From a virus (Duplodnaviria; Caudoviricetes): DNA of 64,000 nt. Shown piece by piece: positions 1 to 64,000 of this stretch (positions are counted from its first letter, which is position 1; every line of letters starts with the position of its first letter). Under the pieces are notes generated by a model, which saw nothing but the letters and a program-made list of their open reading frames with translations, was not told where the DNA came from and searched no databases. The position numbers were made by a program, and so were the translations under genes. Location: positions 1 to 64,000 of IMG/VR virus record IMGVR_UViG_3300009031_000221. One strand, given 5' to 3'.

Positions 1-321
1 AGGACGAAGTTCCAACGTTGGTAAATCCACCGCAGGAACAGAATGTGTTTTGTCCAAGGTTGTCAAAACAGGCAACCCCTTCTTGGTTTCCGCAATTCGG
101 ATGAGTGGGCATTTCATACACTTCTCGGCATCCATCTTGGTTAGCCCACACACACGTTTCCACACGAGGAAACGTTGGTACTCGGACTCTTGGATATGCC
201 CTTGAGCCCTAAGTTCCTCAGGACTCAAGGGGCCACTAGCACCAAATGGTGGGAATGAACGCCAATGGGCGCAAGCATAAATAATGGGCTGATCGTTTGC
301 CGTGGTCACTAGGGGTTTCAT
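1..321 (-). CDS. Hypothetical protein, 3'-truncated by the window edge (MKPLVTTANDQPIIYACAHW...)
   Basis: Manual translation: ATG at 321 with upstream GGAG, open to position 1 (107 codons); not in the supplied ORF track; same strand as and downstream of the polymerase gene. Confidence 0.6.
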   Translation of the reverse strand, partial: MKPLVTTANDQPIIYACAHWRSFPPFGASGPLSPEELRAQGHIQESEYQRFLVWKRVCGLTKMDAEKCMKCPLIRIAETKKGLPVLTTLDKTHSVPAVDLPTLELRP

Positions 322-375
322 CGTGGTTCAACTCCATCAGATTCCCCTTATTGTACCGTTATTGCCCGTGACAGA

Positions 376-3366
376 TCACAGCTTACGCATCTTAGCTGCA
401 GCATCGAAATCCCGGTGGCTAACCAGAATTGGACCCTTGATCCCCATCGCAGACAATTGCGAATCAAAATCAAGGAATACGCCGTCCCTGGTCTTGACCT
501 TCAACGGTGTCATGCCCGTACCACGACATGCCAAAATCGCCGCAGCCAATTTGGAAGCGCTATCTGCCGTCAAAGGGACAGTCAAATGGTATTCCCAATT
601 TGCCCCATTTGTCGCTGGGGAATCCACCTGTTGAACCCGCTGCATTGTTCCGAGAGCAAAGGGTTCCGCTGGCGGCTCCTTGACGGAAATGGTTTCCACA
701 ACCATGGTAGGGTGATCACTGGGCTGCATTGCAACCGTAGCTAGAGGCGTGGCAGGTTGTTCCCCACGTGCCGCATAGAACCATTTCGTCAATTCCTCCG
801 GCCATGATGGCAATGAATCGAAATCCACACCTTCAGGGCACTTCGATGGGTCTTTGATCTTCTTGTTGCCGAGGAACCGAACTTCCTTGTAGGTCATCCC
901 ATTGATGTCCCACGCTACCGTCCAGTCCGGTCCAATTTCCACGTCGCAAGTCAATGGGATAATCCAGTTCTTACCCAAGATGGCATTGTTGGACGCCATA
1001 ATGTTGACCAACAGCGGGAGCACCTCTTCCAAGATATCGGCATCGATCTCGAATACCAATTCGTCGTGCATTGATGCAACCATCATGCACTTATCCAACC
1101 AGCCCCGCTTCTTCATTTCCTTGTGGATCAAGGTCATTGCGATCTTGCAAATATCAGCACCGGAACCCTGAATAGGGCCGTTCACTGCGTTGCGTTCCGC
1201 CTTGGACTTGAAGAAACCGTCCTGGCTATTGATATCCGGCAAGGGATACTTGCGACCAAATGCAGTACGGACAAACCCATGCTTACGGGCAAATGCGTGG
1301 GTTTTATCCCACCAAGCCCGCAAACCAGAATATGTCTTGTCGAAGGTGTTCTTAATCCGCCAACCTTCGTTCTTTTCGCATCCCGTCGCACGGCAAACCG
1401 CCTGACCACCACCACCGTAGCAAAGACCGAAGTTTACGCCCTTCGCATGGCCACGCAGCACCTTCCATTCAGGACGATTCGGCGCATCCGCACCATAAAC
1501 CTCCATCGCAGTCAAGGTGTGCAAGTCCCCAATCTTATCGGAAGCACAGTTGGGGCAACGATGGGGCGGAGGTGCCGGTGTCGCTGTCGCCGCAAACCCC
1601 TCCAACTGAGGACGAGGTTGTTGGCTGAAGGTACGCCCGCATCCCGAACAACGAAAGAATTCCGTCAGCCACTTGGGCTCCCGGCTGAGGTTCGTAACCA
1701 GACGAAGTTCCTCACCGGAAAAGTCGATTGCCGCAATGTACTTCGGGGGTTGCCCCGCCTCAGTCGGTCGGGCAGTAACTACTTCACGAATACGCCGCAT
1801 ACATTCAGGACGCGGATTCTTAGGATCAAAAGCGGTTGAAGGAATCGCTTGGAAATTGATGAGGGGCCAACCACGCAAGCGTGACCGCCCGCCGTCCTTC
1901 GCCGATGTCGCGTACCGTCCCGTATCAACCTTGTGCCCGTTGAAGGCAATCCGCATCAATCCGCCATTCGGATCAATGCCCCCCGTTGTATCCACATCCC
2001 AAATCATTGGGTACAGATACGTCGAAAGGGCTTTATTGACCTCACGGAATCTTTTGATCTTATTCATGAACGGGAATTGTTCGCCAGCTTCTTCGATGAC
2101 GCGATCCAATTCGTCTTTGCTGGTCTTGACTTGTCCCGATTTCTCTGTGTGCTTGAGATTGGGTACTTCCATTTCATCGAACATGACGCCCAACTGCATA
2201 GGAGCGTTCACGTCATAGACTGCGGGCCACTTCTTGTTCTCCCGTCCAATAATGGTCGCACCCTTGTCTGCATAGACGCCCTTAGCACGGCGCTCCGCAA
2301 CATTCAACTGATCTGGGATCAGGTTGAGCGTGTCATCATCGACAAAGATATCCTGAAGCACCTTGTAAATGCCAGGCATTACATCGCGCCCAAGGATCCT
2401 CGATGCCGTCTCATAGACCTCCATGATAGAGGCGAACCATTCCTTGTGCCCAAGGATGATGAGTTCCTTGATACGGTCCATGTTCACATGGATACGATTG
2501 CGTTCCATCCACCGGCAAGCCGTTACAGCGCCCTTCTCGACCGTGTAGATGGCCTTCTGCGTCCCACCATCGGAATCCGGGTCAAGGACAGGAGGTGCCA
2601 ATACCGGGTAAAGAAGCCAAGTGCAAATTACGTCACCACACGCATAGTAGAGCGTGGTTTCATCGGAAGGGTCCAACGTGGTGAAGTCATAGCTAAAGTT
2701 AGCGTCTTCCTTGTCATGCCCGAATACCTCGTACAGGTGGATCATCTCCATCCCAATACCAGGGCCTCCACAAGGAGTATTTGCCCACGCCTCCTTCGGA
2801 ATATCCCTAGGAGTTGCCGCCAAATCCTTCAAACGCTTATTGCGTGCTCGTGCATTCCGCAGGTAGCATAGGATCATGGTGTCATCCCATGAACTTGGCT
2901 TCTCCCATTCACCCCAAGGAACTCCCGTCCCGTTGAATTGCAAGAATTCCTGGTCAAATTTACCATTGTGGAAAACGGCAATGGTCTTACCGGTGTCCGT
3001 AGCTTCCGTCAACCGGAGAAATTCCTCCGCAAATGCCTGAATAGGTACATTGCATTCATAGGGAACGCGGGTGCCGTCCATCTTGACTTTGGAATGGCGA
3101 AGTGGGATGTAATAGCCCGTTTCACCATCCGCACATAGACCTACGCCCGCGATTTGGTCATACGTGCCCTGATTACCACTAGGCAGGGTGTAAACCCGGT
3201 TATCCACACCGGAGGTTTCCAAGTCACATGCGTACCTACCGGAAGCGATGCATGCGTCGATGATGCTTGGCAGGTTTTCCACGGTGCCCAGGATGAACTT
3301 CTTCTGGTCCATCCATGGTTTCTTCTTGCCCTCTCGGGCCTCATTGAGCATATCACCGAAATCCAT
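376..3366 (-). CDS. polA: DNA polymerase, family A (3'-5' exonuclease plus polymerase), with Cys4 insertion and C-terminal extension
   Basis: ExoI ACDLETSG, ExoII FHNGKFD, ExoIII YACGD; motif A IDFSGEELR, motif B RGHAKGVNFGLCYG, ERNAVNGPIQGSGADI, motif C MHDELVFE. Confidence 0.96.
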   Translation of the reverse strand: MDFGDMLNEAREGKKKPWMDQKKFILGTVENLPSIIDACIASGRYACDLETSGVDNRVYTLPSGNQGTYDQIAGVGLCADGETGYYIPLRHSKVKMDGTRVPYECNVPIQAFAEEFLRLTEATDTGKTIAVFHNGKFDQEFLQFNGTGVPWGEWEKPSSWDDTMILCYLRNARARNKRLKDLAATPRDIPKEAWANTPCGGPGIGMEMIHLYEVFGHDKEDANFSYDFTTLDPSDETTLYYACGDVICTWLLYPVLAPPVLDPDSDGGTQKAIYTVEKGAVTACRWMERNRIHVNMDRIKELIILGHKEWFASIMEVYETASRILGRDVMPGIYKVLQDIFVDDDTLNLIPDQLNVAERRAKGVYADKGATIIGRENKKWPAVYDVNAPMQLGVMFDEMEVPNLKHTEKSGQVKTSKDELDRVIEEAGEQFPFMNKIKRFREVNKALSTYLYPMIWDVDTTGGIDPNGGLMRIAFNGHKVDTGRYATSAKDGGRSRLRGWPLINFQAIPSTAFDPKNPRPECMRRIREVVTARPTEAGQPPKYIAAIDFSGEELRLVTNLSREPKWLTEFFRCSGCGRTFSQQPRPQLEGFAATATPAPPPHRCPNCASDKIGDLHTLTAMEVYGADAPNRPEWKVLRGHAKGVNFGLCYGGGGQAVCRATGCEKNEGWRIKNTFDKTYSGLRAWWDKTHAFARKHGFVRTAFGRKYPLPDINSQDGFFKSKAERNAVNGPIQGSGADICKIAMTLIHKEMKKRGWLDKCMMVASMHDELVFEIDADILEEVLPLLVNIMASNNAILGKNWIIPLTCDVEIGPDWTVAWDINGMTYKEVRFLGNKKIKDPSKCPEGVDFDSLPSWPEELTKWFYAARGEQPATPLATVAMQPSDHPTMVVETISVKEPPAEPFALGTMQRVQQVDSPATNGANWEYHLTVPLTADSASKLAAAILACRGTGMTPLKVKTRDGVFLDFDSQLSAMGIKGPILVSHRDFDAAAKMRKL

Positions 3367-3692
3367 TATTTACCTTCCTTGATAGAAGCCGTTGCCGCAT
3401 TCATCGTGGATTCCCCCTTGTCCTGGAGGTAATCAAACAGCTTCTTGTGCTGTGCGATGTAGGATGGGATGTCCTTAGGATTTTTCGCAGCAGCCTTCGC
3501 ATAGGGCTGAAGCACCAATGTAGCCGCCAATGATGCTGCTACTCGGGATCCAAACCCGCCAATTTGGCGATAGGTAACGTAATGCAATCCCGCTTCATTC
3601 CGTTCATCCGATTCGAGTTGTGCAAACATTCCTGAAAGAATGTCCGCTGTCTTTGGGTCCATACCGTCAATCATTAGATACCTCCATACCAT
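3366..3692 (-). CDS. Hypothetical protein
   Basis: 108-aa ORF whose stop overlaps the polymerase start codon; packed in the minus-strand operon. Confidence 0.65.
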   Translation of the reverse strand: MVWRYLMIDGMDPKTADILSGMFAQLESDERNEAGLHYVTYRQIGGFGSRVAASLAATLVLQPYAKAAAKNPKDIPSYIAQHKKLFDYLQDKGESTMNAATASIKEGK

Positions 3693-3700
3693 CTACCCCG

Positions 3701-4132
3701 TTAGAAGCTAAACTCAACCCCTTCAACAACGACGACATATCTCCCCGAACGCCATGCCATTGCAATTTGCGTGACCATTTCCCGGGCATCTACGGGAACC
3801 CCCGCAGGAACAAAACAATCCGGCAATTTCGGCCCCGGGTGACAATGATTCTTATTGTGCATCAAGCAATCCTTGAATACTACACAATCACGATATATCC
3901 CTGGAACTTTCTTGAGCAATGCGTAGGGAGGAGGGCCGATTAATCGCATCATCGGTGTCGCATACCCGTGCAAAGCATGTGACATAATATCTCCTGGGAT
4001 GATCGGGATGAGATCCCCCCAAGGTGTCCCTCGAACAGGTGCAAGACATCCCCAAGGGTCGTCCCCTACAGGAATAGGTCGGGCTAGCAGAACCCGTCCC
4101 CATTCCGACGTGTCCAAGGCAAATTCAAGCAT
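3701..4132 (-). CDS. Hypothetical protein with a Cys cluster (CVVFKDC...HCHPGPKLPDC)
   Basis: 143-aa ORF with short intergenic gaps in the operon; no family recognised. Confidence 0.7.
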   Translation of the reverse strand: MLEFALDTSEWGRVLLARPIPVGDDPWGCLAPVRGTPWGDLIPIIPGDIMSHALHGYATPMMRLIGPPPYALLKKVPGIYRDCVVFKDCLMHNKNHCHPGPKLPDCFVPAGVPVDAREMVTQIAMAWRSGRYVVVVEGVEFSF

Positions 4133-4140
4133 GATAGTTC

Positions 4141-4596
4141 TCAGGGTTTGATGGATTTGAAGAACCGGCTGACGCCGCCTACATCATGATACCCCCGAGG
4201 CCCTCGGTTGCCCTGAATTGATCCCCACCCCTCAGTGTGCAATGATTCTGTATCGCAAGACTTGCCCGTCCACGAAGGCGGGCGATCCCCTGATTGATTA
4301 TCCAACCCTTTGACAGGACATCCTAATTCACAAACTAAGCTGCACCCTCGCAAATGTTGAAGGATCATATTCGAAGGGAATCTCCCAGCCGGGGCTTCCC
4401 CGGTCGATTGAACATTCCCTTTCGTTTGTCCCCCCGGTTCTTTCTTCCCTGGGACATAGCTGCGGGAAGAAGGCCATGAATCAACACTTGTGCCAATACG
4501 ACTAGCCTCGATATCCAACCCGCCCGTGCCCCACTTGAGTACCGTAGAAGCAACTGTCCCATCCAAAGGTTTGCGAGCTACGATAATCGTGATCAC
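4141..4596 (-). CDS. Free-standing methyltransferase variable-region module M1
   Basis: IVARKPLDGTVA...GTGGLDIEASRIG...GRFPSN...CELGCPV...GGVSRFFK; GTG start overlaps the TGA of the upstream gene (GTGA). Confidence 0.85.
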   Translation of the reverse strand: MITIIVARKPLDGTVASTVLKWGTGGLDIEASRIGTSVDSWPSSRSYVPGKKEPGGQTKGNVQSTGEAPAGRFPSNMILQHLRGCSLVCELGCPVKGLDNQSGDRPPSWTGKSCDTESLHTEGWGSIQGNRGPRGYHDVGGVSRFFKSIKP

Positions 4597-5201
4597 GTTG
4601 TAAACCCTTCCCGCAAACTCGTCATCAATCGATCACACAGTTTCAATACTGATTGACGTGCCACATATTCTGGCATGCTGCTATCCGCTACATGGTACGC
4701 CAGTTTGTCATAGGCTTCCCAGTACGCCAGCACCGTATCCATCGGCATCAATCGATCCTCAGTAATACTGGACAAGGATGCTAGGAATTGTTTGCTGTCA
4801 TCCGCAAATGTCCGATTCGGCAATAGCCGTGCCTTGACTTCATCCTGAGTTGTGGTATCCGGTCCATGATAGGCATCATCGTCATCCTCCCAAGGCATGC
4901 TAGGGAGGTTGTATTTTTGCTCTAGGAAGGCCATAGCTTCCATGAAGCCGATTCCTTCCTTGGCACGTACCGTTTCAATAGGATCCCGAATCTTGTCGCA
5001 CGCAAAGCAGTAGAACGAATTTGATTCCGGGTACATACGAGCCGAGGGCTTGCCGTCTTGCCCGTCCCCGTGAAGGTCACATGGGAACTGTTGTTCCTGA
5101 TACGAACCGCCAAGATGCACACGATAGCCATAGTCCGCCAGGACTTGTGCGATGTGAATCTTTTCCTTGATGCGTTCAACGCGACGATGTGTTCTACTCA
5201 T
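4593..5201 (-). CDS. CHC2 zinc-finger protein (DnaG zinc-binding domain without TOPRIM domain)
   Basis: FPCDLHGD...KPSARMY...FYCFACD...DPIETVR..EGIGFMEAMAFL matches the primase CHC2 domain; the rest is a short helical tail. Confidence 0.85.
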   Translation of the reverse strand: MSRTHRRVERIKEKIHIAQVLADYGYRVHLGGSYQEQQFPCDLHGDGQDGKPSARMYPESNSFYCFACDKIRDPIETVRAKEGIGFMEAMAFLEQKYNLPSMPWEDDDDAYHGPDTTTQDEVKARLLPNRTFADDSKQFLASLSSITEDRLMPMDTVLAYWEAYDKLAYHVADSSMPEYVARQSVLKLCDRLMTSLREGFTT

Positions 5202-5213
5202 GATTGTTCTACC

Positions 5214-5660
5214 CTATGAGAGTGTCTTGAAGAAACGGGATGCGCCGCCTGTGTCCCCGCGAATGAATGGGGCAGATGGTTTCCTGTTAAATGACGGGAT
5301 CACTTCCCTACCGGACTTCCTGTTGTCCGTTGCCCCGCCACCACTCATGCCAGGACGTTCCCCCGATTGCCTATCCAAACCTGCAGCCGCTTCCAAGGTT
5401 AGAATCATGTTCGTAGGGAATCTACCGATATCACTAGGGGCGTATTCCGCATCCGTCTGGTCATAAGCGCTATCTCGATACCCTAGCTTGCTAGCCTTGG
5501 CATTGAGGCTGGCCCAACCCGGCGCCTTCGTTGGTTGAGGCTTGTCCCCTAGAAATTCAATTCGAGAAGCATCGATATTGATTCCACCCGTCCCGTGCAA
5601 CAACACGTTATGAGCGACTGTCCCATCAATAGGTTTGCGGGCTACGGTGATAGTAATCAT
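5214..5660 (-). CDS. Free-standing methyltransferase variable-region module M2
   Basis: MITITVARKPIDGTVA...GTGGINIDASRI...GRFPTN...GGASRFFK. Start reassigned from 5780 to the ATG at 5660, which overlaps the M3 stop (ATGA). Confidence 0.85.
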   Translation of the reverse strand: MITITVARKPIDGTVAHNVLLHGTGGINIDASRIEFLGDKPQPTKAPGWASLNAKASKLGYRDSAYDQTDAEYAPSDIGRFPTNMILTLEAAAGLDRQSGERPGMSGGGATDNRKSGREVIPSFNRKPSAPFIRGDTGGASRFFKTLS

Positions 5661-6088
5661 TTGACCTGTTTGAAGTACCGACTCGCACCACCTGGAGATT
5701 CTGTGACCGTCTTCCACGTATCGTAAGGCGTGTCCTTGGCATTCCCGAAAGGATGCGCTGTATCCTTCTGTCGATTCCATGACCCCGTGGCTACAACGCC
5801 CGACTGTGCGTCAATGGCAGCTACAGGGCATCCTTCTTCACACTCCCACGATTCCGTCCGGTGCTGGAGGATCAGGTTCGCAGGCCACCTTCCCGCATCG
5901 GAACCATTGACATGTGGCGTCGTCCCCATCCGCCAACCATCCCCATTGGTTCCCTCGTTGCTATTACGGAGAGTGCTTTCATGCCCAATGCGGCTAGCGT
6001 CAATATTGATTCCGCCAGTGCCATACTTGATGGAATTGGAAGCTACCGTTCCATCCAAAGGCTTACGGGCTATGGTGATATTGATCAC
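5657..6088 (-). CDS. Free-standing methyltransferase variable-region module M3
   Basis: ITIARKPLDGTVA...GTGGINIDASRIG...GRWPANLILQH...WECEEGCPV...GGASRYFK; GTGA overlap with M4. Confidence 0.85.
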   Translation of the reverse strand: MINITIARKPLDGTVASNSIKYGTGGINIDASRIGHESTLRNSNEGTNGDGWRMGTTPHVNGSDAGRWPANLILQHRTESWECEEGCPVAAIDAQSGVVATGSWNRQKDTAHPFGNAKDTPYDTWKTVTESPGGASRYFKQVK

Positions 6089-6543
6089 TTGAGCACCTTG
6101 AAATACCGAGAAGCCTCATGAATATTCAATCCCGCTACAGGACAACCTTCTTGGCACGTCCACACTATTTCCTGTGTGTCTGGGGCATGTTTGGATCCCG
6201 TGCCCTTGAGGTACTTGTCATCCCTACCAGGACCAAACCCTACAAAACCTGCAGCTAGCTGTTTACCAGGTGCTTGCCGAACTCCTGATTCCACACATCC
6301 CTGAATGTGTGACATAACCAAGTTTGCAGGCCATCGCCCATTATGGTGACTAGTCACATAATCATTTCCAGCTTGTGACCCGTGGAAACTGGTCATATCC
6401 TTCCCAGGGGTATAACGATTCGTCTGAATCTCTTCGGAACCAATACGGGATGCATCAATATTGATCCCACCGGTACCCCACTTGATGGAGTTAGCAGCTA
6501 CGCTTCCTTCTATTGGCTTTCGGGCGATAGTAACCGTGATCAT
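6085..6543 (-). CDS. Free-standing methyltransferase variable-region module M4
   Basis: VTIARKPIEGSVA...GTGGINIDASRIG...GRWPANLVMSH...WTCQEGCPV...ASRYFK; ATGA overlap with the upstream gene. Confidence 0.85.
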   Translation of the reverse strand: MITVTIARKPIEGSVAANSIKWGTGGINIDASRIGSEEIQTNRYTPGKDMTSFHGSQAGNDYVTSHHNGRWPANLVMSHIQGCVESGVRQAPGKQLAAGFVGFGPGRDDKYLKGTGSKHAPDTQEIVWTCQEGCPVAGLNIHEASRYFKVLK

Positions 6544-6749
6544 GAAGCCCCGGAGCTATTGAACAGCAAACCAATCCGCACAGCTAATGTATCCACGGAC
6601 ATCAATTCCAAGCTGTTAACAGGCAGAATCAATGACGCCAACATTTCCCCGCGTTGAAACCTGACGGTGGCTTCCCCTGCCGCAGACTTTTCCCAACCCA
6701 GGAATTCGGCTCCTACCAACTTGCATGCCGCTTCTACCTTCCATACCAT
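6540..6749 (-). CDS. Small hypothetical protein
   Basis: 69-aa ORF, upstream GGAGGG, stop coupled to the M4 start. Confidence 0.6.
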   Translation of the reverse strand: MVWKVEAACKLVGAEFLGWEKSAAGEATVRFQRGEMLASLILPVNSLELMSVDTLAVRIGLLFNSSGAS

Positions 6750-6761
6750 CTGGCCCTCCGT

Positions 6762-6992
6762 TCACTTCTTCGAGTATCCATCCTTGGCCCAACCGCCGCC
6801 CTGGAAATGGACAGAAGCTGCCTTGCCGGAAAATACCTTCTCTGTATCTCCCCCGCATTCATGACTGCCGTCCATTTCTGGATCGCTTGCCGTATGAATG
6901 ATGACGGTACATGAAGGATTCGGATCGTTCATGCCCTGTGTCCGCTCCTCAATCTGACCACACTTCTTGCATTTGAAATCATATGTCGGCAT
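6762..6992 (-). CDS. FmdB-family zinc-ribbon protein
   Basis: MPTYDFKCKKCG...C...CGGDTEKVFS...FQGGGWAKDGY; likely start ATG 6992, just after the M5 stop. Confidence 0.85.
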   Translation of the reverse strand: MPTYDFKCKKCGQIEERTQGMNDPNPSCTVIIHTASDPEMDGSHECGGDTEKVFSGKAASVHFQGGGWAKDGYSKK

Positions 6993-6993
6993 A

Positions 6994-7626
6994 TCATTCA
7001 CCTTTCAATGTCTTGAAGAACCTGGACGCCCCGCCACCTTTCTCTCCTATAGAACGATCATAGGATAATGGGTTGTCCCTCCGAAACTCAGGGTGCCCAA
7101 ACATACCCCCTCCAGTCTTCTCAGAATTCACGTTTCCTCGAGTATGTAGGAACCCGCTTTGTCCATCGAGTCCTGCTACTGAGCATCCTTCAACGCATTC
7201 CCAGGATTCCACGGTCTCAGTCCCGTCATCATCGGAATACCCACGCTTCGTAGCTTCTGTTGGGCGGAATCTCCACTGCGTCCTATCCTCTCGGTAACCG
7301 TTTCCCTCAGGACGGGTATCCGTCCGGTTGCCCTTTACCTTTGTCAACCCCAGGGAATTGCATCCTGCCAAGTGGGACATAATCATGTTCGCAGGCCATC
7401 TCCCGGCATGGATTTCTACAATATCGTGCCCCGTACGTGCCCAAGTACCACTACGATCTTCCTTTCCTTCAGCCGTTTTAGGATATGGCATTTGATTGCT
7501 ACGGGAAGTCCCCCCGCCATTTCCAATCCGGGAAGCATCAATGTTGATGCCCCCCGAACCCCAATTGAGGGCATTGGTAGCAACTGTACCATCCAGAGGT
7601 TTACGGGCTACCGTAACAACAATCAT
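6994..7626 (-). CDS. Free-standing methyltransferase variable-region module M5
   Basis: MIVVTVARKPLDGTVA...GGINIDASRIG...GRWPANMIMSHLAGC...WECVEGCSV...GGASRFFK; ATG 7626 overlaps the TGA of the DPPY-half gene. Confidence 0.85.
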   Translation of the reverse strand: MIVVTVARKPLDGTVATNALNWGSGGINIDASRIGNGGGTSRSNQMPYPKTAEGKEDRSGTWARTGHDIVEIHAGRWPANMIMSHLAGCNSLGLTKVKGNRTDTRPEGNGYREDRTQWRFRPTEATKRGYSDDDGTETVESWECVEGCSVAGLDGQSGFLHTRGNVNSEKTGGGMFGHPEFRRDNPLSYDRSIGEKGGGASRFFKTLKGE

Positions 7627-8225
7627 AGGGGCTTCCGACCACAAACGAAGGGTTCCCATGCGGGCTTCAAAGCCGTACCGAATCCAGAGAATTGCTGAGC
7701 TTCTTTGGTATCAGGTTCCCATTTATCAGATTCGGTTCGCGATTTAGGGAACTCAGACCAATGAAGACCTTCCCGATCCCGTGACCCATCTCCAGTAACG
7801 GTTGAATCTGAACGCCCCTTCAACATGTGTCCTTCTACAGCTTTAGAAACATTGAGAGATTTGGGGAAGCCCGAACCGTACACCCAGGCCTCCAGACCTA
7901 GGGCTTCAAACCCTACATTCTGCATTGCCATGGCAAGCCGATGCATGGTTCGAGTAGCGGCGAACACCTTGATGATCCCACCGGGCTTCAGGATACGAAG
8001 TGCCTCCCGAAGCCACAACAAGTGGAAGGCCTCATTGGCGTGAATGTCCTCCGTCGAAATGGACTCCTCGTCAGCATCTTCTTCAGGGGCTACATCCCAT
8101 TTTTTACCCATGAATGCGATAAGATACGGAGGATCTGTTACAATATTGCCCACGGAATTATCAGGCAGCGCCTTCATCCTGGCAACACAGTCCCCATGCA
8201 ACAATCGGATGGTTTGATTACGCAT
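7623..8225 (-). CDS. N-terminal (catalytic, motif IV) half of a beta-class N6A/N4C DNA methyltransferase
   Basis: LLHGDC...DNSVGNIVTDPPY...EALRILKPGG...WVYGSGFPKS...GTALKPAWEPFVCGRKPL then stop; no FxGxG SAM-binding motif. Confidence 0.9.
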   Translation of the reverse strand: MRNQTIRLLHGDCVARMKALPDNSVGNIVTDPPYLIAFMGKKWDVAPEEDADEESISTEDIHANEAFHLLWLREALRILKPGGIIKVFAATRTMHRLAMAMQNVGFEALGLEAWVYGSGFPKSLNVSKAVEGHMLKGRSDSTVTGDGSRDREGLHWSEFPKSRTESDKWEPDTKEAQQFSGFGTALKPAWEPFVCGRKPL

Positions 8226-8236
8226 CTAGATACCTC

Positions 8237-9547
8237 CTACCAACCGAATACGTCATCGCAACTAGATTCTGTTTGTTCTACCACGGGCGGGACATATTCA
8301 GACTCGATGGTGAGGCTGTCCCATTTGTCACCCTTCATAATTTGCTCCTTCCAATGGTGAAGGCGGGCATCAATGATGGCAAGGTAATCGGATTCCCGTT
8401 CAATGCCGATGAAGTCATGTCCAGTACGGATACAAGCAACACCTGTCGTCCCGCTCCCTGTAAATGGGTCAAGGATTGCCCCCTCATCAGTCGGAATGCC
8501 TAATAGCAATCTCTCCATAAGATCAATGGGTTTCACGGTCGGGTGAAAATTGTGAACCTCCCCAGCCGTCCTACCGGCACCGGCACGAGGGTTGTTCAAC
8601 CCGGCGGTATCCTCTTCCCGGTTTACTGCTTCAGCCCCAGTCTTGGCAGGAAGATCCCTACATCCGGCTTCCCGTTCAGACCTAGATGCCTTGGGGACAT
8701 AGTGCATCCCGCTAGCTTCCTTGGCCCATAGAATGGAATCTCGAATCTCGAACCCCGCATCCTCGATACGACATGCCCCCGTGTGCCCCGTAGGTTCTTC
8801 ATCAGGGGCAATGAGTAGGAGGTGTGCCCCAGGACGTAGAATGCGTAGCAACTCAGCGGATTCATCATCCGTGGGTTGCCCACGGAGAAGCAAACCCGTC
8901 AAGGTATTGTCTGGAGTATTGGTATCGAGATTACCGTCAAGCCCATCCCAAAATACCGCCGGCGGATGTGGGGATGGCGGCGAAATCATCGTCACCAAGT
9001 AGTCAATGAGATCCTGAGGCACTGGTTTCATGTCATCCTCTGTATGCTGGACTTGCTTGAAGAATCGGCTCGATTCACTTTGTTCATCGAGCCCTGCTAC
9101 AGGGCATCCTTGTTTGCATTCCCAAGCATCTAACGTTTCCAACCCGTCCGATTCAGCGTACCCCTTTATCGAGGGCTGCACTCTACCAATCGTTTGATGC
9201 CCGCCGACTTCAGAATGTATCCCTGAACGTCGAATTGGACCGGAGCCATTTACCGATGTAGGTTTTACCCGTTTACTCCCGACCTTCCTGCACCCGTCAA
9301 GGTGCCGGAGGATCAGGTTTGCGGGCCAACGCCCTTCCGTCGAAAAAATAGCCCCAGTGCCTTTTTCATATGAACATCCACCCTCTGTGATGCCCCATTT
9401 CACCGTGCGGTTTCCCGCTGTCGCTTGTTTGACCGTTCCCGTACCAATTCGAGAAGCATCTACATTAATACTCCCCGTACCCCATTTGAGAGCATTAGCA
9501 GCAACCGTCATATTCAAAGGTTTGCGGGCAAGGGATATAACTTGCAC
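8237..9547 (-). CDS. Module M6 fused to a degenerate methyltransferase domain and the C-terminal SAM-binding (motif I) half
   Basis: ARKPL...GRWPAN...SRFFK, then ELLRILRPGAHLLL...EDAGFEIRDSILW without DPPY, then YVPKASRSERE...HPTVKPIDLMERLL...ILDPFTGSGTTGVA...FIGIERE. Confidence 0.9.
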   Translation of the reverse strand: MQVISLARKPLNMTVAANALKWGTGSINVDASRIGTGTVKQATAGNRTVKWGITEGGCSYEKGTGAIFSTEGRWPANLILRHLDGCRKVGSKRVKPTSVNGSGPIRRSGIHSEVGGHQTIGRVQPSIKGYAESDGLETLDAWECKQGCPVAGLDEQSESSRFFKQVQHTEDDMKPVPQDLIDYLVTMISPPSPHPPAVFWDGLDGNLDTNTPDNTLTGLLLRGQPTDDESAELLRILRPGAHLLLIAPDEEPTGHTGACRIEDAGFEIRDSILWAKEASGMHYVPKASRSEREAGCRDLPAKTGAEAVNREEDTAGLNNPRAGAGRTAGEVHNFHPTVKPIDLMERLLLGIPTDEGAILDPFTGSGTTGVACIRTGHDFIGIERESDYLAIIDARLHHWKEQIMKGDKWDSLTIESEYVPPVVEQTESSCDDVFGW

Positions 9548-9550
9548 GGG

Positions 9551-10111
9551 TTAGCCCTTTTCGATCAGTTCGATTAACTCCGCCTTCTTCAAGGTCGAAT
9601 AGCCCTTCCGTCCCATAGCCTTTGCCGTGTCCTTCAACTCTGTCAAGGACTGATCCGCCAAGGGTTTCAAGGCAGGAAATCCCCTTGCCGTTTGAATCTC
9701 GGCGCCTGAGTAATCCGTAGCAACAAAGTTCTTGGAATCCAATACAACTTGTTCCTGAGGGATTCCCCGAAGTGCACCGGGAAGATGTGAAGGGGCTGCG
9801 CCAGTCCGGTAATTGAAAGCCTTGGGCATTTCACTTGACATGAACTGGTTTTCCAGCATCACTTCCCCTAATGACTTAGGAGTAACGGCAGTATTGAGCG
9901 TCTCCGTTGAGAATCGCCCCGTTTCAGTACGCCCGGTCTTCATATCCAGGATAGAAACGGCAGTGTAATCATACCCATGTGCCTGATCGATACCCATGAA
10001 ATACTCCTTTGGAGCGGGAAGCCCCAACAACCGTGCGGCTTCCACCCGCTGATCCCAGGAGTAATTACGGTCAGATTCCTGAACTATTTTCTTTGCAATA
10101 CGACGGTTCAT
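9551..10111 (-). CDS. Hypothetical protein with C-terminal Rho N-terminal-like helical domain
   Basis: C-terminus LADQSLTELKDTAKAMGRKGYSTLKKAELIELIEK; ATGA overlap with the helicase gene. Confidence 0.7.
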   Translation of the reverse strand: MNRRIAKKIVQESDRNYSWDQRVEAARLLGLPAPKEYFMGIDQAHGYDYTAVSILDMKTGRTETGRFSTETLNTAVTPKSLGEVMLENQFMSSEMPKAFNYRTGAAPSHLPGALRGIPQEQVVLDSKNFVATDYSGAEIQTARGFPALKPLADQSLTELKDTAKAMGRKGYSTLKKAELIELIEKG

Positions 10112-11700
10112 CCGATCTCCTTCATGAACGATTCATCAATGGCATCCCCTTGTGCCTTGTTTTGTTCCGACGAAAGTACGATGTCATCACACGTCAAAAT
10201 CCGTCGCGTTGACCATTCTACCCGTGCGAGGAATGTTTCAAATGGCTTCTGGTCACGAGACTTCAGGTTCTGGATTTGGAACCTGTTGGCAGCCGCCAAC
10301 TCGTTATCCAACCATGCCGCAGTCACAATGTCCGCCGAACGTTCACATTCATTTGCGTAGCTCAAGTGGACAAGTTCGTACCTGGCGGATCCCGTTTTCT
10401 CCTTGACTTTCAATGCGGATTTGAACCCTTCACGGCTCAACTGGAACAATGCCACTACCGCAATACCCTGACCACGGTTGAAGCTCATCGCCAACCGCTT
10501 CAGGTCACGGATAACCTCATTCAACCGGTCAGTTGTCGAGTTCACCCACTTACGGGGCGCCATCAATCCCGCGTGGTCAACGAATACCATGCGGAACGGA
10601 GACTTGGAATAGATCAATTCCGCACGCTGCCGCAAATCCGCCACCGTGAAGTCTGACTTGTCCGGGTCGGCAACCTCAATGTGAATCTTGCCGTAGTTCT
10701 TCGGATCGAACCATGCCTCGCCCGTATTAGGGTCGATGCCGTCCACAACCGTAACCCCATTGAAGTCCGGGATTACATAGTCATACAAGAACTGCTTGGC
10801 ATTGGCATGATAATCCGCAAGCGTTCCATCCCGAATGTACTGATACGGAATACCAACAGTTGCGGTCGTGTCTTTCTGGAGGCCCAACCCGCAACGAATC
10901 TTACGGAACTTCTCATGCGCCGAATGCAGGGAATACAGCATACGCCGGCATTGCTGATAAGGCATTTCCAGGCTGAAGATCAGGCTGGAGTGCCGATACC
11001 AAACCGCTTGGTTGTATGCCCAGTTGAGCATCAACGTGGACTTCATGTGTCCCGTGAATGCCGCATGAACCCAAAGCTCAAACTTCTTCGCACCGTTCAA
11101 AGCGGTGTCCATCTGATTCAAACCGCAGTGCTGTCCAATACCGGCAAGAGGATCGGATTCCACCCGTTCGTATTCCCGCTTGAAGTCCCCACCGTCCCGG
11201 GTCACTTCACCTGAAAGCCTTGCTCCCAATGTAGGGGCCACGATGGCATGTGACTTGTCAAGGATGTGCTTGACCGCATCGAACGGCCCCTTGAGTACGG
11301 TTTCCTCCCGTCCATGGCGAACGGTAATGCCCGTCTGAACGATTGTCGCCGCTTCCTTGAGGAGTTCTGTCACTGCCCTCGTGCGACGATCCTGGGCCTT
11401 GTCCTCGAGGCGCGTAACGAAGTCTCCGCCCGTGACTGCAGGCATGACCGTAATTACGTCAAGACGCCCGATGACCTGATCCTCCCCTCGCATGAGGAAG
11501 TGTGTCCGTAGCGTATTCGCCTCGGGGATGTGTCCGTGTGCCTGCACAAAGGTCTTGATGAAGTTCCAAATAGGAATGTCCTCATCCGCATCGAACTCCA
11601 ATCCCGCATCATAGAGGTTGAAGTAATTACGAAGCAGGAGTTCCTTGTCCTTCGCATCATTGGCATTGGCAATAAACGTTGACCGTAACAGAGTTTTCAT
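10108..11700 (-). CDS. dnaB: DnaB-like replicative helicase with atypical Walker A
   Basis: GLNQMD..LNG, AAFTGHMKST, IFSLEMP, VFVDHAGLM, LKRLA, FQLSRE, ERSADIV, NLKSRD. Likely start ATG 11700 (ATGA overlap) rather than GTG 11712. Confidence 0.88.
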   Translation of the reverse strand: MKTLLRSTFIANANDAKDKELLLRNYFNLYDAGLEFDADEDIPIWNFIKTFVQAHGHIPEANTLRTHFLMRGEDQVIGRLDVITVMPAVTGGDFVTRLEDKAQDRRTRAVTELLKEAATIVQTGITVRHGREETVLKGPFDAVKHILDKSHAIVAPTLGARLSGEVTRDGGDFKREYERVESDPLAGIGQHCGLNQMDTALNGAKKFELWVHAAFTGHMKSTLMLNWAYNQAVWYRHSSLIFSLEMPYQQCRRMLYSLHSAHEKFRKIRCGLGLQKDTTATVGIPYQYIRDGTLADYHANAKQFLYDYVIPDFNGVTVVDGIDPNTGEAWFDPKNYGKIHIEVADPDKSDFTVADLRQRAELIYSKSPFRMVFVDHAGLMAPRKWVNSTTDRLNEVIRDLKRLAMSFNRGQGIAVVALFQLSREGFKSALKVKEKTGSARYELVHLSYANECERSADIVTAAWLDNELAAANRFQIQNLKSRDQKPFETFLARVEWSTRRILTCDDIVLSSEQNKAQGDAIDESFMKEIG

Positions 11701-12665
11701 GAACGCCCCCACTGCTTCTTCTTCTTGGATTCCGTTGGGATACTTTCAAATTCTGACCGCATTGTCGTATGCGTCCGAACTTGCTGGGTCTCTTCCTGTT
11801 CCTCCTCTTCCAATTCTTCAATTACGGGGGCAGGAGCACTCACAGGCACCTTCACCTGAGGTCGCATAGGAGCCTTCACCGGTTGTTCTACATTTCCAAC
11901 TTCGTCAATAGCTTCCGCTTCCGCCGTAGACAATGACATCCGATGGATCCCGGTTGCCGGGAGAATCATTCGGGGCTGTGCCTTCTTATCGGTGAGATTG
12001 ACATGGGGCCAAGTCCTCAGGAAATTACCCACATGCCCGTCATAGGAAATATGACCACTTGCCAATCGTGCATCGGGATTGTCAATAATCCATGTGGGCT
12101 TATTGATATGGTTCCGGTGAAGAAGCGCTTCCAACAGGACTTCAGGCATTGCGGAGTTGCGTGCCGCCTTTACCCCCGTGATGAGAATCAAGAGTTCGGG
12201 CGGTTCTACAAGGTCTACCAATGCCCCGTATTTGGACGTGACCGGTGCCTGCCTCATATTATGTACGTCACCATCATAGACATCATCGTCATCTACTCGG
12301 GCCAACCAGGAATCCATCAAGTCGGCATCCGAAACCACATTGAAATTCCAACGAGGTCCCATACGAATGGCGATGTGCCGAAGATGCGACCGGAATTGAC
12401 TGGTCGGCATAGTAATCCACAGGTTCTTCCCGTGTTGTCCCATCAATCGGGTGCTCTCAATCTTGGGTGCCTGGGTGAGTCCCCGCCACCCGCGTTCTAC
12501 ATTGGCCAGAATGTCCCGTGCAAGCACGCACATGCAGGGTTGTGTTCGTTCCCCCACATAGATTGCGGACTTGACCTTGGACGGGACAACCCCACGCCCC
12601 AAGCAATCCTTGCAATCGGGATTGCCATCCCCATCAGGATAGTCTTTCAGTATGGTTTCAACCAT
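11697..12665 (-). CDS. DnaC/IstB-like helicase loader, apparently ATPase-degenerate
   Basis: N-terminal CxxC...CxC zinc knuckle; PELLIL and LLEALLHRNHINKPTWIIDN resemble the IstB/DnaC core; no GxxxxGK(S/T); adjacent to dnaB. Confidence 0.6.
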   Translation of the reverse strand: MVETILKDYPDGDGNPDCKDCLGRGVVPSKVKSAIYVGERTQPCMCVLARDILANVERGWRGLTQAPKIESTRLMGQHGKNLWITMPTSQFRSHLRHIAIRMGPRWNFNVVSDADLMDSWLARVDDDDVYDGDVHNMRQAPVTSKYGALVDLVEPPELLILITGVKAARNSAMPEVLLEALLHRNHINKPTWIIDNPDARLASGHISYDGHVGNFLRTWPHVNLTDKKAQPRMILPATGIHRMSLSTAEAEAIDEVGNVEQPVKAPMRPQVKVPVSAPAPVIEELEEEEQEETQQVRTHTTMRSEFESIPTESKKKKQWGRS

Positions 12666-14309
12666 TTACAATACTCCTTTCAAGTCCCTAGCATCCTGTT
12701 GCATAGATGCGAACAGGTTGGACAGATCGTTTTCTACGCTAATCACAGTCTGTTCCCCATCTCCCTTGATTCGTTTCCCTAGCACGGCTTCTACCAATTC
12801 CATCTTCTTGTTCAGAACCTCCATGACCCGGTGGTCAATCGTTTCCCCGTGCTTCCCCCGGCCTTTACGCCCTACCATGTGATGGACGTAGCATTTGTCA
12901 TGCAGTGACCCGATACGAATCATGCGCCCTACTAGCTGGATGAATTCGCCGGCAGACCATGGGGTGTCAATGCATATAAGTGCCTTGGCTGCCTGGAGAT
13001 TAATAGCCTCAGATCCAGCCGTGGTAATGCAAATAACCCGTACATCGGAATTGGCATCCTGGAAGGCATTCATGTTGGCACGGCGCTGATCAATGTTCTC
13101 TTTGCCCGTGATACGAACTGCTTTGATCCCTTCCTTCTTCAGACGTGCCATCACAAGGGCAATCATCTTCTCGAAGCGGCTGAATACAATAACCTTCTCA
13201 TCCTCCAAGTCGCCCTCAGTCAATGTATCAACAAGGGCGTCAAGTTTAGGGGATTCCCCGTCACATTCAATGAGTTCAAGGTGGTTGACAATTTCCTGGC
13301 AGTAGGAAATTGCAGACAACTTGGTGACTTCCTTCTCAACGGCACCTTCCCCACGTCCCATTCCGAGCAACCCTTCAAGGGCTGCATCGTATTTCTCGAT
13401 TTGCAGGTCGTTCAACTCAACCTCAATGACCTTGCACGTCAGGGACGGCAATTCGCTAGCGACCTCATGCTTGGGTCGCCCAATGAAATACGGATCAATT
13501 TCGTCACGGAATTCGGCAATCTTATGAGGGGCATAACCCGTAACTACGGTAACAAAGCGATTGCCCCCAATCGACTGCTGCTTGGTTTGTGCATAATACA
13601 TCATGAACGAATTATATGACATCGGAAAAAGACTCGGAAGCACAACGCTATAGATTCCGTAGCCTTCCATGAGGTGATTCTTGATCAATGTGGCAGTCAA
13701 CCCCCATACTCGGTCGGCTTGGTCGCTCAAGTGGCGGCAAACCTTGTAGACTTGCGTCTTGGGGTTCTTGAACGCGGTGCATTCATCGGCGATGAATATG
13801 AAGTCCTTCCATTTCTGCATTTGCGTGAAATCCTGAACGGCGGTTCTATAGCCCATGACCATAACCGTAGGGCCTTTAGCATCCTGGAATTTCTTTCGGA
13901 TTTGCTTGCGCTGATCAGGCGTTCCGGAGCAAATCATAACGGACACGCCGGTTGTGAACTTGCTAAACTCGTCTACCCACTGCCTAGTAGCGGACTTTGT
14001 GGTCATGACGATAGCTTTACGGTCGGTGTCCTTCTCCCAGATATAGCATAACGCCGCGATACTCTGGATCGTTTTACCCAACCCCGTATCATCCCCAAGC
14101 ACGAACCGCTTCATGATAATCAGGTGCATAATCCCTTGCACCTGATAGTAACGAAGCTCCAGGTCGCGTTCCCGTCCCGCCAAATCCATGAATTTCGGCT
14201 TGAGATGCCTGGTAGGTCGGATTTTCAGATTGTTTTTGGACCGAAGAACCTTGAGTTTCGCGAGGTCTTCCTCAGCCTTAATCTTGGCGGGATCTTTATC
14301 ATCTTTCAT
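12666..14309 (-). CDS. SNF2-family (SF2) helicase/ATPase
   Basis: LGDDTGLGKT, FIADEC, GLTATLIKN, SPKLDAL, KVIVFS, SEAINLQAA, PWS...QLVGRMIRIG. Confidence 0.93.
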   Translation of the reverse strand: MKDDKDPAKIKAEEDLAKLKVLRSKNNLKIRPTRHLKPKFMDLAGRERDLELRYYQVQGIMHLIIMKRFVLGDDTGLGKTIQSIAALCYIWEKDTDRKAIVMTTKSATRQWVDEFSKFTTGVSVMICSGTPDQRKQIRKKFQDAKGPTVMVMGYRTAVQDFTQMQKWKDFIFIADECTAFKNPKTQVYKVCRHLSDQADRVWGLTATLIKNHLMEGYGIYSVVLPSLFPMSYNSFMMYYAQTKQQSIGGNRFVTVVTGYAPHKIAEFRDEIDPYFIGRPKHEVASELPSLTCKVIEVELNDLQIEKYDAALEGLLGMGRGEGAVEKEVTKLSAISYCQEIVNHLELIECDGESPKLDALVDTLTEGDLEDEKVIVFSRFEKMIALVMARLKKEGIKAVRITGKENIDQRRANMNAFQDANSDVRVICITTAGSEAINLQAAKALICIDTPWSAGEFIQLVGRMIRIGSLHDKCYVHHMVGRKGRGKHGETIDHRVMEVLNKKMELVEAVLGKRIKGDGEQTVISVENDLSNLFASMQQDARDLKGVL

Positions 14310-14364
14310 GGTGCCTCCAATCTACGATCCTACCCCGATCGCAATTGGTATGAGGCCCCCTAAT

Positions 14365-14964
14365 CTAGAATTTGACGAAATTCACCAAGCGTGTCACAAC
14401 CCCAGAACGTGTAAACATCCCAGGCGTTTGCCGGAGTTGTCTTTCAAAAGCAATCCGCAAATAGATATTGCCCATGTCCTTGGGAACCTCGGGATGGAGC
14501 CTCCGAAAGGCACTCTCATGCTTGTCCAATATCATGACATAATCCTTCATGAGGGTGACCCGCATGGTGTTATCGCACCAATCCGCCATGTCCTTCAGAA
14601 TCTTGTCAACATTGTCCTCAATAGCCGCCGGCGGTACCTTGAGCCCGTTATCGTAATTGGGCATCCCACCGCCGTACCCTAGTATCAATCGCCCAAGGGA
14701 TAATGCGTCGATTTTGTCCGGAGGCATTGTAGGCCAATTGCTTTGGTCTTCCGCAAATACGAAGAACACGTACTGAAGGTACTCCATGAATTCTGCTTTG
14801 TATGTGATCATGGAGAGTTGACGCACTATCGCTTTACCTTGCCGTTCCGAAATATCCAAGAAGTCATCCGACACATGCTTGAATATTGCGAAGTCCGGAG
14901 GTTCAGGGGATCCTGCGGGACGCCCATACATCAACTCGTACATCTTTGCGGGATTGTATGCCAT
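14365..14964 (-). CDS. Hypothetical protein
   Basis: About 200-aa ORF; likely start ATG 14964 with GGAGA upstream. Confidence 0.7.
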   Translation of the reverse strand: MAYNPAKMYELMYGRPAGSPEPPDFAIFKHVSDDFLDISERQGKAIVRQLSMITYKAEFMEYLQYVFFVFAEDQSNWPTMPPDKIDALSLGRLILGYGGGMPNYDNGLKVPPAAIEDNVDKILKDMADWCDNTMRVTLMKDYVMILDKHESAFRRLHPEVPKDMGNIYLRIAFERQLRQTPGMFTRSGVVTRLVNFVKF

Positions 14965-15003
14965 CCATAATCTCCAATACACCTATACGGGTTCCATCAT
15001 AGC

Positions 15004-15381
15004 CTATTTACCCATATGGACAACCCACACCTTCTTATGCTTGGCCTTTGCCCGCTGAACTACTTCAGACGTAGGATACTTGGTTTCCGAGAACACCAAC
15101 AGCACATCAATGTCATCCAAAGGATCCCATGCGTCCATCCCCAGATTAGACCACCACATCCTGGCCCTACCCCACCAACCCTTCGGCTTCACTGGAGGTT
15201 TGGAATAATCCCCCATCTGAACATTGCATTTATTCAGCTGATGCATCATCTGGCGTTCCGCCAAGGATTTCCAATGGCTAATGACCACTACATCAGGATG
15301 TTTTCGAGCTAGGTTCCGGGCTGCTATACGAAGCAGTAACCAGTTATGCGTATTCGGCGGGATGATTAACGCAAGGCGCAT
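15004..15381 (-). CDS. Hypothetical protein (weak resemblance to SLOG/YspA-like fold)
   Basis: GAGGAGG ribosome-binding site; C-terminus DVLLVFSE...TSEVVQRAKAKHKKVWVV. Confidence 0.6.
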   Translation of the reverse strand: MRLALIIPPNTHNWLLLRIAARNLARKHPDVVVISHWKSLAERQMMHQLNKCNVQMGDYSKPPVKPKGWWGRARMWWSNLGMDAWDPLDDIDVLLVFSETKYPTSEVVQRAKAKHKKVWVVHMGK

Positions 15382-15509
15382 GGTGGCCTCCTCTATCTTA
15401 CATGTGGACTCCTCGGGTATCTCACAGGGTACCTACCCTACATAGGTTCCGGCCGATAAGGCTTCTATGGACTAACCCGTGTAGGTCGAGATTATTGATG
15501 AGGCATGGA

Positions 15510-18500
15510 ATGAGCATTGCACAGAAAATCGTGAAGGCGTACCTGAAGCGGATTGCCAATAACGAAGAATCCGCTGTTGCACCAGGTAGATTCATCGATC
15601 TAGCAGTCCTTCTAGTTGCCTACGATGCGTTTATTCGATACCTGGATGCAAAGGAAGCCGCGCCAAGTCCTCAGGAAAGGCGACTCGCAACCGTAGGGCT
15701 GACGCTTCTCAAGCGCTATAATGATGATCTCGCCAACTCCATCGTCCAGCTTCTAGGGCCTTTAGCGGAACGTACGGACGCAGGTTCTGTTCGTACCCCA
15801 ATCAATATGGCAATCCGTGTGACAACGGTCACTCCTCAAGGAATCGAATATCGTGCCAAGGCGCTTCGTGAAACACTCCCGTGGATCAAAACACATACGG
15901 TAGTATTCAACGACATATTCACAGGTAAAGTGGCGCGTGCCGCCCGTGAGTTGGCAAGTGTTATTGAAGAAGAAAGCCCCGCAAGTCTACTAAACAAATT
16001 GGCAAATGTTGCCCCCGTATCTGGTATCACGGCACCTCGTAAATGGGTTGAAGACGTAGCGAAGGAAGCGGGAGCCCCAATTTCATCCGTAGAGAATACA
16101 CTCGTCAATGCCCAGGTAGCCAAGGACTTGGGAGAGCAACTCGTCAAGATTGAAGCATCCCTTACAACCGTTTCATCGAATACACCGGAAGCCGCAGATC
16201 TTCAAGCACAACGTTCCGCCCTCATTGACCAACTGGGCAAGGTCGCTCAGCAATCTGCGAACCCGGATACGATTCTAGCGGTTGCAGCATCCGCAAAGCC
16301 TACACATCAATTCGCAACGGATACCGGCAGGAAGGTTGGACTTACCCCTGACCAGGAAGAAGCCATGATGGCCCGGGGTCGGGTTGTCATTGCTGCCGGT
16401 GCGGGTTCAGGCAAAACTCGAGTCCTGGCTTCCAAGGTTGCTTTCCACATCAATGAACAGGGCATCCCTGCCACATCCTTGTTGGCGACTTCCTTTACAG
16501 GGAAGGCATCAGCGGAATTAATCAAGCGGTGTGGAGATTACGGCGCCATCCTCCAAAAGGATGCCCTGAAGGGATTCGGCACGACGCACTCAATTGCGGG
16601 CGGAATCCTCAATGATCGTGCCCGTGATTTCCGGCGTCCCAATTATATTGGTAAAAAGGAAGGTTGGAAGCAGACAACCATCTTCCGTTTGGCAATGGAT
16701 CAGGTCAAGATGAAGGCTGACGGGGGACCGCCGCCAACGCCGAAGGGTATGTGGGATGACCAGATGGCAGGAGCCGGGGCGCCCCCCGTAGCCCCTCAAG
16801 CCCCGCGTCCTCAAGCCCCAACTCCACCACAAGGAGGCCCGCCGGCCGAATATCGGAATGCTGTTGACAACGCACTTGGATATTTCCAATGGGCGGTACG
16901 GACATGGAGTCCTAGCGGCCCTAGGGATTGGTTTGAGGGTCAAATCCCATTCCTACAAAGCATGCTAGGATCAGATCCTCGGACGTTGACGGACTGGGAA
17001 AAGCAGAAGCTTAATCGATTGTTTGAAAAGGTCAAAGGACGTGGAATTCAATACCGCGTTGCTGCAGGTATGGACCCGCCAGAAGCGGATGTCCCGAAGC
17101 CCAGAACCAAGCAAAACCAACTGGAAAAATACACATTCCACAGTGCCCCTGCCCGTGAATGGTTCAACCTAGGGCTAACCCTCGAGCGGGAAGATGCCAA
17201 AGGCAACAAGCAGCCTATCCCCATGGGGGAATTTCGACGTGCCGTTTCCATCCTAAAGGGGAAGGGCATTAGTCCTTCCCAAGCGTGGGCTGGAGAAGGC
17301 GGATACGGGATTGAATCCGATGCGGCGGCTGTCTATGCGGCTTATGAATGGATCAAGGGTTCTAACGGAGAAACAGAGTTTGCATCTACCGGAGACATGG
17401 ACGACATTCTGATTGATACCGTGAAGGCTTTGATCGGCAATCCTACATTACTACGCCAAATTCAATCACAGTTCAAGGTACTTCTCATCGACGAAGCACA
17501 GGACTTGAATCGGGTTCAACACGTCATGTTCGGTTTGATGGCAGGCTACCTTGATCCTGCAACCCTCAAGCCTTGGCCTGACGGGCATATGACGGCGGAT
17601 ACCTATAGCCTGATCGGAGATGATAAGCAATGTGTCGAGGTCAACACATTGATTTCCTTGCCGCAGGGCCAGACTAAACGGGCAGGGGATATGTGTGAGG
17701 GGGATGCCGTATTGTCATGGAGAAATGGAGAAATTGCCTCCCAAATGGTTCGTCATGCGATCATGTCGGATTGGGACTGGGGTTACAAAGTCACCTTGGA
17801 ATCCGGGAAATCCATCACGATGTCCCCCAACCACAAGCTATGGGCGACAGAACCACAAACCGAACTCCATCAAGTGGCAGTCTATCTGATGTTCCGTTCT
17901 GATATGGGCTACCGTGTCGGCATCACGAATAAGGGAAAAGTCGGATCCGATGACAGCTACTTGAATTCCTATGGTGGTCGATGCTTCATGGAAAAAGCCG
18001 AACGCCTTTGGATTCTGGATTTGTGTGAAAACCGGGATGAGGCCCTGACGAAAGAGGCACAGTATTCCCTTCGCTATGGCATCCCCACCGCGGTTTTCTG
18101 CGGTGAAAACCGCGGGTTGAACCAGGATCGCATCGACATGTTGTTCAGCGAATTTGGCGAGAACGGGTTGAAATTGTTGAATGATCACCACTTGTCGGCA
18201 CATTACCCCCATTGGATGTCGCAATCCTTCACCAAGCATGGTCGGGAACGGCATACCGTTCAGTTGATTGCACATACATCGTCCAAAACCCAGGTGGCAA
18301 TGGAATGGACAGGAGACAAGTTCGATTCTATTCTGGAAGGGGAAAATGTTCGTGTGACCATGGATGGCCGTCGTCGGTTGCGTCGGTGGTTTGTCAACTA
18401 TCGCAACGCTTTGGCCTTCGCCGAAAAAGTTGAACGGGTTACGGGGGCCAATCTTTCCCAACGATTGGCAGTACCGGGGGAAACCCCGTTGCGGAAAATC

Positions 18501-20048
18501 ACCGCGTCCGGGTTACACGCAGGAATGTCCATTCCCGTCCATGATGAAAACACCATCACACTTGAACACATCGTCACCATCGAAAAAGTGCCAGGACAAT
18601 TCATTGACTTGGACGTGGATGACGCCAGCAACTTCTTCGGAAACGGCATCCTCACATCCAATTCCATCTATGAATTCCGTGGTGCTGATCCCGAGGAATT
18701 CATTTCCAAGTCAAACCTAGTAGAAAACGGAGGGGACTTCAAGACCAAGCTCCTCGATATGAACTTCCGTTCCGGGGAAGCCATCGTCCAAGCCGCCAAT
18801 AAGCTCATTGCACATAACAAACGGCAAGTCCCCATGACTTGCCGGGCGAATGTGGACCGGAATGGTCAAGGACGTATCATTTCGAGGCTCTGCAATGACG
18901 TAGCAGAGGCAGCCGATACAGTTGCCGACGAAATTGCGGGCTTGGTTGAATCATCCCTCCCTGGAACAACCAAGTACAGTCACTTTGGTGTTGCCGTCCG
19001 GTCTAATTCCGAAGCCTATGCCTATGGTGTATCCATGCTCAAGGCAGGCATTCCGTTCAAATGCAATGTCCAGTTCTTCAGCGATTCCAATACCAAAGCA
19101 CTCATTGGTTGGTTGACCCTTGCAGACAAAGGCCTTGACGGGGATCCCAACTTGATCGAGGACGCCATTAGGGATTCTGTGAAGGCGCCTTTCTCGAACT
19201 TAGGCCCCGCATTCTTCGGGGCTATGGACGAGAGGGCACGTGGATCATGGGCACGTTGGCTGGTTGATGGGGGACATCAGCAAGTCTATCAAGGAGGCAA
19301 ATGGGCAGACATCCTTCGCCACTTCGTAAACAATATCGAAGCCGTTGCTGCTATGACAGGCACGCCCGCAGAAATCGTTGAGCATATTCTACAACTCCGC
19401 GGTGCTGATGGAACTTCCATGCGAGATGCCATGATCAAGTCCGTCACTGAAAACAGTGATTTGATGGCAGAGCTGGTTGCGGAATCTGAAAAGGGTGAGG
19501 TATCGGAGGATCAGATTGTTGAAATGGCATTGTCCCCCGTCGCACCCCTCATTGGTTTGATGAAGGGCAAGGACAACTTGGGTTCAGCAATGAACTACGT
19601 CCGCAAACTCAAGGATGTCAATTCCAAGTTGGCAACCCGAGATTCAGAGGATGAGATTGACCGGGATGCAGTCACCATCGGCACGATGCACAGTTGGAAG
19701 GGCCTTGAGATCCCAACCATGTACATCCCCATGGTTGGTTCCAAGTTTCCCCGTGCCAACAAGGAAGGGATCGCAGTAGATGGGCCAGAGCTTGCCTCGG
19801 AACGCCGCCTTGCCTACGTTGCTATCACCCGTGCCGAACAGCGTTGCGTTGTCCTAAATATCCCGCACCCCAAGTTCGCAACCACCAGCCAATTCATTTC
19901 TGAGGCATGTATCCCTATGGAAGGATCCAACCTTCCAGACGATGATGCCGATGGAGATACCGCAATCGCAAATAAGGTTGCATCTAGATGGGCAAAGGTA
20001 GATATGGATCAATCGTTCATATCCTCATGGGATCAAATCGAAGATTGA
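15510..20048 (+). CDS. UvrD/PcrA-family (SF1A) helicase with long N-terminal extension and an intein
   Basis: IAAGAGSGKT, SFTGKAS, TTHS, DMDDIL, LIDEAQD, GDDKQ/SIYEFRGA, NFRS, VRSN, TMHSWKGLE, ERRLAYVAITRAE. Likely start ATG 15510 (GAGG upstream), not 15402. Confidence 0.93.
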   Translation: MSIAQKIVKAYLKRIANNEESAVAPGRFIDLAVLLVAYDAFIRYLDAKEAAPSPQERRLATVGLTLLKRYNDDLANSIVQLLGPLAERTDAGSVRTPINMAIRVTTVTPQGIEYRAKALRETLPWIKTHTVVFNDIFTGKVARAARELASVIEEESPASLLNKLANVAPVSGITAPRKWVEDVAKEAGAPISSVENTLVNAQVAKDLGEQLVKIEASLTTVSSNTPEAADLQAQRSALIDQLGKVAQQSANPDTILAVAASAKPTHQFATDTGRKVGLTPDQEEAMMARGRVVIAAGAGSGKTRVLASKVAFHINEQGIPATSLLATSFTGKASAELIKRCGDYGAILQKDALKGFGTTHSIAGGILNDRARDFRRPNYIGKKEGWKQTTIFRLAMDQVKMKADGGPPPTPKGMWDDQMAGAGAPPVAPQAPRPQAPTPPQGGPPAEYRNAVDNALGYFQWAVRTWSPSGPRDWFEGQIPFLQSMLGSDPRTLTDWEKQKLNRLFEKVKGRGIQYRVAAGMDPPEADVPKPRTKQNQLEKYTFHSAPAREWFNLGLTLEREDAKGNKQPIPMGEFRRAVSILKGKGISPSQAWAGEGGYGIESDAAAVYAAYEWIKGSNGETEFASTGDMDDILIDTVKALIGNPTLLRQIQSQFKVLLIDEAQDLNRVQHVMFGLMAGYLDPATLKPWPDGHMTADTYSLIGDDKQCVEVNTLISLPQGQTKRAGDMCEGDAVLSWRNGEIASQMVRHAIMSDWDWGYKVTLESGKSITMSPNHKLWATEPQTELHQVAVYLMFRSDMGYRVGITNKGKVGSDDSYLNSYGGRCFMEKAERLWILDLCENRDEALTKEAQYSLRYGIPTAVFCGENRGLNQDRIDMLFSEFGENGLKLLNDHHLSAHYPHWMSQSFTKHGRERHTVQLIAHTSSKTQVAMEWTGDKFDSILEGENVRVTMDGRRRLRRWFVNYRNALAFAEKVERVTGANLSQRLAVPGETPLRKITASGLHAGMSIPVHDENTITLEHIVTIEKVPGQFIDLDVDDASNFFGNGILTSNSIYEFRGADPEEFISKSNLVENGGDFKTKLLDMNFRSGEAIVQAANKLIAHNKRQVPMTCRANVDRNGQGRIISRLCNDVAEAADTVADEIAGLVESSLPGTTKYSHFGVAVRSNSEAYAYGVSMLKAGIPFKCNVQFFSDSNTKALIGWLTLADKGLDGDPNLIEDAIRDSVKAPFSNLGPAFFGAMDERARGSWARWLVDGGHQQVYQGGKWADILRHFVNNIEAVAAMTGTPAEIVEHILQLRGADGTSMRDAMIKSVTENSDLMAELVAESEKGEVSEDQIVEMALSPVAPLIGLMKGKDNLGSAMNYVRKLKDVNSKLATRDSEDEIDRDAVTIGTMHSWKGLEIPTMYIPMVGSKFPRANKEGIAVDGPELASERRLAYVAITRAEQRCVVLNIPHPKFATTSQFISEACIPMEGSNLPDDDADGDTAIANKVASRWAKVDMDQSFISSWDQIED
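17631..18662 (+). mobile_element. Intein (344 aa) inserted in UvrD motif III
   Basis: Extein GDDKQ | CVEVNTLISL...TMSPNHKLW (block B TxxH)...IDLDVDDASNFFGNGILTSN | SIYEFRG; Cys1, terminal Asn, +1 Ser. Confidence 0.95.
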
Positions 20049-20058
20049 GGTGTAACCC

Positions 20059-22527
20059 GTGGAACGATTTGCCAAACAAGCAACCCCGGCAGAGATGGCT
20101 CAATTAGCAGCGGAATTCAATCGCATGCTGGGATTCGTATTAGCCAAAGCCGAGGATATCCGGTATCAGAAGGACAACAAGTACATTGTCCAGATGTATT
20201 TGGGCATGGCTTGGAACCCCTTCCATACCGCAGGGCTTTATCTAGCACAAGCAGTTTTGGGTTCCAAAGAAGTTCCAGAAAAGCAACGGAGCAACCTAGA
20301 CAAGGTGTCCCGGCTATTCATTTCCGCAGTCCGCATGCCCAATAAACCCATAGAATGGCTTGACAAGAACATCAAATTGTTGAACTTCCTCTATGACGCG
20401 GCAACCAAGTGGCCCGAAAAAACCGAAGGGGATCAGAAGTTCCCTCTTGGACCTTTCACGGTACACAACACTATGGGGTTGGATGGGGCAGACCTAGAAG
20501 GAACCAAGAGTACATTGGAACGTGCCTCTATCCTCATCAAGGGTTTGAACGTCCCCGGAATTGATAGAATCCTGTACGGCGATGTGATGATTGTAGGTAG
20601 GCTGCACAAAGGCAATACCCTTGCATGGTATGCCATTGCAGAAGATGTTGTCTATCTCCGCCCATTCAAGAATGCGGGTGCCGATGAGCTACATAACGTA
20701 ATTCATGAGTTGGGGCATCGGTATCTCCGTAAATTCGTAACCACAACTCTATGGGATGAATGGAAACGCTACCACGATATGATGCGTTGGCAGCCTTCCC
20801 CTACGGTAAAATTACCTGAAGTTGGGGAACCGCTACCATTCGATGTCACAGGGTTCAAACAGCGCCCTATCGTCCATAAGATCGTGGGGTTGGATTACTT
20901 CGTTGATGAAAGACGTTCTATATCACGTTCCACAATCAAGCAGTTCCTGGAATCCGAAGCCAAGTATCCCACACCATATTCTGCACAATCCGCCGAGGAA
21001 CACTTTTGCGAGGCAATGGCGCTCCGTGCCATGGGGAAATTGAAGGAACCGAACTTGTCGGCATTCAAGTTCATCGTAGAAGATGGCAAGACCGGATGGA
21101 ACGCCTTGAAGCTAGGCACCGCATTACCCCCAGGATGGACGACAACGCACGGGGAAGCGGGACGCCCGAACTACACCTCGCCTGATGAAGACGTACGGAT
21201 TCAGGACTCAGGACGTGGCCCCGAACGGTTCCAGATTCTGTATATCAAAGACGGTAAATTCCTTGAAGACATTGGATGGCCCTCATTGAGAGCCGCTTTG
21301 GAATATCTGGCAGGAAAACGAAACATTGGGGAACATCCAAAGCACCGACCCACGGAATCAGACAGGCTGCGGAATCAACGGGTACGAGAAGAAAACCAAA
21401 GGGATAAATCAGCCATGGCATCTACATACACCATGATCTCTCGTGACGCCCTAGAGGACTGGCTAAACACCATCCCATTGCATCACAAATGGCACATAAA
21501 GCCCGGAAAGGCAGGCGTCTACCTGCTACCCCTCTCAGACACCGTTGCCGTCAAACTGTCCTCTACCATAGGCACGTCCGATGATGCTATGGGTCGTGGT
21601 CAAGCCTCCATGCAGTTGGCTCTAATCAGCCTTGTGACTGGACAGGTTCTAAACAAGAAGGCTCAGGGTCAATCGCACTTTGCCCGTACCACCAACTGGC
21701 AGAAGAACTGGCGTACCGGATTCGATCGGATGAAGGAAGCCTATATGAAGGCTGAAGGCTTCTATGACGCCCTGGCAGCAATCAAGGATCGCGACCAGTA
21801 CAAGAAAGACCTACTTGAGAAAATTGAGTCCGTCCCCACATGGAGAAATGACAGGCTATTATCGGACTTCCATGACAAGCTCCTGCAAAATGGAATTCTA
21901 ACAGGCAAGCAGCAAGACCTTCTAGACAGGACCATAGAGCGCTCCCCTAAGGGTGAACCCGCACCTTTGAAGAATGTTCCTATGCCTTCATCCCTTCGGG
22001 ATCCCCCACCAGCACCGAAGCCGAATGCTGCCTATCGTGGCGATTGGGTACTCGTGCCAAATGACCCCAATTATGATGAACCTGATCCAGGGGGTAATAC
22101 ACCTACCTATTCAACGTACACGTTCACTATCACAGGGCCAGATAATGTCGAGTACGAGGAATACCAGACGCACATGGACGGAGGCGATGTAATAGATGCA
22201 CACCGCTTCAATTTCCAGCAAGCTTCTGATAAATGGCACGATCTTCTACGGAAGCGTTATGTCCCGCCCAAGTCTCAAACGGAACCCCCATTCCTGAAAG
22301 CGCCGCCAGTGCTCGAAGATCCGTTGGTTCAAGTATTACGGGACTTGTACCATGCGGCACAACGGGCACAGGATGGTTGGTTAATGGATTTCACGAAGTC
22401 CGTTGCCGGGCAAATTCAACAGGGACGCACAATATCGCCAAAGCAGATGGACATCATCAACAAGAGTCGTTCCCGATTCCGTGTTGCGTCTCGCTACTAC
22501 TTGGACTTCTTGCGCCGCTTGGCCTGA
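20059..22527 (+). CDS. Multi-domain (polyvalent-type) protein with zincin metallopeptidase domain
   Basis: HNVIHELGHRY plus downstream YPTPYSAQSAEEHFCEAMA (HExxH plus third-ligand Glu); several further small domains. Confidence 0.75.
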   Translation: MERFAKQATPAEMAQLAAEFNRMLGFVLAKAEDIRYQKDNKYIVQMYLGMAWNPFHTAGLYLAQAVLGSKEVPEKQRSNLDKVSRLFISAVRMPNKPIEWLDKNIKLLNFLYDAATKWPEKTEGDQKFPLGPFTVHNTMGLDGADLEGTKSTLERASILIKGLNVPGIDRILYGDVMIVGRLHKGNTLAWYAIAEDVVYLRPFKNAGADELHNVIHELGHRYLRKFVTTTLWDEWKRYHDMMRWQPSPTVKLPEVGEPLPFDVTGFKQRPIVHKIVGLDYFVDERRSISRSTIKQFLESEAKYPTPYSAQSAEEHFCEAMALRAMGKLKEPNLSAFKFIVEDGKTGWNALKLGTALPPGWTTTHGEAGRPNYTSPDEDVRIQDSGRGPERFQILYIKDGKFLEDIGWPSLRAALEYLAGKRNIGEHPKHRPTESDRLRNQRVREENQRDKSAMASTYTMISRDALEDWLNTIPLHHKWHIKPGKAGVYLLPLSDTVAVKLSSTIGTSDDAMGRGQASMQLALISLVTGQVLNKKAQGQSHFARTTNWQKNWRTGFDRMKEAYMKAEGFYDALAAIKDRDQYKKDLLEKIESVPTWRNDRLLSDFHDKLLQNGILTGKQQDLLDRTIERSPKGEPAPLKNVPMPSSLRDPPPAPKPNAAYRGDWVLVPNDPNYDEPDPGGNTPTYSTYTFTITGPDNVEYEEYQTHMDGGDVIDAHRFNFQQASDKWHDLLRKRYVPPKSQTEPPFLKAPPVLEDPLVQVLRDLYHAAQRAQDGWLMDFTKSVAGQIQQGRTISPKQMDIINKSRSRFRVASRYYLDFLRRLA

Positions 22528-22868
22528 GGCACCTCGATAGGCGCGACTTCGGGCTGAAACATTTCCATAATCATCAATTCAGGCGCAGGATTGTCCCCGA
22601 AGTAAGGGTTGAGCCGAGTGAGTATCTGAATCTGTACGAACTTTAGACTCTTGGCGGGGCGCAATACGTACTGTTCATACATCTGAGGTTCTGTACGGAA
22701 CTGCCCCGCCTTGATGTTGACCTTGGCAATACGGCTAGATGCGCTTGCCCCTTTCTCATCCCTATAGGTTACGGTGTCCCCGACACGCACGTCATCCAAA
22801 TTACCTTCTTCGGGGGTCTTTCCGGTAGCTCGCCGGTAGATGGTGACGTACTTATCCGTTGTATTCAT
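22497..22868 (-). CDS. Hypothetical protein (possible SH3/KOW-like core)
   Basis: VRVGDTVTYRD...SRIAKVN; 3' end overlaps the convergent metallopeptidase gene by 31 nt. Confidence 0.55.
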   Translation of the reverse strand: MNTTDKYVTIYRRATGKTPEEGNLDDVRVGDTVTYRDEKGASASSRIAKVNIKAGQFRTEPQMYEQYVLRPAKSLKFVQIQILTRLNPYFGDNPAPELMIMEMFQPEVAPIEVPQAKRRKKSK

Positions 22869-22877
22869 CGCAAAGCC

Positions 22878-23510
22878 CTACTGAAACAAGATGTCGAGGT
22901 TGTGTGTCTGGGCGAATGCCAGACCGTTGATCGGATCGAACTCCATCACTTCCGAACCCGTGTTATCAAGTGCCTTGTATCCGGTCACCTTGATACCAGA
23001 CCTTACCACCCGAAGGCTGCAAATGAGGCTATAGGGAACGCCCATGGCTTGCAAGGCATTGCTGACAGCCGTTGCCGCCATGACGCTTACGGTCGGCGTG
23101 CTCTTCCCCGTGTGGGGCTGAACAAGGTTTGCCACGGGGGCGGGCTTTGGCGGACGAACAGCAGGGACAGCGGCAGTCGGGAGCGGATGAGGCTGGATAC
23201 CCAACTTGGCGAGGTTGCCGGCGGACATCCGCACGTAGGGCGTGTTGGCCCACATGTAGCCTTTGGCGAGTTTGTCCGACACCCGGTTCCGGAGTTCCGT
23301 CCAATCCACCATGTTGTACTGCGGCTGCGATCCGATGGCACCGTGACCCGTTTCAACCTGTTCGTTCAGGCCTCGCCCCGTTGCGAACCAGTACTTGCTG
23401 GACTGGCCGGATGCATTTGCTGTGTTGGCACCCTGGTACTCCAGGCGAATCGTCCAAGGGCGATTCCGGGCAGCCGTGTTTTCCGCATCCGTGAGGGTAA
23501 GCATTGCCAT
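22878..23510 (-). CDS. WGR-like domain protein
   Basis: RLEYQG...SSKYW...VETGHGAIGSQPQ...SDKLAKGY, then a Pro/Ala linker and a second small domain. Confidence 0.7.
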   Translation of the reverse strand: MAMLTLTDAENTAARNRPWTIRLEYQGANTANASGQSSKYWFATGRGLNEQVETGHGAIGSQPQYNMVDWTELRNRVSDKLAKGYMWANTPYVRMSAGNLAKLGIQPHPLPTAAVPAVRPPKPAPVANLVQPHTGKSTPTVSVMAATAVSNALQAMGVPYSLICSLRVVRSGIKVTGYKALDNTGSEVMEFDPINGLAFAQTHNLDILFQ

Positions 23511-23513
23511 GAC

Positions 23514-23666
23514 CTAGACCTCCGCCTGAATGATGCGATTGGTTTCCTTCTTGACCCGCCGGCGGGCCACTCGCCGAGTGACCTTCTTAGGTGCATCATG
23601 GTTCGACAACACCTTCCGAAGCATCCCATGACGCATACGGGATTCGGCTTGATTGAATATGTCCAT
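23514..23666 (-). CDS. Small basic protein (50 aa)
   Basis: MDIFNQAESRMRHG...RRVARRRVKK; GGAGG upstream of ATG 23666. Confidence 0.6.
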   Translation of the reverse strand: MDIFNQAESRMRHGMLRKVLSNHDAPKKVTRRVARRRVKKETNRIIQAEV

Positions 23667-23668
23667 CG

Positions 23669-23836
23669 TTAGCCCTCCCGACTGTTGCGGCCGCGGCAGG
23701 CCTTCTTGTTGGCGGCGTGCTTGCGATCCTGGAAGGTGGCTGCACGGCCACGCCACATACCCACGGTGCCGCCAGCGGCAAAATGAGCCTTGCGAGCGGC
23801 AGCCTGGGACGCGGAGGTGTAATCATAGGGCTTCAT
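23669..23836 (-). CDS. Small basic protein (55 aa), not in the ORF track
   Basis: Manual translation MKPYDYTSASQAAARKAHFAAGGTVGMWRGRAATFQDRKHAANKKACRGRNSREG; first ORF after the repeated promoter motif. Confidence 0.6.
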   Translation of the reverse strand: MKPYDYTSASQAAARKAHFAAGGTVGMWRGRAATFQDRKHAANKKACRGRNSREG

Positions 23837-23873
23837 CGTTCATTCCGTCTGGGGTCGTTCGCCCCACATCCTA

Positions 23874-23901
23874 TCTACGCGGAACGAGGCAAAAGTAAGT
23901 C
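23874..23901 (-). promoter_or_regulatory. Repeated bipartite promoter-like motif, copy A
   Basis: GACTTACT-tttgcctcgttcc-GCGTAGA. Confidence 0.75.
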
Positions 23902-24566
23902 TAGCCCTGTGCCCCAGTAGTCAAAGTGAACCATCCATCTGAACCCATACTCACAATCTTAAAGTACCGGTAAGCCGTCGACATGGTATGTGATGTAACC
24001 GTACTCGGAGGGGGTACCTGATCATTCGGATAGATCGGTTCACTACTCACAGTGTTGATCACGACATTACCCACCCCCGACCCTATTCGAATGAATGTGA
24101 GTTCTTGTCCGTGATCCCCAGTTGCGGCATTCGGCAAAGTCACCGTCATCGATGTGCCCCCAGGTTCACATACAACAATCCTATCAGAGGTATTGATTGT
24201 CGCATCCCCAGTTATTTTGCGAAATGAACTTCCGCCACCTTGCGCTGGCGGGAAATCCCCCCAGATAGTGCCCGTGAATCGTGTTGCGTAGCCTAGGTAC
24301 TGCCCCCCGGTAATCAGATAGACCCCATTGGTTTCGGCGGATTCAAACGTATAGCTCGAGGATAGGGACTGATCTCCATCCACATAATTTGCAATCGATA
24401 GAGCATGCCCCGTGAATGCTCCTGTTGGGGCTACATCTATACCAATCCGTTCCCCCGCCACCATAGTCAATGTAGGCGCATTGACTACCCCTACGATTCC
24501 AGGCTTCCAGTTTGTAATCTGACCACCAACATCAACTTCCCGTACAACAGACCAATGATCAGCCAT
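23901..24566 (-). CDS. Short tail-fibre-like virion protein (paralogue of 25255-27993)
   Basis: N-terminal NWKPG...PTGAFTGH...SYTFE...RFTG and C-terminal SDR...MTVTLP.A...SMG.DGW are shared with the 912-aa gene. Confidence 0.7.
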   Translation of the reverse strand: MADHWSVVREVDVGGQITNWKPGIVGVVNAPTLTMVAGERIGIDVAPTGAFTGHALSIANYVDGDQSLSSSYTFESAETNGVYLITGGQYLGYATRFTGTIWGDFPPAQGGGSSFRKITGDATINTSDRIVVCEPGGTSMTVTLPNAATGDHGQELTFIRIGSGVGNVVINTVSSEPIYPNDQVPPPSTVTSHTMSTAYRYFKIVSMGSDGWFTLTTGAQG

Positions 24567-24575
24567 GATATGCCC

Positions 24576-25220
24576 CTACCGAAGTCCGAATGTTATGGAA
24601 ACAAACAACCCGGCTGCAACGAGATCTCCCAAGCTGGAGTCCACGTCAATAACGATACGGGTGTTTGCTACAAGATCCAAGTTAGCCGTTGTAACCGTCA
24701 ATGGAATCGGCGTAATGGTTTGTGCGACCAAGGCAGTCAAATCCGATGTCGGTGTAGACAACATGTTGACCAATCCCAAGTCCGGACCATGATTTACGGC
24801 TAGCGTATACGTCCCTGCGGTCAATGCAGCCGATTCAATGTAAGCTTGAACTTCTAGAACCTTGATGGCATAGGGGAACCACATGATCTCCCGAATAGTA
24901 TTACCGGGGGATATCAAGAATGGAACCCGAATCGTTTGGGCTACCAAGTCACCGAAGGCATCCCCCGCATGGAATGCCGCCGTGATATATCCTTGCTGCA
25001 GAAATTGCCGGATGTTCCCCGCCTCGAATGAGGTAGCTACCGTGGTGGAATACACCATCTGCACGAAGCCTGTAGGGGGCACGTATACAGGCCCCGCCTT
25101 CCGATAGCCCGCAGGGCCATCAGTTGCAGCCAATACGTCCGCAATCAGAATAGGAGTCGGGGCTGCAGGCGACACGGTCTTACCCGTGTGCGTCAACCGG
25201 ATCATCAAGCCTTCAGCCAT
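24576..25220 (-). CDS. Putative virion structural protein
   Basis: 214-aa beta-rich ORF between fibre genes; strong AAGGAG ribosome-binding site. Confidence 0.6.
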   Translation of the reverse strand: MAEGLMIRLTHTGKTVSPAAPTPILIADVLAATDGPAGYRKAGPVYVPPTGFVQMVYSTTVATSFEAGNIRQFLQQGYITAAFHAGDAFGDLVAQTIRVPFLISPGNTIREIMWFPYAIKVLEVQAYIESAALTAGTYTLAVNHGPDLGLVNMLSTPTSDLTALVAQTITPIPLTVTTANLDLVANTRIVIDVDSSLGDLVAAGLFVSITFGLR

Positions 25221-25254
25221 GGAAACTCCTTACCCTCACCCTATCCATTGGATA

Positions 25255-27993
25255 TTAGAAATATGCAGACCATCCATCTGCACCCATGCTCAGAAATTCC
25301 ACCGAATTATTTCCTACGTTAATGTCATAGGAACTGCCGCCCCAAATTTGATGAGCACTAGCGGATCCGCTGGGCGTATCTGGAGCGGTAAGTGCTATAG
25401 ATACAACATCATTGAACCCCATTTTAAGAACTCGAACTACCAATCCTTCACATGTGGAAGCTAACGGCAGAGTCACCGTCATATTTCCGGAACCAGGGGT
25501 TTGTTGACCGTTCTGTATTACAGTACAAATCAGATAACGATCCGATAATGTGATCAGTTTATCGGGAGCAGGGGAATTGGTATTGATTCGTCGAAAAGGT
25601 CCAACACCGGCATACACCTCTTCGGTGAATGCTCCATGTGACGTGAGGGCAGAATAGAACTTCCCGACATCGGTTACACGGAAACGTTCCCCAACATGGG
25701 GCCACCGCATCATCCAATGACCTGACTTGTATCGGGTCACCTGGTATTGTTCCACACCTGGGATTGGCGGATCCGCCGTGGAGGATCCAATATGTGTATA
25801 AGTGGTAGGCATGAAAGTGAATCCCGTACCTATGAGGGCGGATGAAACCGTTCGCGCTTGAACACCGTTAGTTTTCCCAGTCGCTAATAACCCATTAACA
25901 CCAACCGTTACGTTATAGTGGGAATCTAGTGCCGCACCATTAGCCTGGATGGATGACCATATAGCGCCTTGCATTGTGGCGAGGGTGCCAGGGACAGTGT
26001 TGGTCACAAAAGATCCCGTCAGACTATCTGTGGAGGATCCAACGGGTGTAGATTCCCCGCCAAAGAGGCTTGTGCATATAACTGCCGCCCCAATACTGGT
26101 TACTGCATACAGGTCATTGTTGCCATTAGCCACCGCCGCGATCCCTGCGGCCACAGAGTCAGCGGTATCCATTGCCGCACCCTGAACGGTGATTGTTGGT
26201 CCTTCATATTCGTCGGGTCCGGTCAATGAATTATCCCCATAAACCACAGTTCCCGCGAAAATACCCGGGGTAACAGCAGTTAATGTAATAATGGCAGGGT
26301 CTGATTTAACCGCCGTCCATACTGCAGACGCGGAAACGCCTGTAATGATATGGACTGGGGCACCCATAGTAATAGTACCGGAACCCGTTGGGGTGATGAC
26401 ATGTCCAGGGCCGGCGACTTTCCCTTCTAAGGAAATCCCCCAAACACCTGGATCTAATTCCATTGCCATAGCGTTGTAGGTTGTGGACCCCAAAGGAGGT
26501 AAAACCGCATTGACCGCAAGAGCAAGCCCTTCGGCTACTTGTTGTAACCCATCCCCACCCAAAGCGGTGTAGCTATAGGGCGTGTCCGGGTCACCCGCAA
26601 TATCGATCGTTGGGGTATTTCCCGGGGTTACAGAACCCCCTAATACAATAATGGCTAGGTCTTTGGTTCCACTGTTAACGGCGGCTGTCAGGCCAATAGC
26701 GATTTCCGAATTCGTTGGAGGTACAGGGCCTAATGAGGCGTATTGAAAGATTTTGGAATCCGTATTCGTAGTCACGGTGAATGTCAATGGGTTATTTCCC
26801 GCACCACCGCCATACGGGCCTGCCAATATATCCGTAGATACAGTTTTGGAAGATCCCGTATGATACGTGTACGACCATGAACCCCAATATCCCAGATTTC
26901 CAATATCTAGCGTGTAGATATCCCCATCAACACCAAGGACAACAGTGGAGGTGCTAATTGTAGGCGTGCCCGCATCCACAGGGTCACTGTCATAATTGGT
27001 AGCTCCAATGGTCAATCGGAATACATCTCCATCTACCATTTCGCGTGCTCGCAGGAAAGATGCCCGATAGATATCAGGCTGGATAACTACGGGCCCTGGA
27101 TTGCCGTTCTGCGTATGGATGCTATCAAATGTTAGTCCCCCGGTCCCGTCCAAATCCATAAAGATCGCACGGGTACAAACCATGTTTTCCCGACCGGTTC
27201 CGACAAGAGTTTCGCCAATCACTTCAAAAGTGTAATCCATATCAGGTTTATTTTGTGTGGCTTGGTGAAGGGCAGCCAGGATTTCGGGCATTGTAGACCC
27301 AGGATGTAGCGAACCTGAGTAATACTCCATCTTCGTACCACTTTCAGTATCCCCAATCTGAAGGTGTACCCTATCATAGAGGGCAGGGCCTGATCCCAAA
27401 TGAGGTGTCAACACCCAAATATCAGGCTGAGCAATAGAAGGCCCCCATTCCGAACCTATGTATGGAGGAGCGGCATTCATCAAATACGTGTCCCCCTCGG
27501 AGGGGCTAACAGGCTGAATTGTTTCAGTAGCGCTGATGGCCACTGGATTGGGCGTGCCGTGGTCATGATCTACAGATGCTGCAGTTGCGCTTACCCCGGC
27601 AGCATTATCAAACAAGGGATTGACGGGGCCTCCTACAGAACCACCCCCGCCTCCCCCAGCAGGGAAAATCGTCCATGCAGAACCGGTGAACCGAACGGCA
27701 CTGCCCGCATACGGGGCTCCCGTCTTGACTGGGAAAATATCCTCTGCAAGGGCATCCTCAAACGTATAGCTCGATTCCAGGGATTGATCTTCCCCATTGT
27801 AAGTCGCGATTGAGAATTCATGCCCTGTGAATGCTCCGGTAGCCGGAGTATTTACAACAACTCGATCCCCAATACTCAAGGTACCGGGATGCGTTGTCAC
27901 GACACTGATGACACCGGGCTTCCAATTGAGATTCTGGGACTCAATGTAGACAGTTTCCTGCATCGCTACCCAGTTGCCGATGTATCGTGCCAT
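25255..27993 (-). CDS. Long tail-fibre-like virion protein
   Basis: 912 aa, G/T/S/A-rich, DUF2793-like N-terminus, internal repeats of the type A.gla.AVN. Confidence 0.75.
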   Translation of the reverse strand: MARYIGNWVAMQETVYIESQNLNWKPGVISVVTTHPGTLSIGDRVVVNTPATGAFTGHEFSIATYNGEDQSLESSYTFEDALAEDIFPVKTGAPYAGSAVRFTGSAWTIFPAGGGGGGSVGGPVNPLFDNAAGVSATAASVDHDHGTPNPVAISATETIQPVSPSEGDTYLMNAAPPYIGSEWGPSIAQPDIWVLTPHLGSGPALYDRVHLQIGDTESGTKMEYYSGSLHPGSTMPEILAALHQATQNKPDMDYTFEVIGETLVGTGRENMVCTRAIFMDLDGTGGLTFDSIHTQNGNPGPVVIQPDIYRASFLRAREMVDGDVFRLTIGATNYDSDPVDAGTPTISTSTVVLGVDGDIYTLDIGNLGYWGSWSYTYHTGSSKTVSTDILAGPYGGGAGNNPLTFTVTTNTDSKIFQYASLGPVPPTNSEIAIGLTAAVNSGTKDLAIIVLGGSVTPGNTPTIDIAGDPDTPYSYTALGGDGLQQVAEGLALAVNAVLPPLGSTTYNAMAMELDPGVWGISLEGKVAGPGHVITPTGSGTITMGAPVHIITGVSASAVWTAVKSDPAIITLTAVTPGIFAGTVVYGDNSLTGPDEYEGPTITVQGAAMDTADSVAAGIAAVANGNNDLYAVTSIGAAVICTSLFGGESTPVGSSTDSLTGSFVTNTVPGTLATMQGAIWSSIQANGAALDSHYNVTVGVNGLLATGKTNGVQARTVSSALIGTGFTFMPTTYTHIGSSTADPPIPGVEQYQVTRYKSGHWMMRWPHVGERFRVTDVGKFYSALTSHGAFTEEVYAGVGPFRRINTNSPAPDKLITLSDRYLICTVIQNGQQTPGSGNMTVTLPLASTCEGLVVRVLKMGFNDVVSIALTAPDTPSGSASAHQIWGGSSYDINVGNNSVEFLSMGADGWSAYF

Positions 27994-28056
27994 AATGTGT
28001 ACTCCCGGTTCGTGTCTATTGTACCCGGGCTATAGAACAGATACCCGATAACCCAA

Positions 28057-28084
28057 GACTTACTTTCCATGCCCACTGCGTAGA
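28057..28084 (+). promoter_or_regulatory. Repeated bipartite promoter-like motif, copy B
   Basis: GACTTACT-ttccatgcccact-GCGTAGA. Confidence 0.75.
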
Positions 28085-28122
28085 CATCTCCGGAGGCGCC
28101 ATGCCTCCTGGAGGATGACCCT

Positions 28123-28407
28123 ATGGATCTCGCAGCCTGGAAACCGCTCCTCGAAAAGGAACTCAAGGAATTGATGCTCACGCCCGTTACCGTCACGGAT
28201 ACGGAATGGCAGGGTAAGCCCGCCCTTGAGGTGAACGGGGACTACGTGATCTATCCTGAGGGAAAGCTGTTCGTCTCCTACTGCAAGTCGGATTTCAACA
28301 CCCTGTCCGATAAGTTTGAGGAATTCCCAGACGCGGCTTCTCACATCATCTTCGACATTTCCAAGAAGATCCTTCACAAGAAATTGAAGGCACTCACCCA
28401 AGGATAA
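28123..28407 (+). CDS. Hypothetical protein
   Basis: 94 aa, GGAGG ribosome-binding site, GC-rich third positions. Confidence 0.75.
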   Translation: MDLAAWKPLLEKELKELMLTPVTVTDTEWQGKPALEVNGDYVIYPEGKLFVSYCKSDFNTLSDKFEEFPDAASHIIFDISKKILHKKLKALTQG

Positions 28408-28411
28408 CATC

Positions 28412-29329
28412 ATGACCCTCAACCACGCTCAACTTGCCCGAATCACCGCTACCCGGTGCTGCGTATGTCGTGCCCCACTTACGGATGCAGAGTCCGTACA
28501 GCACGGCATCGGACCAACCTGCAGTAAACGCTATTACAATCCGCTACATGTGCCTACTGAGGATCATGTCAAGGTTGCGATTGGAATGCTGGCGGCTTCG
28601 GGATTGCCGGATCACATCGTTGACGGATTCCTGCAGTCCGTGGATGGATCAAGCGTCAAGGCCCGCCTTGGGTCGAACCTGTTGGTCTACTGGGCATCCG
28701 CACACTACGATGACCGCACCGAGGTCTTCAAGTGCGCTTCCATCATCCGTGCCCTAGGCTACACGGAGCTTGCGGACAAGTTGGAATCTGATCGTACGGT
28801 TGCTACGGTGCGTTACCCGGTTGCCCCCGATGACAAGCTCGAGGTCTACATCCCGGATAGCATCAACCTGGAGCGGGACATGAAAGGCATCCCCGGCGCC
28901 CAACTCCTCACGGCTCCCGATGGCAACCTCAAGAAGCAAGGTCGCAAGATCGGATGGTCCGTGCCCCTGGCCGAGGCGCTCCACTTCGAGACCGTCCTGG
29001 GCGTCCACTGTGGCAAGGAACTGGCATGCGGCACCAAGGGAATCTACCCGATCCCCAAGAAGAATTGGGCTGACGTGAAAGCCTTCCGCCAACCATCGCC
29101 GCAGCAAACCTTTGCCGCATCCGTTCAAGGCGGTACCGTGCAAGTCCTGACCTTGGCCAATGGCCGGATGGAGATCCATTCCCCATTCAACCCGGCTTTC
29201 AAGGAGGCACTCAAGACACAAGTGCCGTACCGGGATCGGATTTGGACGGGGACTTGCTGGTCAGTCGCTTCCCGTTACCACGGGATCATCAAGTCTCTCA
29301 TTCAGATGCACTATGGCGTGATGGTCTAA
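28412..29329 (+). CDS. DUF6011-like zinc finger plus C-terminal HARP-like domain protein
   Basis: CCVCRAPLTDAESVQHGIGPTC; C-terminus SPFNPAFKEALK...RIWTGTCWSV. Confidence 0.7.
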   Translation: MTLNHAQLARITATRCCVCRAPLTDAESVQHGIGPTCSKRYYNPLHVPTEDHVKVAIGMLAASGLPDHIVDGFLQSVDGSSVKARLGSNLLVYWASAHYDDRTEVFKCASIIRALGYTELADKLESDRTVATVRYPVAPDDKLEVYIPDSINLERDMKGIPGAQLLTAPDGNLKKQGRKIGWSVPLAEALHFETVLGVHCGKELACGTKGIYPIPKKNWADVKAFRQPSPQQTFAASVQGGTVQVLTLANGRMEIHSPFNPAFKEALKTQVPYRDRIWTGTCWSVASRYHGIIKSLIQMHYGVMV

Positions 29330-29370
29330 AACGAAACGACCCCCGGAAGTTTCCCTCCGAGGGTCATTTC
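29328..29370 (-). terminator. Intrinsic terminator hairpin between convergent genes
   Basis: Inverted repeat GAAACGACCC/GGGTCATTTC with inner CGGA/TCCG; the minus strand ends in GTTTCGTTTT. Confidence 0.7.
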
Positions 29371-29392
29371 AAATGCTAACCCGTGGATTACG

Positions 29393-29689
29393 CTACGGGG
29401 TAGCCTTCTTCTTCTTCAGCCACACGAGGAACAAGGCCACAAGGCCCGCCAAGAGCAACCATACCCCGTGCTCAACGGTAGCGATGGCACCGGCTTCCTC
29501 GGCATCCGTGCCCGTTACGGCTACGGCAGGCGTGACTGCTTCAGCAGCCGGAACCGCAGGGGCATCTACAGCAGGGGCTACTGCTACCGGGGCTACTACA
29601 GCAACACCGGCATCAGGGGCATCTGCTGCCAAGACAGGAACGGAAAGAAACAAGGCGCATAGCGCCAGAACGCTGATTGACAGACGCAT
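29393..29689 (-). CDS. Small exported, membrane-anchored Ala/Pro/Val-rich protein
   Basis: Signal peptide MRLSISVLALCALFLSVPVLA, low-complexity stalk, C-terminal hydrophobic helix followed by KKKK. Confidence 0.8.
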   Translation of the reverse strand: MRLSISVLALCALFLSVPVLAADAPDAGVAVVAPVAVAPAVDAPAVPAAEAVTPAVAVTGTDAEEAGAIATVEHGVWLLLAGLVALFLVWLKKKKATP

Positions 29690-29707
29690 ATTGGAACTCC
29701 TTTGGGG

Positions 29708-29920
29708 TCAAAAGTCGATAGCCCCAGCCTTCGGTGGGGAATCTCGACGGTACACCTTCGGCCCCTTTAGGCTGAGGGCGGTCAGTTGATCCTTAATTGC
29801 GGCACGTTGTCCCGCAGTCAATGTTGGATCGAATAGCATTTGCCTAAGCCTCTCACGATGAGGGGCTAGGTATTGATCCCGTACATCGGGATTGATCTGT
29901 TGCGATGAAAGAAAAGGCAT
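29708..29920 (-). CDS. Small hypothetical protein
   Basis: 70-aa ORF packed between neighbours. Confidence 0.55.
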   Translation of the reverse strand: MPFLSSQQINPDVRDQYLAPHRERLRQMLFDPTLTAGQRAAIKDQLTALSLKGPKVYRRDSPPKAGAIDF

Positions 29921-29928
29921 GACGTATT

Positions 29929-30300
29929 CTACGCCCTTACCGGGACATATTCAAGCTGTCCGTGATCATTTACCTTGTAACCCCCCGCCGAGGGTTCCTT
30001 GGCAAAGCGTTGCAGGGGTGCATTAACCCAATCCTTTGACAACCGGGAACGTGCCTCCATGACAATTTCGTCATGCTGGTCTAATACACCTTTCCCCCAG
30101 CACTGCATTTCCCATGACAAGTCATCCGCAGTTACCTGAGGGCGGCAATGTACTTTTGGAAATACTACATTGGTTGCTACACCAGGGGCCTTCAGAATCT
30201 TGGGGTTGGCGACATTGACCTTTGGTTTAGCCTGTGCCAAACCAGGGATGCCAAGCAGCGCCAATGAACCTAGAGTTTGAATGAAGCTACGCCGATTCAT
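29929..30300 (-). CDS. Protein with twin-arginine-like signal peptide
   Basis: MNRRSFIQTLGSLALLGIPGLAQA; ATGA overlap with the 1868-aa gene. Confidence 0.7.
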   Translation of the reverse strand: MNRRSFIQTLGSLALLGIPGLAQAKPKVNVANPKILKAPGVATNVVFPKVHCRPQVTADDLSWEMQCWGKGVLDQHDEIVMEARSRLSKDWVNAPLQRFAKEPSAGGYKVNDHGQLEYVPVRA

Positions 30301-33300
30301 ATATCTCTCCCTTGCCTCAATTCATCCGGGTATACCGCAAGTGTTACATCCGCAGGATTTGGCACTTGCCTATTGTACCCCTTGAACATCGGGCGTCCCG
30401 CGAGACGGAATCGATCCGAAGCCGCGTACCCTTCACCATACCCCGCAGGAGATATAATGCCGCCAAGAGTCAACCCGGCTTCTCGAATATTCGTATCCCC
30501 CAAGATACCGTAGGTCGCAATGACCATCTGAATTTCGTCGCCTTGTGTGACCGTAACAGGCCCTGCCGCTACAACTTCCTCGTAGAAGTTCCTCACAAGC
30601 ATCGCCCGGCAGACCAGCACGCCACCCTTGAGAACAGGCTTGATGGATGCAGGGAAGCTATCGGAAACCCAATCTACAGGCCCGCCCGAAATACCATCAT
30701 CGGAGAGAACGAACAAAGGCCCGCCGCCACGATACAAACGGAATATGGTCGTTCCCGTTGGGTTGATCTGCCTCCAGGCGCCAAAGTCCGTGGTCGTAAC
30801 GGAACCATCGGATTCTGCGATGAGCGCCCCGGGCTCTCCCATGAACCGATCGTATTCATCCCCACCATTGGTCAATGGGATGATATTTTGAATCGGGCGA
30901 GGGCCAGCCGGGGAGGACTTCATAGCAGAAGCCTTATCCCCTAGAGGGTTCTCACACAGAAAGTCGGAGTCCTGAAGCAAAGCCCCCGTTGGCAAACGCT
31001 CAATCATGCCGGTCAGATTCACTTGACTGAATCCCATCCCCGCATTCATGGGCTCATCCATACCCCCGAAGAAGTATGCCCCCGTGACCTTCGCACCAAT
31101 AGCCTTGGTGTTCGGGAAAGGCGTCCGCAACTGCAACATGGTCGAAATGTCAACAGTCGGATCCGTGTGGTATACGGATACCCGGATCCCATTACCCTCA
31201 GCACCTACAGGAACAGCCAAGAAAATAATCTCCTTGTCCACACCGACCGATACCTTGACGGCACGTTGCATTGCCGGATGGTTGTTGATCTTGTCAATAG
31301 CATCCCCAACAATGTCCATCCGCATGATGTTCGTGGATGGAACCCCCTGACCATTCAACCAAGTTTCATTTCCAGCATTTGCACAGAAATAGAAATCCTG
31401 AATTGATCCGTCCAACAGGGTAACTCGCACAACCGCAAATTCGTGACCAACATTGAGGAGGCTGCCATCACCAAGACCCATCAGGCTAAGGGTTGCCCTG
31501 CTAGGGTTGGTCTTCTGGCCTTCCGTATACGTCCGCGTCCATGTCTGCCACTGCGGGTCATTTACGGTATCCGTAGCCCTCAATGCTGCCTGAGGGGTAT
31601 TCTGCACATACCCAACGTCAAGCGGGGTGCCAGGGTACATTTGACCCCCAACCTTGCCCGTTCCCATGGTCGTATAGAAGTCCATTGACGCCAATACCTC
31701 GAAGGCACGAGCATTAGGAGTCTCCGGGACGTATCCTCCAGCATTATTGTACTGCTGGATCGGCCAACGCATATTGTACTGTGCAGCGGAATCCAACTGT
31801 CCATACCGTTCTTCGTAATCAGATGCCACGCTTACCGTCCCCTTACGGGACATGTATACGTCACCCTGATATACCGTACGGTTATAGGCAGCATAGAATT
31901 GATCATTGCTCGATGCAGGGCACGGAATGACCATAGACACACCCTCGAGTTCATTGGGTGTATCTACAGAGTCAAATACGGTGCCATCAACATTCGTACT
32001 TCCCTTGCCGCTGTGCTTGCGGCATAGGACAAAGTTGTTACCGTTGATGAAGTCCCGGGCAAAACCAAATACCGTGCAAACTACAACGAATTGAAAGTCC
32101 TCAAACGCATGCGGGGACGTTCCATATTGAAGCGCCCTTGTCAAGTCCAGAACATTCGATGGGACGATATAGGTATGGTCACCCGTTTGTTGCGGCCCTC
32201 CCAGAGGAGACGTTATATCCTGCGCTCCATCCCGAAGGATGAACAAGGTTTGGCTATCCACGTCCTCTCGTAGGAGGTTCGGAGCAGCATCATTGTCCGC
32301 GCCCCAACGATTGTTGACATCGATGGTACGCCCGCCCTTGGTCACGAAGTCCCGGTAGTCATACACCCCAATGAGGCGTGCCACACCGTAGTAAGGGGGC
32401 AACTGAATACCCTTAAGTCCACGACCGAAATCCGATGAGTTCACTGCAGCCAAACTGTCAATGACATTCTGAGCATACGGGACAACATTGTTGATACTAG
32501 TGGTCTTGCGTGCCGCAATGTAGGGCTGATTGTTCGTGCCAACAGTGGTCGTACCGTGGTGTGCATATGTTGCCAAACCCGTCACAAACAACATATTCTT
32601 GACTTGGTTTCCGCCAGTCGGGTTGTCTTCCCCACCAATGACATTGAACACAGGTCGCGTCACATCTTCCCTATCCAGGAACAAGTGATTGATACCAGGC
32701 ATGAAGGGCTGGGGGGATTCCCCTATGTACTTGTAGTATGGAATATCCTGCCTGCCGAAGCGAGGCATGAATTCGTAAGGAACCGCAAAGCCCATCTTCT
32801 TGCCGTCCGCGGGCGTCCCTGTAAATATTTGATTGCAGTCCTTGGCCCCACCATCCGTATATGTATACGGACCCATAAGAGATTGCGGCAAGAAACCCGT
32901 GAAATCCGTAGCATCCAAAGTCATATCCCGGCTTCGGAATGGCCGGAAAATGATAGTCTTGCTACCACGGTCTACGAACAACTCGTGTTCGCGGTCTTGC
33001 TCCGTGAACCCGACAACGTTACCCCCATAGTTAGGGGCGAACGGTGCGTGCCAACCGAGACCGGGCAAACGATTCCACAACTGGACATGATTTGCATTCC
33101 AGAACATTTCGCCGGCGGGGCCAGGGAATGTCGGGTCTACCGCAATGGGGCTCTGCCGTAGGTAGGGCCCGTCAGAAGGGACGCTGCCGACACGGGCAAA
33201 ACGTACCAATTCATCTGCCACACGTGCCGTTGCCCCATGTCCCGGATGGTACATGAAGGTCGTGTTGAGGATCATCTTGTTCGGGACACCTGACGCAGGT

Positions 33301-35903
33301 AGAGATAGGTCATATCCATCAACGGCACCGAATCCCAAGTATTCTTTCTTCCACGGATGCTCCGTCAATCCGGCTACGTCCGTCAGGACAACAGCTACAT
33401 CAGCCCAACGGCTAGGGTTGTATACCGACAAATCCTCGGAATGGGTGTATTGCGATCGAAATTCAATCGTGACAGCCCCACCAGAAGCCGAATTGAAACC
33501 CCCCGTCGTAAATCCAGGACTCAATGCCTGAACTACAATACCTGTGGATATAGGGGCATTCTTATTTGTATAACCTGCGGTCATACCCGCCCCGATAACC
33601 TTGAATGCTCCGTTGTTATTCTGGGCCCCTGCGGCATCGTCCCCATATAGAACAACATAGACTTCCGATGATGCCCCCGTGCTATCCCTACCCCCATCTG
33701 TCAACATCCCGTATAGGGTCTTGAGGTCGTGGAACAAGGGATTGGTAATCAGGGTCGGATCATCCTGGAAATTACCCGCGATATCCTTGCTGAACCAATT
33801 AACATTATCAAAATCGACGCCGACATCGATATATCCAATAGCATTAGGGATATCTACGTCGAACAACTTCGTCGCAAGAATATTCGTCATCCGCAGGCTC
33901 GTGTGCAGGATGCTGCCAAGGACAACGAATGGGCGTTCGAAGTTGGTCTCCCGCCAAGGATACATCGGCCCAACGTGACGGGCGGCATCAATAGCTGATA
34001 GTCCCGGAGGCGCCGCTTCTAATCCACGTTGCTGCACAAAACGCAACGATACAGGATTCTGATTACCATTGGCGGGATCCACAATGGGGTATCCCGTCTT
34101 CCAGTACTCCTTGGGGGTCACAAGGCGAACCCCACGAGTACCAGAATCCTTGAATGTGCCACGAACACCCTGATTGCCGAACTCGCCGCCTGTAAACAGA
34201 AGAATACTCGAACCATCGGTCCAGTTTGTCCCGCCTACGTCATTCATGAATCCTGATGGGTGGAAGTCCGGGCCTACATCCCAAGTCACGTTCACGTCAA
34301 ATGGATCTGTAGTTATCCCAACCGTACCCTGATCCTGTGTAGCCTCATTGTCACACATGATTGTTACATCAGTCTGCAACGCTGCTGCGTCTGACCACAC
34401 CGTACGAATACCATCGGGCCCATCTACTCGAGTGGTGTAATTCGGAGTCGCAATAGCACTGCCAGCCAACAACGAATCAACCTCATGGATAACGGGTCCA
34501 ATGGTCGTGCCCTTGGATTCCTGCTTCCATGCAGACTTGAGCGTGCCCTTTGTCAATGCAGCTACGTTATGTGCCAATAGACGATTGTAATCCCAATCCT
34601 GGGCATTGATGGCATGACGGAGATCCAACACGTCCTGACGGGCAATCTCGTCCGCAAACAAACCATCGGGACGGTTGTTGTAGAACTTGATGGGTGCCCC
34701 TAGGAGATGACCTGCTGCGGCAGTACCAAATCTACCACGCCCGCCAGCGGGGATTGTGATATCCCCCGTGTTAGTATCCACAGCACTGACACCAACAATT
34801 TCATTGTCAATGACCAGGAACACATGAGACAAATCCGCCTGCATATAAGGGTCATCCAAACCAGATGCACCTAATAGCAATGGGTCTGTATGGATTACCA
34901 AATCCGTTGACAACATAATGCTTGTCAATAGCGGAGTCTGGAGTTCACGTGACGTAGGGTTCGGAGCATGTGTTGCCATCGGCATACGGTCGAATGAACC
35001 ATTGTGCGTTGGATTGCCCCCACCATGTTGAACGGCACTGTAGTCATTCGACCCACGGCGGAAGATGGCACAAACAGGAATGGCATATACATAGCCATCT
35101 ACCGTGCCGAATGAATTGTCTGGGTCTCCGTTGCCCGCACGCCACAGAGAAGGATCCCCAAGCTCCGTCCGCATATTCTCAAATGCGCCGAGTAACGCCA
35201 CGGGGCTTGCGAATGTACCCTGCCCATAGATGTAGGGATCTCCCAAACCATCGGGATAGACATTCAATGTTACGGTAGACCCATTGCCTACACCACCACC
35301 ATGAACACGAAGACGGTACTGAACCTGAATCCGTGCCGTAGTGTCATAACCAATGGTGGGATCCTCAAGGTCATCGTCAATATTCGTCCCGCCAAACAAA
35401 ACATTGCCATACTTGAAAATCTTCGTAGCCTCAGGCTTGTTTGCGGTAGACGGGTTTGCATCTACCCGAGTCTGCCATGCCTCTAGGAACACATAGTCAA
35501 TCCGGGTGTCAGATTCTGGAGGTGCCATGAGGCTAATGACGTTGGACAAGTCATCGATCTGCGTTCCGGCAATAGGTAGAACCCAACCGTTGACATTCGC
35601 CCAAACTACAGGCTGCGTTTCAGGAGATTCCTGCATTCCCGTTGGCGTACGAGGGTTCCCCAGACGAAAACGATTAGCCCAGTTTGGATTGAACTGGAAG
35701 TCTACATCAGCACGAGTCGGATCCATAAAGAAACCAGACGGCACCATGGTACGAACCACTTGCCGCAGGCTCTCCCAAGCCTCCAAACTCATTAGGTTTA
35801 ACTCTGAGTCCAAAGGCGGCTTGCCTTTCTGCCATACCACGGCAGAAAACTGCCGTGCGAAAGCATCCATGGGACGGGAAACACCAGGTCCGAAATCTAC
35901 CAT
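30297..35903 (-). CDS. Large virion/baseplate-associated protein with DUF4815-like N-terminus
   Basis: 1868 aa; VWQKGKPPLDSELN, DYVFLEAW, RIQVQYRLR, DGYVYAIPVC; paralogous to 47718-51212. Confidence 0.75.
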   Translation of the reverse strand: MVDFGPGVSRPMDAFARQFSAVVWQKGKPPLDSELNLMSLEAWESLRQVVRTMVPSGFFMDPTRADVDFQFNPNWANRFRLGNPRTPTGMQESPETQPVVWANVNGWVLPIAGTQIDDLSNVISLMAPPESDTRIDYVFLEAWQTRVDANPSTANKPEATKIFKYGNVLFGGTNIDDDLEDPTIGYDTTARIQVQYRLRVHGGGVGNGSTVTLNVYPDGLGDPYIYGQGTFASPVALLGAFENMRTELGDPSLWRAGNGDPDNSFGTVDGYVYAIPVCAIFRRGSNDYSAVQHGGGNPTHNGSFDRMPMATHAPNPTSRELQTPLLTSIMLSTDLVIHTDPLLLGASGLDDPYMQADLSHVFLVIDNEIVGVSAVDTNTGDITIPAGGRGRFGTAAAGHLLGAPIKFYNNRPDGLFADEIARQDVLDLRHAINAQDWDYNRLLAHNVAALTKGTLKSAWKQESKGTTIGPVIHEVDSLLAGSAIATPNYTTRVDGPDGIRTVWSDAAALQTDVTIMCDNEATQDQGTVGITTDPFDVNVTWDVGPDFHPSGFMNDVGGTNWTDGSSILLFTGGEFGNQGVRGTFKDSGTRGVRLVTPKEYWKTGYPIVDPANGNQNPVSLRFVQQRGLEAAPPGLSAIDAARHVGPMYPWRETNFERPFVVLGSILHTSLRMTNILATKLFDVDIPNAIGYIDVGVDFDNVNWFSKDIAGNFQDDPTLITNPLFHDLKTLYGMLTDGGRDSTGASSEVYVVLYGDDAAGAQNNNGAFKVIGAGMTAGYTNKNAPISTGIVVQALSPGFTTGGFNSASGGAVTIEFRSQYTHSEDLSVYNPSRWADVAVVLTDVAGLTEHPWKKEYLGFGAVDGYDLSLPASGVPNKMILNTTFMYHPGHGATARVADELVRFARVGSVPSDGPYLRQSPIAVDPTFPGPAGEMFWNANHVQLWNRLPGLGWHAPFAPNYGGNVVGFTEQDREHELFVDRGSKTIIFRPFRSRDMTLDATDFTGFLPQSLMGPYTYTDGGAKDCNQIFTGTPADGKKMGFAVPYEFMPRFGRQDIPYYKYIGESPQPFMPGINHLFLDREDVTRPVFNVIGGEDNPTGGNQVKNMLFVTGLATYAHHGTTTVGTNNQPYIAARKTTSINNVVPYAQNVIDSLAAVNSSDFGRGLKGIQLPPYYGVARLIGVYDYRDFVTKGGRTIDVNNRWGADNDAAPNLLREDVDSQTLFILRDGAQDITSPLGGPQQTGDHTYIVPSNVLDLTRALQYGTSPHAFEDFQFVVVCTVFGFARDFINGNNFVLCRKHSGKGSTNVDGTVFDSVDTPNELEGVSMVIPCPASSNDQFYAAYNRTVYQGDVYMSRKGTVSVASDYEERYGQLDSAAQYNMRWPIQQYNNAGGYVPETPNARAFEVLASMDFYTTMGTGKVGGQMYPGTPLDVGYVQNTPQAALRATDTVNDPQWQTWTRTYTEGQKTNPSRATLSLMGLGDGSLLNVGHEFAVVRVTLLDGSIQDFYFCANAGNETWLNGQGVPSTNIMRMDIVGDAIDKINNHPAMQRAVKVSVGVDKEIIFLAVPVGAEGNGIRVSVYHTDPTVDISTMLQLRTPFPNTKAIGAKVTGAYFFGGMDEPMNAGMGFSQVNLTGMIERLPTGALLQDSDFLCENPLGDKASAMKSSPAGPRPIQNIIPLTNGGDEYDRFMGEPGALIAESDGSVTTTDFGAWRQINPTGTTIFRLYRGGGPLFVLSDDGISGGPVDWVSDSFPASIKPVLKGGVLVCRAMLVRNFYEEVVAAGPVTVTQGDEIQMVIATYGILGDTNIREAGLTLGGIISPAGYGEGYAASDRFRLAGRPMFKGYNRQVPNPADVTLAVYPDELRQGRDI

Positions 35904-35919
35904 GTTCGCCTCAGTTCAA

Positions 35920-36756
35920 TCAGAACAACACTGCGTAGGTTGCGATATACCGCTTGCTCGCGGAGGTGTTCAAGAAAGCCACCCTAATCTTCGTTGTCTT
36001 CGAGCAGAATGCTATGGACTCCAATAGTCCCGCTTGGCACCATGTCGTTCCATTATCAGGAGACAAATAGGCAGAGAACCCACTAGGTTCCTGATCGCAT
36101 TCCTTGATCGTCCTAATCGCAGGGTCATTGGTCAGGTTATGAGCGACATCATTGGAGATATCAAACTCGTAAAGCTTCCAATACATAACGAACTCATCGG
36201 CGCCAACCGGGTCACCTGAAAATGGATCCAGTGTGTATGCCCCGATGTCAATCTCCTTGGTGATAAGAAGACCAGGGTGATTCGGGAGGCTCGTCGGATG
36301 AACAGGATCCAAAGTTGGATTGATCGGGAGCAATGCTGTATGCGTTGGCATTTGCCCAGGCAAGGGGTTCAGAATCGAACGACCCGTTTGCAACCGTGGA
36401 GAGTAAATGTGAATGTTCGGAGGATCGGAGAACGTATCGCGGAATGTCGCCGTGAAATCAAGTTCCTCAACATGCGTGGAGGTCAACAACGGGTTAAAAT
36501 AGACGTTGCCGAACATCGGATACTGGGCTAACAGGTAGGCATACGAGATGCTGGATACATCGCCACCATCGCAATCCCCTAGACCATCCAATACGTAGGA
36601 GCTACTATCGATTGGGAACTCCGCGCCTTTGACTACAGGTATCGCGTACTTCCCATTAATGGGAACGGCGCCATCAGTACCAGTCGTGGGGGTGCGTTCG
36701 ACCTGAACGATCTTAGGGTCATTAGGATGGCTTTTAAGGTCTATGAGGATCCGCAT
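35920..36756 (-). CDS. Putative virion structural protein
   Basis: 278 aa, first gene of the operon with the 1868-aa gene. Confidence 0.65.
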   Translation of the reverse strand: MRILIDLKSHPNDPKIVQVERTPTTGTDGAVPINGKYAIPVVKGAEFPIDSSSYVLDGLGDCDGGDVSSISYAYLLAQYPMFGNVYFNPLLTSTHVEELDFTATFRDTFSDPPNIHIYSPRLQTGRSILNPLPGQMPTHTALLPINPTLDPVHPTSLPNHPGLLITKEIDIGAYTLDPFSGDPVGADEFVMYWKLYEFDISNDVAHNLTNDPAIRTIKECDQEPSGFSAYLSPDNGTTWCQAGLLESIAFCSKTTKIRVAFLNTSASKRYIATYAVLF

Positions 36757-36846
36757 GTCTTATGATACCTCTCGTACAACGTACTCATTCACGGGGGACT
36801 ATAGGATACCTAACGCCGTTCATTATACCGAAAGTTACGTTTTACA

Positions 36847-36874
36847 GGCTTACTATTCGGAAGTTCAGCGTAGA
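36847..36874 (+). promoter_or_regulatory. Repeated bipartite promoter-like motif, copy C
   Basis: GGCTTACT-attcggaagttca-GCGTAGA. Confidence 0.75.
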
Positions 36875-36905
36875 TGTTATGTGGGATGCCTAGCACCCCC
36901 AGGAG

Positions 36906-37631
36906 ATGTCAATGAAGTTCCTCAAAACCATGACCCTGGCGCTGGCCCTTTCCCTTCCCGTGCAGTCACATGCGGCGGAATCGAAGCCCGTGATCGTCGT
37001 GGCGGAAGACTTGGCACAGCAGGCCAAAGAACGCTTCAAGGCCGGGGAATTCGAAGTTGCTGCCAAGATGTTCATGAACGCTTACGCCAAGAGCCATGCC
37101 CCGGCGATGGTGTTCAACGCCGCGAGAGCCTACGAGAATGCGGGGAAGAACGGCGATGCCGCAAGCCTGTTCCGCCTCTACGTCAGCCTGTCGGATGATA
37201 CGGATGGCATGATTGAAGCCCGTCAGCATCTCGCCAAGTTGAACACGCCCTCCCCGGTCATCGTTCAGCCCCCGCAGGCACGCCCGACCCCGCGTCCAGT
37301 GGCCCCGATGGTTCCTGTTGCCGTTACCCCCGCTCCGTCGCATACGGCAGCGTGGGCGGTCACTGGAGGCGCCGCAGCGGCAGTGTTGAGCGGTGTTACC
37401 CTCATCGGCATTGCCAGTGCAGACTCGAATCAGGCCAATGCGGATTACCGTCGCACGGGGGACTTGCAGGCATACAGGAACGCCTATAGTACGTCGCAAA
37501 CCGAATGGTGGGCCGGAGTTGCCATCACGGGTGCTGGCGCGGTCCTAGGTGGCGTTTCCGTGTACATGTGGAACAAGCCCGTCACCGTCACGCCCATGGG
37601 CAAGGGAATCGCCTTCGGCGGATCTTTCTAG
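36906..37631 (+). CDS. Exported TPR-repeat protein of myxobacterial type
   Basis: Signal peptide; TPR-like AKERFKAGEFEVAAKMFMNAY...MVFNAARAYENAG; Pro-rich linker; Gly/Ala-rich hydrophobic helices; C-terminus GIAFGGSF. Confidence 0.8.
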   Translation: MSMKFLKTMTLALALSLPVQSHAAESKPVIVVAEDLAQQAKERFKAGEFEVAAKMFMNAYAKSHAPAMVFNAARAYENAGKNGDAASLFRLYVSLSDDTDGMIEARQHLAKLNTPSPVIVQPPQARPTPRPVAPMVPVAVTPAPSHTAAWAVTGGAAAAVLSGVTLIGIASADSNQANADYRRTGDLQAYRNAYSTSQTEWWAGVAITGAGAVLGGVSVYMWNKPVTVTPMGKGIAFGGSF

Positions 37632-37639
37632 GGATTGAT

Positions 37640-37667
37640 GACTTACTTTGGGAGAGTTCAGCGTAGA
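37640..37667 (+). promoter_or_regulatory. Repeated bipartite promoter-like motif, copy D
   Basis: GACTTACT-ttgggagagttca-GCGTAGA. Confidence 0.75.
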
Positions 37668-37742
37668 TGATGTGTACGCTGGTTGTCACATCAGCGGGAT
37701 CCACATCGAAGCCGAAAAGTAGTCCCTGGGAGGGGCGTACCT

Positions 37743-38042
37743 ATGCCAAATTTTCAGCGAGTGGTGGTTGGTCTTCTGGTTCTCGTCATCATCAACCTGT
37801 TCGGGCTGCTGGTGACGGGGCATCAGGTCAATGTCAACCTGAAGAAACTGGTCGCACATAGCCCCGCACCGGAGGAACATGCCAAAAAGGGGATCGACGA
37901 GCAGATCCTGGATCTGTGGGCGGAGCAGAACGACATCCCCCTTCCACAACATGTATCAGCGGATACGATGTCCCAAAAGGAAGTGGAGGACATATTCAAC
38001 AAGCGGGGGATCGTCCCGGCATTGCCGATTTCTACGAAATGA
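37743..38042 (+). CDS. Small single-pass membrane protein
   Basis: Likely start ATG 37743 (GGAGG upstream); VVVGLLVLVIINLFGLLV transmembrane segment. Confidence 0.7.
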   Translation: MPNFQRVVVGLLVLVIINLFGLLVTGHQVNVNLKKLVAHSPAPEEHAKKGIDEQILDLWAEQNDIPLPQHVSADTMSQKEVEDIFNKRGIVPALPISTK

Positions 38043-38072
38043 ACGGTTCGTATCATAAATACAGCTAAGCGT

Positions 38073-38100
38073 GACTTACTTTTCCCATCGACAGCGTAGA
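38073..38100 (+). promoter_or_regulatory. Repeated bipartite promoter-like motif, copy E
   Basis: GACTTACT-tttcccatcgaca-GCGTAGA. Confidence 0.75.
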
Positions 38101-38140
38101 TAGAAGGTAGGGCGCCTGAGGTGCCCACAAGGAACCTTCG

Positions 38141-38746
38141 ATGAACTGCCTCAAACTCGCAATGTTGCTCCTGGCCCTGACGATGCCCGCGTGCCTCGCG
38201 GAACGTCTGGATGACCCCTGCGATGCCCCCGCCAGCACCCGCCTGAAGGCGAACGGCGATGGCACGTTCCACGACAAGCTCCTGAACATCGATTGTTCGT
38301 TCTTCAAGGCGGAAGGTCACGGCAAGCTATGCTTGCCCGTGTGGACACACCAAAATGGCACCAATGGATTCGGCAACTCCGATTTCCCTGAGGCCACTGC
38401 TACGGTGAACCACCAATCATCGGATTGTCAGTCAAATCAGATATTTTGGGCCAATCAGGGGCCTTTCGGGGACTTCCCCAAGTATGGCTTCACGATGGCG
38501 TCGGCGGATTCCGTATCCGCGGTCTTCAACCTTCGTGACCCTGACCCGACAACCGTTACCAGCACAGACCCGAAGACCGGAAAAGCAACGGGAATCAGCG
38601 ATTACTATTCGACGGCAGATTGCATTGGACCGAAGACCGCAAAGGATCAACAAAACGGATTCTTCATGATTGCTGATGGACAAGCCTCCATCCCTGCGTG
38701 CCCCTACATGACAGGCCTGGGATTGTTTGCGGGCATGCCTCAGTAG
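38141..38746 (+). CDS. Cys-rich putative lipoprotein of myxobacterial type
   Basis: Signal peptide ending MPA-C; STRLKA...DKLLNIDCSF...KLCLP; 7 Cys in the mature part, counting the putative lipidated Cys. Confidence 0.7.
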   Translation: MNCLKLAMLLLALTMPACLAERLDDPCDAPASTRLKANGDGTFHDKLLNIDCSFFKAEGHGKLCLPVWTHQNGTNGFGNSDFPEATATVNHQSSDCQSNQIFWANQGPFGDFPKYGFTMASADSVSAVFNLRDPDPTTVTSTDPKTGKATGISDYYSTADCIGPKTAKDQQNGFFMIADGQASIPACPYMTGLGLFAGMPQ

Positions 38747-38748
38747 GA

Positions 38749-41700
38749 TTACACGTTGCCGTTGTTCGCGTCGACATTGCCTGCGACAATTCCCGCCGCG
38801 AATACATTCTGTGCCACATTACCAACCACAACAACCGAATTTACCTTTGCTGCCAAAGTATCCGTGTTGGTGATTCCCGCGGCACCCAGAATCATATTGC
38901 CGGTAAGGACTACGGGATCGACCTGAGCCGCCGCAGCCGATCCGAGGACAATACTATTGGTAACCATGTTGCCCGTGATTACGGCATGGGTAAGGTTTTC
39001 ACCAAAAGTAATAAATCCCGCAATGTTGTTAAAAATCATGGTAGAACTGCTCAGGATGCTGATAGTGTTTCCTGTCGGGAGATTGTTCCCCGCTACCTGT
39101 GTTCCCCCGCTAGCCGCATTCACCGTGATTCCCCCAAACATCTGATTACCAGTAATCATGTTGTTTGTCCCTGTGACATCAATAGCGCCGGTCGTGTTGC
39201 TTGCGATGACGTTTTCTGCCCCCACAACCGTAACCGTACCGTTATTTCCCGCAGAACAAGTACTGTTACCTGTGAAGTTCAATTTACTGGCATAGGCAAC
39301 CAATCCCGTTGCGCTTTGCATTTGGTTACCTGTCACCGTCCCATAGATTGCGACATGTCCCGCATCCCCAATAATGAGTCCAGGACTTCCTATTGTATTC
39401 CCCGTAACTGTGAAGTAGCTGCTTAGTGTTCCTCTACCTAGAATCAGGGATGCGGCAAACGTGTTGTCTCCAATGGTGCCGAAGTTCGCATCCAGAATCT
39501 CGAATACCCCCGCAATCCGATTTCCTGTGATCTCGTAAGGACCCCCAATGTTGATCTTGTCTGCAGTCCCCGCACCGGTACTGATGCTAGTAATGACATT
39601 GTTGGCGATGATTGGACGCAAGCTTGCAACGGCACCGGCACTGAGTCCAACGTAATCAGTAAGTGTCGCGATGGTGTTCCCTATCAGTTTGCAATCATCA
39701 TGGAAGCATAGACCTGAACCAAACGTGTTGCCCTCAACGGTATTCCCGTCCCATACGTAACCATTCGCAAACGTATTGCCTACGATAGTGTTATTTGAGC
39801 CTCCCGTTGGCAAGTTAGTTACAACATCATAGCCCGCTGCCAATATGTAGGCGTAATTCCCTGCAATGTAGCAATTAGTGCCATCAACCTTCATCACATT
39901 GCACACATTGCTTTGAACAGACGCGCCATAACCGAAAACGTAGATGTGCCAAGGGTTTGACACATTTACAGTGACCGTATTGTGGTGGACGCTAACCGTA
40001 GGAGGGCTGCCAAGAACAGGATAGCCTACGTGAATACCATCATCGTAGTTTCCAACAACGGATACATCCATATCTACTGAGTTGTGGCCAACGGTAGTAT
40101 TGAGGTTTTCCTTGGTGAAAACCAGAATGCCATACTTGAACCCCCACAACATGTCCACTAACCCGGTGTGGATCACGCTCAGATTGTTGTTGTTGATTTT
40201 CACACCACCCGCAGCAATGAGTCCCGTGTGCAGGGTGCCATTGATGTAGTTCCCATCAATAATGCCCGCGCCCCCACCAACCCAAATACCATTACCGAAT
40301 CCAGTAATGTAATTGTTCCGAATGGTCACATTCGAAATCTTGTCATTCAAGTAGAAGGTAGCCGTGTCATCATGAAGGATCTTGATTCCTACCGTACCTG
40401 TTCTACCTCCCAATACCGAAGTCCCAAACAAGTTCCCTTCGATAATCGTGTTTGCTATGGGTGATCCAATCTGAACGCAATGAATGCCGTCCCCACGCAA
40501 TGAAGTAGCATGGTTGCTTGTGATCCTAGATTCCGTTACCACAAATGCCTGCGCCTTGAGGAAATTGTAAACATAGCCATTTGCACGGCAGTTGTCGATG
40601 ATCACATTAGATGAGGGCCCGCTGGAAGTAATGAAAAGAGAATTGGTGGCTACCATGGGATCTGCCCCCAGGAATCGGAATGCCAAATCACGAAATACAA
40701 GATCCGAACGACCATTCAGATCAATCAGATCCTTGGTTGCGTCGTCCCACGAAATTTCCGTTGTATTGATTCCGGATGCCGAAAGAGGCATACCCTCAAT
40801 GACCAATCCATTGGTCTTGATCTCAATAGGCAGGACGGTTTCCAATGTACGCCCTATTACTCGAATCCGAACCTGCTTATAGGCGGGGCCTCCTGATTCG
40901 GGAGCCATCATTTCGCTAGCGTATCCGACAGCTTCCCCTAGTGTCTTGAAATGAGCATGCCCATTGTTGAACGAAATCCAATCTACATTGGTCCCACCGA
41001 TTTCTCCTACCGTAATTTCCAACCGCTTGTCCATGTCCCGAATAGGATTCTGGAGATTCATCACGGTAGCAACACCGCCCGATACCACAACCTTCGCGAT
41101 AAGGATATCCTCAGGGTGAGGAAGAGGGAATGCATTAGCCCCATCAATGAACCATGACGTGTAATAACACGCAGGGCATGTTGTGCCGTCATTGTGTTCA
41201 AAATAGAAGTAGAAAATGTTAGGATCCACCGCAGAAGGGATCTGAATCGTTACCTGCGGAGTCAGCATACGTTGACCCTGCATCAAAATTGTTGCCGGAT
41301 CGATCGTGATATCGTAATGAGTCCCTGCAATAAGCGCACTTGCAGTCACTCGAGTTGACTTGAGATGCCATGATGAGAACATGTCATCGAGGTTCTTCTG
41401 AAGGTTCAGTGTCTGCGTACCCTTGGCACGCACGGTTACCGATCCATCCGTGTTAGCAACAACATCGGCATCATCGAATCGAACTGAAGAGGAGCGCTTC
41501 GCTGAACCATAGGTCGTATCGAATTGGTAATTGACACCGGCTACACCCGTGAGGTCATTCGGGGTAACAACCTCACGGCGGAATACCACAACATGAGGAT
41601 TGGCAGCATCAATAGTGAAAGAATCTACAGGGCCCCCAGCCTGGACGCCGCCCCCATAAAGCTCACCCAATATTGTGAAATCAATACCTGTAACAGGGTC

Positions 41701-43998
41701 TACATAGAGTGCTACTTTGCGGTATCCAAATAGGGATCCCCGATATCCAACCCCGCCAACGACAGCCGGATCCCCATCGGAATAATCCCCTTGAATCAAC
41801 TCAAAGAACCCCGATCCAGGGATACTTACAGTCCAATCCCCTTCAAGTGCAATAGTCTGAGGATTGGACATATCCACGACATGTTGACTAGTTATTACCT
41901 GAGGCATCAGAACACTGACAGGAATCACAATCCGATTACTGAAAGCGTCTACGGTATCCTTGGTCGCAGGCGTGTCCCCACAGTAGGCTCCGTCAAGCAT
42001 CGATGGATGCCCCCCAGTCACACGGATATTGGCCCCAAGCTGTCCTTCCTCCATGGAGTAAGGAACACAACATGCGAACAAAACCATCTCACCACGGGGA
42101 TTATCCGTTGACGTAAACACCGTTGGATCAGAAGGATAAAGTGGGCCATCCTTGATGGGATGCGAGAACCGAACCAATCCATTAGAGTAATCTACCTCTA
42201 CGTACTGCTTCTCGGCATTCTTGGATGAATCAAGCATCAACTCGTTTGATGTAACGGGGTTATCCCAATCAGGAACAAGAATTGGGATGGCTGGCCCGCC
42301 TAGAGGGTTCGGTTCAGCACCGACCTTCGCAGGGAATAGAACCATACGGAATCCGAGATCCATCAAGCTACCAGGATTTGCATAGCCCGCAGTTCCGCTC
42401 TTCGCCGTATCAAATACTGCCCGATCCGCCCGACCAGGATTCAACCCACTGGACTTCATCGAACGCTCAACCCAACGGGGATCGATGATGTTGGTCAACC
42501 TTGCGGATTGAATCTTGTCGATGTCGGCATACCGTGTAGACCACAAATCCGTCACAGGATCATGGACAGTGGCCTCCACAAAGATGCCCTTACCGACAGC
42601 AGGGGCGGATGTATGGATCGAGTAATATTCCCCAGATCCCGTCCTTGAGAAACCAAGGGCGGGATTATTCTCTTCCATACGACGCAGAACCCAATAATTC
42701 AAAGGCCCGGCGACGGACGCCGTAACCTCAAACCATCCCATCAAAGAGGATTGATTGATTTCAAAGTCATTGGGCCATCGGAATGCCGCACCCCCAACAG
42801 TTTGAACTGATGTGATATGCAGGATTTTCCCTACCAAGCTTCCCGTGAATACGGGATCCGGGGCATCCATCAATATGAAAGTGCCCGCGGGACTTTCAGC
42901 CACAGGCCATGCAGGATCCAATAACCCTGTTACAGGATCAATGCCATGCAAACGACCCTTCCAATTTCCTACGGGACGCGGAATAGGCAACTTGGGGCCG
43001 TAAGCGTAATCAAAGGTGCTGCCCGTAAGCAATGGGAGATTAATTTGGTCTTCTGTCCAGTTAGGGATAGTAGTCCACACATTGTAAGGGTAGCGTTCGT
43101 CTGTACCCAATGCTCGACGAGGGGGCACAACAGCAAATGCCTGCGACTCTTTGACCCCGCCACTCGATGATCCAGGCACGGCAACTAGACGGGTTGCCTG
43201 CGGTTGTAGGATTGTGATGGCACGAATGACGGGATTCGCAGGAATCGTGAAATAATTTGCCAAACGCTTGTTTGGATCCAGTATGATGACATCAACACGA
43301 ACTGCAATGATACGGAAAATCTCATATTTAGCGTTTGGATCTACCGGGGTCAATCCGGTATATCCCACAATAGGACCAGGAACAGAATTCTCCAATACGC
43401 ATCCGTCACCAATACCACCGACAACAGGGCCGGGCAGATTTCCTTCGCCTCCGGTCTGAGATATGACCATGTAAAGGCCACCAGGATAATCCGTTGCGCT
43501 AATAACCCCATTGGGAATCCCGTACAAATCTGTAACGGTATCACCTGGAGTCACTTGGTTCAGTTGCAATTCATCTCCGCCACCAGGGCTGGTAACCGTC
43601 CACTGCCAAGAACCCGTGTAACTATTCTTGAGCGTGGGGCCAACCACGGAGAACGAAATCGGATGTCCTACGAAAGAACCACCCTTGGAACCGAAACGAT
43701 TGGTGCCCCAGTTGTAGGGGGCGAAATTGATTTCAGGGTGACCAGGTTGACCGATCTTGCTAATCTTGTACTGTGAAGGATTTGGAACGTTCGCATCATC
43801 CGAACGGGACTCATTATAAGACCCTGTATCCATTTGATGGGATGCAGCCCATGATCCAGCCATACCACGAATGACTTCAGCAGCTTGAGACACACGTGCT
43901 GCCGGAACAGTTTGCCACTTGGACAAAGCTTCCTGCCACGAGTCCCTCGATGATGTCGTTGCGGTGATAGGATCGGCACCGAGATTCTGATTCGCCAT
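38749..43998 (-). CDS. Tail spike / receptor-binding protein with C-terminal parallel beta-helix
   Basis: 1749 aa; roughly the last 650 aa are pectin-lyase-like repeats (I.GN.F, I.NN.I). Confidence 0.8.
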   Translation of the reverse strand: MANQNLGADPITATTSSRDSWQEALSKWQTVPAARVSQAAEVIRGMAGSWAASHQMDTGSYNESRSDDANVPNPSQYKISKIGQPGHPEINFAPYNWGTNRFGSKGGSFVGHPISFSVVGPTLKNSYTGSWQWTVTSPGGGDELQLNQVTPGDTVTDLYGIPNGVISATDYPGGLYMVISQTGGEGNLPGPVVGGIGDGCVLENSVPGPIVGYTGLTPVDPNAKYEIFRIIAVRVDVIILDPNKRLANYFTIPANPVIRAITILQPQATRLVAVPGSSSGGVKESQAFAVVPPRRALGTDERYPYNVWTTIPNWTEDQINLPLLTGSTFDYAYGPKLPIPRPVGNWKGRLHGIDPVTGLLDPAWPVAESPAGTFILMDAPDPVFTGSLVGKILHITSVQTVGGAAFRWPNDFEINQSSLMGWFEVTASVAGPLNYWVLRRMEENNPALGFSRTGSGEYYSIHTSAPAVGKGIFVEATVHDPVTDLWSTRYADIDKIQSARLTNIIDPRWVERSMKSSGLNPGRADRAVFDTAKSGTAGYANPGSLMDLGFRMVLFPAKVGAEPNPLGGPAIPILVPDWDNPVTSNELMLDSSKNAEKQYVEVDYSNGLVRFSHPIKDGPLYPSDPTVFTSTDNPRGEMVLFACCVPYSMEEGQLGANIRVTGGHPSMLDGAYCGDTPATKDTVDAFSNRIVIPVSVLMPQVITSQHVVDMSNPQTIALEGDWTVSIPGSGFFELIQGDYSDGDPAVVGGVGYRGSLFGYRKVALYVDPVTGIDFTILGELYGGGVQAGGPVDSFTIDAANPHVVVFRREVVTPNDLTGVAGVNYQFDTTYGSAKRSSSVRFDDADVVANTDGSVTVRAKGTQTLNLQKNLDDMFSSWHLKSTRVTASALIAGTHYDITIDPATILMQGQRMLTPQVTIQIPSAVDPNIFYFYFEHNDGTTCPACYYTSWFIDGANAFPLPHPEDILIAKVVVSGGVATVMNLQNPIRDMDKRLEITVGEIGGTNVDWISFNNGHAHFKTLGEAVGYASEMMAPESGGPAYKQVRIRVIGRTLETVLPIEIKTNGLVIEGMPLSASGINTTEISWDDATKDLIDLNGRSDLVFRDLAFRFLGADPMVATNSLFITSSGPSSNVIIDNCRANGYVYNFLKAQAFVVTESRITSNHATSLRGDGIHCVQIGSPIANTIIEGNLFGTSVLGGRTGTVGIKILHDDTATFYLNDKISNVTIRNNYITGFGNGIWVGGGAGIIDGNYINGTLHTGLIAAGGVKINNNNLSVIHTGLVDMLWGFKYGILVFTKENLNTTVGHNSVDMDVSVVGNYDDGIHVGYPVLGSPPTVSVHHNTVTVNVSNPWHIYVFGYGASVQSNVCNVMKVDGTNCYIAGNYAYILAAGYDVVTNLPTGGSNNTIVGNTFANGYVWDGNTVEGNTFGSGLCFHDDCKLIGNTIATLTDYVGLSAGAVASLRPIIANNVITSISTGAGTADKINIGGPYEITGNRIAGVFEILDANFGTIGDNTFAASLILGRGTLSSYFTVTGNTIGSPGLIIGDAGHVAIYGTVTGNQMQSATGLVAYASKLNFTGNSTCSAGNNGTVTVVGAENVIASNTTGAIDVTGTNNMITGNQMFGGITVNAASGGTQVAGNNLPTGNTISILSSSTMIFNNIAGFITFGENLTHAVITGNMVTNSIVLGSAAAAQVDPVVLTGNMILGAAGITNTDTLAAKVNSVVVVGNVAQNVFAAGIVAGNVDANNGNV

Positions 43999-44048
43999 TT
44001 TTGTTCCTACGCCTCCCTATTGGAGGACGCCTATAACCTACCCACCGA

Positions 44049-47000
44049 CTAGAGGCTCTGAACCAATGACGGATGAACCACCTTGATACCGCATAGCCCC
44101 CGCACTTCATTTGGGAGCAATCCAGGGGTTGGGACTACGCCAAACTGTCCCGGAGGTCCCAGGTATTCCAACGTCATATCGTAATCCACGGCCAATTCGT
44201 TCATGATGACACGAACCAGGATCGGGACTTCAAACACACCGCTAGCAGGAACGGTCTCGATTCCTTGGCACAGGTTAGCCCACGGGCCGACATTTGCCTT
44301 GACCTGACAACCTACCATGCCGGTAGATGAATCATAAACATCAAACGTATTCACCCCTGCTACTTGGCATCCCGCCCCATCTTGGGCAGGATCCTGCTTG
44401 CTAGGGCCTGCCCCGTCCATACGTCCAAGATCCATCCATGTCGTCAACCCAGGAACTTTGACCATAATGGCAATGCCCGTGTAGGTTGCGAAGGTCACCC
44501 CGTCACCCAACCCACCAGCCCCAGGTGCGGTGTAGGCGAAGTCCTCCAGGCGAAGTCCTTCAATACGGAATACAACCAAAGGTTGTCCAATCACACTTGG
44601 GACATATGGAGTCACAGGGTCAGAACCAAACCGTGCAAATGCTGCGTCGAAGCATCGCGTGTAGAACCGCGTTCCCACCGACCCTACGTAGTTAGGTTGT
44701 ACAACGGCTTCTCCCAACAGCCCTGGGGTATATCCTGCGGAATAGTCAGTCTTGGGATACTGAACCAATCCTGCAGATGGGAAAGGATATTGCACCCCTG
44801 CCAGATAGGCGGGGTTACGATAAGGCAACCCTGCTACCTGCAATTCCCACCCTACAAGAGGTGTTGCATAATCTCCTGTCTGGAAGGTTGAATTATCCGA
44901 CCAAGCATCCCCCGCAAATACTTCGGCGGTATCTCCCGCACGCACAGGAACAGGAATGGGCCCGCCAATCCAGGCACCAATTCCAGGCCCTACTATTGCC
45001 GCGATAGTACCTGGATCCCCAATGGCGTTGAAATCACCGTAATAGCGGTAGATTTCATCAAGGAATCGTTCTTCCGTATCCTTGAGCGGTGTAACCAAAC
45101 TAACGGCACATGCAGGAGGAACAGCCCCTACAAAGTTACCGTAATGTGCCGCCAAGGGGTTGAGAATATTAGCCGCATGCCACTTAGTTGAATGGTACAG
45201 GATCTTGGCACCCCCATCAGGAGTAGGTACCATCTTGATGCCATTGCCATCCGTAGCCGTAACAGGCTGAATCGGGATGTCCGAAAGAGGCCTACGGATG
45301 AATACCGTCGGCACCGCTTCCGTAGAGAATGCGGGTAAATCAATATCCCCCGTAAACTTGACCCCAGTATTTAACGTGCTGATGATAATGTGATCCACAT
45401 TCGTTGGGCCTACCACATCCGTAAATCCAAGATGCGTAAAGGGAATCTCCAAGCGCTGAGACCTAGATGTCAAAGTGCCAAAGAGGGCGCCCGGAACTTG
45501 CGGGGCTACCTCAAATGTAAATGGTGCCAATCCCATAAATACGGGGCAAGGGCTAGACAACCGTGCCGGGGGGATCTGGGCATCTGTTGTCAATGGATTG
45601 TCTTCTGTCCGATAGAAGTCAATCCATGCCTGCGTCACATCCAAAGCCATATCGGACAACCAGAAACCTGCGACGGCAGCGGCATTCACGGGAACAAAAT
45701 ATGCCACGCCCGACACATACATGAATACAGGGGTATCCATAGCCCAATCAAATGTCTTGGTTACGACAGTCGGGTTCGTTGTGTTGTTCGCAGTCACCAT
45801 CGAAGAACGTAGAACATGATATGACCGAGAGCTATAGCCATAATCTGGGGCTGGCCCCTTACCCGGAGCGAAGGGTGTCCCAAACGGGGGCCCTACAACG
45901 GCAGAATCCAACGGGTTGACCAAGTTGTAATCACTAGCAACATTGTCGGCAGTCGTATCCAACAAGGTTGCCCCATAGACCTCATAGCCATCCGGTGCGG
46001 CAGCCCAGGGCATAATACCATCACGGACAAAGGCCTCAAAGTTCGCCTCTGTCTTAAAGTGAATCATCCAATATGTACCGAGGTTTACTCCAGTAATATC
46101 CGACCCAGGAACGTAGAACGAATGTCGGAACCGAGCTACCTGCCAAGTCCAGTAATCCTCTTGGAAATTATCGTAATTCCCCGCTTGATTGAGGTAATCC
46201 GTCCCGCCAATGTTGGTCATCCAAGCACTGACCGGTTCATACGTATTCACAGGCCCTGTCACGAAGTACCTTGCGGACTCTCGTGTCAAGTATGGATCAA
46301 TACCATGTGGCGTGTATTTCAATCCCGTTGCCTTGCTATAGTCCTTCAGGTAAGGCAGGCGGTAACGGAAAAAGTTCGTATCCAACACCAAGGTCTGACC
46401 CAAGTAAGGATATGCCGTAGGAGCGGGGATTCCTGGGAATACATTCAACAATGTAACAGTCGCGGCAACACCGCCTGCGTCATAAGCATCCGGGCCCGCC
46501 CCTAGAACAGGAATGCCGTATTCAACAACAAGCGATGGAGCAGGCAAAGGCGGGTCAACCGTAGCATCCGTTCCCAACCGAACCTGTCCAGCACCTCGAT
46601 TTATTGAAAATGAATTCCGTACCCAGGGGGTATCCCATGGAATAGCTAGGGGGCTTCCGTCAATATCCGAAATGCCCGTATTGATTTCGTGGAGATCATA
46701 CTGACCTGAAGCCTGCCCTGGATACTCAAATGGGTTGTAACTTCCATCAGGATTCAAACCAATGCTGAAGATACTTCCAGATACCGGGCCTGTACCAGGG
46801 CTGCCATCACAAGTCACCGGCGGAATGGTGTCCTTGGTGATACATGCACCTGAACCCGCACCATCGCCCGCACCGGAACCCATGACGAGGGCTGCAACGC
46901 AACGATCCAATACCGGCTGTGCAAGGAAATCGACAACGGTGTTCTCTTTAGGCCAGTGGATGATGGCAATAACGCCACGATCTGCCGGGAAAATTGAACC

Positions 47001-47705
47001 CGATACCGTGACAGGCAACATAAATGGCCCAGTTGAAGGATTTGTATCCTGTACTGCAGCGCCTCGAGTACGAACAACAGAGTTATCAACTTCTGTGAAA
47101 GCCCCCGCCGCAAACCTACCAATTCCAGTACCAGGGATATTCAACCCATTTACAGAATTCCCGTTCCACACCATATCTGTTTGAGGGTCAGAACCCGCAT
47201 AAGTTAGGGAAGTTGGGGACCAATCCGTTGTCGGTGAAGGTGCCGTCCAGTATTCGGTATAGATTTCAGGGTTTGCTATTATGCCACTATTTGATCTATC
47301 CGCCAGCTTAGCAACGCCCCAGTCAGGAATGCCTGAAAAAGTCGTGTAATTGGCGGATTGCCCCAACATTGGAGGACGGACTGCCACACCAGAAGCCATC
47401 TCATCCAAAGCGCCTTCAACATTCTTCGAATAGAACAAGTCAGGATACGTGCCAATACCAATCGCGGTTGCTTCATGTGCATCGCTAGGGTCGCTAACGT
47501 GACTTGACAGATCTGCCCCGCCCGTGTCACTAGGGGCAGGAATGCCCAAACGGACACCACCACCAGGGGCTACATAGCCCGGTTGCCCGATGTTGTTGCC
47601 CACAGGAACCATCCCCCCACCCGTCAAGACAAGGTTGTCCATCGTGGTTGGAAGGGCTTTACCGGAGCCGGTCTTGATACTGCCAGGGTTCTTGATCCGG
47701 GGCAT
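44049..47705 (-). CDS. Large virion structural protein
   Basis: 1218 aa; fibre-type motif HVSDPSDAHEATAIG...NVEGALDEMA near the N-terminus. Confidence 0.7.
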   Translation of the reverse strand: MPRIKNPGSIKTGSGKALPTTMDNLVLTGGGMVPVGNNIGQPGYVAPGGGVRLGIPAPSDTGGADLSSHVSDPSDAHEATAIGIGTYPDLFYSKNVEGALDEMASGVAVRPPMLGQSANYTTFSGIPDWGVAKLADRSNSGIIANPEIYTEYWTAPSPTTDWSPTSLTYAGSDPQTDMVWNGNSVNGLNIPGTGIGRFAAGAFTEVDNSVVRTRGAAVQDTNPSTGPFMLPVTVSGSIFPADRGVIAIIHWPKENTVVDFLAQPVLDRCVAALVMGSGAGDGAGSGACITKDTIPPVTCDGSPGTGPVSGSIFSIGLNPDGSYNPFEYPGQASGQYDLHEINTGISDIDGSPLAIPWDTPWVRNSFSINRGAGQVRLGTDATVDPPLPAPSLVVEYGIPVLGAGPDAYDAGGVAATVTLLNVFPGIPAPTAYPYLGQTLVLDTNFFRYRLPYLKDYSKATGLKYTPHGIDPYLTRESARYFVTGPVNTYEPVSAWMTNIGGTDYLNQAGNYDNFQEDYWTWQVARFRHSFYVPGSDITGVNLGTYWMIHFKTEANFEAFVRDGIMPWAAAPDGYEVYGATLLDTTADNVASDYNLVNPLDSAVVGPPFGTPFAPGKGPAPDYGYSSRSYHVLRSSMVTANNTTNPTVVTKTFDWAMDTPVFMYVSGVAYFVPVNAAAVAGFWLSDMALDVTQAWIDFYRTEDNPLTTDAQIPPARLSSPCPVFMGLAPFTFEVAPQVPGALFGTLTSRSQRLEIPFTHLGFTDVVGPTNVDHIIISTLNTGVKFTGDIDLPAFSTEAVPTVFIRRPLSDIPIQPVTATDGNGIKMVPTPDGGAKILYHSTKWHAANILNPLAAHYGNFVGAVPPACAVSLVTPLKDTEERFLDEIYRYYGDFNAIGDPGTIAAIVGPGIGAWIGGPIPVPVRAGDTAEVFAGDAWSDNSTFQTGDYATPLVGWELQVAGLPYRNPAYLAGVQYPFPSAGLVQYPKTDYSAGYTPGLLGEAVVQPNYVGSVGTRFYTRCFDAAFARFGSDPVTPYVPSVIGQPLVVFRIEGLRLEDFAYTAPGAGGLGDGVTFATYTGIAIMVKVPGLTTWMDLGRMDGAGPSKQDPAQDGAGCQVAGVNTFDVYDSSTGMVGCQVKANVGPWANLCQGIETVPASGVFEVPILVRVIMNELAVDYDMTLEYLGPPGQFGVVPTPGLLPNEVRGLCGIKVVHPSLVQSL

Positions 47706-47717
47706 AGCTACACTCCC

Positions 47718-50700
47718 TTAGGGTCCAGGGACTACACAGGCACGATCCCCAACCAGGAGCAGAAGATTCCGCGTCCTGTACAAGGCGGCACATGTCCGAT
47801 TATCTACAAGTGGGTCCGTGAATCGCACGGTATTCTCATCATCCAATTCGGCAAACCGAGTCAGGACAACCAAAAGCAATTCATTCTTACGATACAGCAA
47901 TCCATCATCCGAACCCGCCACATCCTCAACCGCACGGGCAAGGAATGGGAACAGAACCTTGTGCCGAACCGCACCGTACAAAGGCTGGGAAAGTACCGTT
48001 GGACGATACATCCAGTCCGCAGCAAACGGGTAATAGGCACGAAAATCCGCATCTTTACGGGGTCGTTGATCAGCGGCGGCACCACCAAACTCCAGGATGT
48101 TCTGCCCATCGGCCTGAACAAATGGACGAAGCGCTACCAAACCAGTGTCGGCATTGAAGTCCGCAATGGTCACGTCAGCCGTTCCGCAGAAATACCATTC
48201 CTTGATTTGCCCCGGAATATCACCATCATTGGTAGGCATCTGATCCATAGGCGCCAAGTATGGGAATGCCCGATCCTGTGACCCTGCCCCAACTTGACCC
48301 GTCCACACATCAGAACCCATGCACAGAGGTTCTACATGCAGCGTAGCCGGCAATACGCCAGACCCTATTGTATCCATGACACCTTCCACGACCCCTGCCG
48401 TTTGTGGAGCATTGGTACGGAAGTATACATTCAATTGGTACCCTGAATTTCCATAATTCGGAATTGGATCCTGTGCAAAGTACTCAACCTGACAAAGAGT
48501 TTGTCCCGGATTCGTCAGGATAACGCTGGTCTTCACCAACCTCGAAGATGACCCCCACTCAGTGAGTGCCAAATCGACAACATTCATTCCAGGTGCCAGC
48601 ATATCGGACACCTTTGTATTAGCTCTATCCTCGAAAACCCGACGAGGGAATCGGAGATAATCCTGATCCATGCTAACCAGGTATTCTTCATGCCCCGCCG
48701 TAACCCCAATGGGAACATGCAACTGATCAGGAACTGTAAGTCCCGTAGTATCATTCGCCTGATACTCAAGCTGGACTTCCCGGTAACCTTCGCGGAATCG
48801 AGGGGCCAATAGAGTTTGCATGTCATTGGGTTGTTCGCTTACGTCATCCGCAATAACTGGCCCTGGGCCATTCCCCGCCGTCCCGTCATAAACGGTAGTA
48901 TCAGGATCCAACGGATAATACACAGTATCCGTTGTACCAGCGCCAATTGGATAAGTGATCTCAATCTCTACGAATATGCGGCGTTGGGATCCAAAAAGAA
49001 CAATATCCTGTCCTACCATCGGATATGGAACTGGGAATAATACTGCGCTACCGCTATCTACCAAAGTAGGGTTGGTATCCAATGGGATCTCAACGTGCAG
49101 TGTGCCTAGACCCTGGATAACTCCAGCCTGAACATCTTGGCCTACAGCAGCTACGGAGTAACCGTCATCATGACGAATAGACAACACATCCGTAATGACC
49201 GTGCCAACCGGCATACAATCACTCGTATGCCACGCAGCAGCTACGGAAGGAACGTTGACGCCCCCTTGGAATATGCCACCCAAAGTCGTCGGATTGAATT
49301 GTGTCAGGTCAAGGTGTAGAACGTCACCTACATACCAAGCCGCGGGGTCACTGCCAACAGCCTTGGTGACGTACTTGCCCAAGTTGGTTATCCCAGGGGG
49401 AACCGCACCTACTGTCCTGTCCCCAGGATAAAATGAGAACACAACCCGTTCTACGATGGATTGATCCCCGAACCTACGGGCGATGTGGTCAAAGTCTCGT
49501 TGGAAGTCCCCTCTGGTAGAGGTATTTCCATGGCCTCCATGGGCCGCAGAACGCCCAATGGCATTGCATACCAAGAACTGAGTGGATACATCGCCAGAAC
49601 CATTGCCCAACAACTGCTTGCTAGAAGCATCAATAGACCATGTTCGAGTCGAACCATCCAACAAAGATTGAATTTGGTACTGCAACTCCGCCGAGGTATC
49701 GACACCCGGGAAGATAACATGACGACGCAAGTCCAACAAATTCTCTTGGACAATCACATCCGCAAAGTGCTGGTCAGGACGATCCGACAATCCCGGAGGA
49801 ATCACCCCAATGATGCCCACATAGCCCGCATGGTTCCATAGCGGAGCACAGTTCGTGCCCGTTTCAGGATCAAACCCAAAGAACGGCCCTGTCGATACGT
49901 CATTGTACCTGTGAACGAAGCAAACCGGAATGGCATAGACGAACCCGTCTGCCGCGCCCAATGCGATAGCCGCCGCTTGTGTGCCGTCTCCGGCAACCCA
50001 CAAACCCGAGTCATCGATACCATAGGCGACTGCGGAAGAAGATGCCTCCGTGGTCGTCCTGTCCGCAGGAACGAAGGGATATCCCACAACAGGAGCTACA
50101 TTCCCACACTGTGCGAGAATCGTACGATTGCCCCCGCTCTTCGCGGAAAAGCCGTCCGGGTGCGTTTTGTAATTGACCGCTTCCGGCGTCCCCGTTGAAC
50201 GAAGCCGATATTGAAGCTGAATCCTCTGTGTCGTTTCTGTGTTGACAACAGGATCTTCCAGTTCATCCGGCAAACCAACCGTAGAAGGTGCCAACACGTT
50301 TCCGTGTGGATATAGCGTAGACTGCGTAGGCTTGTTCGGGTAATCCAAACCTCCCGCCAAGTTGACAGGGCCAGGGCCACCCGAAACAGTAATGCATCCC
50401 GCATTGACCAGTACCAATGCCAGGACATGTGCATTGCCTGCCAAGCCCGGGTCGATAGATTGAACGGTCACTACATTGGCATTTGCTCGAGCCGTCACCA
50501 AGGTATTAACCGGGGCAACCGTATTAATCGCGCCTGCAATGCTCAACGCCGTTGCTGTTGCATCTCCGCCAATGGCCCAATCCACACCTTCAGTCAGAAG
50601 GTTCCCATCCACTGAAACCTGATCGCCAGCGACGATGTTCCCGTTGGTCACAACTTCAATTGTTCCGGTTGCCTTCGGGCTAGGGGCTACAATGGCCTTC

Positions 50701-51212
50701 CATACCTCAAGGAATACAAAATCCGTCCGCTTGGTATTGACCCCAGGACCACCATAAATGGTGGGGACGGGCAACGTAATCAGGTTGTATTCAGATGTTG
50801 ACGTATTGGAATACTCAACAACAACAGGCATACCTGCAACTTGAGCTACCAATCGGGGCATGATGAACGAGTTGATCAACATCACCCCATTATGATTAGG
50901 AGCAGGAATGTCCGATAGCAACCCAGCATTCGCGCCTAGCGTATAATCGCAGTATACGTCATGTCGAGTGTGACCCCGTAGCCATCCCGAAGGTGCCTGA
51001 TGACGATTAAGGAGGCTCGCAGCAAACTGATTGGCATCCTGCTGTAGCTGAAATTCTGAATCCAGTACCGCCTTACCGGACTGAAATACAACCGTTTGGA
51101 ATGCCCTATCGCCCACCTTGAGGGAACGCGATACAGTATTCGGCGTCGGATCAGGCATCGCCGCAGGATCTGCAAGGCCACTGTAGAAGTTTTCGTGATC
51201 TTTGACACTCAT
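47718..51212 (-). CDS. Virion/baseplate-associated protein with DUF4815-like N-terminus
   Basis: 1164 aa; VFQSGKAVLDSEFQ, DFVFLEVW, RIQLQYRLR, DGFVYAIPVC. Confidence 0.75.
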   Translation of the reverse strand: MSVKDHENFYSGLADPAAMPDPTPNTVSRSLKVGDRAFQTVVFQSGKAVLDSEFQLQQDANQFAASLLNRHQAPSGWLRGHTRHDVYCDYTLGANAGLLSDIPAPNHNGVMLINSFIMPRLVAQVAGMPVVVEYSNTSTSEYNLITLPVPTIYGGPGVNTKRTDFVFLEVWKAIVAPSPKATGTIEVVTNGNIVAGDQVSVDGNLLTEGVDWAIGGDATATALSIAGAINTVAPVNTLVTARANANVVTVQSIDPGLAGNAHVLALVLVNAGCITVSGGPGPVNLAGGLDYPNKPTQSTLYPHGNVLAPSTVGLPDELEDPVVNTETTQRIQLQYRLRSTGTPEAVNYKTHPDGFSAKSGGNRTILAQCGNVAPVVGYPFVPADRTTTEASSSAVAYGIDDSGLWVAGDGTQAAAIALGAADGFVYAIPVCFVHRYNDVSTGPFFGFDPETGTNCAPLWNHAGYVGIIGVIPPGLSDRPDQHFADVIVQENLLDLRRHVIFPGVDTSAELQYQIQSLLDGSTRTWSIDASSKQLLGNGSGDVSTQFLVCNAIGRSAAHGGHGNTSTRGDFQRDFDHIARRFGDQSIVERVVFSFYPGDRTVGAVPPGITNLGKYVTKAVGSDPAAWYVGDVLHLDLTQFNPTTLGGIFQGGVNVPSVAAAWHTSDCMPVGTVITDVLSIRHDDGYSVAAVGQDVQAGVIQGLGTLHVEIPLDTNPTLVDSGSAVLFPVPYPMVGQDIVLFGSQRRIFVEIEITYPIGAGTTDTVYYPLDPDTTVYDGTAGNGPGPVIADDVSEQPNDMQTLLAPRFREGYREVQLEYQANDTTGLTVPDQLHVPIGVTAGHEEYLVSMDQDYLRFPRRVFEDRANTKVSDMLAPGMNVVDLALTEWGSSSRLVKTSVILTNPGQTLCQVEYFAQDPIPNYGNSGYQLNVYFRTNAPQTAGVVEGVMDTIGSGVLPATLHVEPLCMGSDVWTGQVGAGSQDRAFPYLAPMDQMPTNDGDIPGQIKEWYFCGTADVTIADFNADTGLVALRPFVQADGQNILEFGGAAADQRPRKDADFRAYYPFAADWMYRPTVLSQPLYGAVRHKVLFPFLARAVEDVAGSDDGLLYRKNELLLVVLTRFAELDDENTVRFTDPLVDNRTCAALYRTRNLLLLVGDRACVVPGP

Positions 51213-51234
51213 TAGGTCAATCTCCTACCCATGA

Positions 51235-51912
51235 TCAGAATGTGATCCGCCACGTAATCGTAAGGATAGCGGTTGCGGGCTTCGAAATCACGCTGAAGGT
51301 CAAGTAATTGGCCAACAGATCCTGATTGCTCATGTTGAGCGTGGTGTCCCGAGCCCCCCACAAAGCCGGACCATTATTGATCCAGTTCGTGGTTCCTGGA
51401 TTCGAACTAAACGTAGCTACTACACCCATTTCATTCAATGGCCCTACAGCTTCCGTTTCAATGAACGTTGCGGTAAAGTCCACAATATTCGTAGGATAAT
51501 TAACTGCGACACCAGCCCCATCACGAAACTGCGCCGAAGAAAACGCCTTGCGCTGAATCTGATTGTTCAATCTGCGCTGATTTGGCGTTGGCGCATCCGG
51601 CGCCAATAGATTACCTGTGGCGCCCGTGCCTATACTGAGCATAGTCAACCCCTTATTGGGGCTAGAACCAAGTACCGAGGGATCACGACTATCCCGGAAA
51701 AGACGAGCAGCAAGGATTCCCGCATCATACGTAATTACATTAGGCTTTTCCCAATGTGCTAATACTTCACCTGTATTGGCGTCCCGCATATCGAATATAA
51801 ACCCGCCCTTGGCATGGCTTGTCAAAAAGGGGTCGGCAAAGGTTCCCATGTCCATTCCCATCTTTATACCTTGTCCCGGTCGGTCAAATTTTTCTTGATG
51901 CATTTGAGCCAT
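51235..51912 (-). CDS. Baseplate/tail-fibre attachment-type structural protein
   Basis: SIGTG...P.PNQRRLNNQIQRK...FTATF...EAVGPLNEMG...LTITWRITF pattern common in myophage fibre-attachment proteins. Confidence 0.65.
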   Translation of the reverse strand: MAQMHQEKFDRPGQGIKMGMDMGTFADPFLTSHAKGGFIFDMRDANTGEVLAHWEKPNVITYDAGILAARLFRDSRDPSVLGSSPNKGLTMLSIGTGATGNLLAPDAPTPNQRRLNNQIQRKAFSSAQFRDGAGVAVNYPTNIVDFTATFIETEAVGPLNEMGVVATFSSNPGTTNWINNGPALWGARDTTLNMSNQDLLANYLTFSVISKPATAILTITWRITF

Positions 51913-51962
51913 ATCTACCTCTACCTCACAGGGGCAGTGATAGGGACTCTACCGATGAAGCC

Positions 51963-54900
51963 CTAAACGGTAATGTAAAATACAGCCCCTTGAGGCAACA
52001 AATTACCGCCCTGAAGGGTAAATGCCTTAAGAGGATCATGTACGCCATTCGTCAATGACACACTACCCCCGCCAAGCAGAGACTGTTGTGTGATATCCAC
52101 AACAGGAAGCGGAGGAGGAGGGATTGTCGGCGACGCGGAAAGAGCCCGCATTCCACCCCATGGGCCAAGGTGTGAAAAATCCCCTCCGCCAACCATTATA
52201 GCCAAAGCAGCCCCATCACCAACGACAGCGCCACTAGGGTTAGGATTGTAATTCGGTGGCAACGTAGGAGGAGTGCTATCCGAAGCGGCGGGCAACGTAT
52301 CATCTAGCAATGTGCTATGCCCAACTTGGTCTGTCAGCACTTCTTGCAATCGCATATACCATTGCGTACTACGGTTGATCGCCCCCGCATCCGTACCTGC
52401 TTTCACCGTTCCAGAACGAGCATTCGGGTAGAGAAGTACCGTGCCCGGACCTAATGTGCCGCCAAGGGGTTTCTGTCCTATGACCTTGCCTGTCCCATCA
52501 ACCACCGGCCCCATGTAATTGCCGCCAGAGGCCATGAAGAACTTGCCGGGCATGCCGCCGCCTTGTTCCAAAGCCTCTTTCTTGGGTGATATAGGATGCT
52601 CCGAAAACTCGCGACCCTTGAAATCTAGAACCTGCGCCCCTACACCTTGACCAACATGAACACCGGTATTGGCGCCTGTGTTGTCATAGATGAATTCGCC
52701 CTCATTCGAAGACCACCCGGACAGTCCGACTGGAAGTGTTCCTTCCCCAGCAATCGTAATGAGGCTGTTCCACCCACCGTTGTCTACGGTCATGAACTTC
52801 ATGTTTTCGTAAAGCGCTGCGGGAGATACTGTCAATGCCTCATAGATCGTATTTGGATCCGGGGCCAAATCTGGGTCTTGGTATATGCCCCCAGCGAATA
52901 CCAACTTTGTATCCGGGTCTTGTTGACTCTTCGGAACCGGAGGAGTGCCCTCGTTCAAAAGGGTCATACTATCCAGCAACGGCTGTGCCATCAAATACGT
53001 ATCCGTGACAGGCTTGCCAGGATAATAAGTCACTGCAACCGGATTTCCTGAGAACGTAACATAACTGTTGTTCGGTTCAGGAGCAGGCAATTGATTGAGC
53101 GTAATCAGTTGTGACAATGGATCAAATGTCCATTCATCCTGAGTATAAAGCCTATTTCCATCTACGATCTTGTAGATGTCACGGGCGTAGATGTGCGTAG
53201 GCTTGAGTGTGACCCAACGGAACCCTTGCCCCTTCACGACCTCTATGGGATTGATGACCACATTTTCCAGGGTCGCATCCAGAATGGGCTCGCCACTTGT
53301 CATGACATTGAACTGGTTCAACACCATATGCTGAGGCTGCTTCCAATCATCCGTCAACGGCTTGAATAGCCTGAAGTTCACATCCTCCCACCATTGCTGG
53401 GTGATAGACCGGGAATCAAATGACCCGAATCCGACAAATCCCATATTGCTGGGCACATAAGGAAGGTTGCGATACTCGACGTTGATCCAACCTGCAGCAG
53501 GGACAGCATTCTCCGTGGCGAAATCTGCAGGAGGTCCAAGGTAATATGGGGGCGGCGCCTGATCGGGGCGGAATACCGTGACACCCCATGTCCAAGTGCG
53601 TTGCACTCGAACCTGCATGGAGGAACGCCAGTCCATATCCTCAATGGTGGGGCCTACCTGATCAGAGTTCTTTGCCGATGATGAGTCCCTACGAGGGATT
53701 TCCCACTGGTCAATATCATCCTTGTCCCCGCCAAGCCAAACACCTAGTGTCCGATGTACGTTTGCATGTGGCAATACCGCGTAGGATGCAGCCCGCCAGA
53801 TAACCTTGCCCGCCCCTCCTACGTCCGTAACCCCGAACAGAGATCGATGATTACCGGAACCTTGTGCCCCGAACAAGGCAATGTTGACTGCAGGAGCCAT
53901 GAACGTTTCATCAACGAACAATGACACCGTGCCACTGGATTCAACCACCCGGTAAGTATGGAGCGCCCCGTCCGTCCAATCGAATGTGTATGCCTGAACC
54001 AAGGCGAAGTTATTAGGCTGAACCAAACGAACCTGAGGAGTTGCCCCATTCATATACAGGGTTACTGCTACCCCATCCGTTGCTGCAGCGCCTACATCAG
54101 CCGTCATGAATATGCCGGTGGCACCTGTTGCATGCGGAACGTAAGCAGCATCGACCGCAATTGATGCCTCAATAACTCGATCCCCGCTATCAGGAGCAAT
54201 CAAATTCGCCATTGGAAGGGCTTTGGAGTACCGAACAAATTGACCCAGGACTTGATCAATTACCAAATCGGATTCGTGGTTATAGGCGTCCCCGGTAACA
54301 GGGTCTAGGATCTTTGTCCACCCCTGTTCACTGAGTTTCACCAAGCCCGCCATACTGACTGCAGGCATACGGACGATTTGCCTGTATGGGTCAAGGGCTA
54401 CATTCTCGTAATAGGCGATTGTGGCTACCCGAGCTTCCCTTGTCCCATCATTCAGGACAATCTCGGCATCCCCCGCACCAAGAACAGCACTATCCACATG
54501 GAACGTTGCTGTCAAGTCTATATTAGAATCCTTCGTGAAGAAGGGTTCATTACGCCCATAGGCAAATGTCGTGTTCAGGGTTTCATTGGATGACGTGGAC
54601 TTGATGCATAGTTCCCCGCCTAGGAGCCTCGAATATCCAAATGCTTGTGTTTGGAACCATGATTGATCCGGTTGATCTTCAGGCAATACGGACATATCCG
54701 TTGTTGCCATCTTCGAGTGCCCGCGAATGGCGGTATCGTCAGGGACAACGCCGTAACGGATGAAACTCCACGAGGCGTTACTCTTGGCAACGTAACTCAA
54801 TGACCCCCAGAAAACGGCTCCCGTATCCTGTCCGCCCTGTCCAAGGAACAATGCCAACGATGTTTCCGCCGGCTGCGGGGTTGCCGTCACAACGTCATCA

Positions 54901-57539
54901 AATTCAGTCACAAATGTCGATGTCAAACCTGCCATCGACAACTGCACAAGCTTCTTCGCAGCCTGTTTCACTCCAAATCGATCTACGTTGACCCGATTTA
55001 CCAAGGTCATACGGTAAGTTGAAGGCTTCCCTGTCCAAATAGTCTCGAATAGCGCATCGGGATACTTGTTGCCGTACTTATTAATCGCAGCCGGGAATGC
55101 CGTGGTCAATGTCAGCGTTGTGTTACCATCACTATGCCGAACGATATGAGAAACCGTATAGACACCCGCCTGCGTCTGAGGTGCCAGAATCTGGAATCGA
55201 TTGCCTACAACGATACTCGTTGGAATCGATGCAGTTGGGAAGCTGACCGTGGTCGGGGTTAGAATTGTAGCCTTGACTTTAGGCCCGATCTGCCACGAAG
55301 CCAATAGATGCGGATACCGGGCGTCTACCAATAGACCAACGTGCTCTACATCGTTTACCTTCAGGTTGCCTACCAGGTAGAGCCGTTTGTCATCGTGGAT
55401 ACCAAAACCAACACCGGAGAACACCCCATCCAAAGTCGTACTGTTTACCATGTATCGAGACACTACGGTCACAGATGATGGGAATGACAAATCTGTCCCA
55501 TGCCGATACAGGGTGCAAGGAGGGTTAGCGGAGTAGGATCCCGTTTGGTTGTCGTCTACAACATAGGTGATGTCCTGAATCGTATTGCCATTCACAACGA
55601 TATCGTGAATGGCTACGCCGCCTGCGTCTGCCCCAACCAATTCCCAGGCATCATTGACCGGGGGAGTCGTACCTTCATAGGCAACGCTTACACCCTGAGG
55701 GATTTGCTCGAATCCAGGGATCAGGTAATTGGCAGGGTTCTGATTGAGCACCATCGTTGTGGCGCTATTCAACAATGCAGAGGATTCCTTCTCGAATCCC
55801 ATATACCGATGCCCGATTAGCAAAGGCTCAGGCGTATCCATGGGCCCAAGGACAATGCCCATGGGGAATCGAGAAATATCGGGAGCGCCACGCCTATTGT
55901 ATGGGATGTACGTCAACAGCCGAGTATCCCAGCCCGTCCAATCAACGGCACCGTTGTCATGGAATCCGTTGATGTTGCGATCCCACTTGTTCAGCACCTG
56001 ACCATCGGCATTCAAGCCTGTCATCTCCATGACAGGACTTGCCAACCATATGTAGTCCGCCTTCACATCAATGCTGCCAGGAGGCATAAACGGAATTGGG
56101 ACGGCAAGGGTAATCTTGCCAATGTGAGGATTGACATCGGATACAACAACAGGAACGTTGTTGACCCGAACGGCCACATCATTCTTGGTGGCGGGGGTCA
56201 TGTCTCCCCAGTCCTTCACCAAGGGGCCGCGATTCGTCAGGATAAAGTCTCGAGTCAGGGCATTTGACCCTTGGAATACCGATTGCCAATCGTGCAGGAA
56301 GTTCCATGCTGCGGAATAAACCGTATGGCTAGCGAATGCATTGATGGAATCAAGTCTGAATCCTGCTATGCTTGTAGCGGCATCCAACAATGCAAAGGAC
56401 ACACCGGGAATATTTGATGCACAAACCCCATCCAAGTTTGTAATGAGGGTTGACCACACGGGCAAACCATTCACTACAAGGGTGTAGATTCCCGCCAAGG
56501 CATTCCGAATAAACGAAATGTGAGCAGGCCCCGTTGACCAACCTGATAGGATAACGACACTGAAAGTTCCGCTACTTACGTAGATTTCATCCACGCCTGC
56601 ATTCTGTCGAAATACAATATTGACTAATGCCCCTCCATTTGCAATATCTGCCACAGCCAATTGTGCTATCGGCACAATGCCTACAAAGGAAGACAAAGGC
56701 GGGGTGTAAACAGCCGTGCTAGCATCAAATATGGCGTCTACTTGATAAGTAGATGTGGGGTCTAACCTTCCAGTAATGTCCCCGAAGTCCCACCCATACA
56801 CAACGGATGCAGGGCGGGAAATTTCTAGAACTCCACCCGATACTACAGAAGTGCCCACACCGGGATTAATTTCACTGCCGACAAAGTTAGTCCCCGCCGA
56901 AGGCAAATACGACCCATCGTACTCAGCAATCCCAGCAGGAGCAATACGGCTAGTGTAATGCAGGGTTGTCATCCCTAAAGTGCGTAGTAATATCTTGGTG
57001 TAATCGCCCTCATAGGGAAATACGACGCTATCGATTTGAATCCCAATAGGGTAGGACTCTACGGCTAATATTGAATATAGGGCAGGGTCTGAAAGATCCT
57101 GAGGTAGAAGGGGGTGGCTAAATGTGAGTAGGATGTCTTCGCCTGTTGGGCACGTTACGGCATACGTAGGGGATTCCCCTAGAGCGTAAAACGTAACAAC
57201 AGTGGCGTCGATAGGAATGCCGTGAATACTAGTTGGGCCGGAAGCCGAAACATCATACGTCCCACCCATGGTTGTACCAGAGTGTGCAATGATGACAGAA
57301 GTCGCCCACGTATCCCCATAAACCCCTAATACCACACTGGATATAATGGGGGTTGCCCCAATGATAGGAGAAAATGAATAGGACGCTGAATCAAGTAGCG
57401 CCAGGTTTGACAGCGCCATGGGTTCCGAAAACGTTACCTCTATTTCCCATCCATCAAGGCTGACCACGGATATAATGGATGGTGTAGAAACCATCCATTG
57501 ACCCATCGGCCATGGTAATATCGGGGAACCAGGAAGCAT
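51963..57539 (-). CDS. Very large virion protein with N-terminal Ig-like and repeated beta-sandwich domains
   Basis: 1858 aa; EVTFSEPM and LLTFSHPL Ig-like starts; lies in the baseplate operon. Confidence 0.7.
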   Translation of the reverse strand: MLPGSPILPWPMGQWMVSTPSIISVVSLDGWEIEVTFSEPMALSNLALLDSASYSFSPIIGATPIISSVVLGVYGDTWATSVIIAHSGTTMGGTYDVSASGPTSIHGIPIDATVVTFYALGESPTYAVTCPTGEDILLTFSHPLLPQDLSDPALYSILAVESYPIGIQIDSVVFPYEGDYTKILLRTLGMTTLHYTSRIAPAGIAEYDGSYLPSAGTNFVGSEINPGVGTSVVSGGVLEISRPASVVYGWDFGDITGRLDPTSTYQVDAIFDASTAVYTPPLSSFVGIVPIAQLAVADIANGGALVNIVFRQNAGVDEIYVSSGTFSVVILSGWSTGPAHISFIRNALAGIYTLVVNGLPVWSTLITNLDGVCASNIPGVSFALLDAATSIAGFRLDSINAFASHTVYSAAWNFLHDWQSVFQGSNALTRDFILTNRGPLVKDWGDMTPATKNDVAVRVNNVPVVVSDVNPHIGKITLAVPIPFMPPGSIDVKADYIWLASPVMEMTGLNADGQVLNKWDRNINGFHDNGAVDWTGWDTRLLTYIPYNRRGAPDISRFPMGIVLGPMDTPEPLLIGHRYMGFEKESSALLNSATTMVLNQNPANYLIPGFEQIPQGVSVAYEGTTPPVNDAWELVGADAGGVAIHDIVVNGNTIQDITYVVDDNQTGSYSANPPCTLYRHGTDLSFPSSVTVVSRYMVNSTTLDGVFSGVGFGIHDDKRLYLVGNLKVNDVEHVGLLVDARYPHLLASWQIGPKVKATILTPTTVSFPTASIPTSIVVGNRFQILAPQTQAGVYTVSHIVRHSDGNTTLTLTTAFPAAINKYGNKYPDALFETIWTGKPSTYRMTLVNRVNVDRFGVKQAAKKLVQLSMAGLTSTFVTEFDDVVTATPQPAETSLALFLGQGGQDTGAVFWGSLSYVAKSNASWSFIRYGVVPDDTAIRGHSKMATTDMSVLPEDQPDQSWFQTQAFGYSRLLGGELCIKSTSSNETLNTTFAYGRNEPFFTKDSNIDLTATFHVDSAVLGAGDAEIVLNDGTREARVATIAYYENVALDPYRQIVRMPAVSMAGLVKLSEQGWTKILDPVTGDAYNHESDLVIDQVLGQFVRYSKALPMANLIAPDSGDRVIEASIAVDAAYVPHATGATGIFMTADVGAAATDGVAVTLYMNGATPQVRLVQPNNFALVQAYTFDWTDGALHTYRVVESSGTVSLFVDETFMAPAVNIALFGAQGSGNHRSLFGVTDVGGAGKVIWRAASYAVLPHANVHRTLGVWLGGDKDDIDQWEIPRRDSSSAKNSDQVGPTIEDMDWRSSMQVRVQRTWTWGVTVFRPDQAPPPYYLGPPADFATENAVPAAGWINVEYRNLPYVPSNMGFVGFGSFDSRSITQQWWEDVNFRLFKPLTDDWKQPQHMVLNQFNVMTSGEPILDATLENVVINPIEVVKGQGFRWVTLKPTHIYARDIYKIVDGNRLYTQDEWTFDPLSQLITLNQLPAPEPNNSYVTFSGNPVAVTYYPGKPVTDTYLMAQPLLDSMTLLNEGTPPVPKSQQDPDTKLVFAGGIYQDPDLAPDPNTIYEALTVSPAALYENMKFMTVDNGGWNSLITIAGEGTLPVGLSGWSSNEGEFIYDNTGANTGVHVGQGVGAQVLDFKGREFSEHPISPKKEALEQGGGMPGKFFMASGGNYMGPVVDGTGKVIGQKPLGGTLGPGTVLLYPNARSGTVKAGTDAGAINRSTQWYMRLQEVLTDQVGHSTLLDDTLPAASDSTPPTLPPNYNPNPSGAVVGDGAALAIMVGGGDFSHLGPWGGMRALSASPTIPPPPLPVVDITQQSLLGGGSVSLTNGVHDPLKAFTLQGGNLLPQGAVFYITV

Positions 57540-57549
57540 GGATTACCCC

Positions 57550-58125
57550 TTAGGCAGGAACTTCGGGTTTCCCACGTTCGTACACATTACCCAGTATTCC
57601 AGTAGGATTCCCGTCCGCGTCTTTCAAAGGCCACCAGCTTAATAGCACAAGCCCCGTATCATCATAAATTTCTAACCGTTGGGCTGCCACATTTAGCTTG
57701 GTCCTGTTGTTTGCGATAGTTGCAGCAATGGTGGATTGATTCGCGGCATTTGCCATGTGCGTTGCAACCAAATCCGATGCAGCGCACAACCCCTCATACC
57801 TATAACCCCATTCAAACATGCCGTTCTGAGAGCTATAAGTCCCATCTTCAATGACTGCGGTACTAAATAGAAACAGCCCAGATCTGTAATTCCCAGCGTT
57901 AGGGATTATCAGGACCCATTCCCCATAAGTGGGGTCAACGGTGGTATTAACAAACCCACCACCACCACCGGTCAGGCACAAGTAATTCACTCTTACCGTA
58001 TAGCTAACCGGAAACATTGGGGCGATAGATTTGATTGTGTTGGCGGGCACGCTGCCGTTCAATTTCCAAGGACGTTCCAGAACTATGATAACGTCATCTG
58101 TAGCACGGAACTGATACATGGTCAC
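57550..58125 (-). CDS. Hypothetical, probably virion-associated protein
   Basis: 191 aa, GAGG ribosome-binding site, within the structural operon. Confidence 0.6.
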   Translation of the reverse strand: MTMYQFRATDDVIIVLERPWKLNGSVPANTIKSIAPMFPVSYTVRVNYLCLTGGGGGFVNTTVDPTYGEWVLIIPNAGNYRSGLFLFSTAVIEDGTYSSQNGMFEWGYRYEGLCAASDLVATHMANAANQSTIAATIANNRTKLNVAAQRLEIYDDTGLVLLSWWPLKDADGNPTGILGNVYERGKPEVPA

Positions 58126-58168
58126 CTCGATTCTTCAAGCACCCTACAAACTAGCCTAGATAACCCTT

Positions 58169-59563
58169 CTACCGCACAAACCAAGTCGTATAGTCCTCAT
58201 TCGTAATCTGATGAGGCACCTGAACACCCAATCGGTCTACATCCACTCGATACATTTGACTCGTCGAGGCAACACCCATTCGGGGCTGAACCCTCAAGAT
58301 ACTCGGAGAAATACGAATCGAATTACCTGTCCCAGTCGTCCCCGTAGCCCCAATCGGACCTCCATTCAGGCCCAACAGGCTCTTGATTCGGTACGTCCCC
58401 GCATTGGGGCCTGTCGTGAATGTGATCGTTGCCCCTTCCAATGCGGTTGCCCACAATACCTGATTAGGATCCGTCACTACCGACCCTCCAGATATAGTAG
58501 CCGTTCCTGACAATCCCCCACTAGTTGTGTAGGGTCTAAGGGTTGAATCCGCCGCTAGGGGGAAAGCCAGAATCTCAACCACCCGATAGCTACCGTGGAA
58601 CCCCTCGAGTCTGCCATCGGGAGTTGTTGCATCATTGTCCCCACCCATGTTTGGGCCAGATAGAATGGTGAGCACCGCCCCAGGGTTGATGTTCGTAAAG
58701 TCCCTAGCAGGGTCCGAAAACAATGTTCTATCAGTCAGGGTTGTCCCGCTACCCGTAATACTCTCGGCACCAATCCAATATCGGCGCATGTCCTGGTAAT
58801 GGTAATCCCGATAATCATAAGCGGTATATGTTTCCGTGAACGCAGGCTTGAAGGTTTCCTTGAACAAATGCCGGTATTCATACAGAACGTGGGCAGGCTT
58901 CAGTGCCCGTAAAACAAGCTGGACATTCCGTTGAAGGGTGAAGGGATCCGTTGGAAATGTGTAAAGAACAACGGGTTCACCATCAACCTCGATGGTTGCA
59001 CCTTCTTGACTTACGTTCACCTCAAAGGTGAACAAATCATTCGACCCCCATGCAGATTTGCCATTGAGTTTACGAGCTTCGATCCCACGTTCGATAATTT
59101 CAACGGTTGCCGTGGTCAGAAGCTCAATGCCCTCCTTCATGGTAGCCTTGGTCGCGCCCTGAAGTAGGAGCGTGACCATCCGTTGCAAGAAGGTGCGATA
59201 TGTGATGTCACCTTCAAGATCGGGATACCCGGATTCCATTGCATCGGGAAATACGAGGTTACCGAGGATCTGGTACAGAACCTCAGACCGTGTGTAATCG
59301 TACATGGAGTCCGCAAGAACTTCCTGAGCAGTGATTTGGAAGTCCGCAATCCGTTCCGCTGCCGCCTGAAACTGGATCGTATAGAACGGACCAGGGACTT
59401 GGCTGGCGTAGTTACTAGGCAACAACTTGAAGAACGCCTCCATCACCCGATCCATTTGGGCACGGACAGCATCCTTGCGAGCTTGACTGTCCGCCAGCAT
59501 CGGAGCAGGATTCTGCTGAACGAGGGTTGGTAGAAGATTCTTGTCCTGTGGCTGATCTGCCAT
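58169..59563 (-). CDS. Baseplate wedge protein (P2 gpI-like)
   Basis: Follows baseplate J; YRTFLQRMVTLLLQGAT..., RNVQLVLRALKPAHVLY. Confidence 0.75.
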   Translation of the reverse strand: MADQPQDKNLLPTLVQQNPAPMLADSQARKDAVRAQMDRVMEAFFKLLPSNYASQVPGPFYTIQFQAAAERIADFQITAQEVLADSMYDYTRSEVLYQILGNLVFPDAMESGYPDLEGDITYRTFLQRMVTLLLQGATKATMKEGIELLTTATVEIIERGIEARKLNGKSAWGSNDLFTFEVNVSQEGATIEVDGEPVVLYTFPTDPFTLQRNVQLVLRALKPAHVLYEYRHLFKETFKPAFTETYTAYDYRDYHYQDMRRYWIGAESITGSGTTLTDRTLFSDPARDFTNINPGAVLTILSGPNMGGDNDATTPDGRLEGFHGSYRVVEILAFPLAADSTLRPYTTSGGLSGTATISGGSVVTDPNQVLWATALEGATITFTTGPNAGTYRIKSLLGLNGGPIGATGTTGTGNSIRISPSILRVQPRMGVASTSQMYRVDVDRLGVQVPHQITNEDYTTWFVR

Positions 59564-62500
59564 TACCGACTCCTACCCTTGACCAGTGCTTCAAAGTTCG
59601 TATCCTCATCATATGTGAATTCCAAGTCCCCAAGCTCCAGGTAATCCGTAGGGCCGGGCTCAATATTCTTGACGCCCGAGTCCCCGTAAACAACGTAGGA
59701 TACCGTGTACGATCCTGTCGCAGGGGTTTCCGGGGACTTCAATGCCACTAAAATACGCCGGCTTGTGATTGACTTCCGTATGGTTAGGATCTGCGACGCC
59801 TTCTTGTCCGGGTCACTTGGCAACACATAGTTCGCAATGATAGTGGCATCATCGCTATATCCGGGAATATTGAGCCCGTCATTGCCAATGATGTACGAAG
59901 CATCCGCCGTCATCTTGATTGGGACACCATTTGCATCCGGGGCTATATCATAGTTTGTCAACAACACCGGGCCTTTGAACACCCCACGGAAGTCATTGAT
60001 CTCCCCCCCGCTACCAATCGTGCCCGACTCCAAACGCTGCGTAATGAAGTAAACCTTCACGTTATTAGTAGACCATGCGGAGATTTGAACGTAGTCCGTC
60101 CCCAATTCACTGGACACTAGGGCTTCCCGAACAATGATAGAACCATCGGACTTGCACATCGTCACCAAAGGCAACACAACGTAAGAAACGTCCTTCGTGT
60201 TGTCGATGACTGCCCCAATGTCAGATTGGCGTACGGGCTGTCCTAAACCAAAGCTCCCGAAGAGCCGGGCAAGGTTCGTGCGAATTGCACCATCAATCGT
60301 AGCCGCGGACTTATCCTTGACGATGACAACCGTAGCCTTGATATTAACCCCCGTCGGAATCGAATCCTTCACAAGCACGTCCGCCGTAACATGGCGATCC
60401 AAGTCAATAGCGTTTTGTGTGATAGATACTAGCGAGTTAGCTGTGTAATTGATGACGAAATTCTCATCATGTTCATAGCTGATTAGAAGCGTATCCCCGT
60501 CAATGAATCGGGCGGTGGTGGTAGCCTTGAACCCCATGGGAGTTGTGCCAGTTTCATCAACGAATGTGAAATCGCGATTACCTAGGCTCAACGGGTGGAA
60601 GGGCCCAATGTATTCTACCGTTTTGTCCACATTCCAAATGCGTACTGTCATGGGGTTGATGCCCAGGCTTTGTAGATATTCAGTTCCGCCCAGGAATACG
60701 TGATTCTCATCAGTAATCACAACGGGATCCCCTGACGGCAGCACGCCCGTTGTGCCAGGATCCAAAGGCTGGATGACTTTCATGTAGTCCCCAGCCTCAG
60801 ACGAACGACCCATATCCAAAGGATCACTTCCATGGAACAATTTGTATGTGTCCGGATCTACGGTGCCCGTCTTCTCCCCAATCAAACTGGAAATGGCAGT
60901 CACAGGTTGGCGAGTAAACACATACCGATTACTTGTCCGGTACCGATATGACCCCGTGAATACGTCCCCCAAATGAAGGTGCGAAGGGTCATTATACGTA
61001 GAGGACAACTGGATCCGGTCAGGAGCTATCAACACCGCATTGGTAAGATCCATAACATTGCCGTTATGCGTGAACTCAATCCCCCATGTTGGGATGACAA
61101 GCATCTCAATGATGGGATTATCTGCGGTCAATGCGGGATTGATCGCCCGGAATAACATGTTGGCAACATCTCCCACGGGTTCAAACTGACCGTTCTTCAC
61201 CGTGTCAAAGGTGAATGCAAACGAGTCGGACAGGGTCGATACATTGTCCCCACGCACCCACACGTCCACCTTGCCGCCCGTATGTTTGCCCAAGGCCACA
61301 TCGTAGTCCCGCATCATCAACGTGTGCCCAGCGTCCACTACGTTGACCTGACGGATACCCGGGACCTCAATGGCGTTCTGTGAATAGCCTCGGTACGTGC
61401 CCGAGTCAACTGCCGAAAGAACACCCTCAGCACGAGCAGCCAAGTCCTGATTCGATTCCGTATCCGTACCCCCGAATGTCTGGGAGTCATTGATTACCTG
61501 AACGTTATTAGGAGCCCCCGTGATAACCCGAATCTGTCCGGGAGCTAAGTTTCCATTTGATCCAGTGCTATTGGCCTGGATGAAGGCTCGAGAGTAATAA
61601 CGACCTGTAGAGGGATTGTAGAACGTCGTACCCCCAAAGGATGAAATCTCGGCGGCGGATGTTGTAAGGAACGTTGCGCCATTACCTCCCGATACGGAAG
61701 TCCCGATTGGGATGCTCAGAGTTCCGTTTGGCTTGGACGTTGTGTATAACGTCACCTCGCCCTGTGCTCGCGTTCCCGTCTTACGAATCGTGCCACGACG
61801 GGCTGCCAAGTGGTCAAACATGTTATCGATCATGTTCTGTACGGACTGATTGTCCTTGAGATAGAATGCCTGCCGCAACGTCAATTTGTACTGAGACTGA
61901 TCTACCGCAATAGATTCACCGGTATTGCCTGGGTCATCAATCGGCAAAAGAGTTGCAGGCGCCTGTGCCGCCTGAAGGAACCCAATGATGAATCGAACCC
62001 GTTCAGCCTCCGTCGAGAATGGATCGATGACCGTATCCCGAAGGACACTACCGGGCTTGATATCCACATCCGGGTGCGACCGGAAAATAGACAACGAAGC
62101 ATCCCGGATAATTTGCTGCCGTGCGACCGTTGGCAGGGAAGCTATGGCAGGGGTAACAATGAGGGGAGCCGCAGCAACCTCAGGAGAGAAAGCCGACTCG
62201 TATTCCACATTATCAATCAGGTATACCGCCGTAACCACATAGTAAAGCGGGTCAGTATCAGGAATAGCGTTGAAGTCTGAATTGGGGATGGCGGGGAAGT
62301 CCATCGAAGACTCAGTGGATCGGCGATCATGTGTAAAGGAGAACCGTTCGGTCTGGCGAATACCCTCTACCACCATTGTTGTCCGCATCCGTGAGGTTGT
62401 CTCCGGGATGGTCAACAACTGATCAAAATCCGTTTGGAATACATTCGCATTCCGATCCATCTGGACCCCAGTGACCCGAAGATACTGAGGTGTCGATTTC

Positions 62501-63093
62501 TGGGATCCATCCTGGTTCACGGCAACAGGAGCATCTACGGAAAGATTTCCAATGTTGTCATAAACCTGAATTGGAGTCCCGGAAATAACCATATGCAGAT
62601 TGATCTGGGTGTATCCAATGGATCCCCCACCCGGTGCGGTAGATGCGTAGAAGTTGTACCCAACCACATTGTTGTCTGCAACTCCATCGACCGTAATTGC
62701 GACCCGTTGATCAAAGCGTTCTACAAATACGCCTGAAGGTGCCAGCACTCCGGCCTTGATGTCTCTGTCCAAGGACAGATTGGCTTCAATGATTCCAGGT
62801 GCCGTCACCTCCCCATTCGACATAATAGCTTTGACTTCGATGTGATTAGCACCGGGCAAGAGCCGCAGTCCTTGTGGGTATGCTGAAGGGTTAGGAACAA
62901 TGAAGGTTGTCCCTTCAAAGTAGATGCTATCGGGATCCGAAGTCCAACCATTGGAACGAATCTTGATTTGCATGTCTACCGTATCGGCATCCATCTTTCC
63001 GACGAAAAACCGCGAGGTCATATCAGTCGTGAAAATATAGCGATCCCGATACACGCCATCGGGGCCTTGAAACTGTGGGGTCTTCGTAGCCAT
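59563..63093 (-). CDS. Baseplate J-like protein
   Basis: DIKPGSVLRD, FDHLAARRGTIRK.GTRAQGEVT, GSNGNLAPG, GGTDTESNQDLAAR, GHTGGKVDVWV. Confidence 0.88.
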   Translation of the reverse strand: MATKTPQFQGPDGVYRDRYIFTTDMTSRFFVGKMDADTVDMQIKIRSNGWTSDPDSIYFEGTTFIVPNPSAYPQGLRLLPGANHIEVKAIMSNGEVTAPGIIEANLSLDRDIKAGVLAPSGVFVERFDQRVAITVDGVADNNVVGYNFYASTAPGGGSIGYTQINLHMVISGTPIQVYDNIGNLSVDAPVAVNQDGSQKSTPQYLRVTGVQMDRNANVFQTDFDQLLTIPETTSRMRTTMVVEGIRQTERFSFTHDRRSTESSMDFPAIPNSDFNAIPDTDPLYYVVTAVYLIDNVEYESAFSPEVAAAPLIVTPAIASLPTVARQQIIRDASLSIFRSHPDVDIKPGSVLRDTVIDPFSTEAERVRFIIGFLQAAQAPATLLPIDDPGNTGESIAVDQSQYKLTLRQAFYLKDNQSVQNMIDNMFDHLAARRGTIRKTGTRAQGEVTLYTTSKPNGTLSIPIGTSVSGGNGATFLTTSAAEISSFGGTTFYNPSTGRYYSRAFIQANSTGSNGNLAPGQIRVITGAPNNVQVINDSQTFGGTDTESNQDLAARAEGVLSAVDSGTYRGYSQNAIEVPGIRQVNVVDAGHTLMMRDYDVALGKHTGGKVDVWVRGDNVSTLSDSFAFTFDTVKNGQFEPVGDVANMLFRAINPALTADNPIIEMLVIPTWGIEFTHNGNVMDLTNAVLIAPDRIQLSSTYNDPSHLHLGDVFTGSYRYRTSNRYVFTRQPVTAISSLIGEKTGTVDPDTYKLFHGSDPLDMGRSSEAGDYMKVIQPLDPGTTGVLPSGDPVVITDENHVFLGGTEYLQSLGINPMTVRIWNVDKTVEYIGPFHPLSLGNRDFTFVDETGTTPMGFKATTTARFIDGDTLLISYEHDENFVINYTANSLVSITQNAIDLDRHVTADVLVKDSIPTGVNIKATVVIVKDKSAATIDGAIRTNLARLFGSFGLGQPVRQSDIGAVIDNTKDVSYVVLPLVTMCKSDGSIIVREALVSSELGTDYVQISAWSTNNVKVYFITQRLESGTIGSGGEINDFRGVFKGPVLLTNYDIAPDANGVPIKMTADASYIIGNDGLNIPGYSDDATIIANYVLPSDPDKKASQILTIRKSITSRRILVALKSPETPATGSYTVSYVVYGDSGVKNIEPGPTDYLELGDLEFTYDEDTNFEALVKGRSR

Positions 63094-63094
63094 A

Positions 63095-64000
63095 TCAATT
63101 TCTCCCTGTCAACCCGGCAATTTCTCCGCCCAGCATCAAACCATTACTTCCCATGAGTGCCACTACATTTGGCACTGAGAACACAATAGACAGATCAATA
63201 GGATCCGAGGATGCGTTCTGTATTACCACATCAACCATGTAGGTTGTCGGATCCTGATCATGTTGCTTGACTTGTACCGACAGGATGGTATAGAGCCGTT
63301 CCTTGAACGACACACCCTGATAATTCGATTGCTCTTTCTGCAAGTCCTGGAATTTAGTCAACGCCCGGCGAACATCCTCATTAACCAAAGTTGCGATACC
63401 TGCCAAAGCCTTCGACCCAATCCTTGACCGTAAACTCGTGCCATACCAAGGATAGTATGGATTCGATCCTCGATCGGTCAACAGAATCTTGAGTGCCGCT
63501 TGGTACAAAAGGTTCTCGTTCTGAATGGTAATGAACTGCCCCGTCTCATCGAACCGGTAGTCATTCTCGATGTATGCCGAACCGCAACGCAGACACCTAT
63601 TGGGAGGAACTGTGTACGTCACCTTGAAAATAGGATTGGTACGGATGGGGTAATCGAACTTGGGAAATCGATTGGTTATCTCATCGGGGCGTGTGTGCAG
63701 TCTCCATGCGGGGTAAATCTGTGCCCCTCGAGACATCCACTGGTAGTTATTCGTCCCATGTGCGCCAAACCCCAGGGCTACCGCCGCCGTCCCCGTAATC
63801 TTGACATAGGAATCAGGGCCAACACTTGTAATGTCCATAAACACAATGTGCCCATTGAATGAAGATGCCACGGCAATGGATAGATTGTTCTTCGCAAGGA
63901 ATTGTACCACTTCGTCCGCAGTCAATCGACTAATCCCCCGAACGCCGAATGTAAACGTCTGCGATCCGGCAGATGTTGTAATCGTTACGGTGTCCTCGTC
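63095..64000 (-). CDS. GPW/gp25-family baseplate protein with N-terminal extension, 5'-truncated
   Basis: LLYQAALKILLTDRGSNPYYPWYGTSLRSRIG; the frame is open from 63925 to the window edge (DEDTVTITTSAGSQ...). Confidence 0.85.
   Translation of the reverse strand, partial: DEDTVTITTSAGSQTFTFGVRGISRLTADEVVQFLAKNNLSIAVASSFNGHIVFMDITSVGPDSYVKITGTAAVALGFGAHGTNNYQWMSRGAQIYPAWRLHTRPDEITNRFPKFDYPIRTNPIFKVTYTVPPNRCLRCGSAYIENDYRFDETGQFITIQNENLLYQAALKILLTDRGSNPYYPWYGTSLRSRIGSKALAGIATLVNEDVRRALTKFQDLQKEQSNYQGVSFKERLYTILSVQVKQHDQDPTTYMVDVVIQNASSDPIDLSIVFSVPNVVALMGSNGLMLGGEIAGLTGRN

What the first reader, a model, noticed from the sequence alone, without database searches (positions are those of the whole stretch)
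23874..38100. Five-copy bipartite motif G(A/G)CTTACT-N13-GCGTAGA: an ECF-sigma-like phage promoter
Seen: copies at 23874-23901 (-), 28057-28084, 36847-36874, 37640-37667 and 38073-38100 (+), all with exactly 13-nt spacers, intergenic, and oriented toward a start codon about 30-75 nt downstream. Read as (A/G)CTT-N17-CGTA. Established: ECF sigma promoters are bipartite with tight spacing, and several have CGTA-type -10 elements. Inference: a dedicated regulon driven by a host or phage-encoded alternative sigma factor; I found no copy in front of replication or virion genes.
Basis: partly seen in the sequence, partly recalled or inferred. Interest (0 to 1): 0.7.

Follow-up and report, generated by a model that had tools for sequence, protein, structure and literature searches.

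The report
Huge phage's own sigma-type promoter
The five repeats are copies of the roughly 130-copy promoter that a 536-kb groundwater phage places before its small accessory genes and tRNA genes; it is most likely read by a sigma factor the phage encodes, a familiar phage strategy used here on an unusually large and uniform scale.

Summary
All five copies match exactly at the stated coordinates, against 0 expected by chance.

The window is the first 64 kb of a 536,053-bp virus record. That record holds 90 exact copies and about 130 profile-level copies of a-GRCTTACTTYY-N10-GCGTAGAT.
- The spacer is rigid.
- About 91% of sites are intergenic.
- 113 sites point the same way as the next gene and 1 points the other way.
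- The median distance to a start codon is 38-39 nt.
- Six sites lie ahead of tRNA genes, and six pairs sit back to back between divergent genes.
- A pyrimidine-purine step 7 nt after GCGTAGA marks the likely start, and an RNA hairpin follows.

It is therefore a core promoter. In the window it drives only five small islands of genes with no known function, wedged between replication and tail genes that lack it.

I found no phage RNA polymerase. I found two full sigma factors. The ECF-like one (308 aa, genome 305,993-306,916) is the likelier reader. Its orthologues sit in relatives that each carry a private version of the motif. Its sigma-2 region is conserved, like the GTA core of the -10 box, and its sigma-4 region is variable, like the -35 box.

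No RNA data exist, so transcription starts are untested.

Earlier agents in this scan reached the same conclusion from other windows of this genome. I rate it a new member of a known kind, of moderate interest.

The parts
23874..23901 (-). Promoter P1 (GACTTACT-N13-GCGTAGA). Predicted start near 23867.
   Evidence: Exact match. Profile score 38.9. Lies 37 nt upstream of the start at 23836.
22497..23836 (-). P1 transcription unit: four small genes (23669-23836, about 23514-23756, 22878-23510, 22497-22868) with no family match.
   Evidence: ORF list. No Pfam or PHROG match.
23850..23866 (-). Hairpin at the 5' end of the P1 transcript.
   Evidence: Folding of the 40 nt from the predicted start gives -7.8 kcal/mol.
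28057..28084 (+). Promoter P2. Predicted start near 28091-28092.
   Evidence: Exact match. Lies 38 nt upstream of the ATG at 28123.
28123..29329 (+). P2 unit: a 94-aa gene of unknown function and a 305-aa protein with an N-terminal DUF6011 motif. 29373-29789 may belong to it too.
   Evidence: Pfam PF19474, E=2e-9. Only PHROGs of unknown function.
28092..28108 (+). Hairpin at the 5' end of the P2 transcript.
   Evidence: -13.5 kcal/mol.
36847..36874 (+). Promoter P3 (GGCTTACT variant). Predicted start near 36881.
   Evidence: Exact match. Lies 37 nt upstream of the start at 36912.
36906..37631 (+). P3 gene: about 240 aa, with a signal-peptide-like N-terminus and a weak TPR match.
   Evidence: Translation read from the alignment. 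Pfam TPR_16, E=5e-5, below the cut-off.
37640..37667 (+). Promoter P4. Predicted start near 37674.
   Evidence: Exact match. Lies 75 nt upstream of the ATG at 37743, with a hairpin at 37677-37696 of -9.2 kcal/mol.
37743..38042 (+). P4 gene: 99 aa, no family.
38073..38100 (+). Promoter P5. Predicted start near 38107.
   Evidence: Exact match. Profile score 40.4. Lies 40 nt upstream of the ATG at 38141. The same 28-mer recurs at 444323, 492458 and 494669 in the genome.
38107..38128 (+). Hairpin at the 5' end of the P5 transcript.
   Evidence: -14.0 kcal/mol.
38141..38746 (+). P5 gene: 201 aa with a lipoprotein-like signal sequence, no family.
   Evidence: Translation read. No Pfam or PHROG match.

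Best explanation
The motif is the core promoter of one temporal or functional class of genes in a 536-kb phage. The -35 box (GACTTACTT) and the -10 box (GCGTAGAT) are read together by a sigma factor bound to the host's core RNA polymerase. Transcription starts at a purine about 7 nt after GCGTAGA. The RNA begins with a short G+C-rich hairpin, followed by a ribosome-binding site and the start codon about 39 nt after the motif.

The class serves the phage's small accessory genes and its tRNA genes. It does not serve the replication or virion modules. In the window it switches on five islands of small genes with no known function that are inserted between those modules.

My best candidate is the 308-aa protein at genome 305,993-306,916 (-). 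That gene itself has a TTGAC-N17-GTA promoter of host type, so it would be made early and then turn this class on.

Shown: the sites, their geometry, their placement and the existence of phage sigma genes. Inferred: the start point, dependence on a sigma factor, and which sigma factor it is (about 55% for the 308-aa protein).
For: Sites:
- 90 exact and about 130 profile-level sites, cleanly separated from background.
- The spacer is rigid at 13 nt and its sequence is unconstrained.
- About 91% of sites are intergenic.
- The next gene within 150 nt is co-oriented in 113 cases and opposite in 1.
- The distance to the start codon has a median of 38-39 nt and an interquartile range of 34-42. That leaves no room for a separate core promoter.
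- There is no conservation upstream of the motif.
- Six sites lie ahead of tRNA genes, which rules out a translation signal. Six back-to-back pairs, 10-18 bp apart, sit at divergent genes.
- Position 34 is a pyrimidine and position 35 a purine in 86% of sites each.
- Hairpin stems open at +3 to +7 in 63-76% of sites.
- The -35 hexamer CTTACT occurs only 46 times outside the sites. Same-composition hexamers have a median of 217.

Polymerase: no match to PF00562, PF00623 or PF00940 in the genome. The giant proteins with no known function show no polymerase match.

Sigma factor:
- The 308-aa protein matches TIGR02937 from region 2 to region 4, E=8e-6.
- A profile of its family hits the solved sigma-H structure 3mzy, E=7.6e-5.
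- The top fold matches of its model are almost all ECF sigma factors, probability up to 0.97.
- Some homologues are named sigma-24 by JGI.

Relatives:
- 16 huge-phage contigs carry orthologues.
- Each relative I examined genome-wide has its own private two-box motif upstream of genes, with the same geometry.
- The sigma-2 region is nearly invariant and the sigma-4 region is variable. This mirrors the shared GTA core of the -10 boxes and the variable -35 boxes.
- The closest orthologue (56% identity, near-identical sigma-4 helix-turn-helix) sits among sites reading GGGCTTAS...GCGTAGATC.

Privacy of the motif: no record listed from the 185,579-species genome scan or from IMG/VR holds more than single, chance-level copies of the exact motif.
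Against: - No transcription start, RNA or binding data exist for this phage.
- The curated TIGR02937 and Pfam cut-offs are not reached by the 308-aa protein.
- The -35 box has no AAC core.
- A second complete sigma factor exists (378 aa, genome 194,060-195,196). It is also conserved in relatives, also sigma-like by fold and also behind a TTGAC-type promoter.
- The match between promoter variants and sigma-4 variants follows phage phylogeny, so any phage gene would show it.
- Two relatives with near-identical sigma-4 helices (G004, G006) share only the GTT core of their -35 boxes.
- Divergent phage polymerases can escape Pfam, and the PF00940 control search rang nowhere.
Confidence: 0.75

Rival explanations
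1. This is the same kind of promoter, but it is read by the phage's other sigma factor: the 378-aa protein at genome 194,060-195,196 (N-terminal winged helix plus sigma domains), or another phage factor. The 308-aa ECF-like protein would then serve a different class.
For: - Its family is conserved in most of the larger relatives, and 33 homologues were found, some with Pfam sigma region 4.
- The top fold matches of its model are sigma factors, probability up to 0.96.
- It sits alone on the + strand in a motif-free core region behind TTGACT-N16-TAAAGT, as an early gene would.
Against: - Its fold matches lean towards group 1 and 3 sigma factors rather than ECF types, whereas the promoter has ECF-like geometry.
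- Sequence evidence is weak: TIGR02937 E=0.067, and no PDB hit by sequence or by profile.
- No orthologue was found in several relatives that do have private motifs, though those records are incomplete.
Confidence: 0.2
2. A host-encoded alternative (ECF) sigma factor reads the motif. The phage would be borrowing a host stress regulon's promoter.
For: CGTA-type -10 boxes are typical of some bacterial ECF regulons (recalled from the literature). The host is unknown, so its sigma factors could not be examined.
Against: - No stretch listed from the scan of 185,579 species genomes holds more than one copy of the motif, which is the chance level.
- Relatives with G+C from 42% to 66% each carry a different private motif together with their own divergent sigma orthologue.
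- About 130 near-identical strong sites would be an unusual load on a stress sigma factor.
Confidence: 0.1
3. An unrecognised phage-encoded RNA polymerase reads the motif. It could be single-subunit, or a highly divergent multisubunit enzyme, possibly hidden in one of the giant proteins with no known function.
For: The genome has many very large proteins with no family match, including one of 3,723 aa. Divergent phage polymerases are hard to detect. The PF00940 control was uninformative.
Against: - There is no match to the polymerase domains PF00562 and PF00623, whose controls rang in 14 of 14 genomes.
- Two boxes separated by a free 10-nt spacer, with a Y/R start 7 nt downstream, is sigma-type architecture. 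It is not the contiguous block seen in T7-type promoters.
- Two complete sigma genes would have no purpose.
Confidence: 0.05
4. The motif is not a promoter. It would be a transcription-factor operator, a recombination or cassette-boundary site, or an RNA element.
For: The promoter, hairpin and ribosome-site units look like cassettes. Identical 28-mers recur, for example P5 at three other loci.
Against: - There is no room for another core promoter between the motif and the start codon, and no conservation upstream of it.
- The strand rule is strict, 113 to 1.
- The motif precedes tRNA genes as well as protein genes.
- The spacer sequence is free, which is unlike a structured RNA.
- The boxes are not palindromic.
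Confidence: 0.03

Closest known systems
Salmonella phage 7-11 sigma factor gp47 and its late promoters (Lavysh et al. 2022, PMC8948821)
   Same: A phage-encoded sigma-70-family protein binds host core polymerase and reads a phage-specific bipartite promoter (GTAAtg-N16-aCTA). The early genes use host sigma-70 promoters.
   Different: Phage 7-11 has eight promoters, in front of late structural genes. Here about 130 promoters serve accessory and tRNA genes and avoid virion genes. The box sequences differ. The sigma factor here has an extra N-terminal domain of about 110 aa. Nothing here has been tested experimentally.
Bacterial ECF (group 4) sigma factors and their promoters, e.g. B. subtilis SigW (TGAAAC-N16-CGTATA) and E. 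coli sigma-E (recalled from the literature)
   Same: The candidate has a two-domain sigma-2 plus sigma-4 fold. The promoter has a CGTA -10 box, a 16-bp spacer between hexamers, and a start a few nt downstream.
   Different: The -35 box has no AAC core and is longer (GACTTACTTY). The protein is encoded by a phage, falls below the curated family cut-offs, and has no evident anti-sigma partner (not examined). The regulon is far larger and more uniform than typical ECF regulons.
Bacillus phage SPO1 gp28 and gp33/34, and coliphage phiEco32 gp36 sigma cascades (PMC13401047 abstract; PMC8948821)
   Same: Host sigma transcribes early genes that include a phage sigma gene. The phage sigma then redirects core polymerase to a private promoter class.
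   Different: phiEco32 promoters have a single element. The SPO1 classes are middle and late. Here the timing is unknown, and the class marks the accessory genome.
Sigma factors of 'group 2' jumbo phages that lack their own polymerase (Iyer et al. 2021, PMC7824862)
   Same: A jumbo phage with no polymerase gene but with its own sigma factors, predicted to recruit the host enzyme.
   Different: That survey describes the proteins and not their promoters. This phage belongs to an uncultivated groundwater clade. Its sigma family (at least 605 members) is ECF-like, neither minimal nor RpoD-like.

Membership tests
Sigma-dependent bipartite bacterial-type promoter | Two conserved boxes separated by a spacer of fixed length and free sequence | tested here: met
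   The spacer is always 13 nt between the written boxes. Information content in the spacer is near zero.
Sigma-dependent bipartite bacterial-type promoter | Sites lie upstream of genes and are co-oriented with them, including RNA genes | tested here: met
   113 co-oriented against 1 opposite. Median 38-39 nt to the start codon. Six sites lie ahead of tRNA genes.
Sigma-dependent bipartite bacterial-type promoter | Transcription starts 5-9 nt downstream of the -10 box | not testable with these tools
   No RNA run holds this DNA. The only indirect support is the pyrimidine/purine step at 6/7 nt after GCGTAGA, present in 86% of sites.
ECF-type promoter | CGT-containing -10 box about 16-17 bp from the -35 hexamer | tested here: met
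   The layout is GACTTA-N16-CGTAGA. Relatives keep xGTA at the same distance.
ECF-type promoter | AAC core in the -35 box | tested here: not met
   The -35 box is GRCTTACTT, with no AAC at any conserved position.
ECF (group 4) sigma factor, for the 308-aa candidate | [quoted passage not shown] | tested here: inconclusive
   TIGR02937 covers profile positions 17-161 of 165, E=8e-6, at 25.5 bits against a cut-off of 42.9. The Pfam regions fall below their cut-offs. A family profile hits the PDB sigma-H entry 3mzy, E=7.6e-5.
ECF (group 4) sigma factor, for the 308-aa candidate | Two-domain sigma fold without region 3 | tested here: met
   The AlphaFold2 model has mean pLDDT 72.5, with confident helical domains at 113-200 and 234-303 joined by a low-confidence linker. 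Nearly all of the top 40 Foldseek hits are sigma factors, mostly ECF, with probability up to 0.97 but E only about 5e-3.
ECF (group 4) sigma factor, for the 308-aa candidate | Binds core polymerase and directs initiation at its own promoter | not testable with these tools
   This needs in vitro transcription or a reporter assay.
T7-type single-subunit polymerase promoter | A contiguous conserved block of about 20 bp that includes the start site, plus a PF00940 polymerase gene | tested here: not met
   The conserved boxes are split by 10 free positions and end 7 nt before the Y/R step. No PF00940 match was found, but that control was uninformative.
phiKZ/AR9-type phage multisubunit polymerase promoter | Phage genes for beta/beta'-like subunits | tested here: not met
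   No PF00562 or PF00623 match at E<=1. The controls rang in 14 of 14 genomes.

The most novel reading that the evidence does not exclude
This clade of huge phages runs on private transcription codes. Each phage's fast-evolving sigma-4 domain and its -35 box would have co-diversified while sigma-2 and the GTA -10 core stayed fixed. Every phage would then express its large accessory genome and its tRNAs through a promoter that neither the host nor co-infecting relatives can read. The family of at least 605 members would be a natural library of mutually orthogonal sigma-promoter pairs.
Probability: 0.4. Interest if true: 0.6.

Novelty: new member of a known kind. Interest (0 to 1): 0.4.

Why it matters
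The motif gives a working transcription map for an uncultivated 536-kb phage. It separates the accessory and tRNA genome, which carries its own promoter, from the replication and virion core, which does not. It also marks the true starts of about 115 small genes with no known function.

It points to a large family of divergent phage sigma factors, each paired with an easily read private promoter. This could be tested directly in vitro and might supply orthogonal expression parts.

The principle is long established: a phage sigma factor redirects the host polymerase. The advance is therefore one of scale and breadth, not of kind.

Tried and rejected
- **RNA evidence.** No RNA holder is listed for this DNA, only four groundwater DNA runs of one study plus a small share in a sediment run. 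No start mapping was possible and read laying was not used.
- **Known phages.** Megablast of 18 kb against the phage collection gave no match.
- **Canonical sigma-70 sites.** They are not enriched: 28 against 33 in the reversed control genome-wide, and 7 against 17 expected in the window region.
- **Weak sigma region-4 hits.** The 316-aa hit looks like an N-terminal HTH fused to an unidentified domain, and the 173-aa hit is a small HTH protein. I judged this from their sequences and dropped both. The 259-aa protein at 365,572-366,348 has only marginal region-2 and region-4 matches, and only partial N-terminal homologues in 3 of 10 relatives.
- **Search for a second uniform promoter class.** It gave only weak signals: GGGTAW, TAGATC-N16-GGGTA and TTGAC-N17-GTA.
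- **Autoregulation.** No sigma candidate has the motif directly upstream in any genome.
- **First reading of relative G004.** I first read its motif on the wrong strand, as CTTACGGAAG...AACGG. In gene orientation it is CCGTTAAAA...TTCCGTAAGTA.
- **Closest relative of the 378-aa sigma factor.** Its DNA could not be fetched.
- **Hairpin energy.** Compared with shuffled sequence it is only modestly lower (-8.0 against -7.1 kcal/mol, p=0.009). The hairpin's fixed position is the stronger signal.
Full report
**Observation.** The pattern GRCTTACT-N13-GCGTAGA occurs exactly five times in the window, at the coordinates and strands given. It occurred in none of 100 dinucleotide-preserving shuffles. Allowing three mismatches adds nothing. 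An alignment of the five sites with flanks shows no conservation upstream. Downstream it shows a T after GCGTAGA and a G-rich segment.

**Genome context.** The window is bases 1-64,000 of a 536,053-bp IMG/VR virus record with 52% G+C. The record carries 68 tRNA genes and a tmRNA. Public runs that hold it are groundwater metagenomes.
- The record has 90 exact copies of the motif, and none of the pattern read backwards.
- A profile built from relaxed seeds finds about 130 sites (35 on +, 95 on -). The count is stable from 10 to 25 bits, while the reversed-sequence control gives 0-1.
- The spacer is always 13. CTTACT-Nx-GCGTAGA gives 113 sites at x=13 and at most one at any other x from 8 to 19.
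- The full consensus is a-G-R-C-T-T-A-C-T-T-Y-Y, ten unconstrained positions, then G-C-G-T-A-G-A-T.

**Why it is a promoter.**
- About 91% of sites are intergenic.
- Where a gene starts within 150 nt downstream, it is co-oriented in 113 cases and opposite in one.
- The distance from the motif's end to the start codon has a median of 38-39 nt and an interquartile range of 34-42.
- That distance must hold a leader and a ribosome site, so no other core promoter fits. Nothing upstream of the motif is conserved.
- Six sites lie 39-336 nt ahead of tRNA genes, so the element does not act in translation.
- At six divergent gene pairs, two sites stand back to back, 10-18 bp apart.
- Position 34 is a pyrimidine and position 35 a purine in 86% of sites each. 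This is the usual -1/+1 preference of bacterial polymerase (established knowledge). It places the likely start 7 nt after GCGTAGA.
- From that point the RNA tends to form a hairpin whose 5' arm opens at +3 to +7 in 63-76% of sites. Many share a GGGC...GCCC stem.
- The hexamer CTTACT is rare outside the sites: 46 copies, against a median of 217 for hexamers of the same composition. This is consistent with avoidance of stray half-sites.

**The window.**
- Bases 376-22,527 encode a replication module: family A DNA polymerase, DnaB-like helicase, SNF2 helicase, a UvrD-like helicase with an intein, and a methylase.
- Bases 25,255-64,000 encode very large proteins. They include a DUF2793 protein, a Baseplate J protein and a protein with a weak tail-PHROG match, so this is a tail and baseplate module.
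- None of these genes has the motif.
- The five sites drive five small islands between the modules (22,497-23,836; 28,123-29,329 or a little further; 36,906-37,631; 37,743-38,042; 38,141-38,746). Their products have no family, apart from a DUF6011 motif and a weak TPR match. Two begin with secretion-type signal sequences (read).
- Genome-wide, only 12 of 130 sites lie in the first 207 kb, where long core operons dominate.

**Which polymerase.** The genome has no match to the multisubunit polymerase domains PF00562 and PF00623, whose controls rang in all 14 reference genomes. It has none to the T7-type PF00940, though that control was uninformative. The giant proteins with no known function, including one of 3,723 aa, show no polymerase match in Pfam or PHROGs. 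The split two-box architecture with a free spacer and a downstream Y/R start is that of sigma-dependent promoters. It is not that of single-subunit phage polymerases.

**Sigma candidates.** Genome searches with the sigma region 2 and 4 models, followed by family scans, leave four proteins.
1. A 308-aa protein at 305,993-306,916 (-).
   - It matches TIGR02937 over regions 2 to 4 (E=8e-6, below the curated cut-off).
   - A profile of 14 orthologues hits the solved sigma-H structure 3mzy (E=7.6e-5).
   - An AlphaFold2 model (pLDDT 72.5) has an N-terminal extra domain plus two helical domains. Its best fold matches are almost all ECF sigma factors (M. tuberculosis sigma-H, E. coli sigma-E, SigK, AlgU, SigW), with probability up to 0.97 but weak E-values because the two domains float relative to each other.
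   - At least 605 homologues exist in metagenomes. Several are named sigma-24 by JGI.
2. A 378-aa protein at 194,060-195,196 (+).
   - Sequence evidence is weak (no PDB hit).
   - Its model's best fold matches are sigma factors of groups 1 and 3 as well as ECF types.
   - 33 homologues were found, some with Pfam sigma region 4 or Mrr_N.
3. A 174-aa protein at 161,789-162,310 (-) made of two tandem sigma region-4 domains, above the Pfam cut-offs. It is 50-71% identical in relatives. That is too conserved to explain promoters that differ from phage to phage.
4. A 259-aa protein with marginal matches only.

**Relatives.** Orthologues of the 308-aa protein (32-50% identity) lie on 16 huge-phage contigs of up to 436 kb. 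I fetched twelve of these records whole and called genes in them. In every one but G010 I found an over-represented two-box motif in upstream regions, each private to its genome.

| Record | Motif | Sites |
|---|---|---|
| G000 (this phage) | GaCTTACTT...GCGTAGAT | 129 |
| G012 | ggGgCTTAttt...GAGTAGTCT | 61 |
| G007 | GGGATCATC...GAGTAG | 57 |
| G014 | GTGTAAC...CGTGCTAC | 46 |
| G008 | GGGGGTTCC...CCGTA | 37 |
| G015 | TGTAA...CGTGCAG | 28 |
| G005 | GGGGGTTCAAC...TCTCCGTAT | 24 |
| G004 | CCGTTAAAA...TTCCGTAAGTA | 17 |
| G011 | ACGTAAA...TCGTATAG | 13 |
| G009 | close to the G005 motif | 7 |
| G006 | TGGTTGGAGCG...CCGT..CTAC | 7 |
| G001 | GGCTAAACC...GGATAGC | 5 |

- Cross-searches confirm that the motifs are private. 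The G008 pattern gives 33 hits in G008 and background elsewhere. The G004 pattern gives 16 hits in G004 and one elsewhere.
- Most -10 boxes keep a GTA core at the same distance from the -35 core. The -35 boxes differ widely.
- In the protein alignment the sigma-2 segment is almost invariant and the sigma-4 helix-turn-helix is the most variable part. This is the pattern expected if this family reads these promoters.
- The closest orthologue found (56% identity, on a 24.6-kb contig) keeps the sigma-4 helix-turn-helix nearly unchanged. It sits among sites reading GGGCTTA(C/G)...GCGTAGATC, with the same -10 box, the same spacing and a closely similar -35 box.
- Caveats: this agreement also follows phage phylogeny, and G004 and G006 have near-identical sigma-4 helices but share only the GTT core of their -35 boxes.

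**Expression of the sigma genes.**
- No sigma candidate has the motif directly upstream in any genome.
- The 308-aa gene is preceded, 126-187 nt upstream, by TTGAC-N17-GTAnnA in five related phages.
- The 378-aa gene is preceded by TTGACT-N16-TAAAGT.
- Eight of 16 TTGAC-N17-GTA sites in the genome are non-coding, although only 13% of the genome is.
- These look like host-type promoters. Both sigma factors are plausibly early products, which fits a cascade from host sigma to phage sigma to this class.

**Host sigma rival.** The listed hits in 185,579 species genomes and in IMG/VR are single copies scattered over unrelated taxa, at the level expected by chance. Each relative has a different motif together with its own sigma orthologue. 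The host itself is unknown, so this rival is weakened but not excluded.

**Comparison with what is known.** The closest tested case is Salmonella phage 7-11. Its sigma factor gp47, with host core polymerase, reads eight bipartite late promoters (GTAAtg-N16-aCTA), and host sigma-70 reads the early ones (PMC8948821). A survey of jumbo phages notes that those without their own polymerase encode sigma factors (PMC7824862). The ECF reclassification notes that phage ECF-like sigma factors are divergent and escaped its search (PMC7826278). My literature searches turned up no description of this promoter or of the promoter class of this phage clade.

**Verdict.** Earlier agents of this scan reached the same conclusion from other windows of this same genome. 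I re-derived the counts, the private motifs of the relatives and the sigma candidates independently. I added fold evidence for two sigma factors, the Y/R start signal, the conserved TTGAC-type promoters of the sigma genes, and the nearest-orthologue comparison. In kind it is a new member of a known class; its scale and uniformity are what stand out.

Noticed in passing
window 15402-20048 (+): A 1,548-aa UvrD/REP-type helicase is interrupted by an intein-like insert. Pfam Intein_splicing matches residues 752-1086, between the helicase N and C domains, but scores below its cut-off.
   Followed up: no
window 30297-35903, 38749-43998, 44049-47705, 47718-51212, 51963-57539 (all -): Five very large proteins (1,164-1,868 aa) in the tail and baseplate region have no Pfam family. 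One has a weak tail-PHROG match. A 3,723-aa protein with no match follows at genome 68320-79491.
   Followed up: partly
genome G000:C1:307068-307096 (-), upstream of the 308-aa sigma gene: The promoter-like site TTGACTTACTTCT...GTACTAC carries a perfect copy of the class -35 box (GACTTACTTCT) but no GCGTAGA. It is the only intergenic orphan with the extended box. Related phages have TTGAC-N17-GTAnnA at the same place.
   Followed up: partly
genome G000:C1, e.g. 130671, 170228, 206216, 405473, 462149, 506224 (-); window 28041 (-) and 25230 (-): GGGTAA and GGGTAT are enriched 3-4 fold in upstream regions that lack the main motif. A subset reads (G)GTAGATC-N16-GGGTAT. This may be a second promoter class; GGGTAT recalls the sigma-B-type -10 box (from memory). 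Some copies are probably ribosome-site neighbours instead.
   Followed up: partly
genome G000:C1:161789-162310 (-): A 174-aa protein consists of two tandem sigma region-4 domains with no region 2. It is 50-71% identical in seven relatives and sits in motif-free core regions. It may be a minimal sigma-like or late transcription factor.
   Followed up: partly
genome G000:C1:193187-193639 (-) next to 194060-195196 (+): The 378-aa sigma gene is paired divergently with a gene related to the N-terminal part of the 259-aa sigma-like protein. Related genes lie next to each other, on opposite strands, in relatives G012 and G015 as well.
   Followed up: no
genome G000:C1:483473-483562 (-): A tRNA with anticodon UUA, which would read the UAA stop codon, lies 295 nt downstream of a motif site at 483857.
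   Followed up: no
relative G004 (L206-L216), e.g. 39453/39502, 94158/94219: This relative's private promoter sites often occur as closely spaced pairs on opposite strands, 20-90 bp apart.
   Followed up: no
window 27994-28122: P2 shares a 129-bp divergent intergenic region with the 912-aa DUF2793 tail-fibre-like gene (25255-27993, -). A GGGTAT lies 48 nt upstream of that gene and next to the P2 -35 box on the other strand.
   Followed up: no
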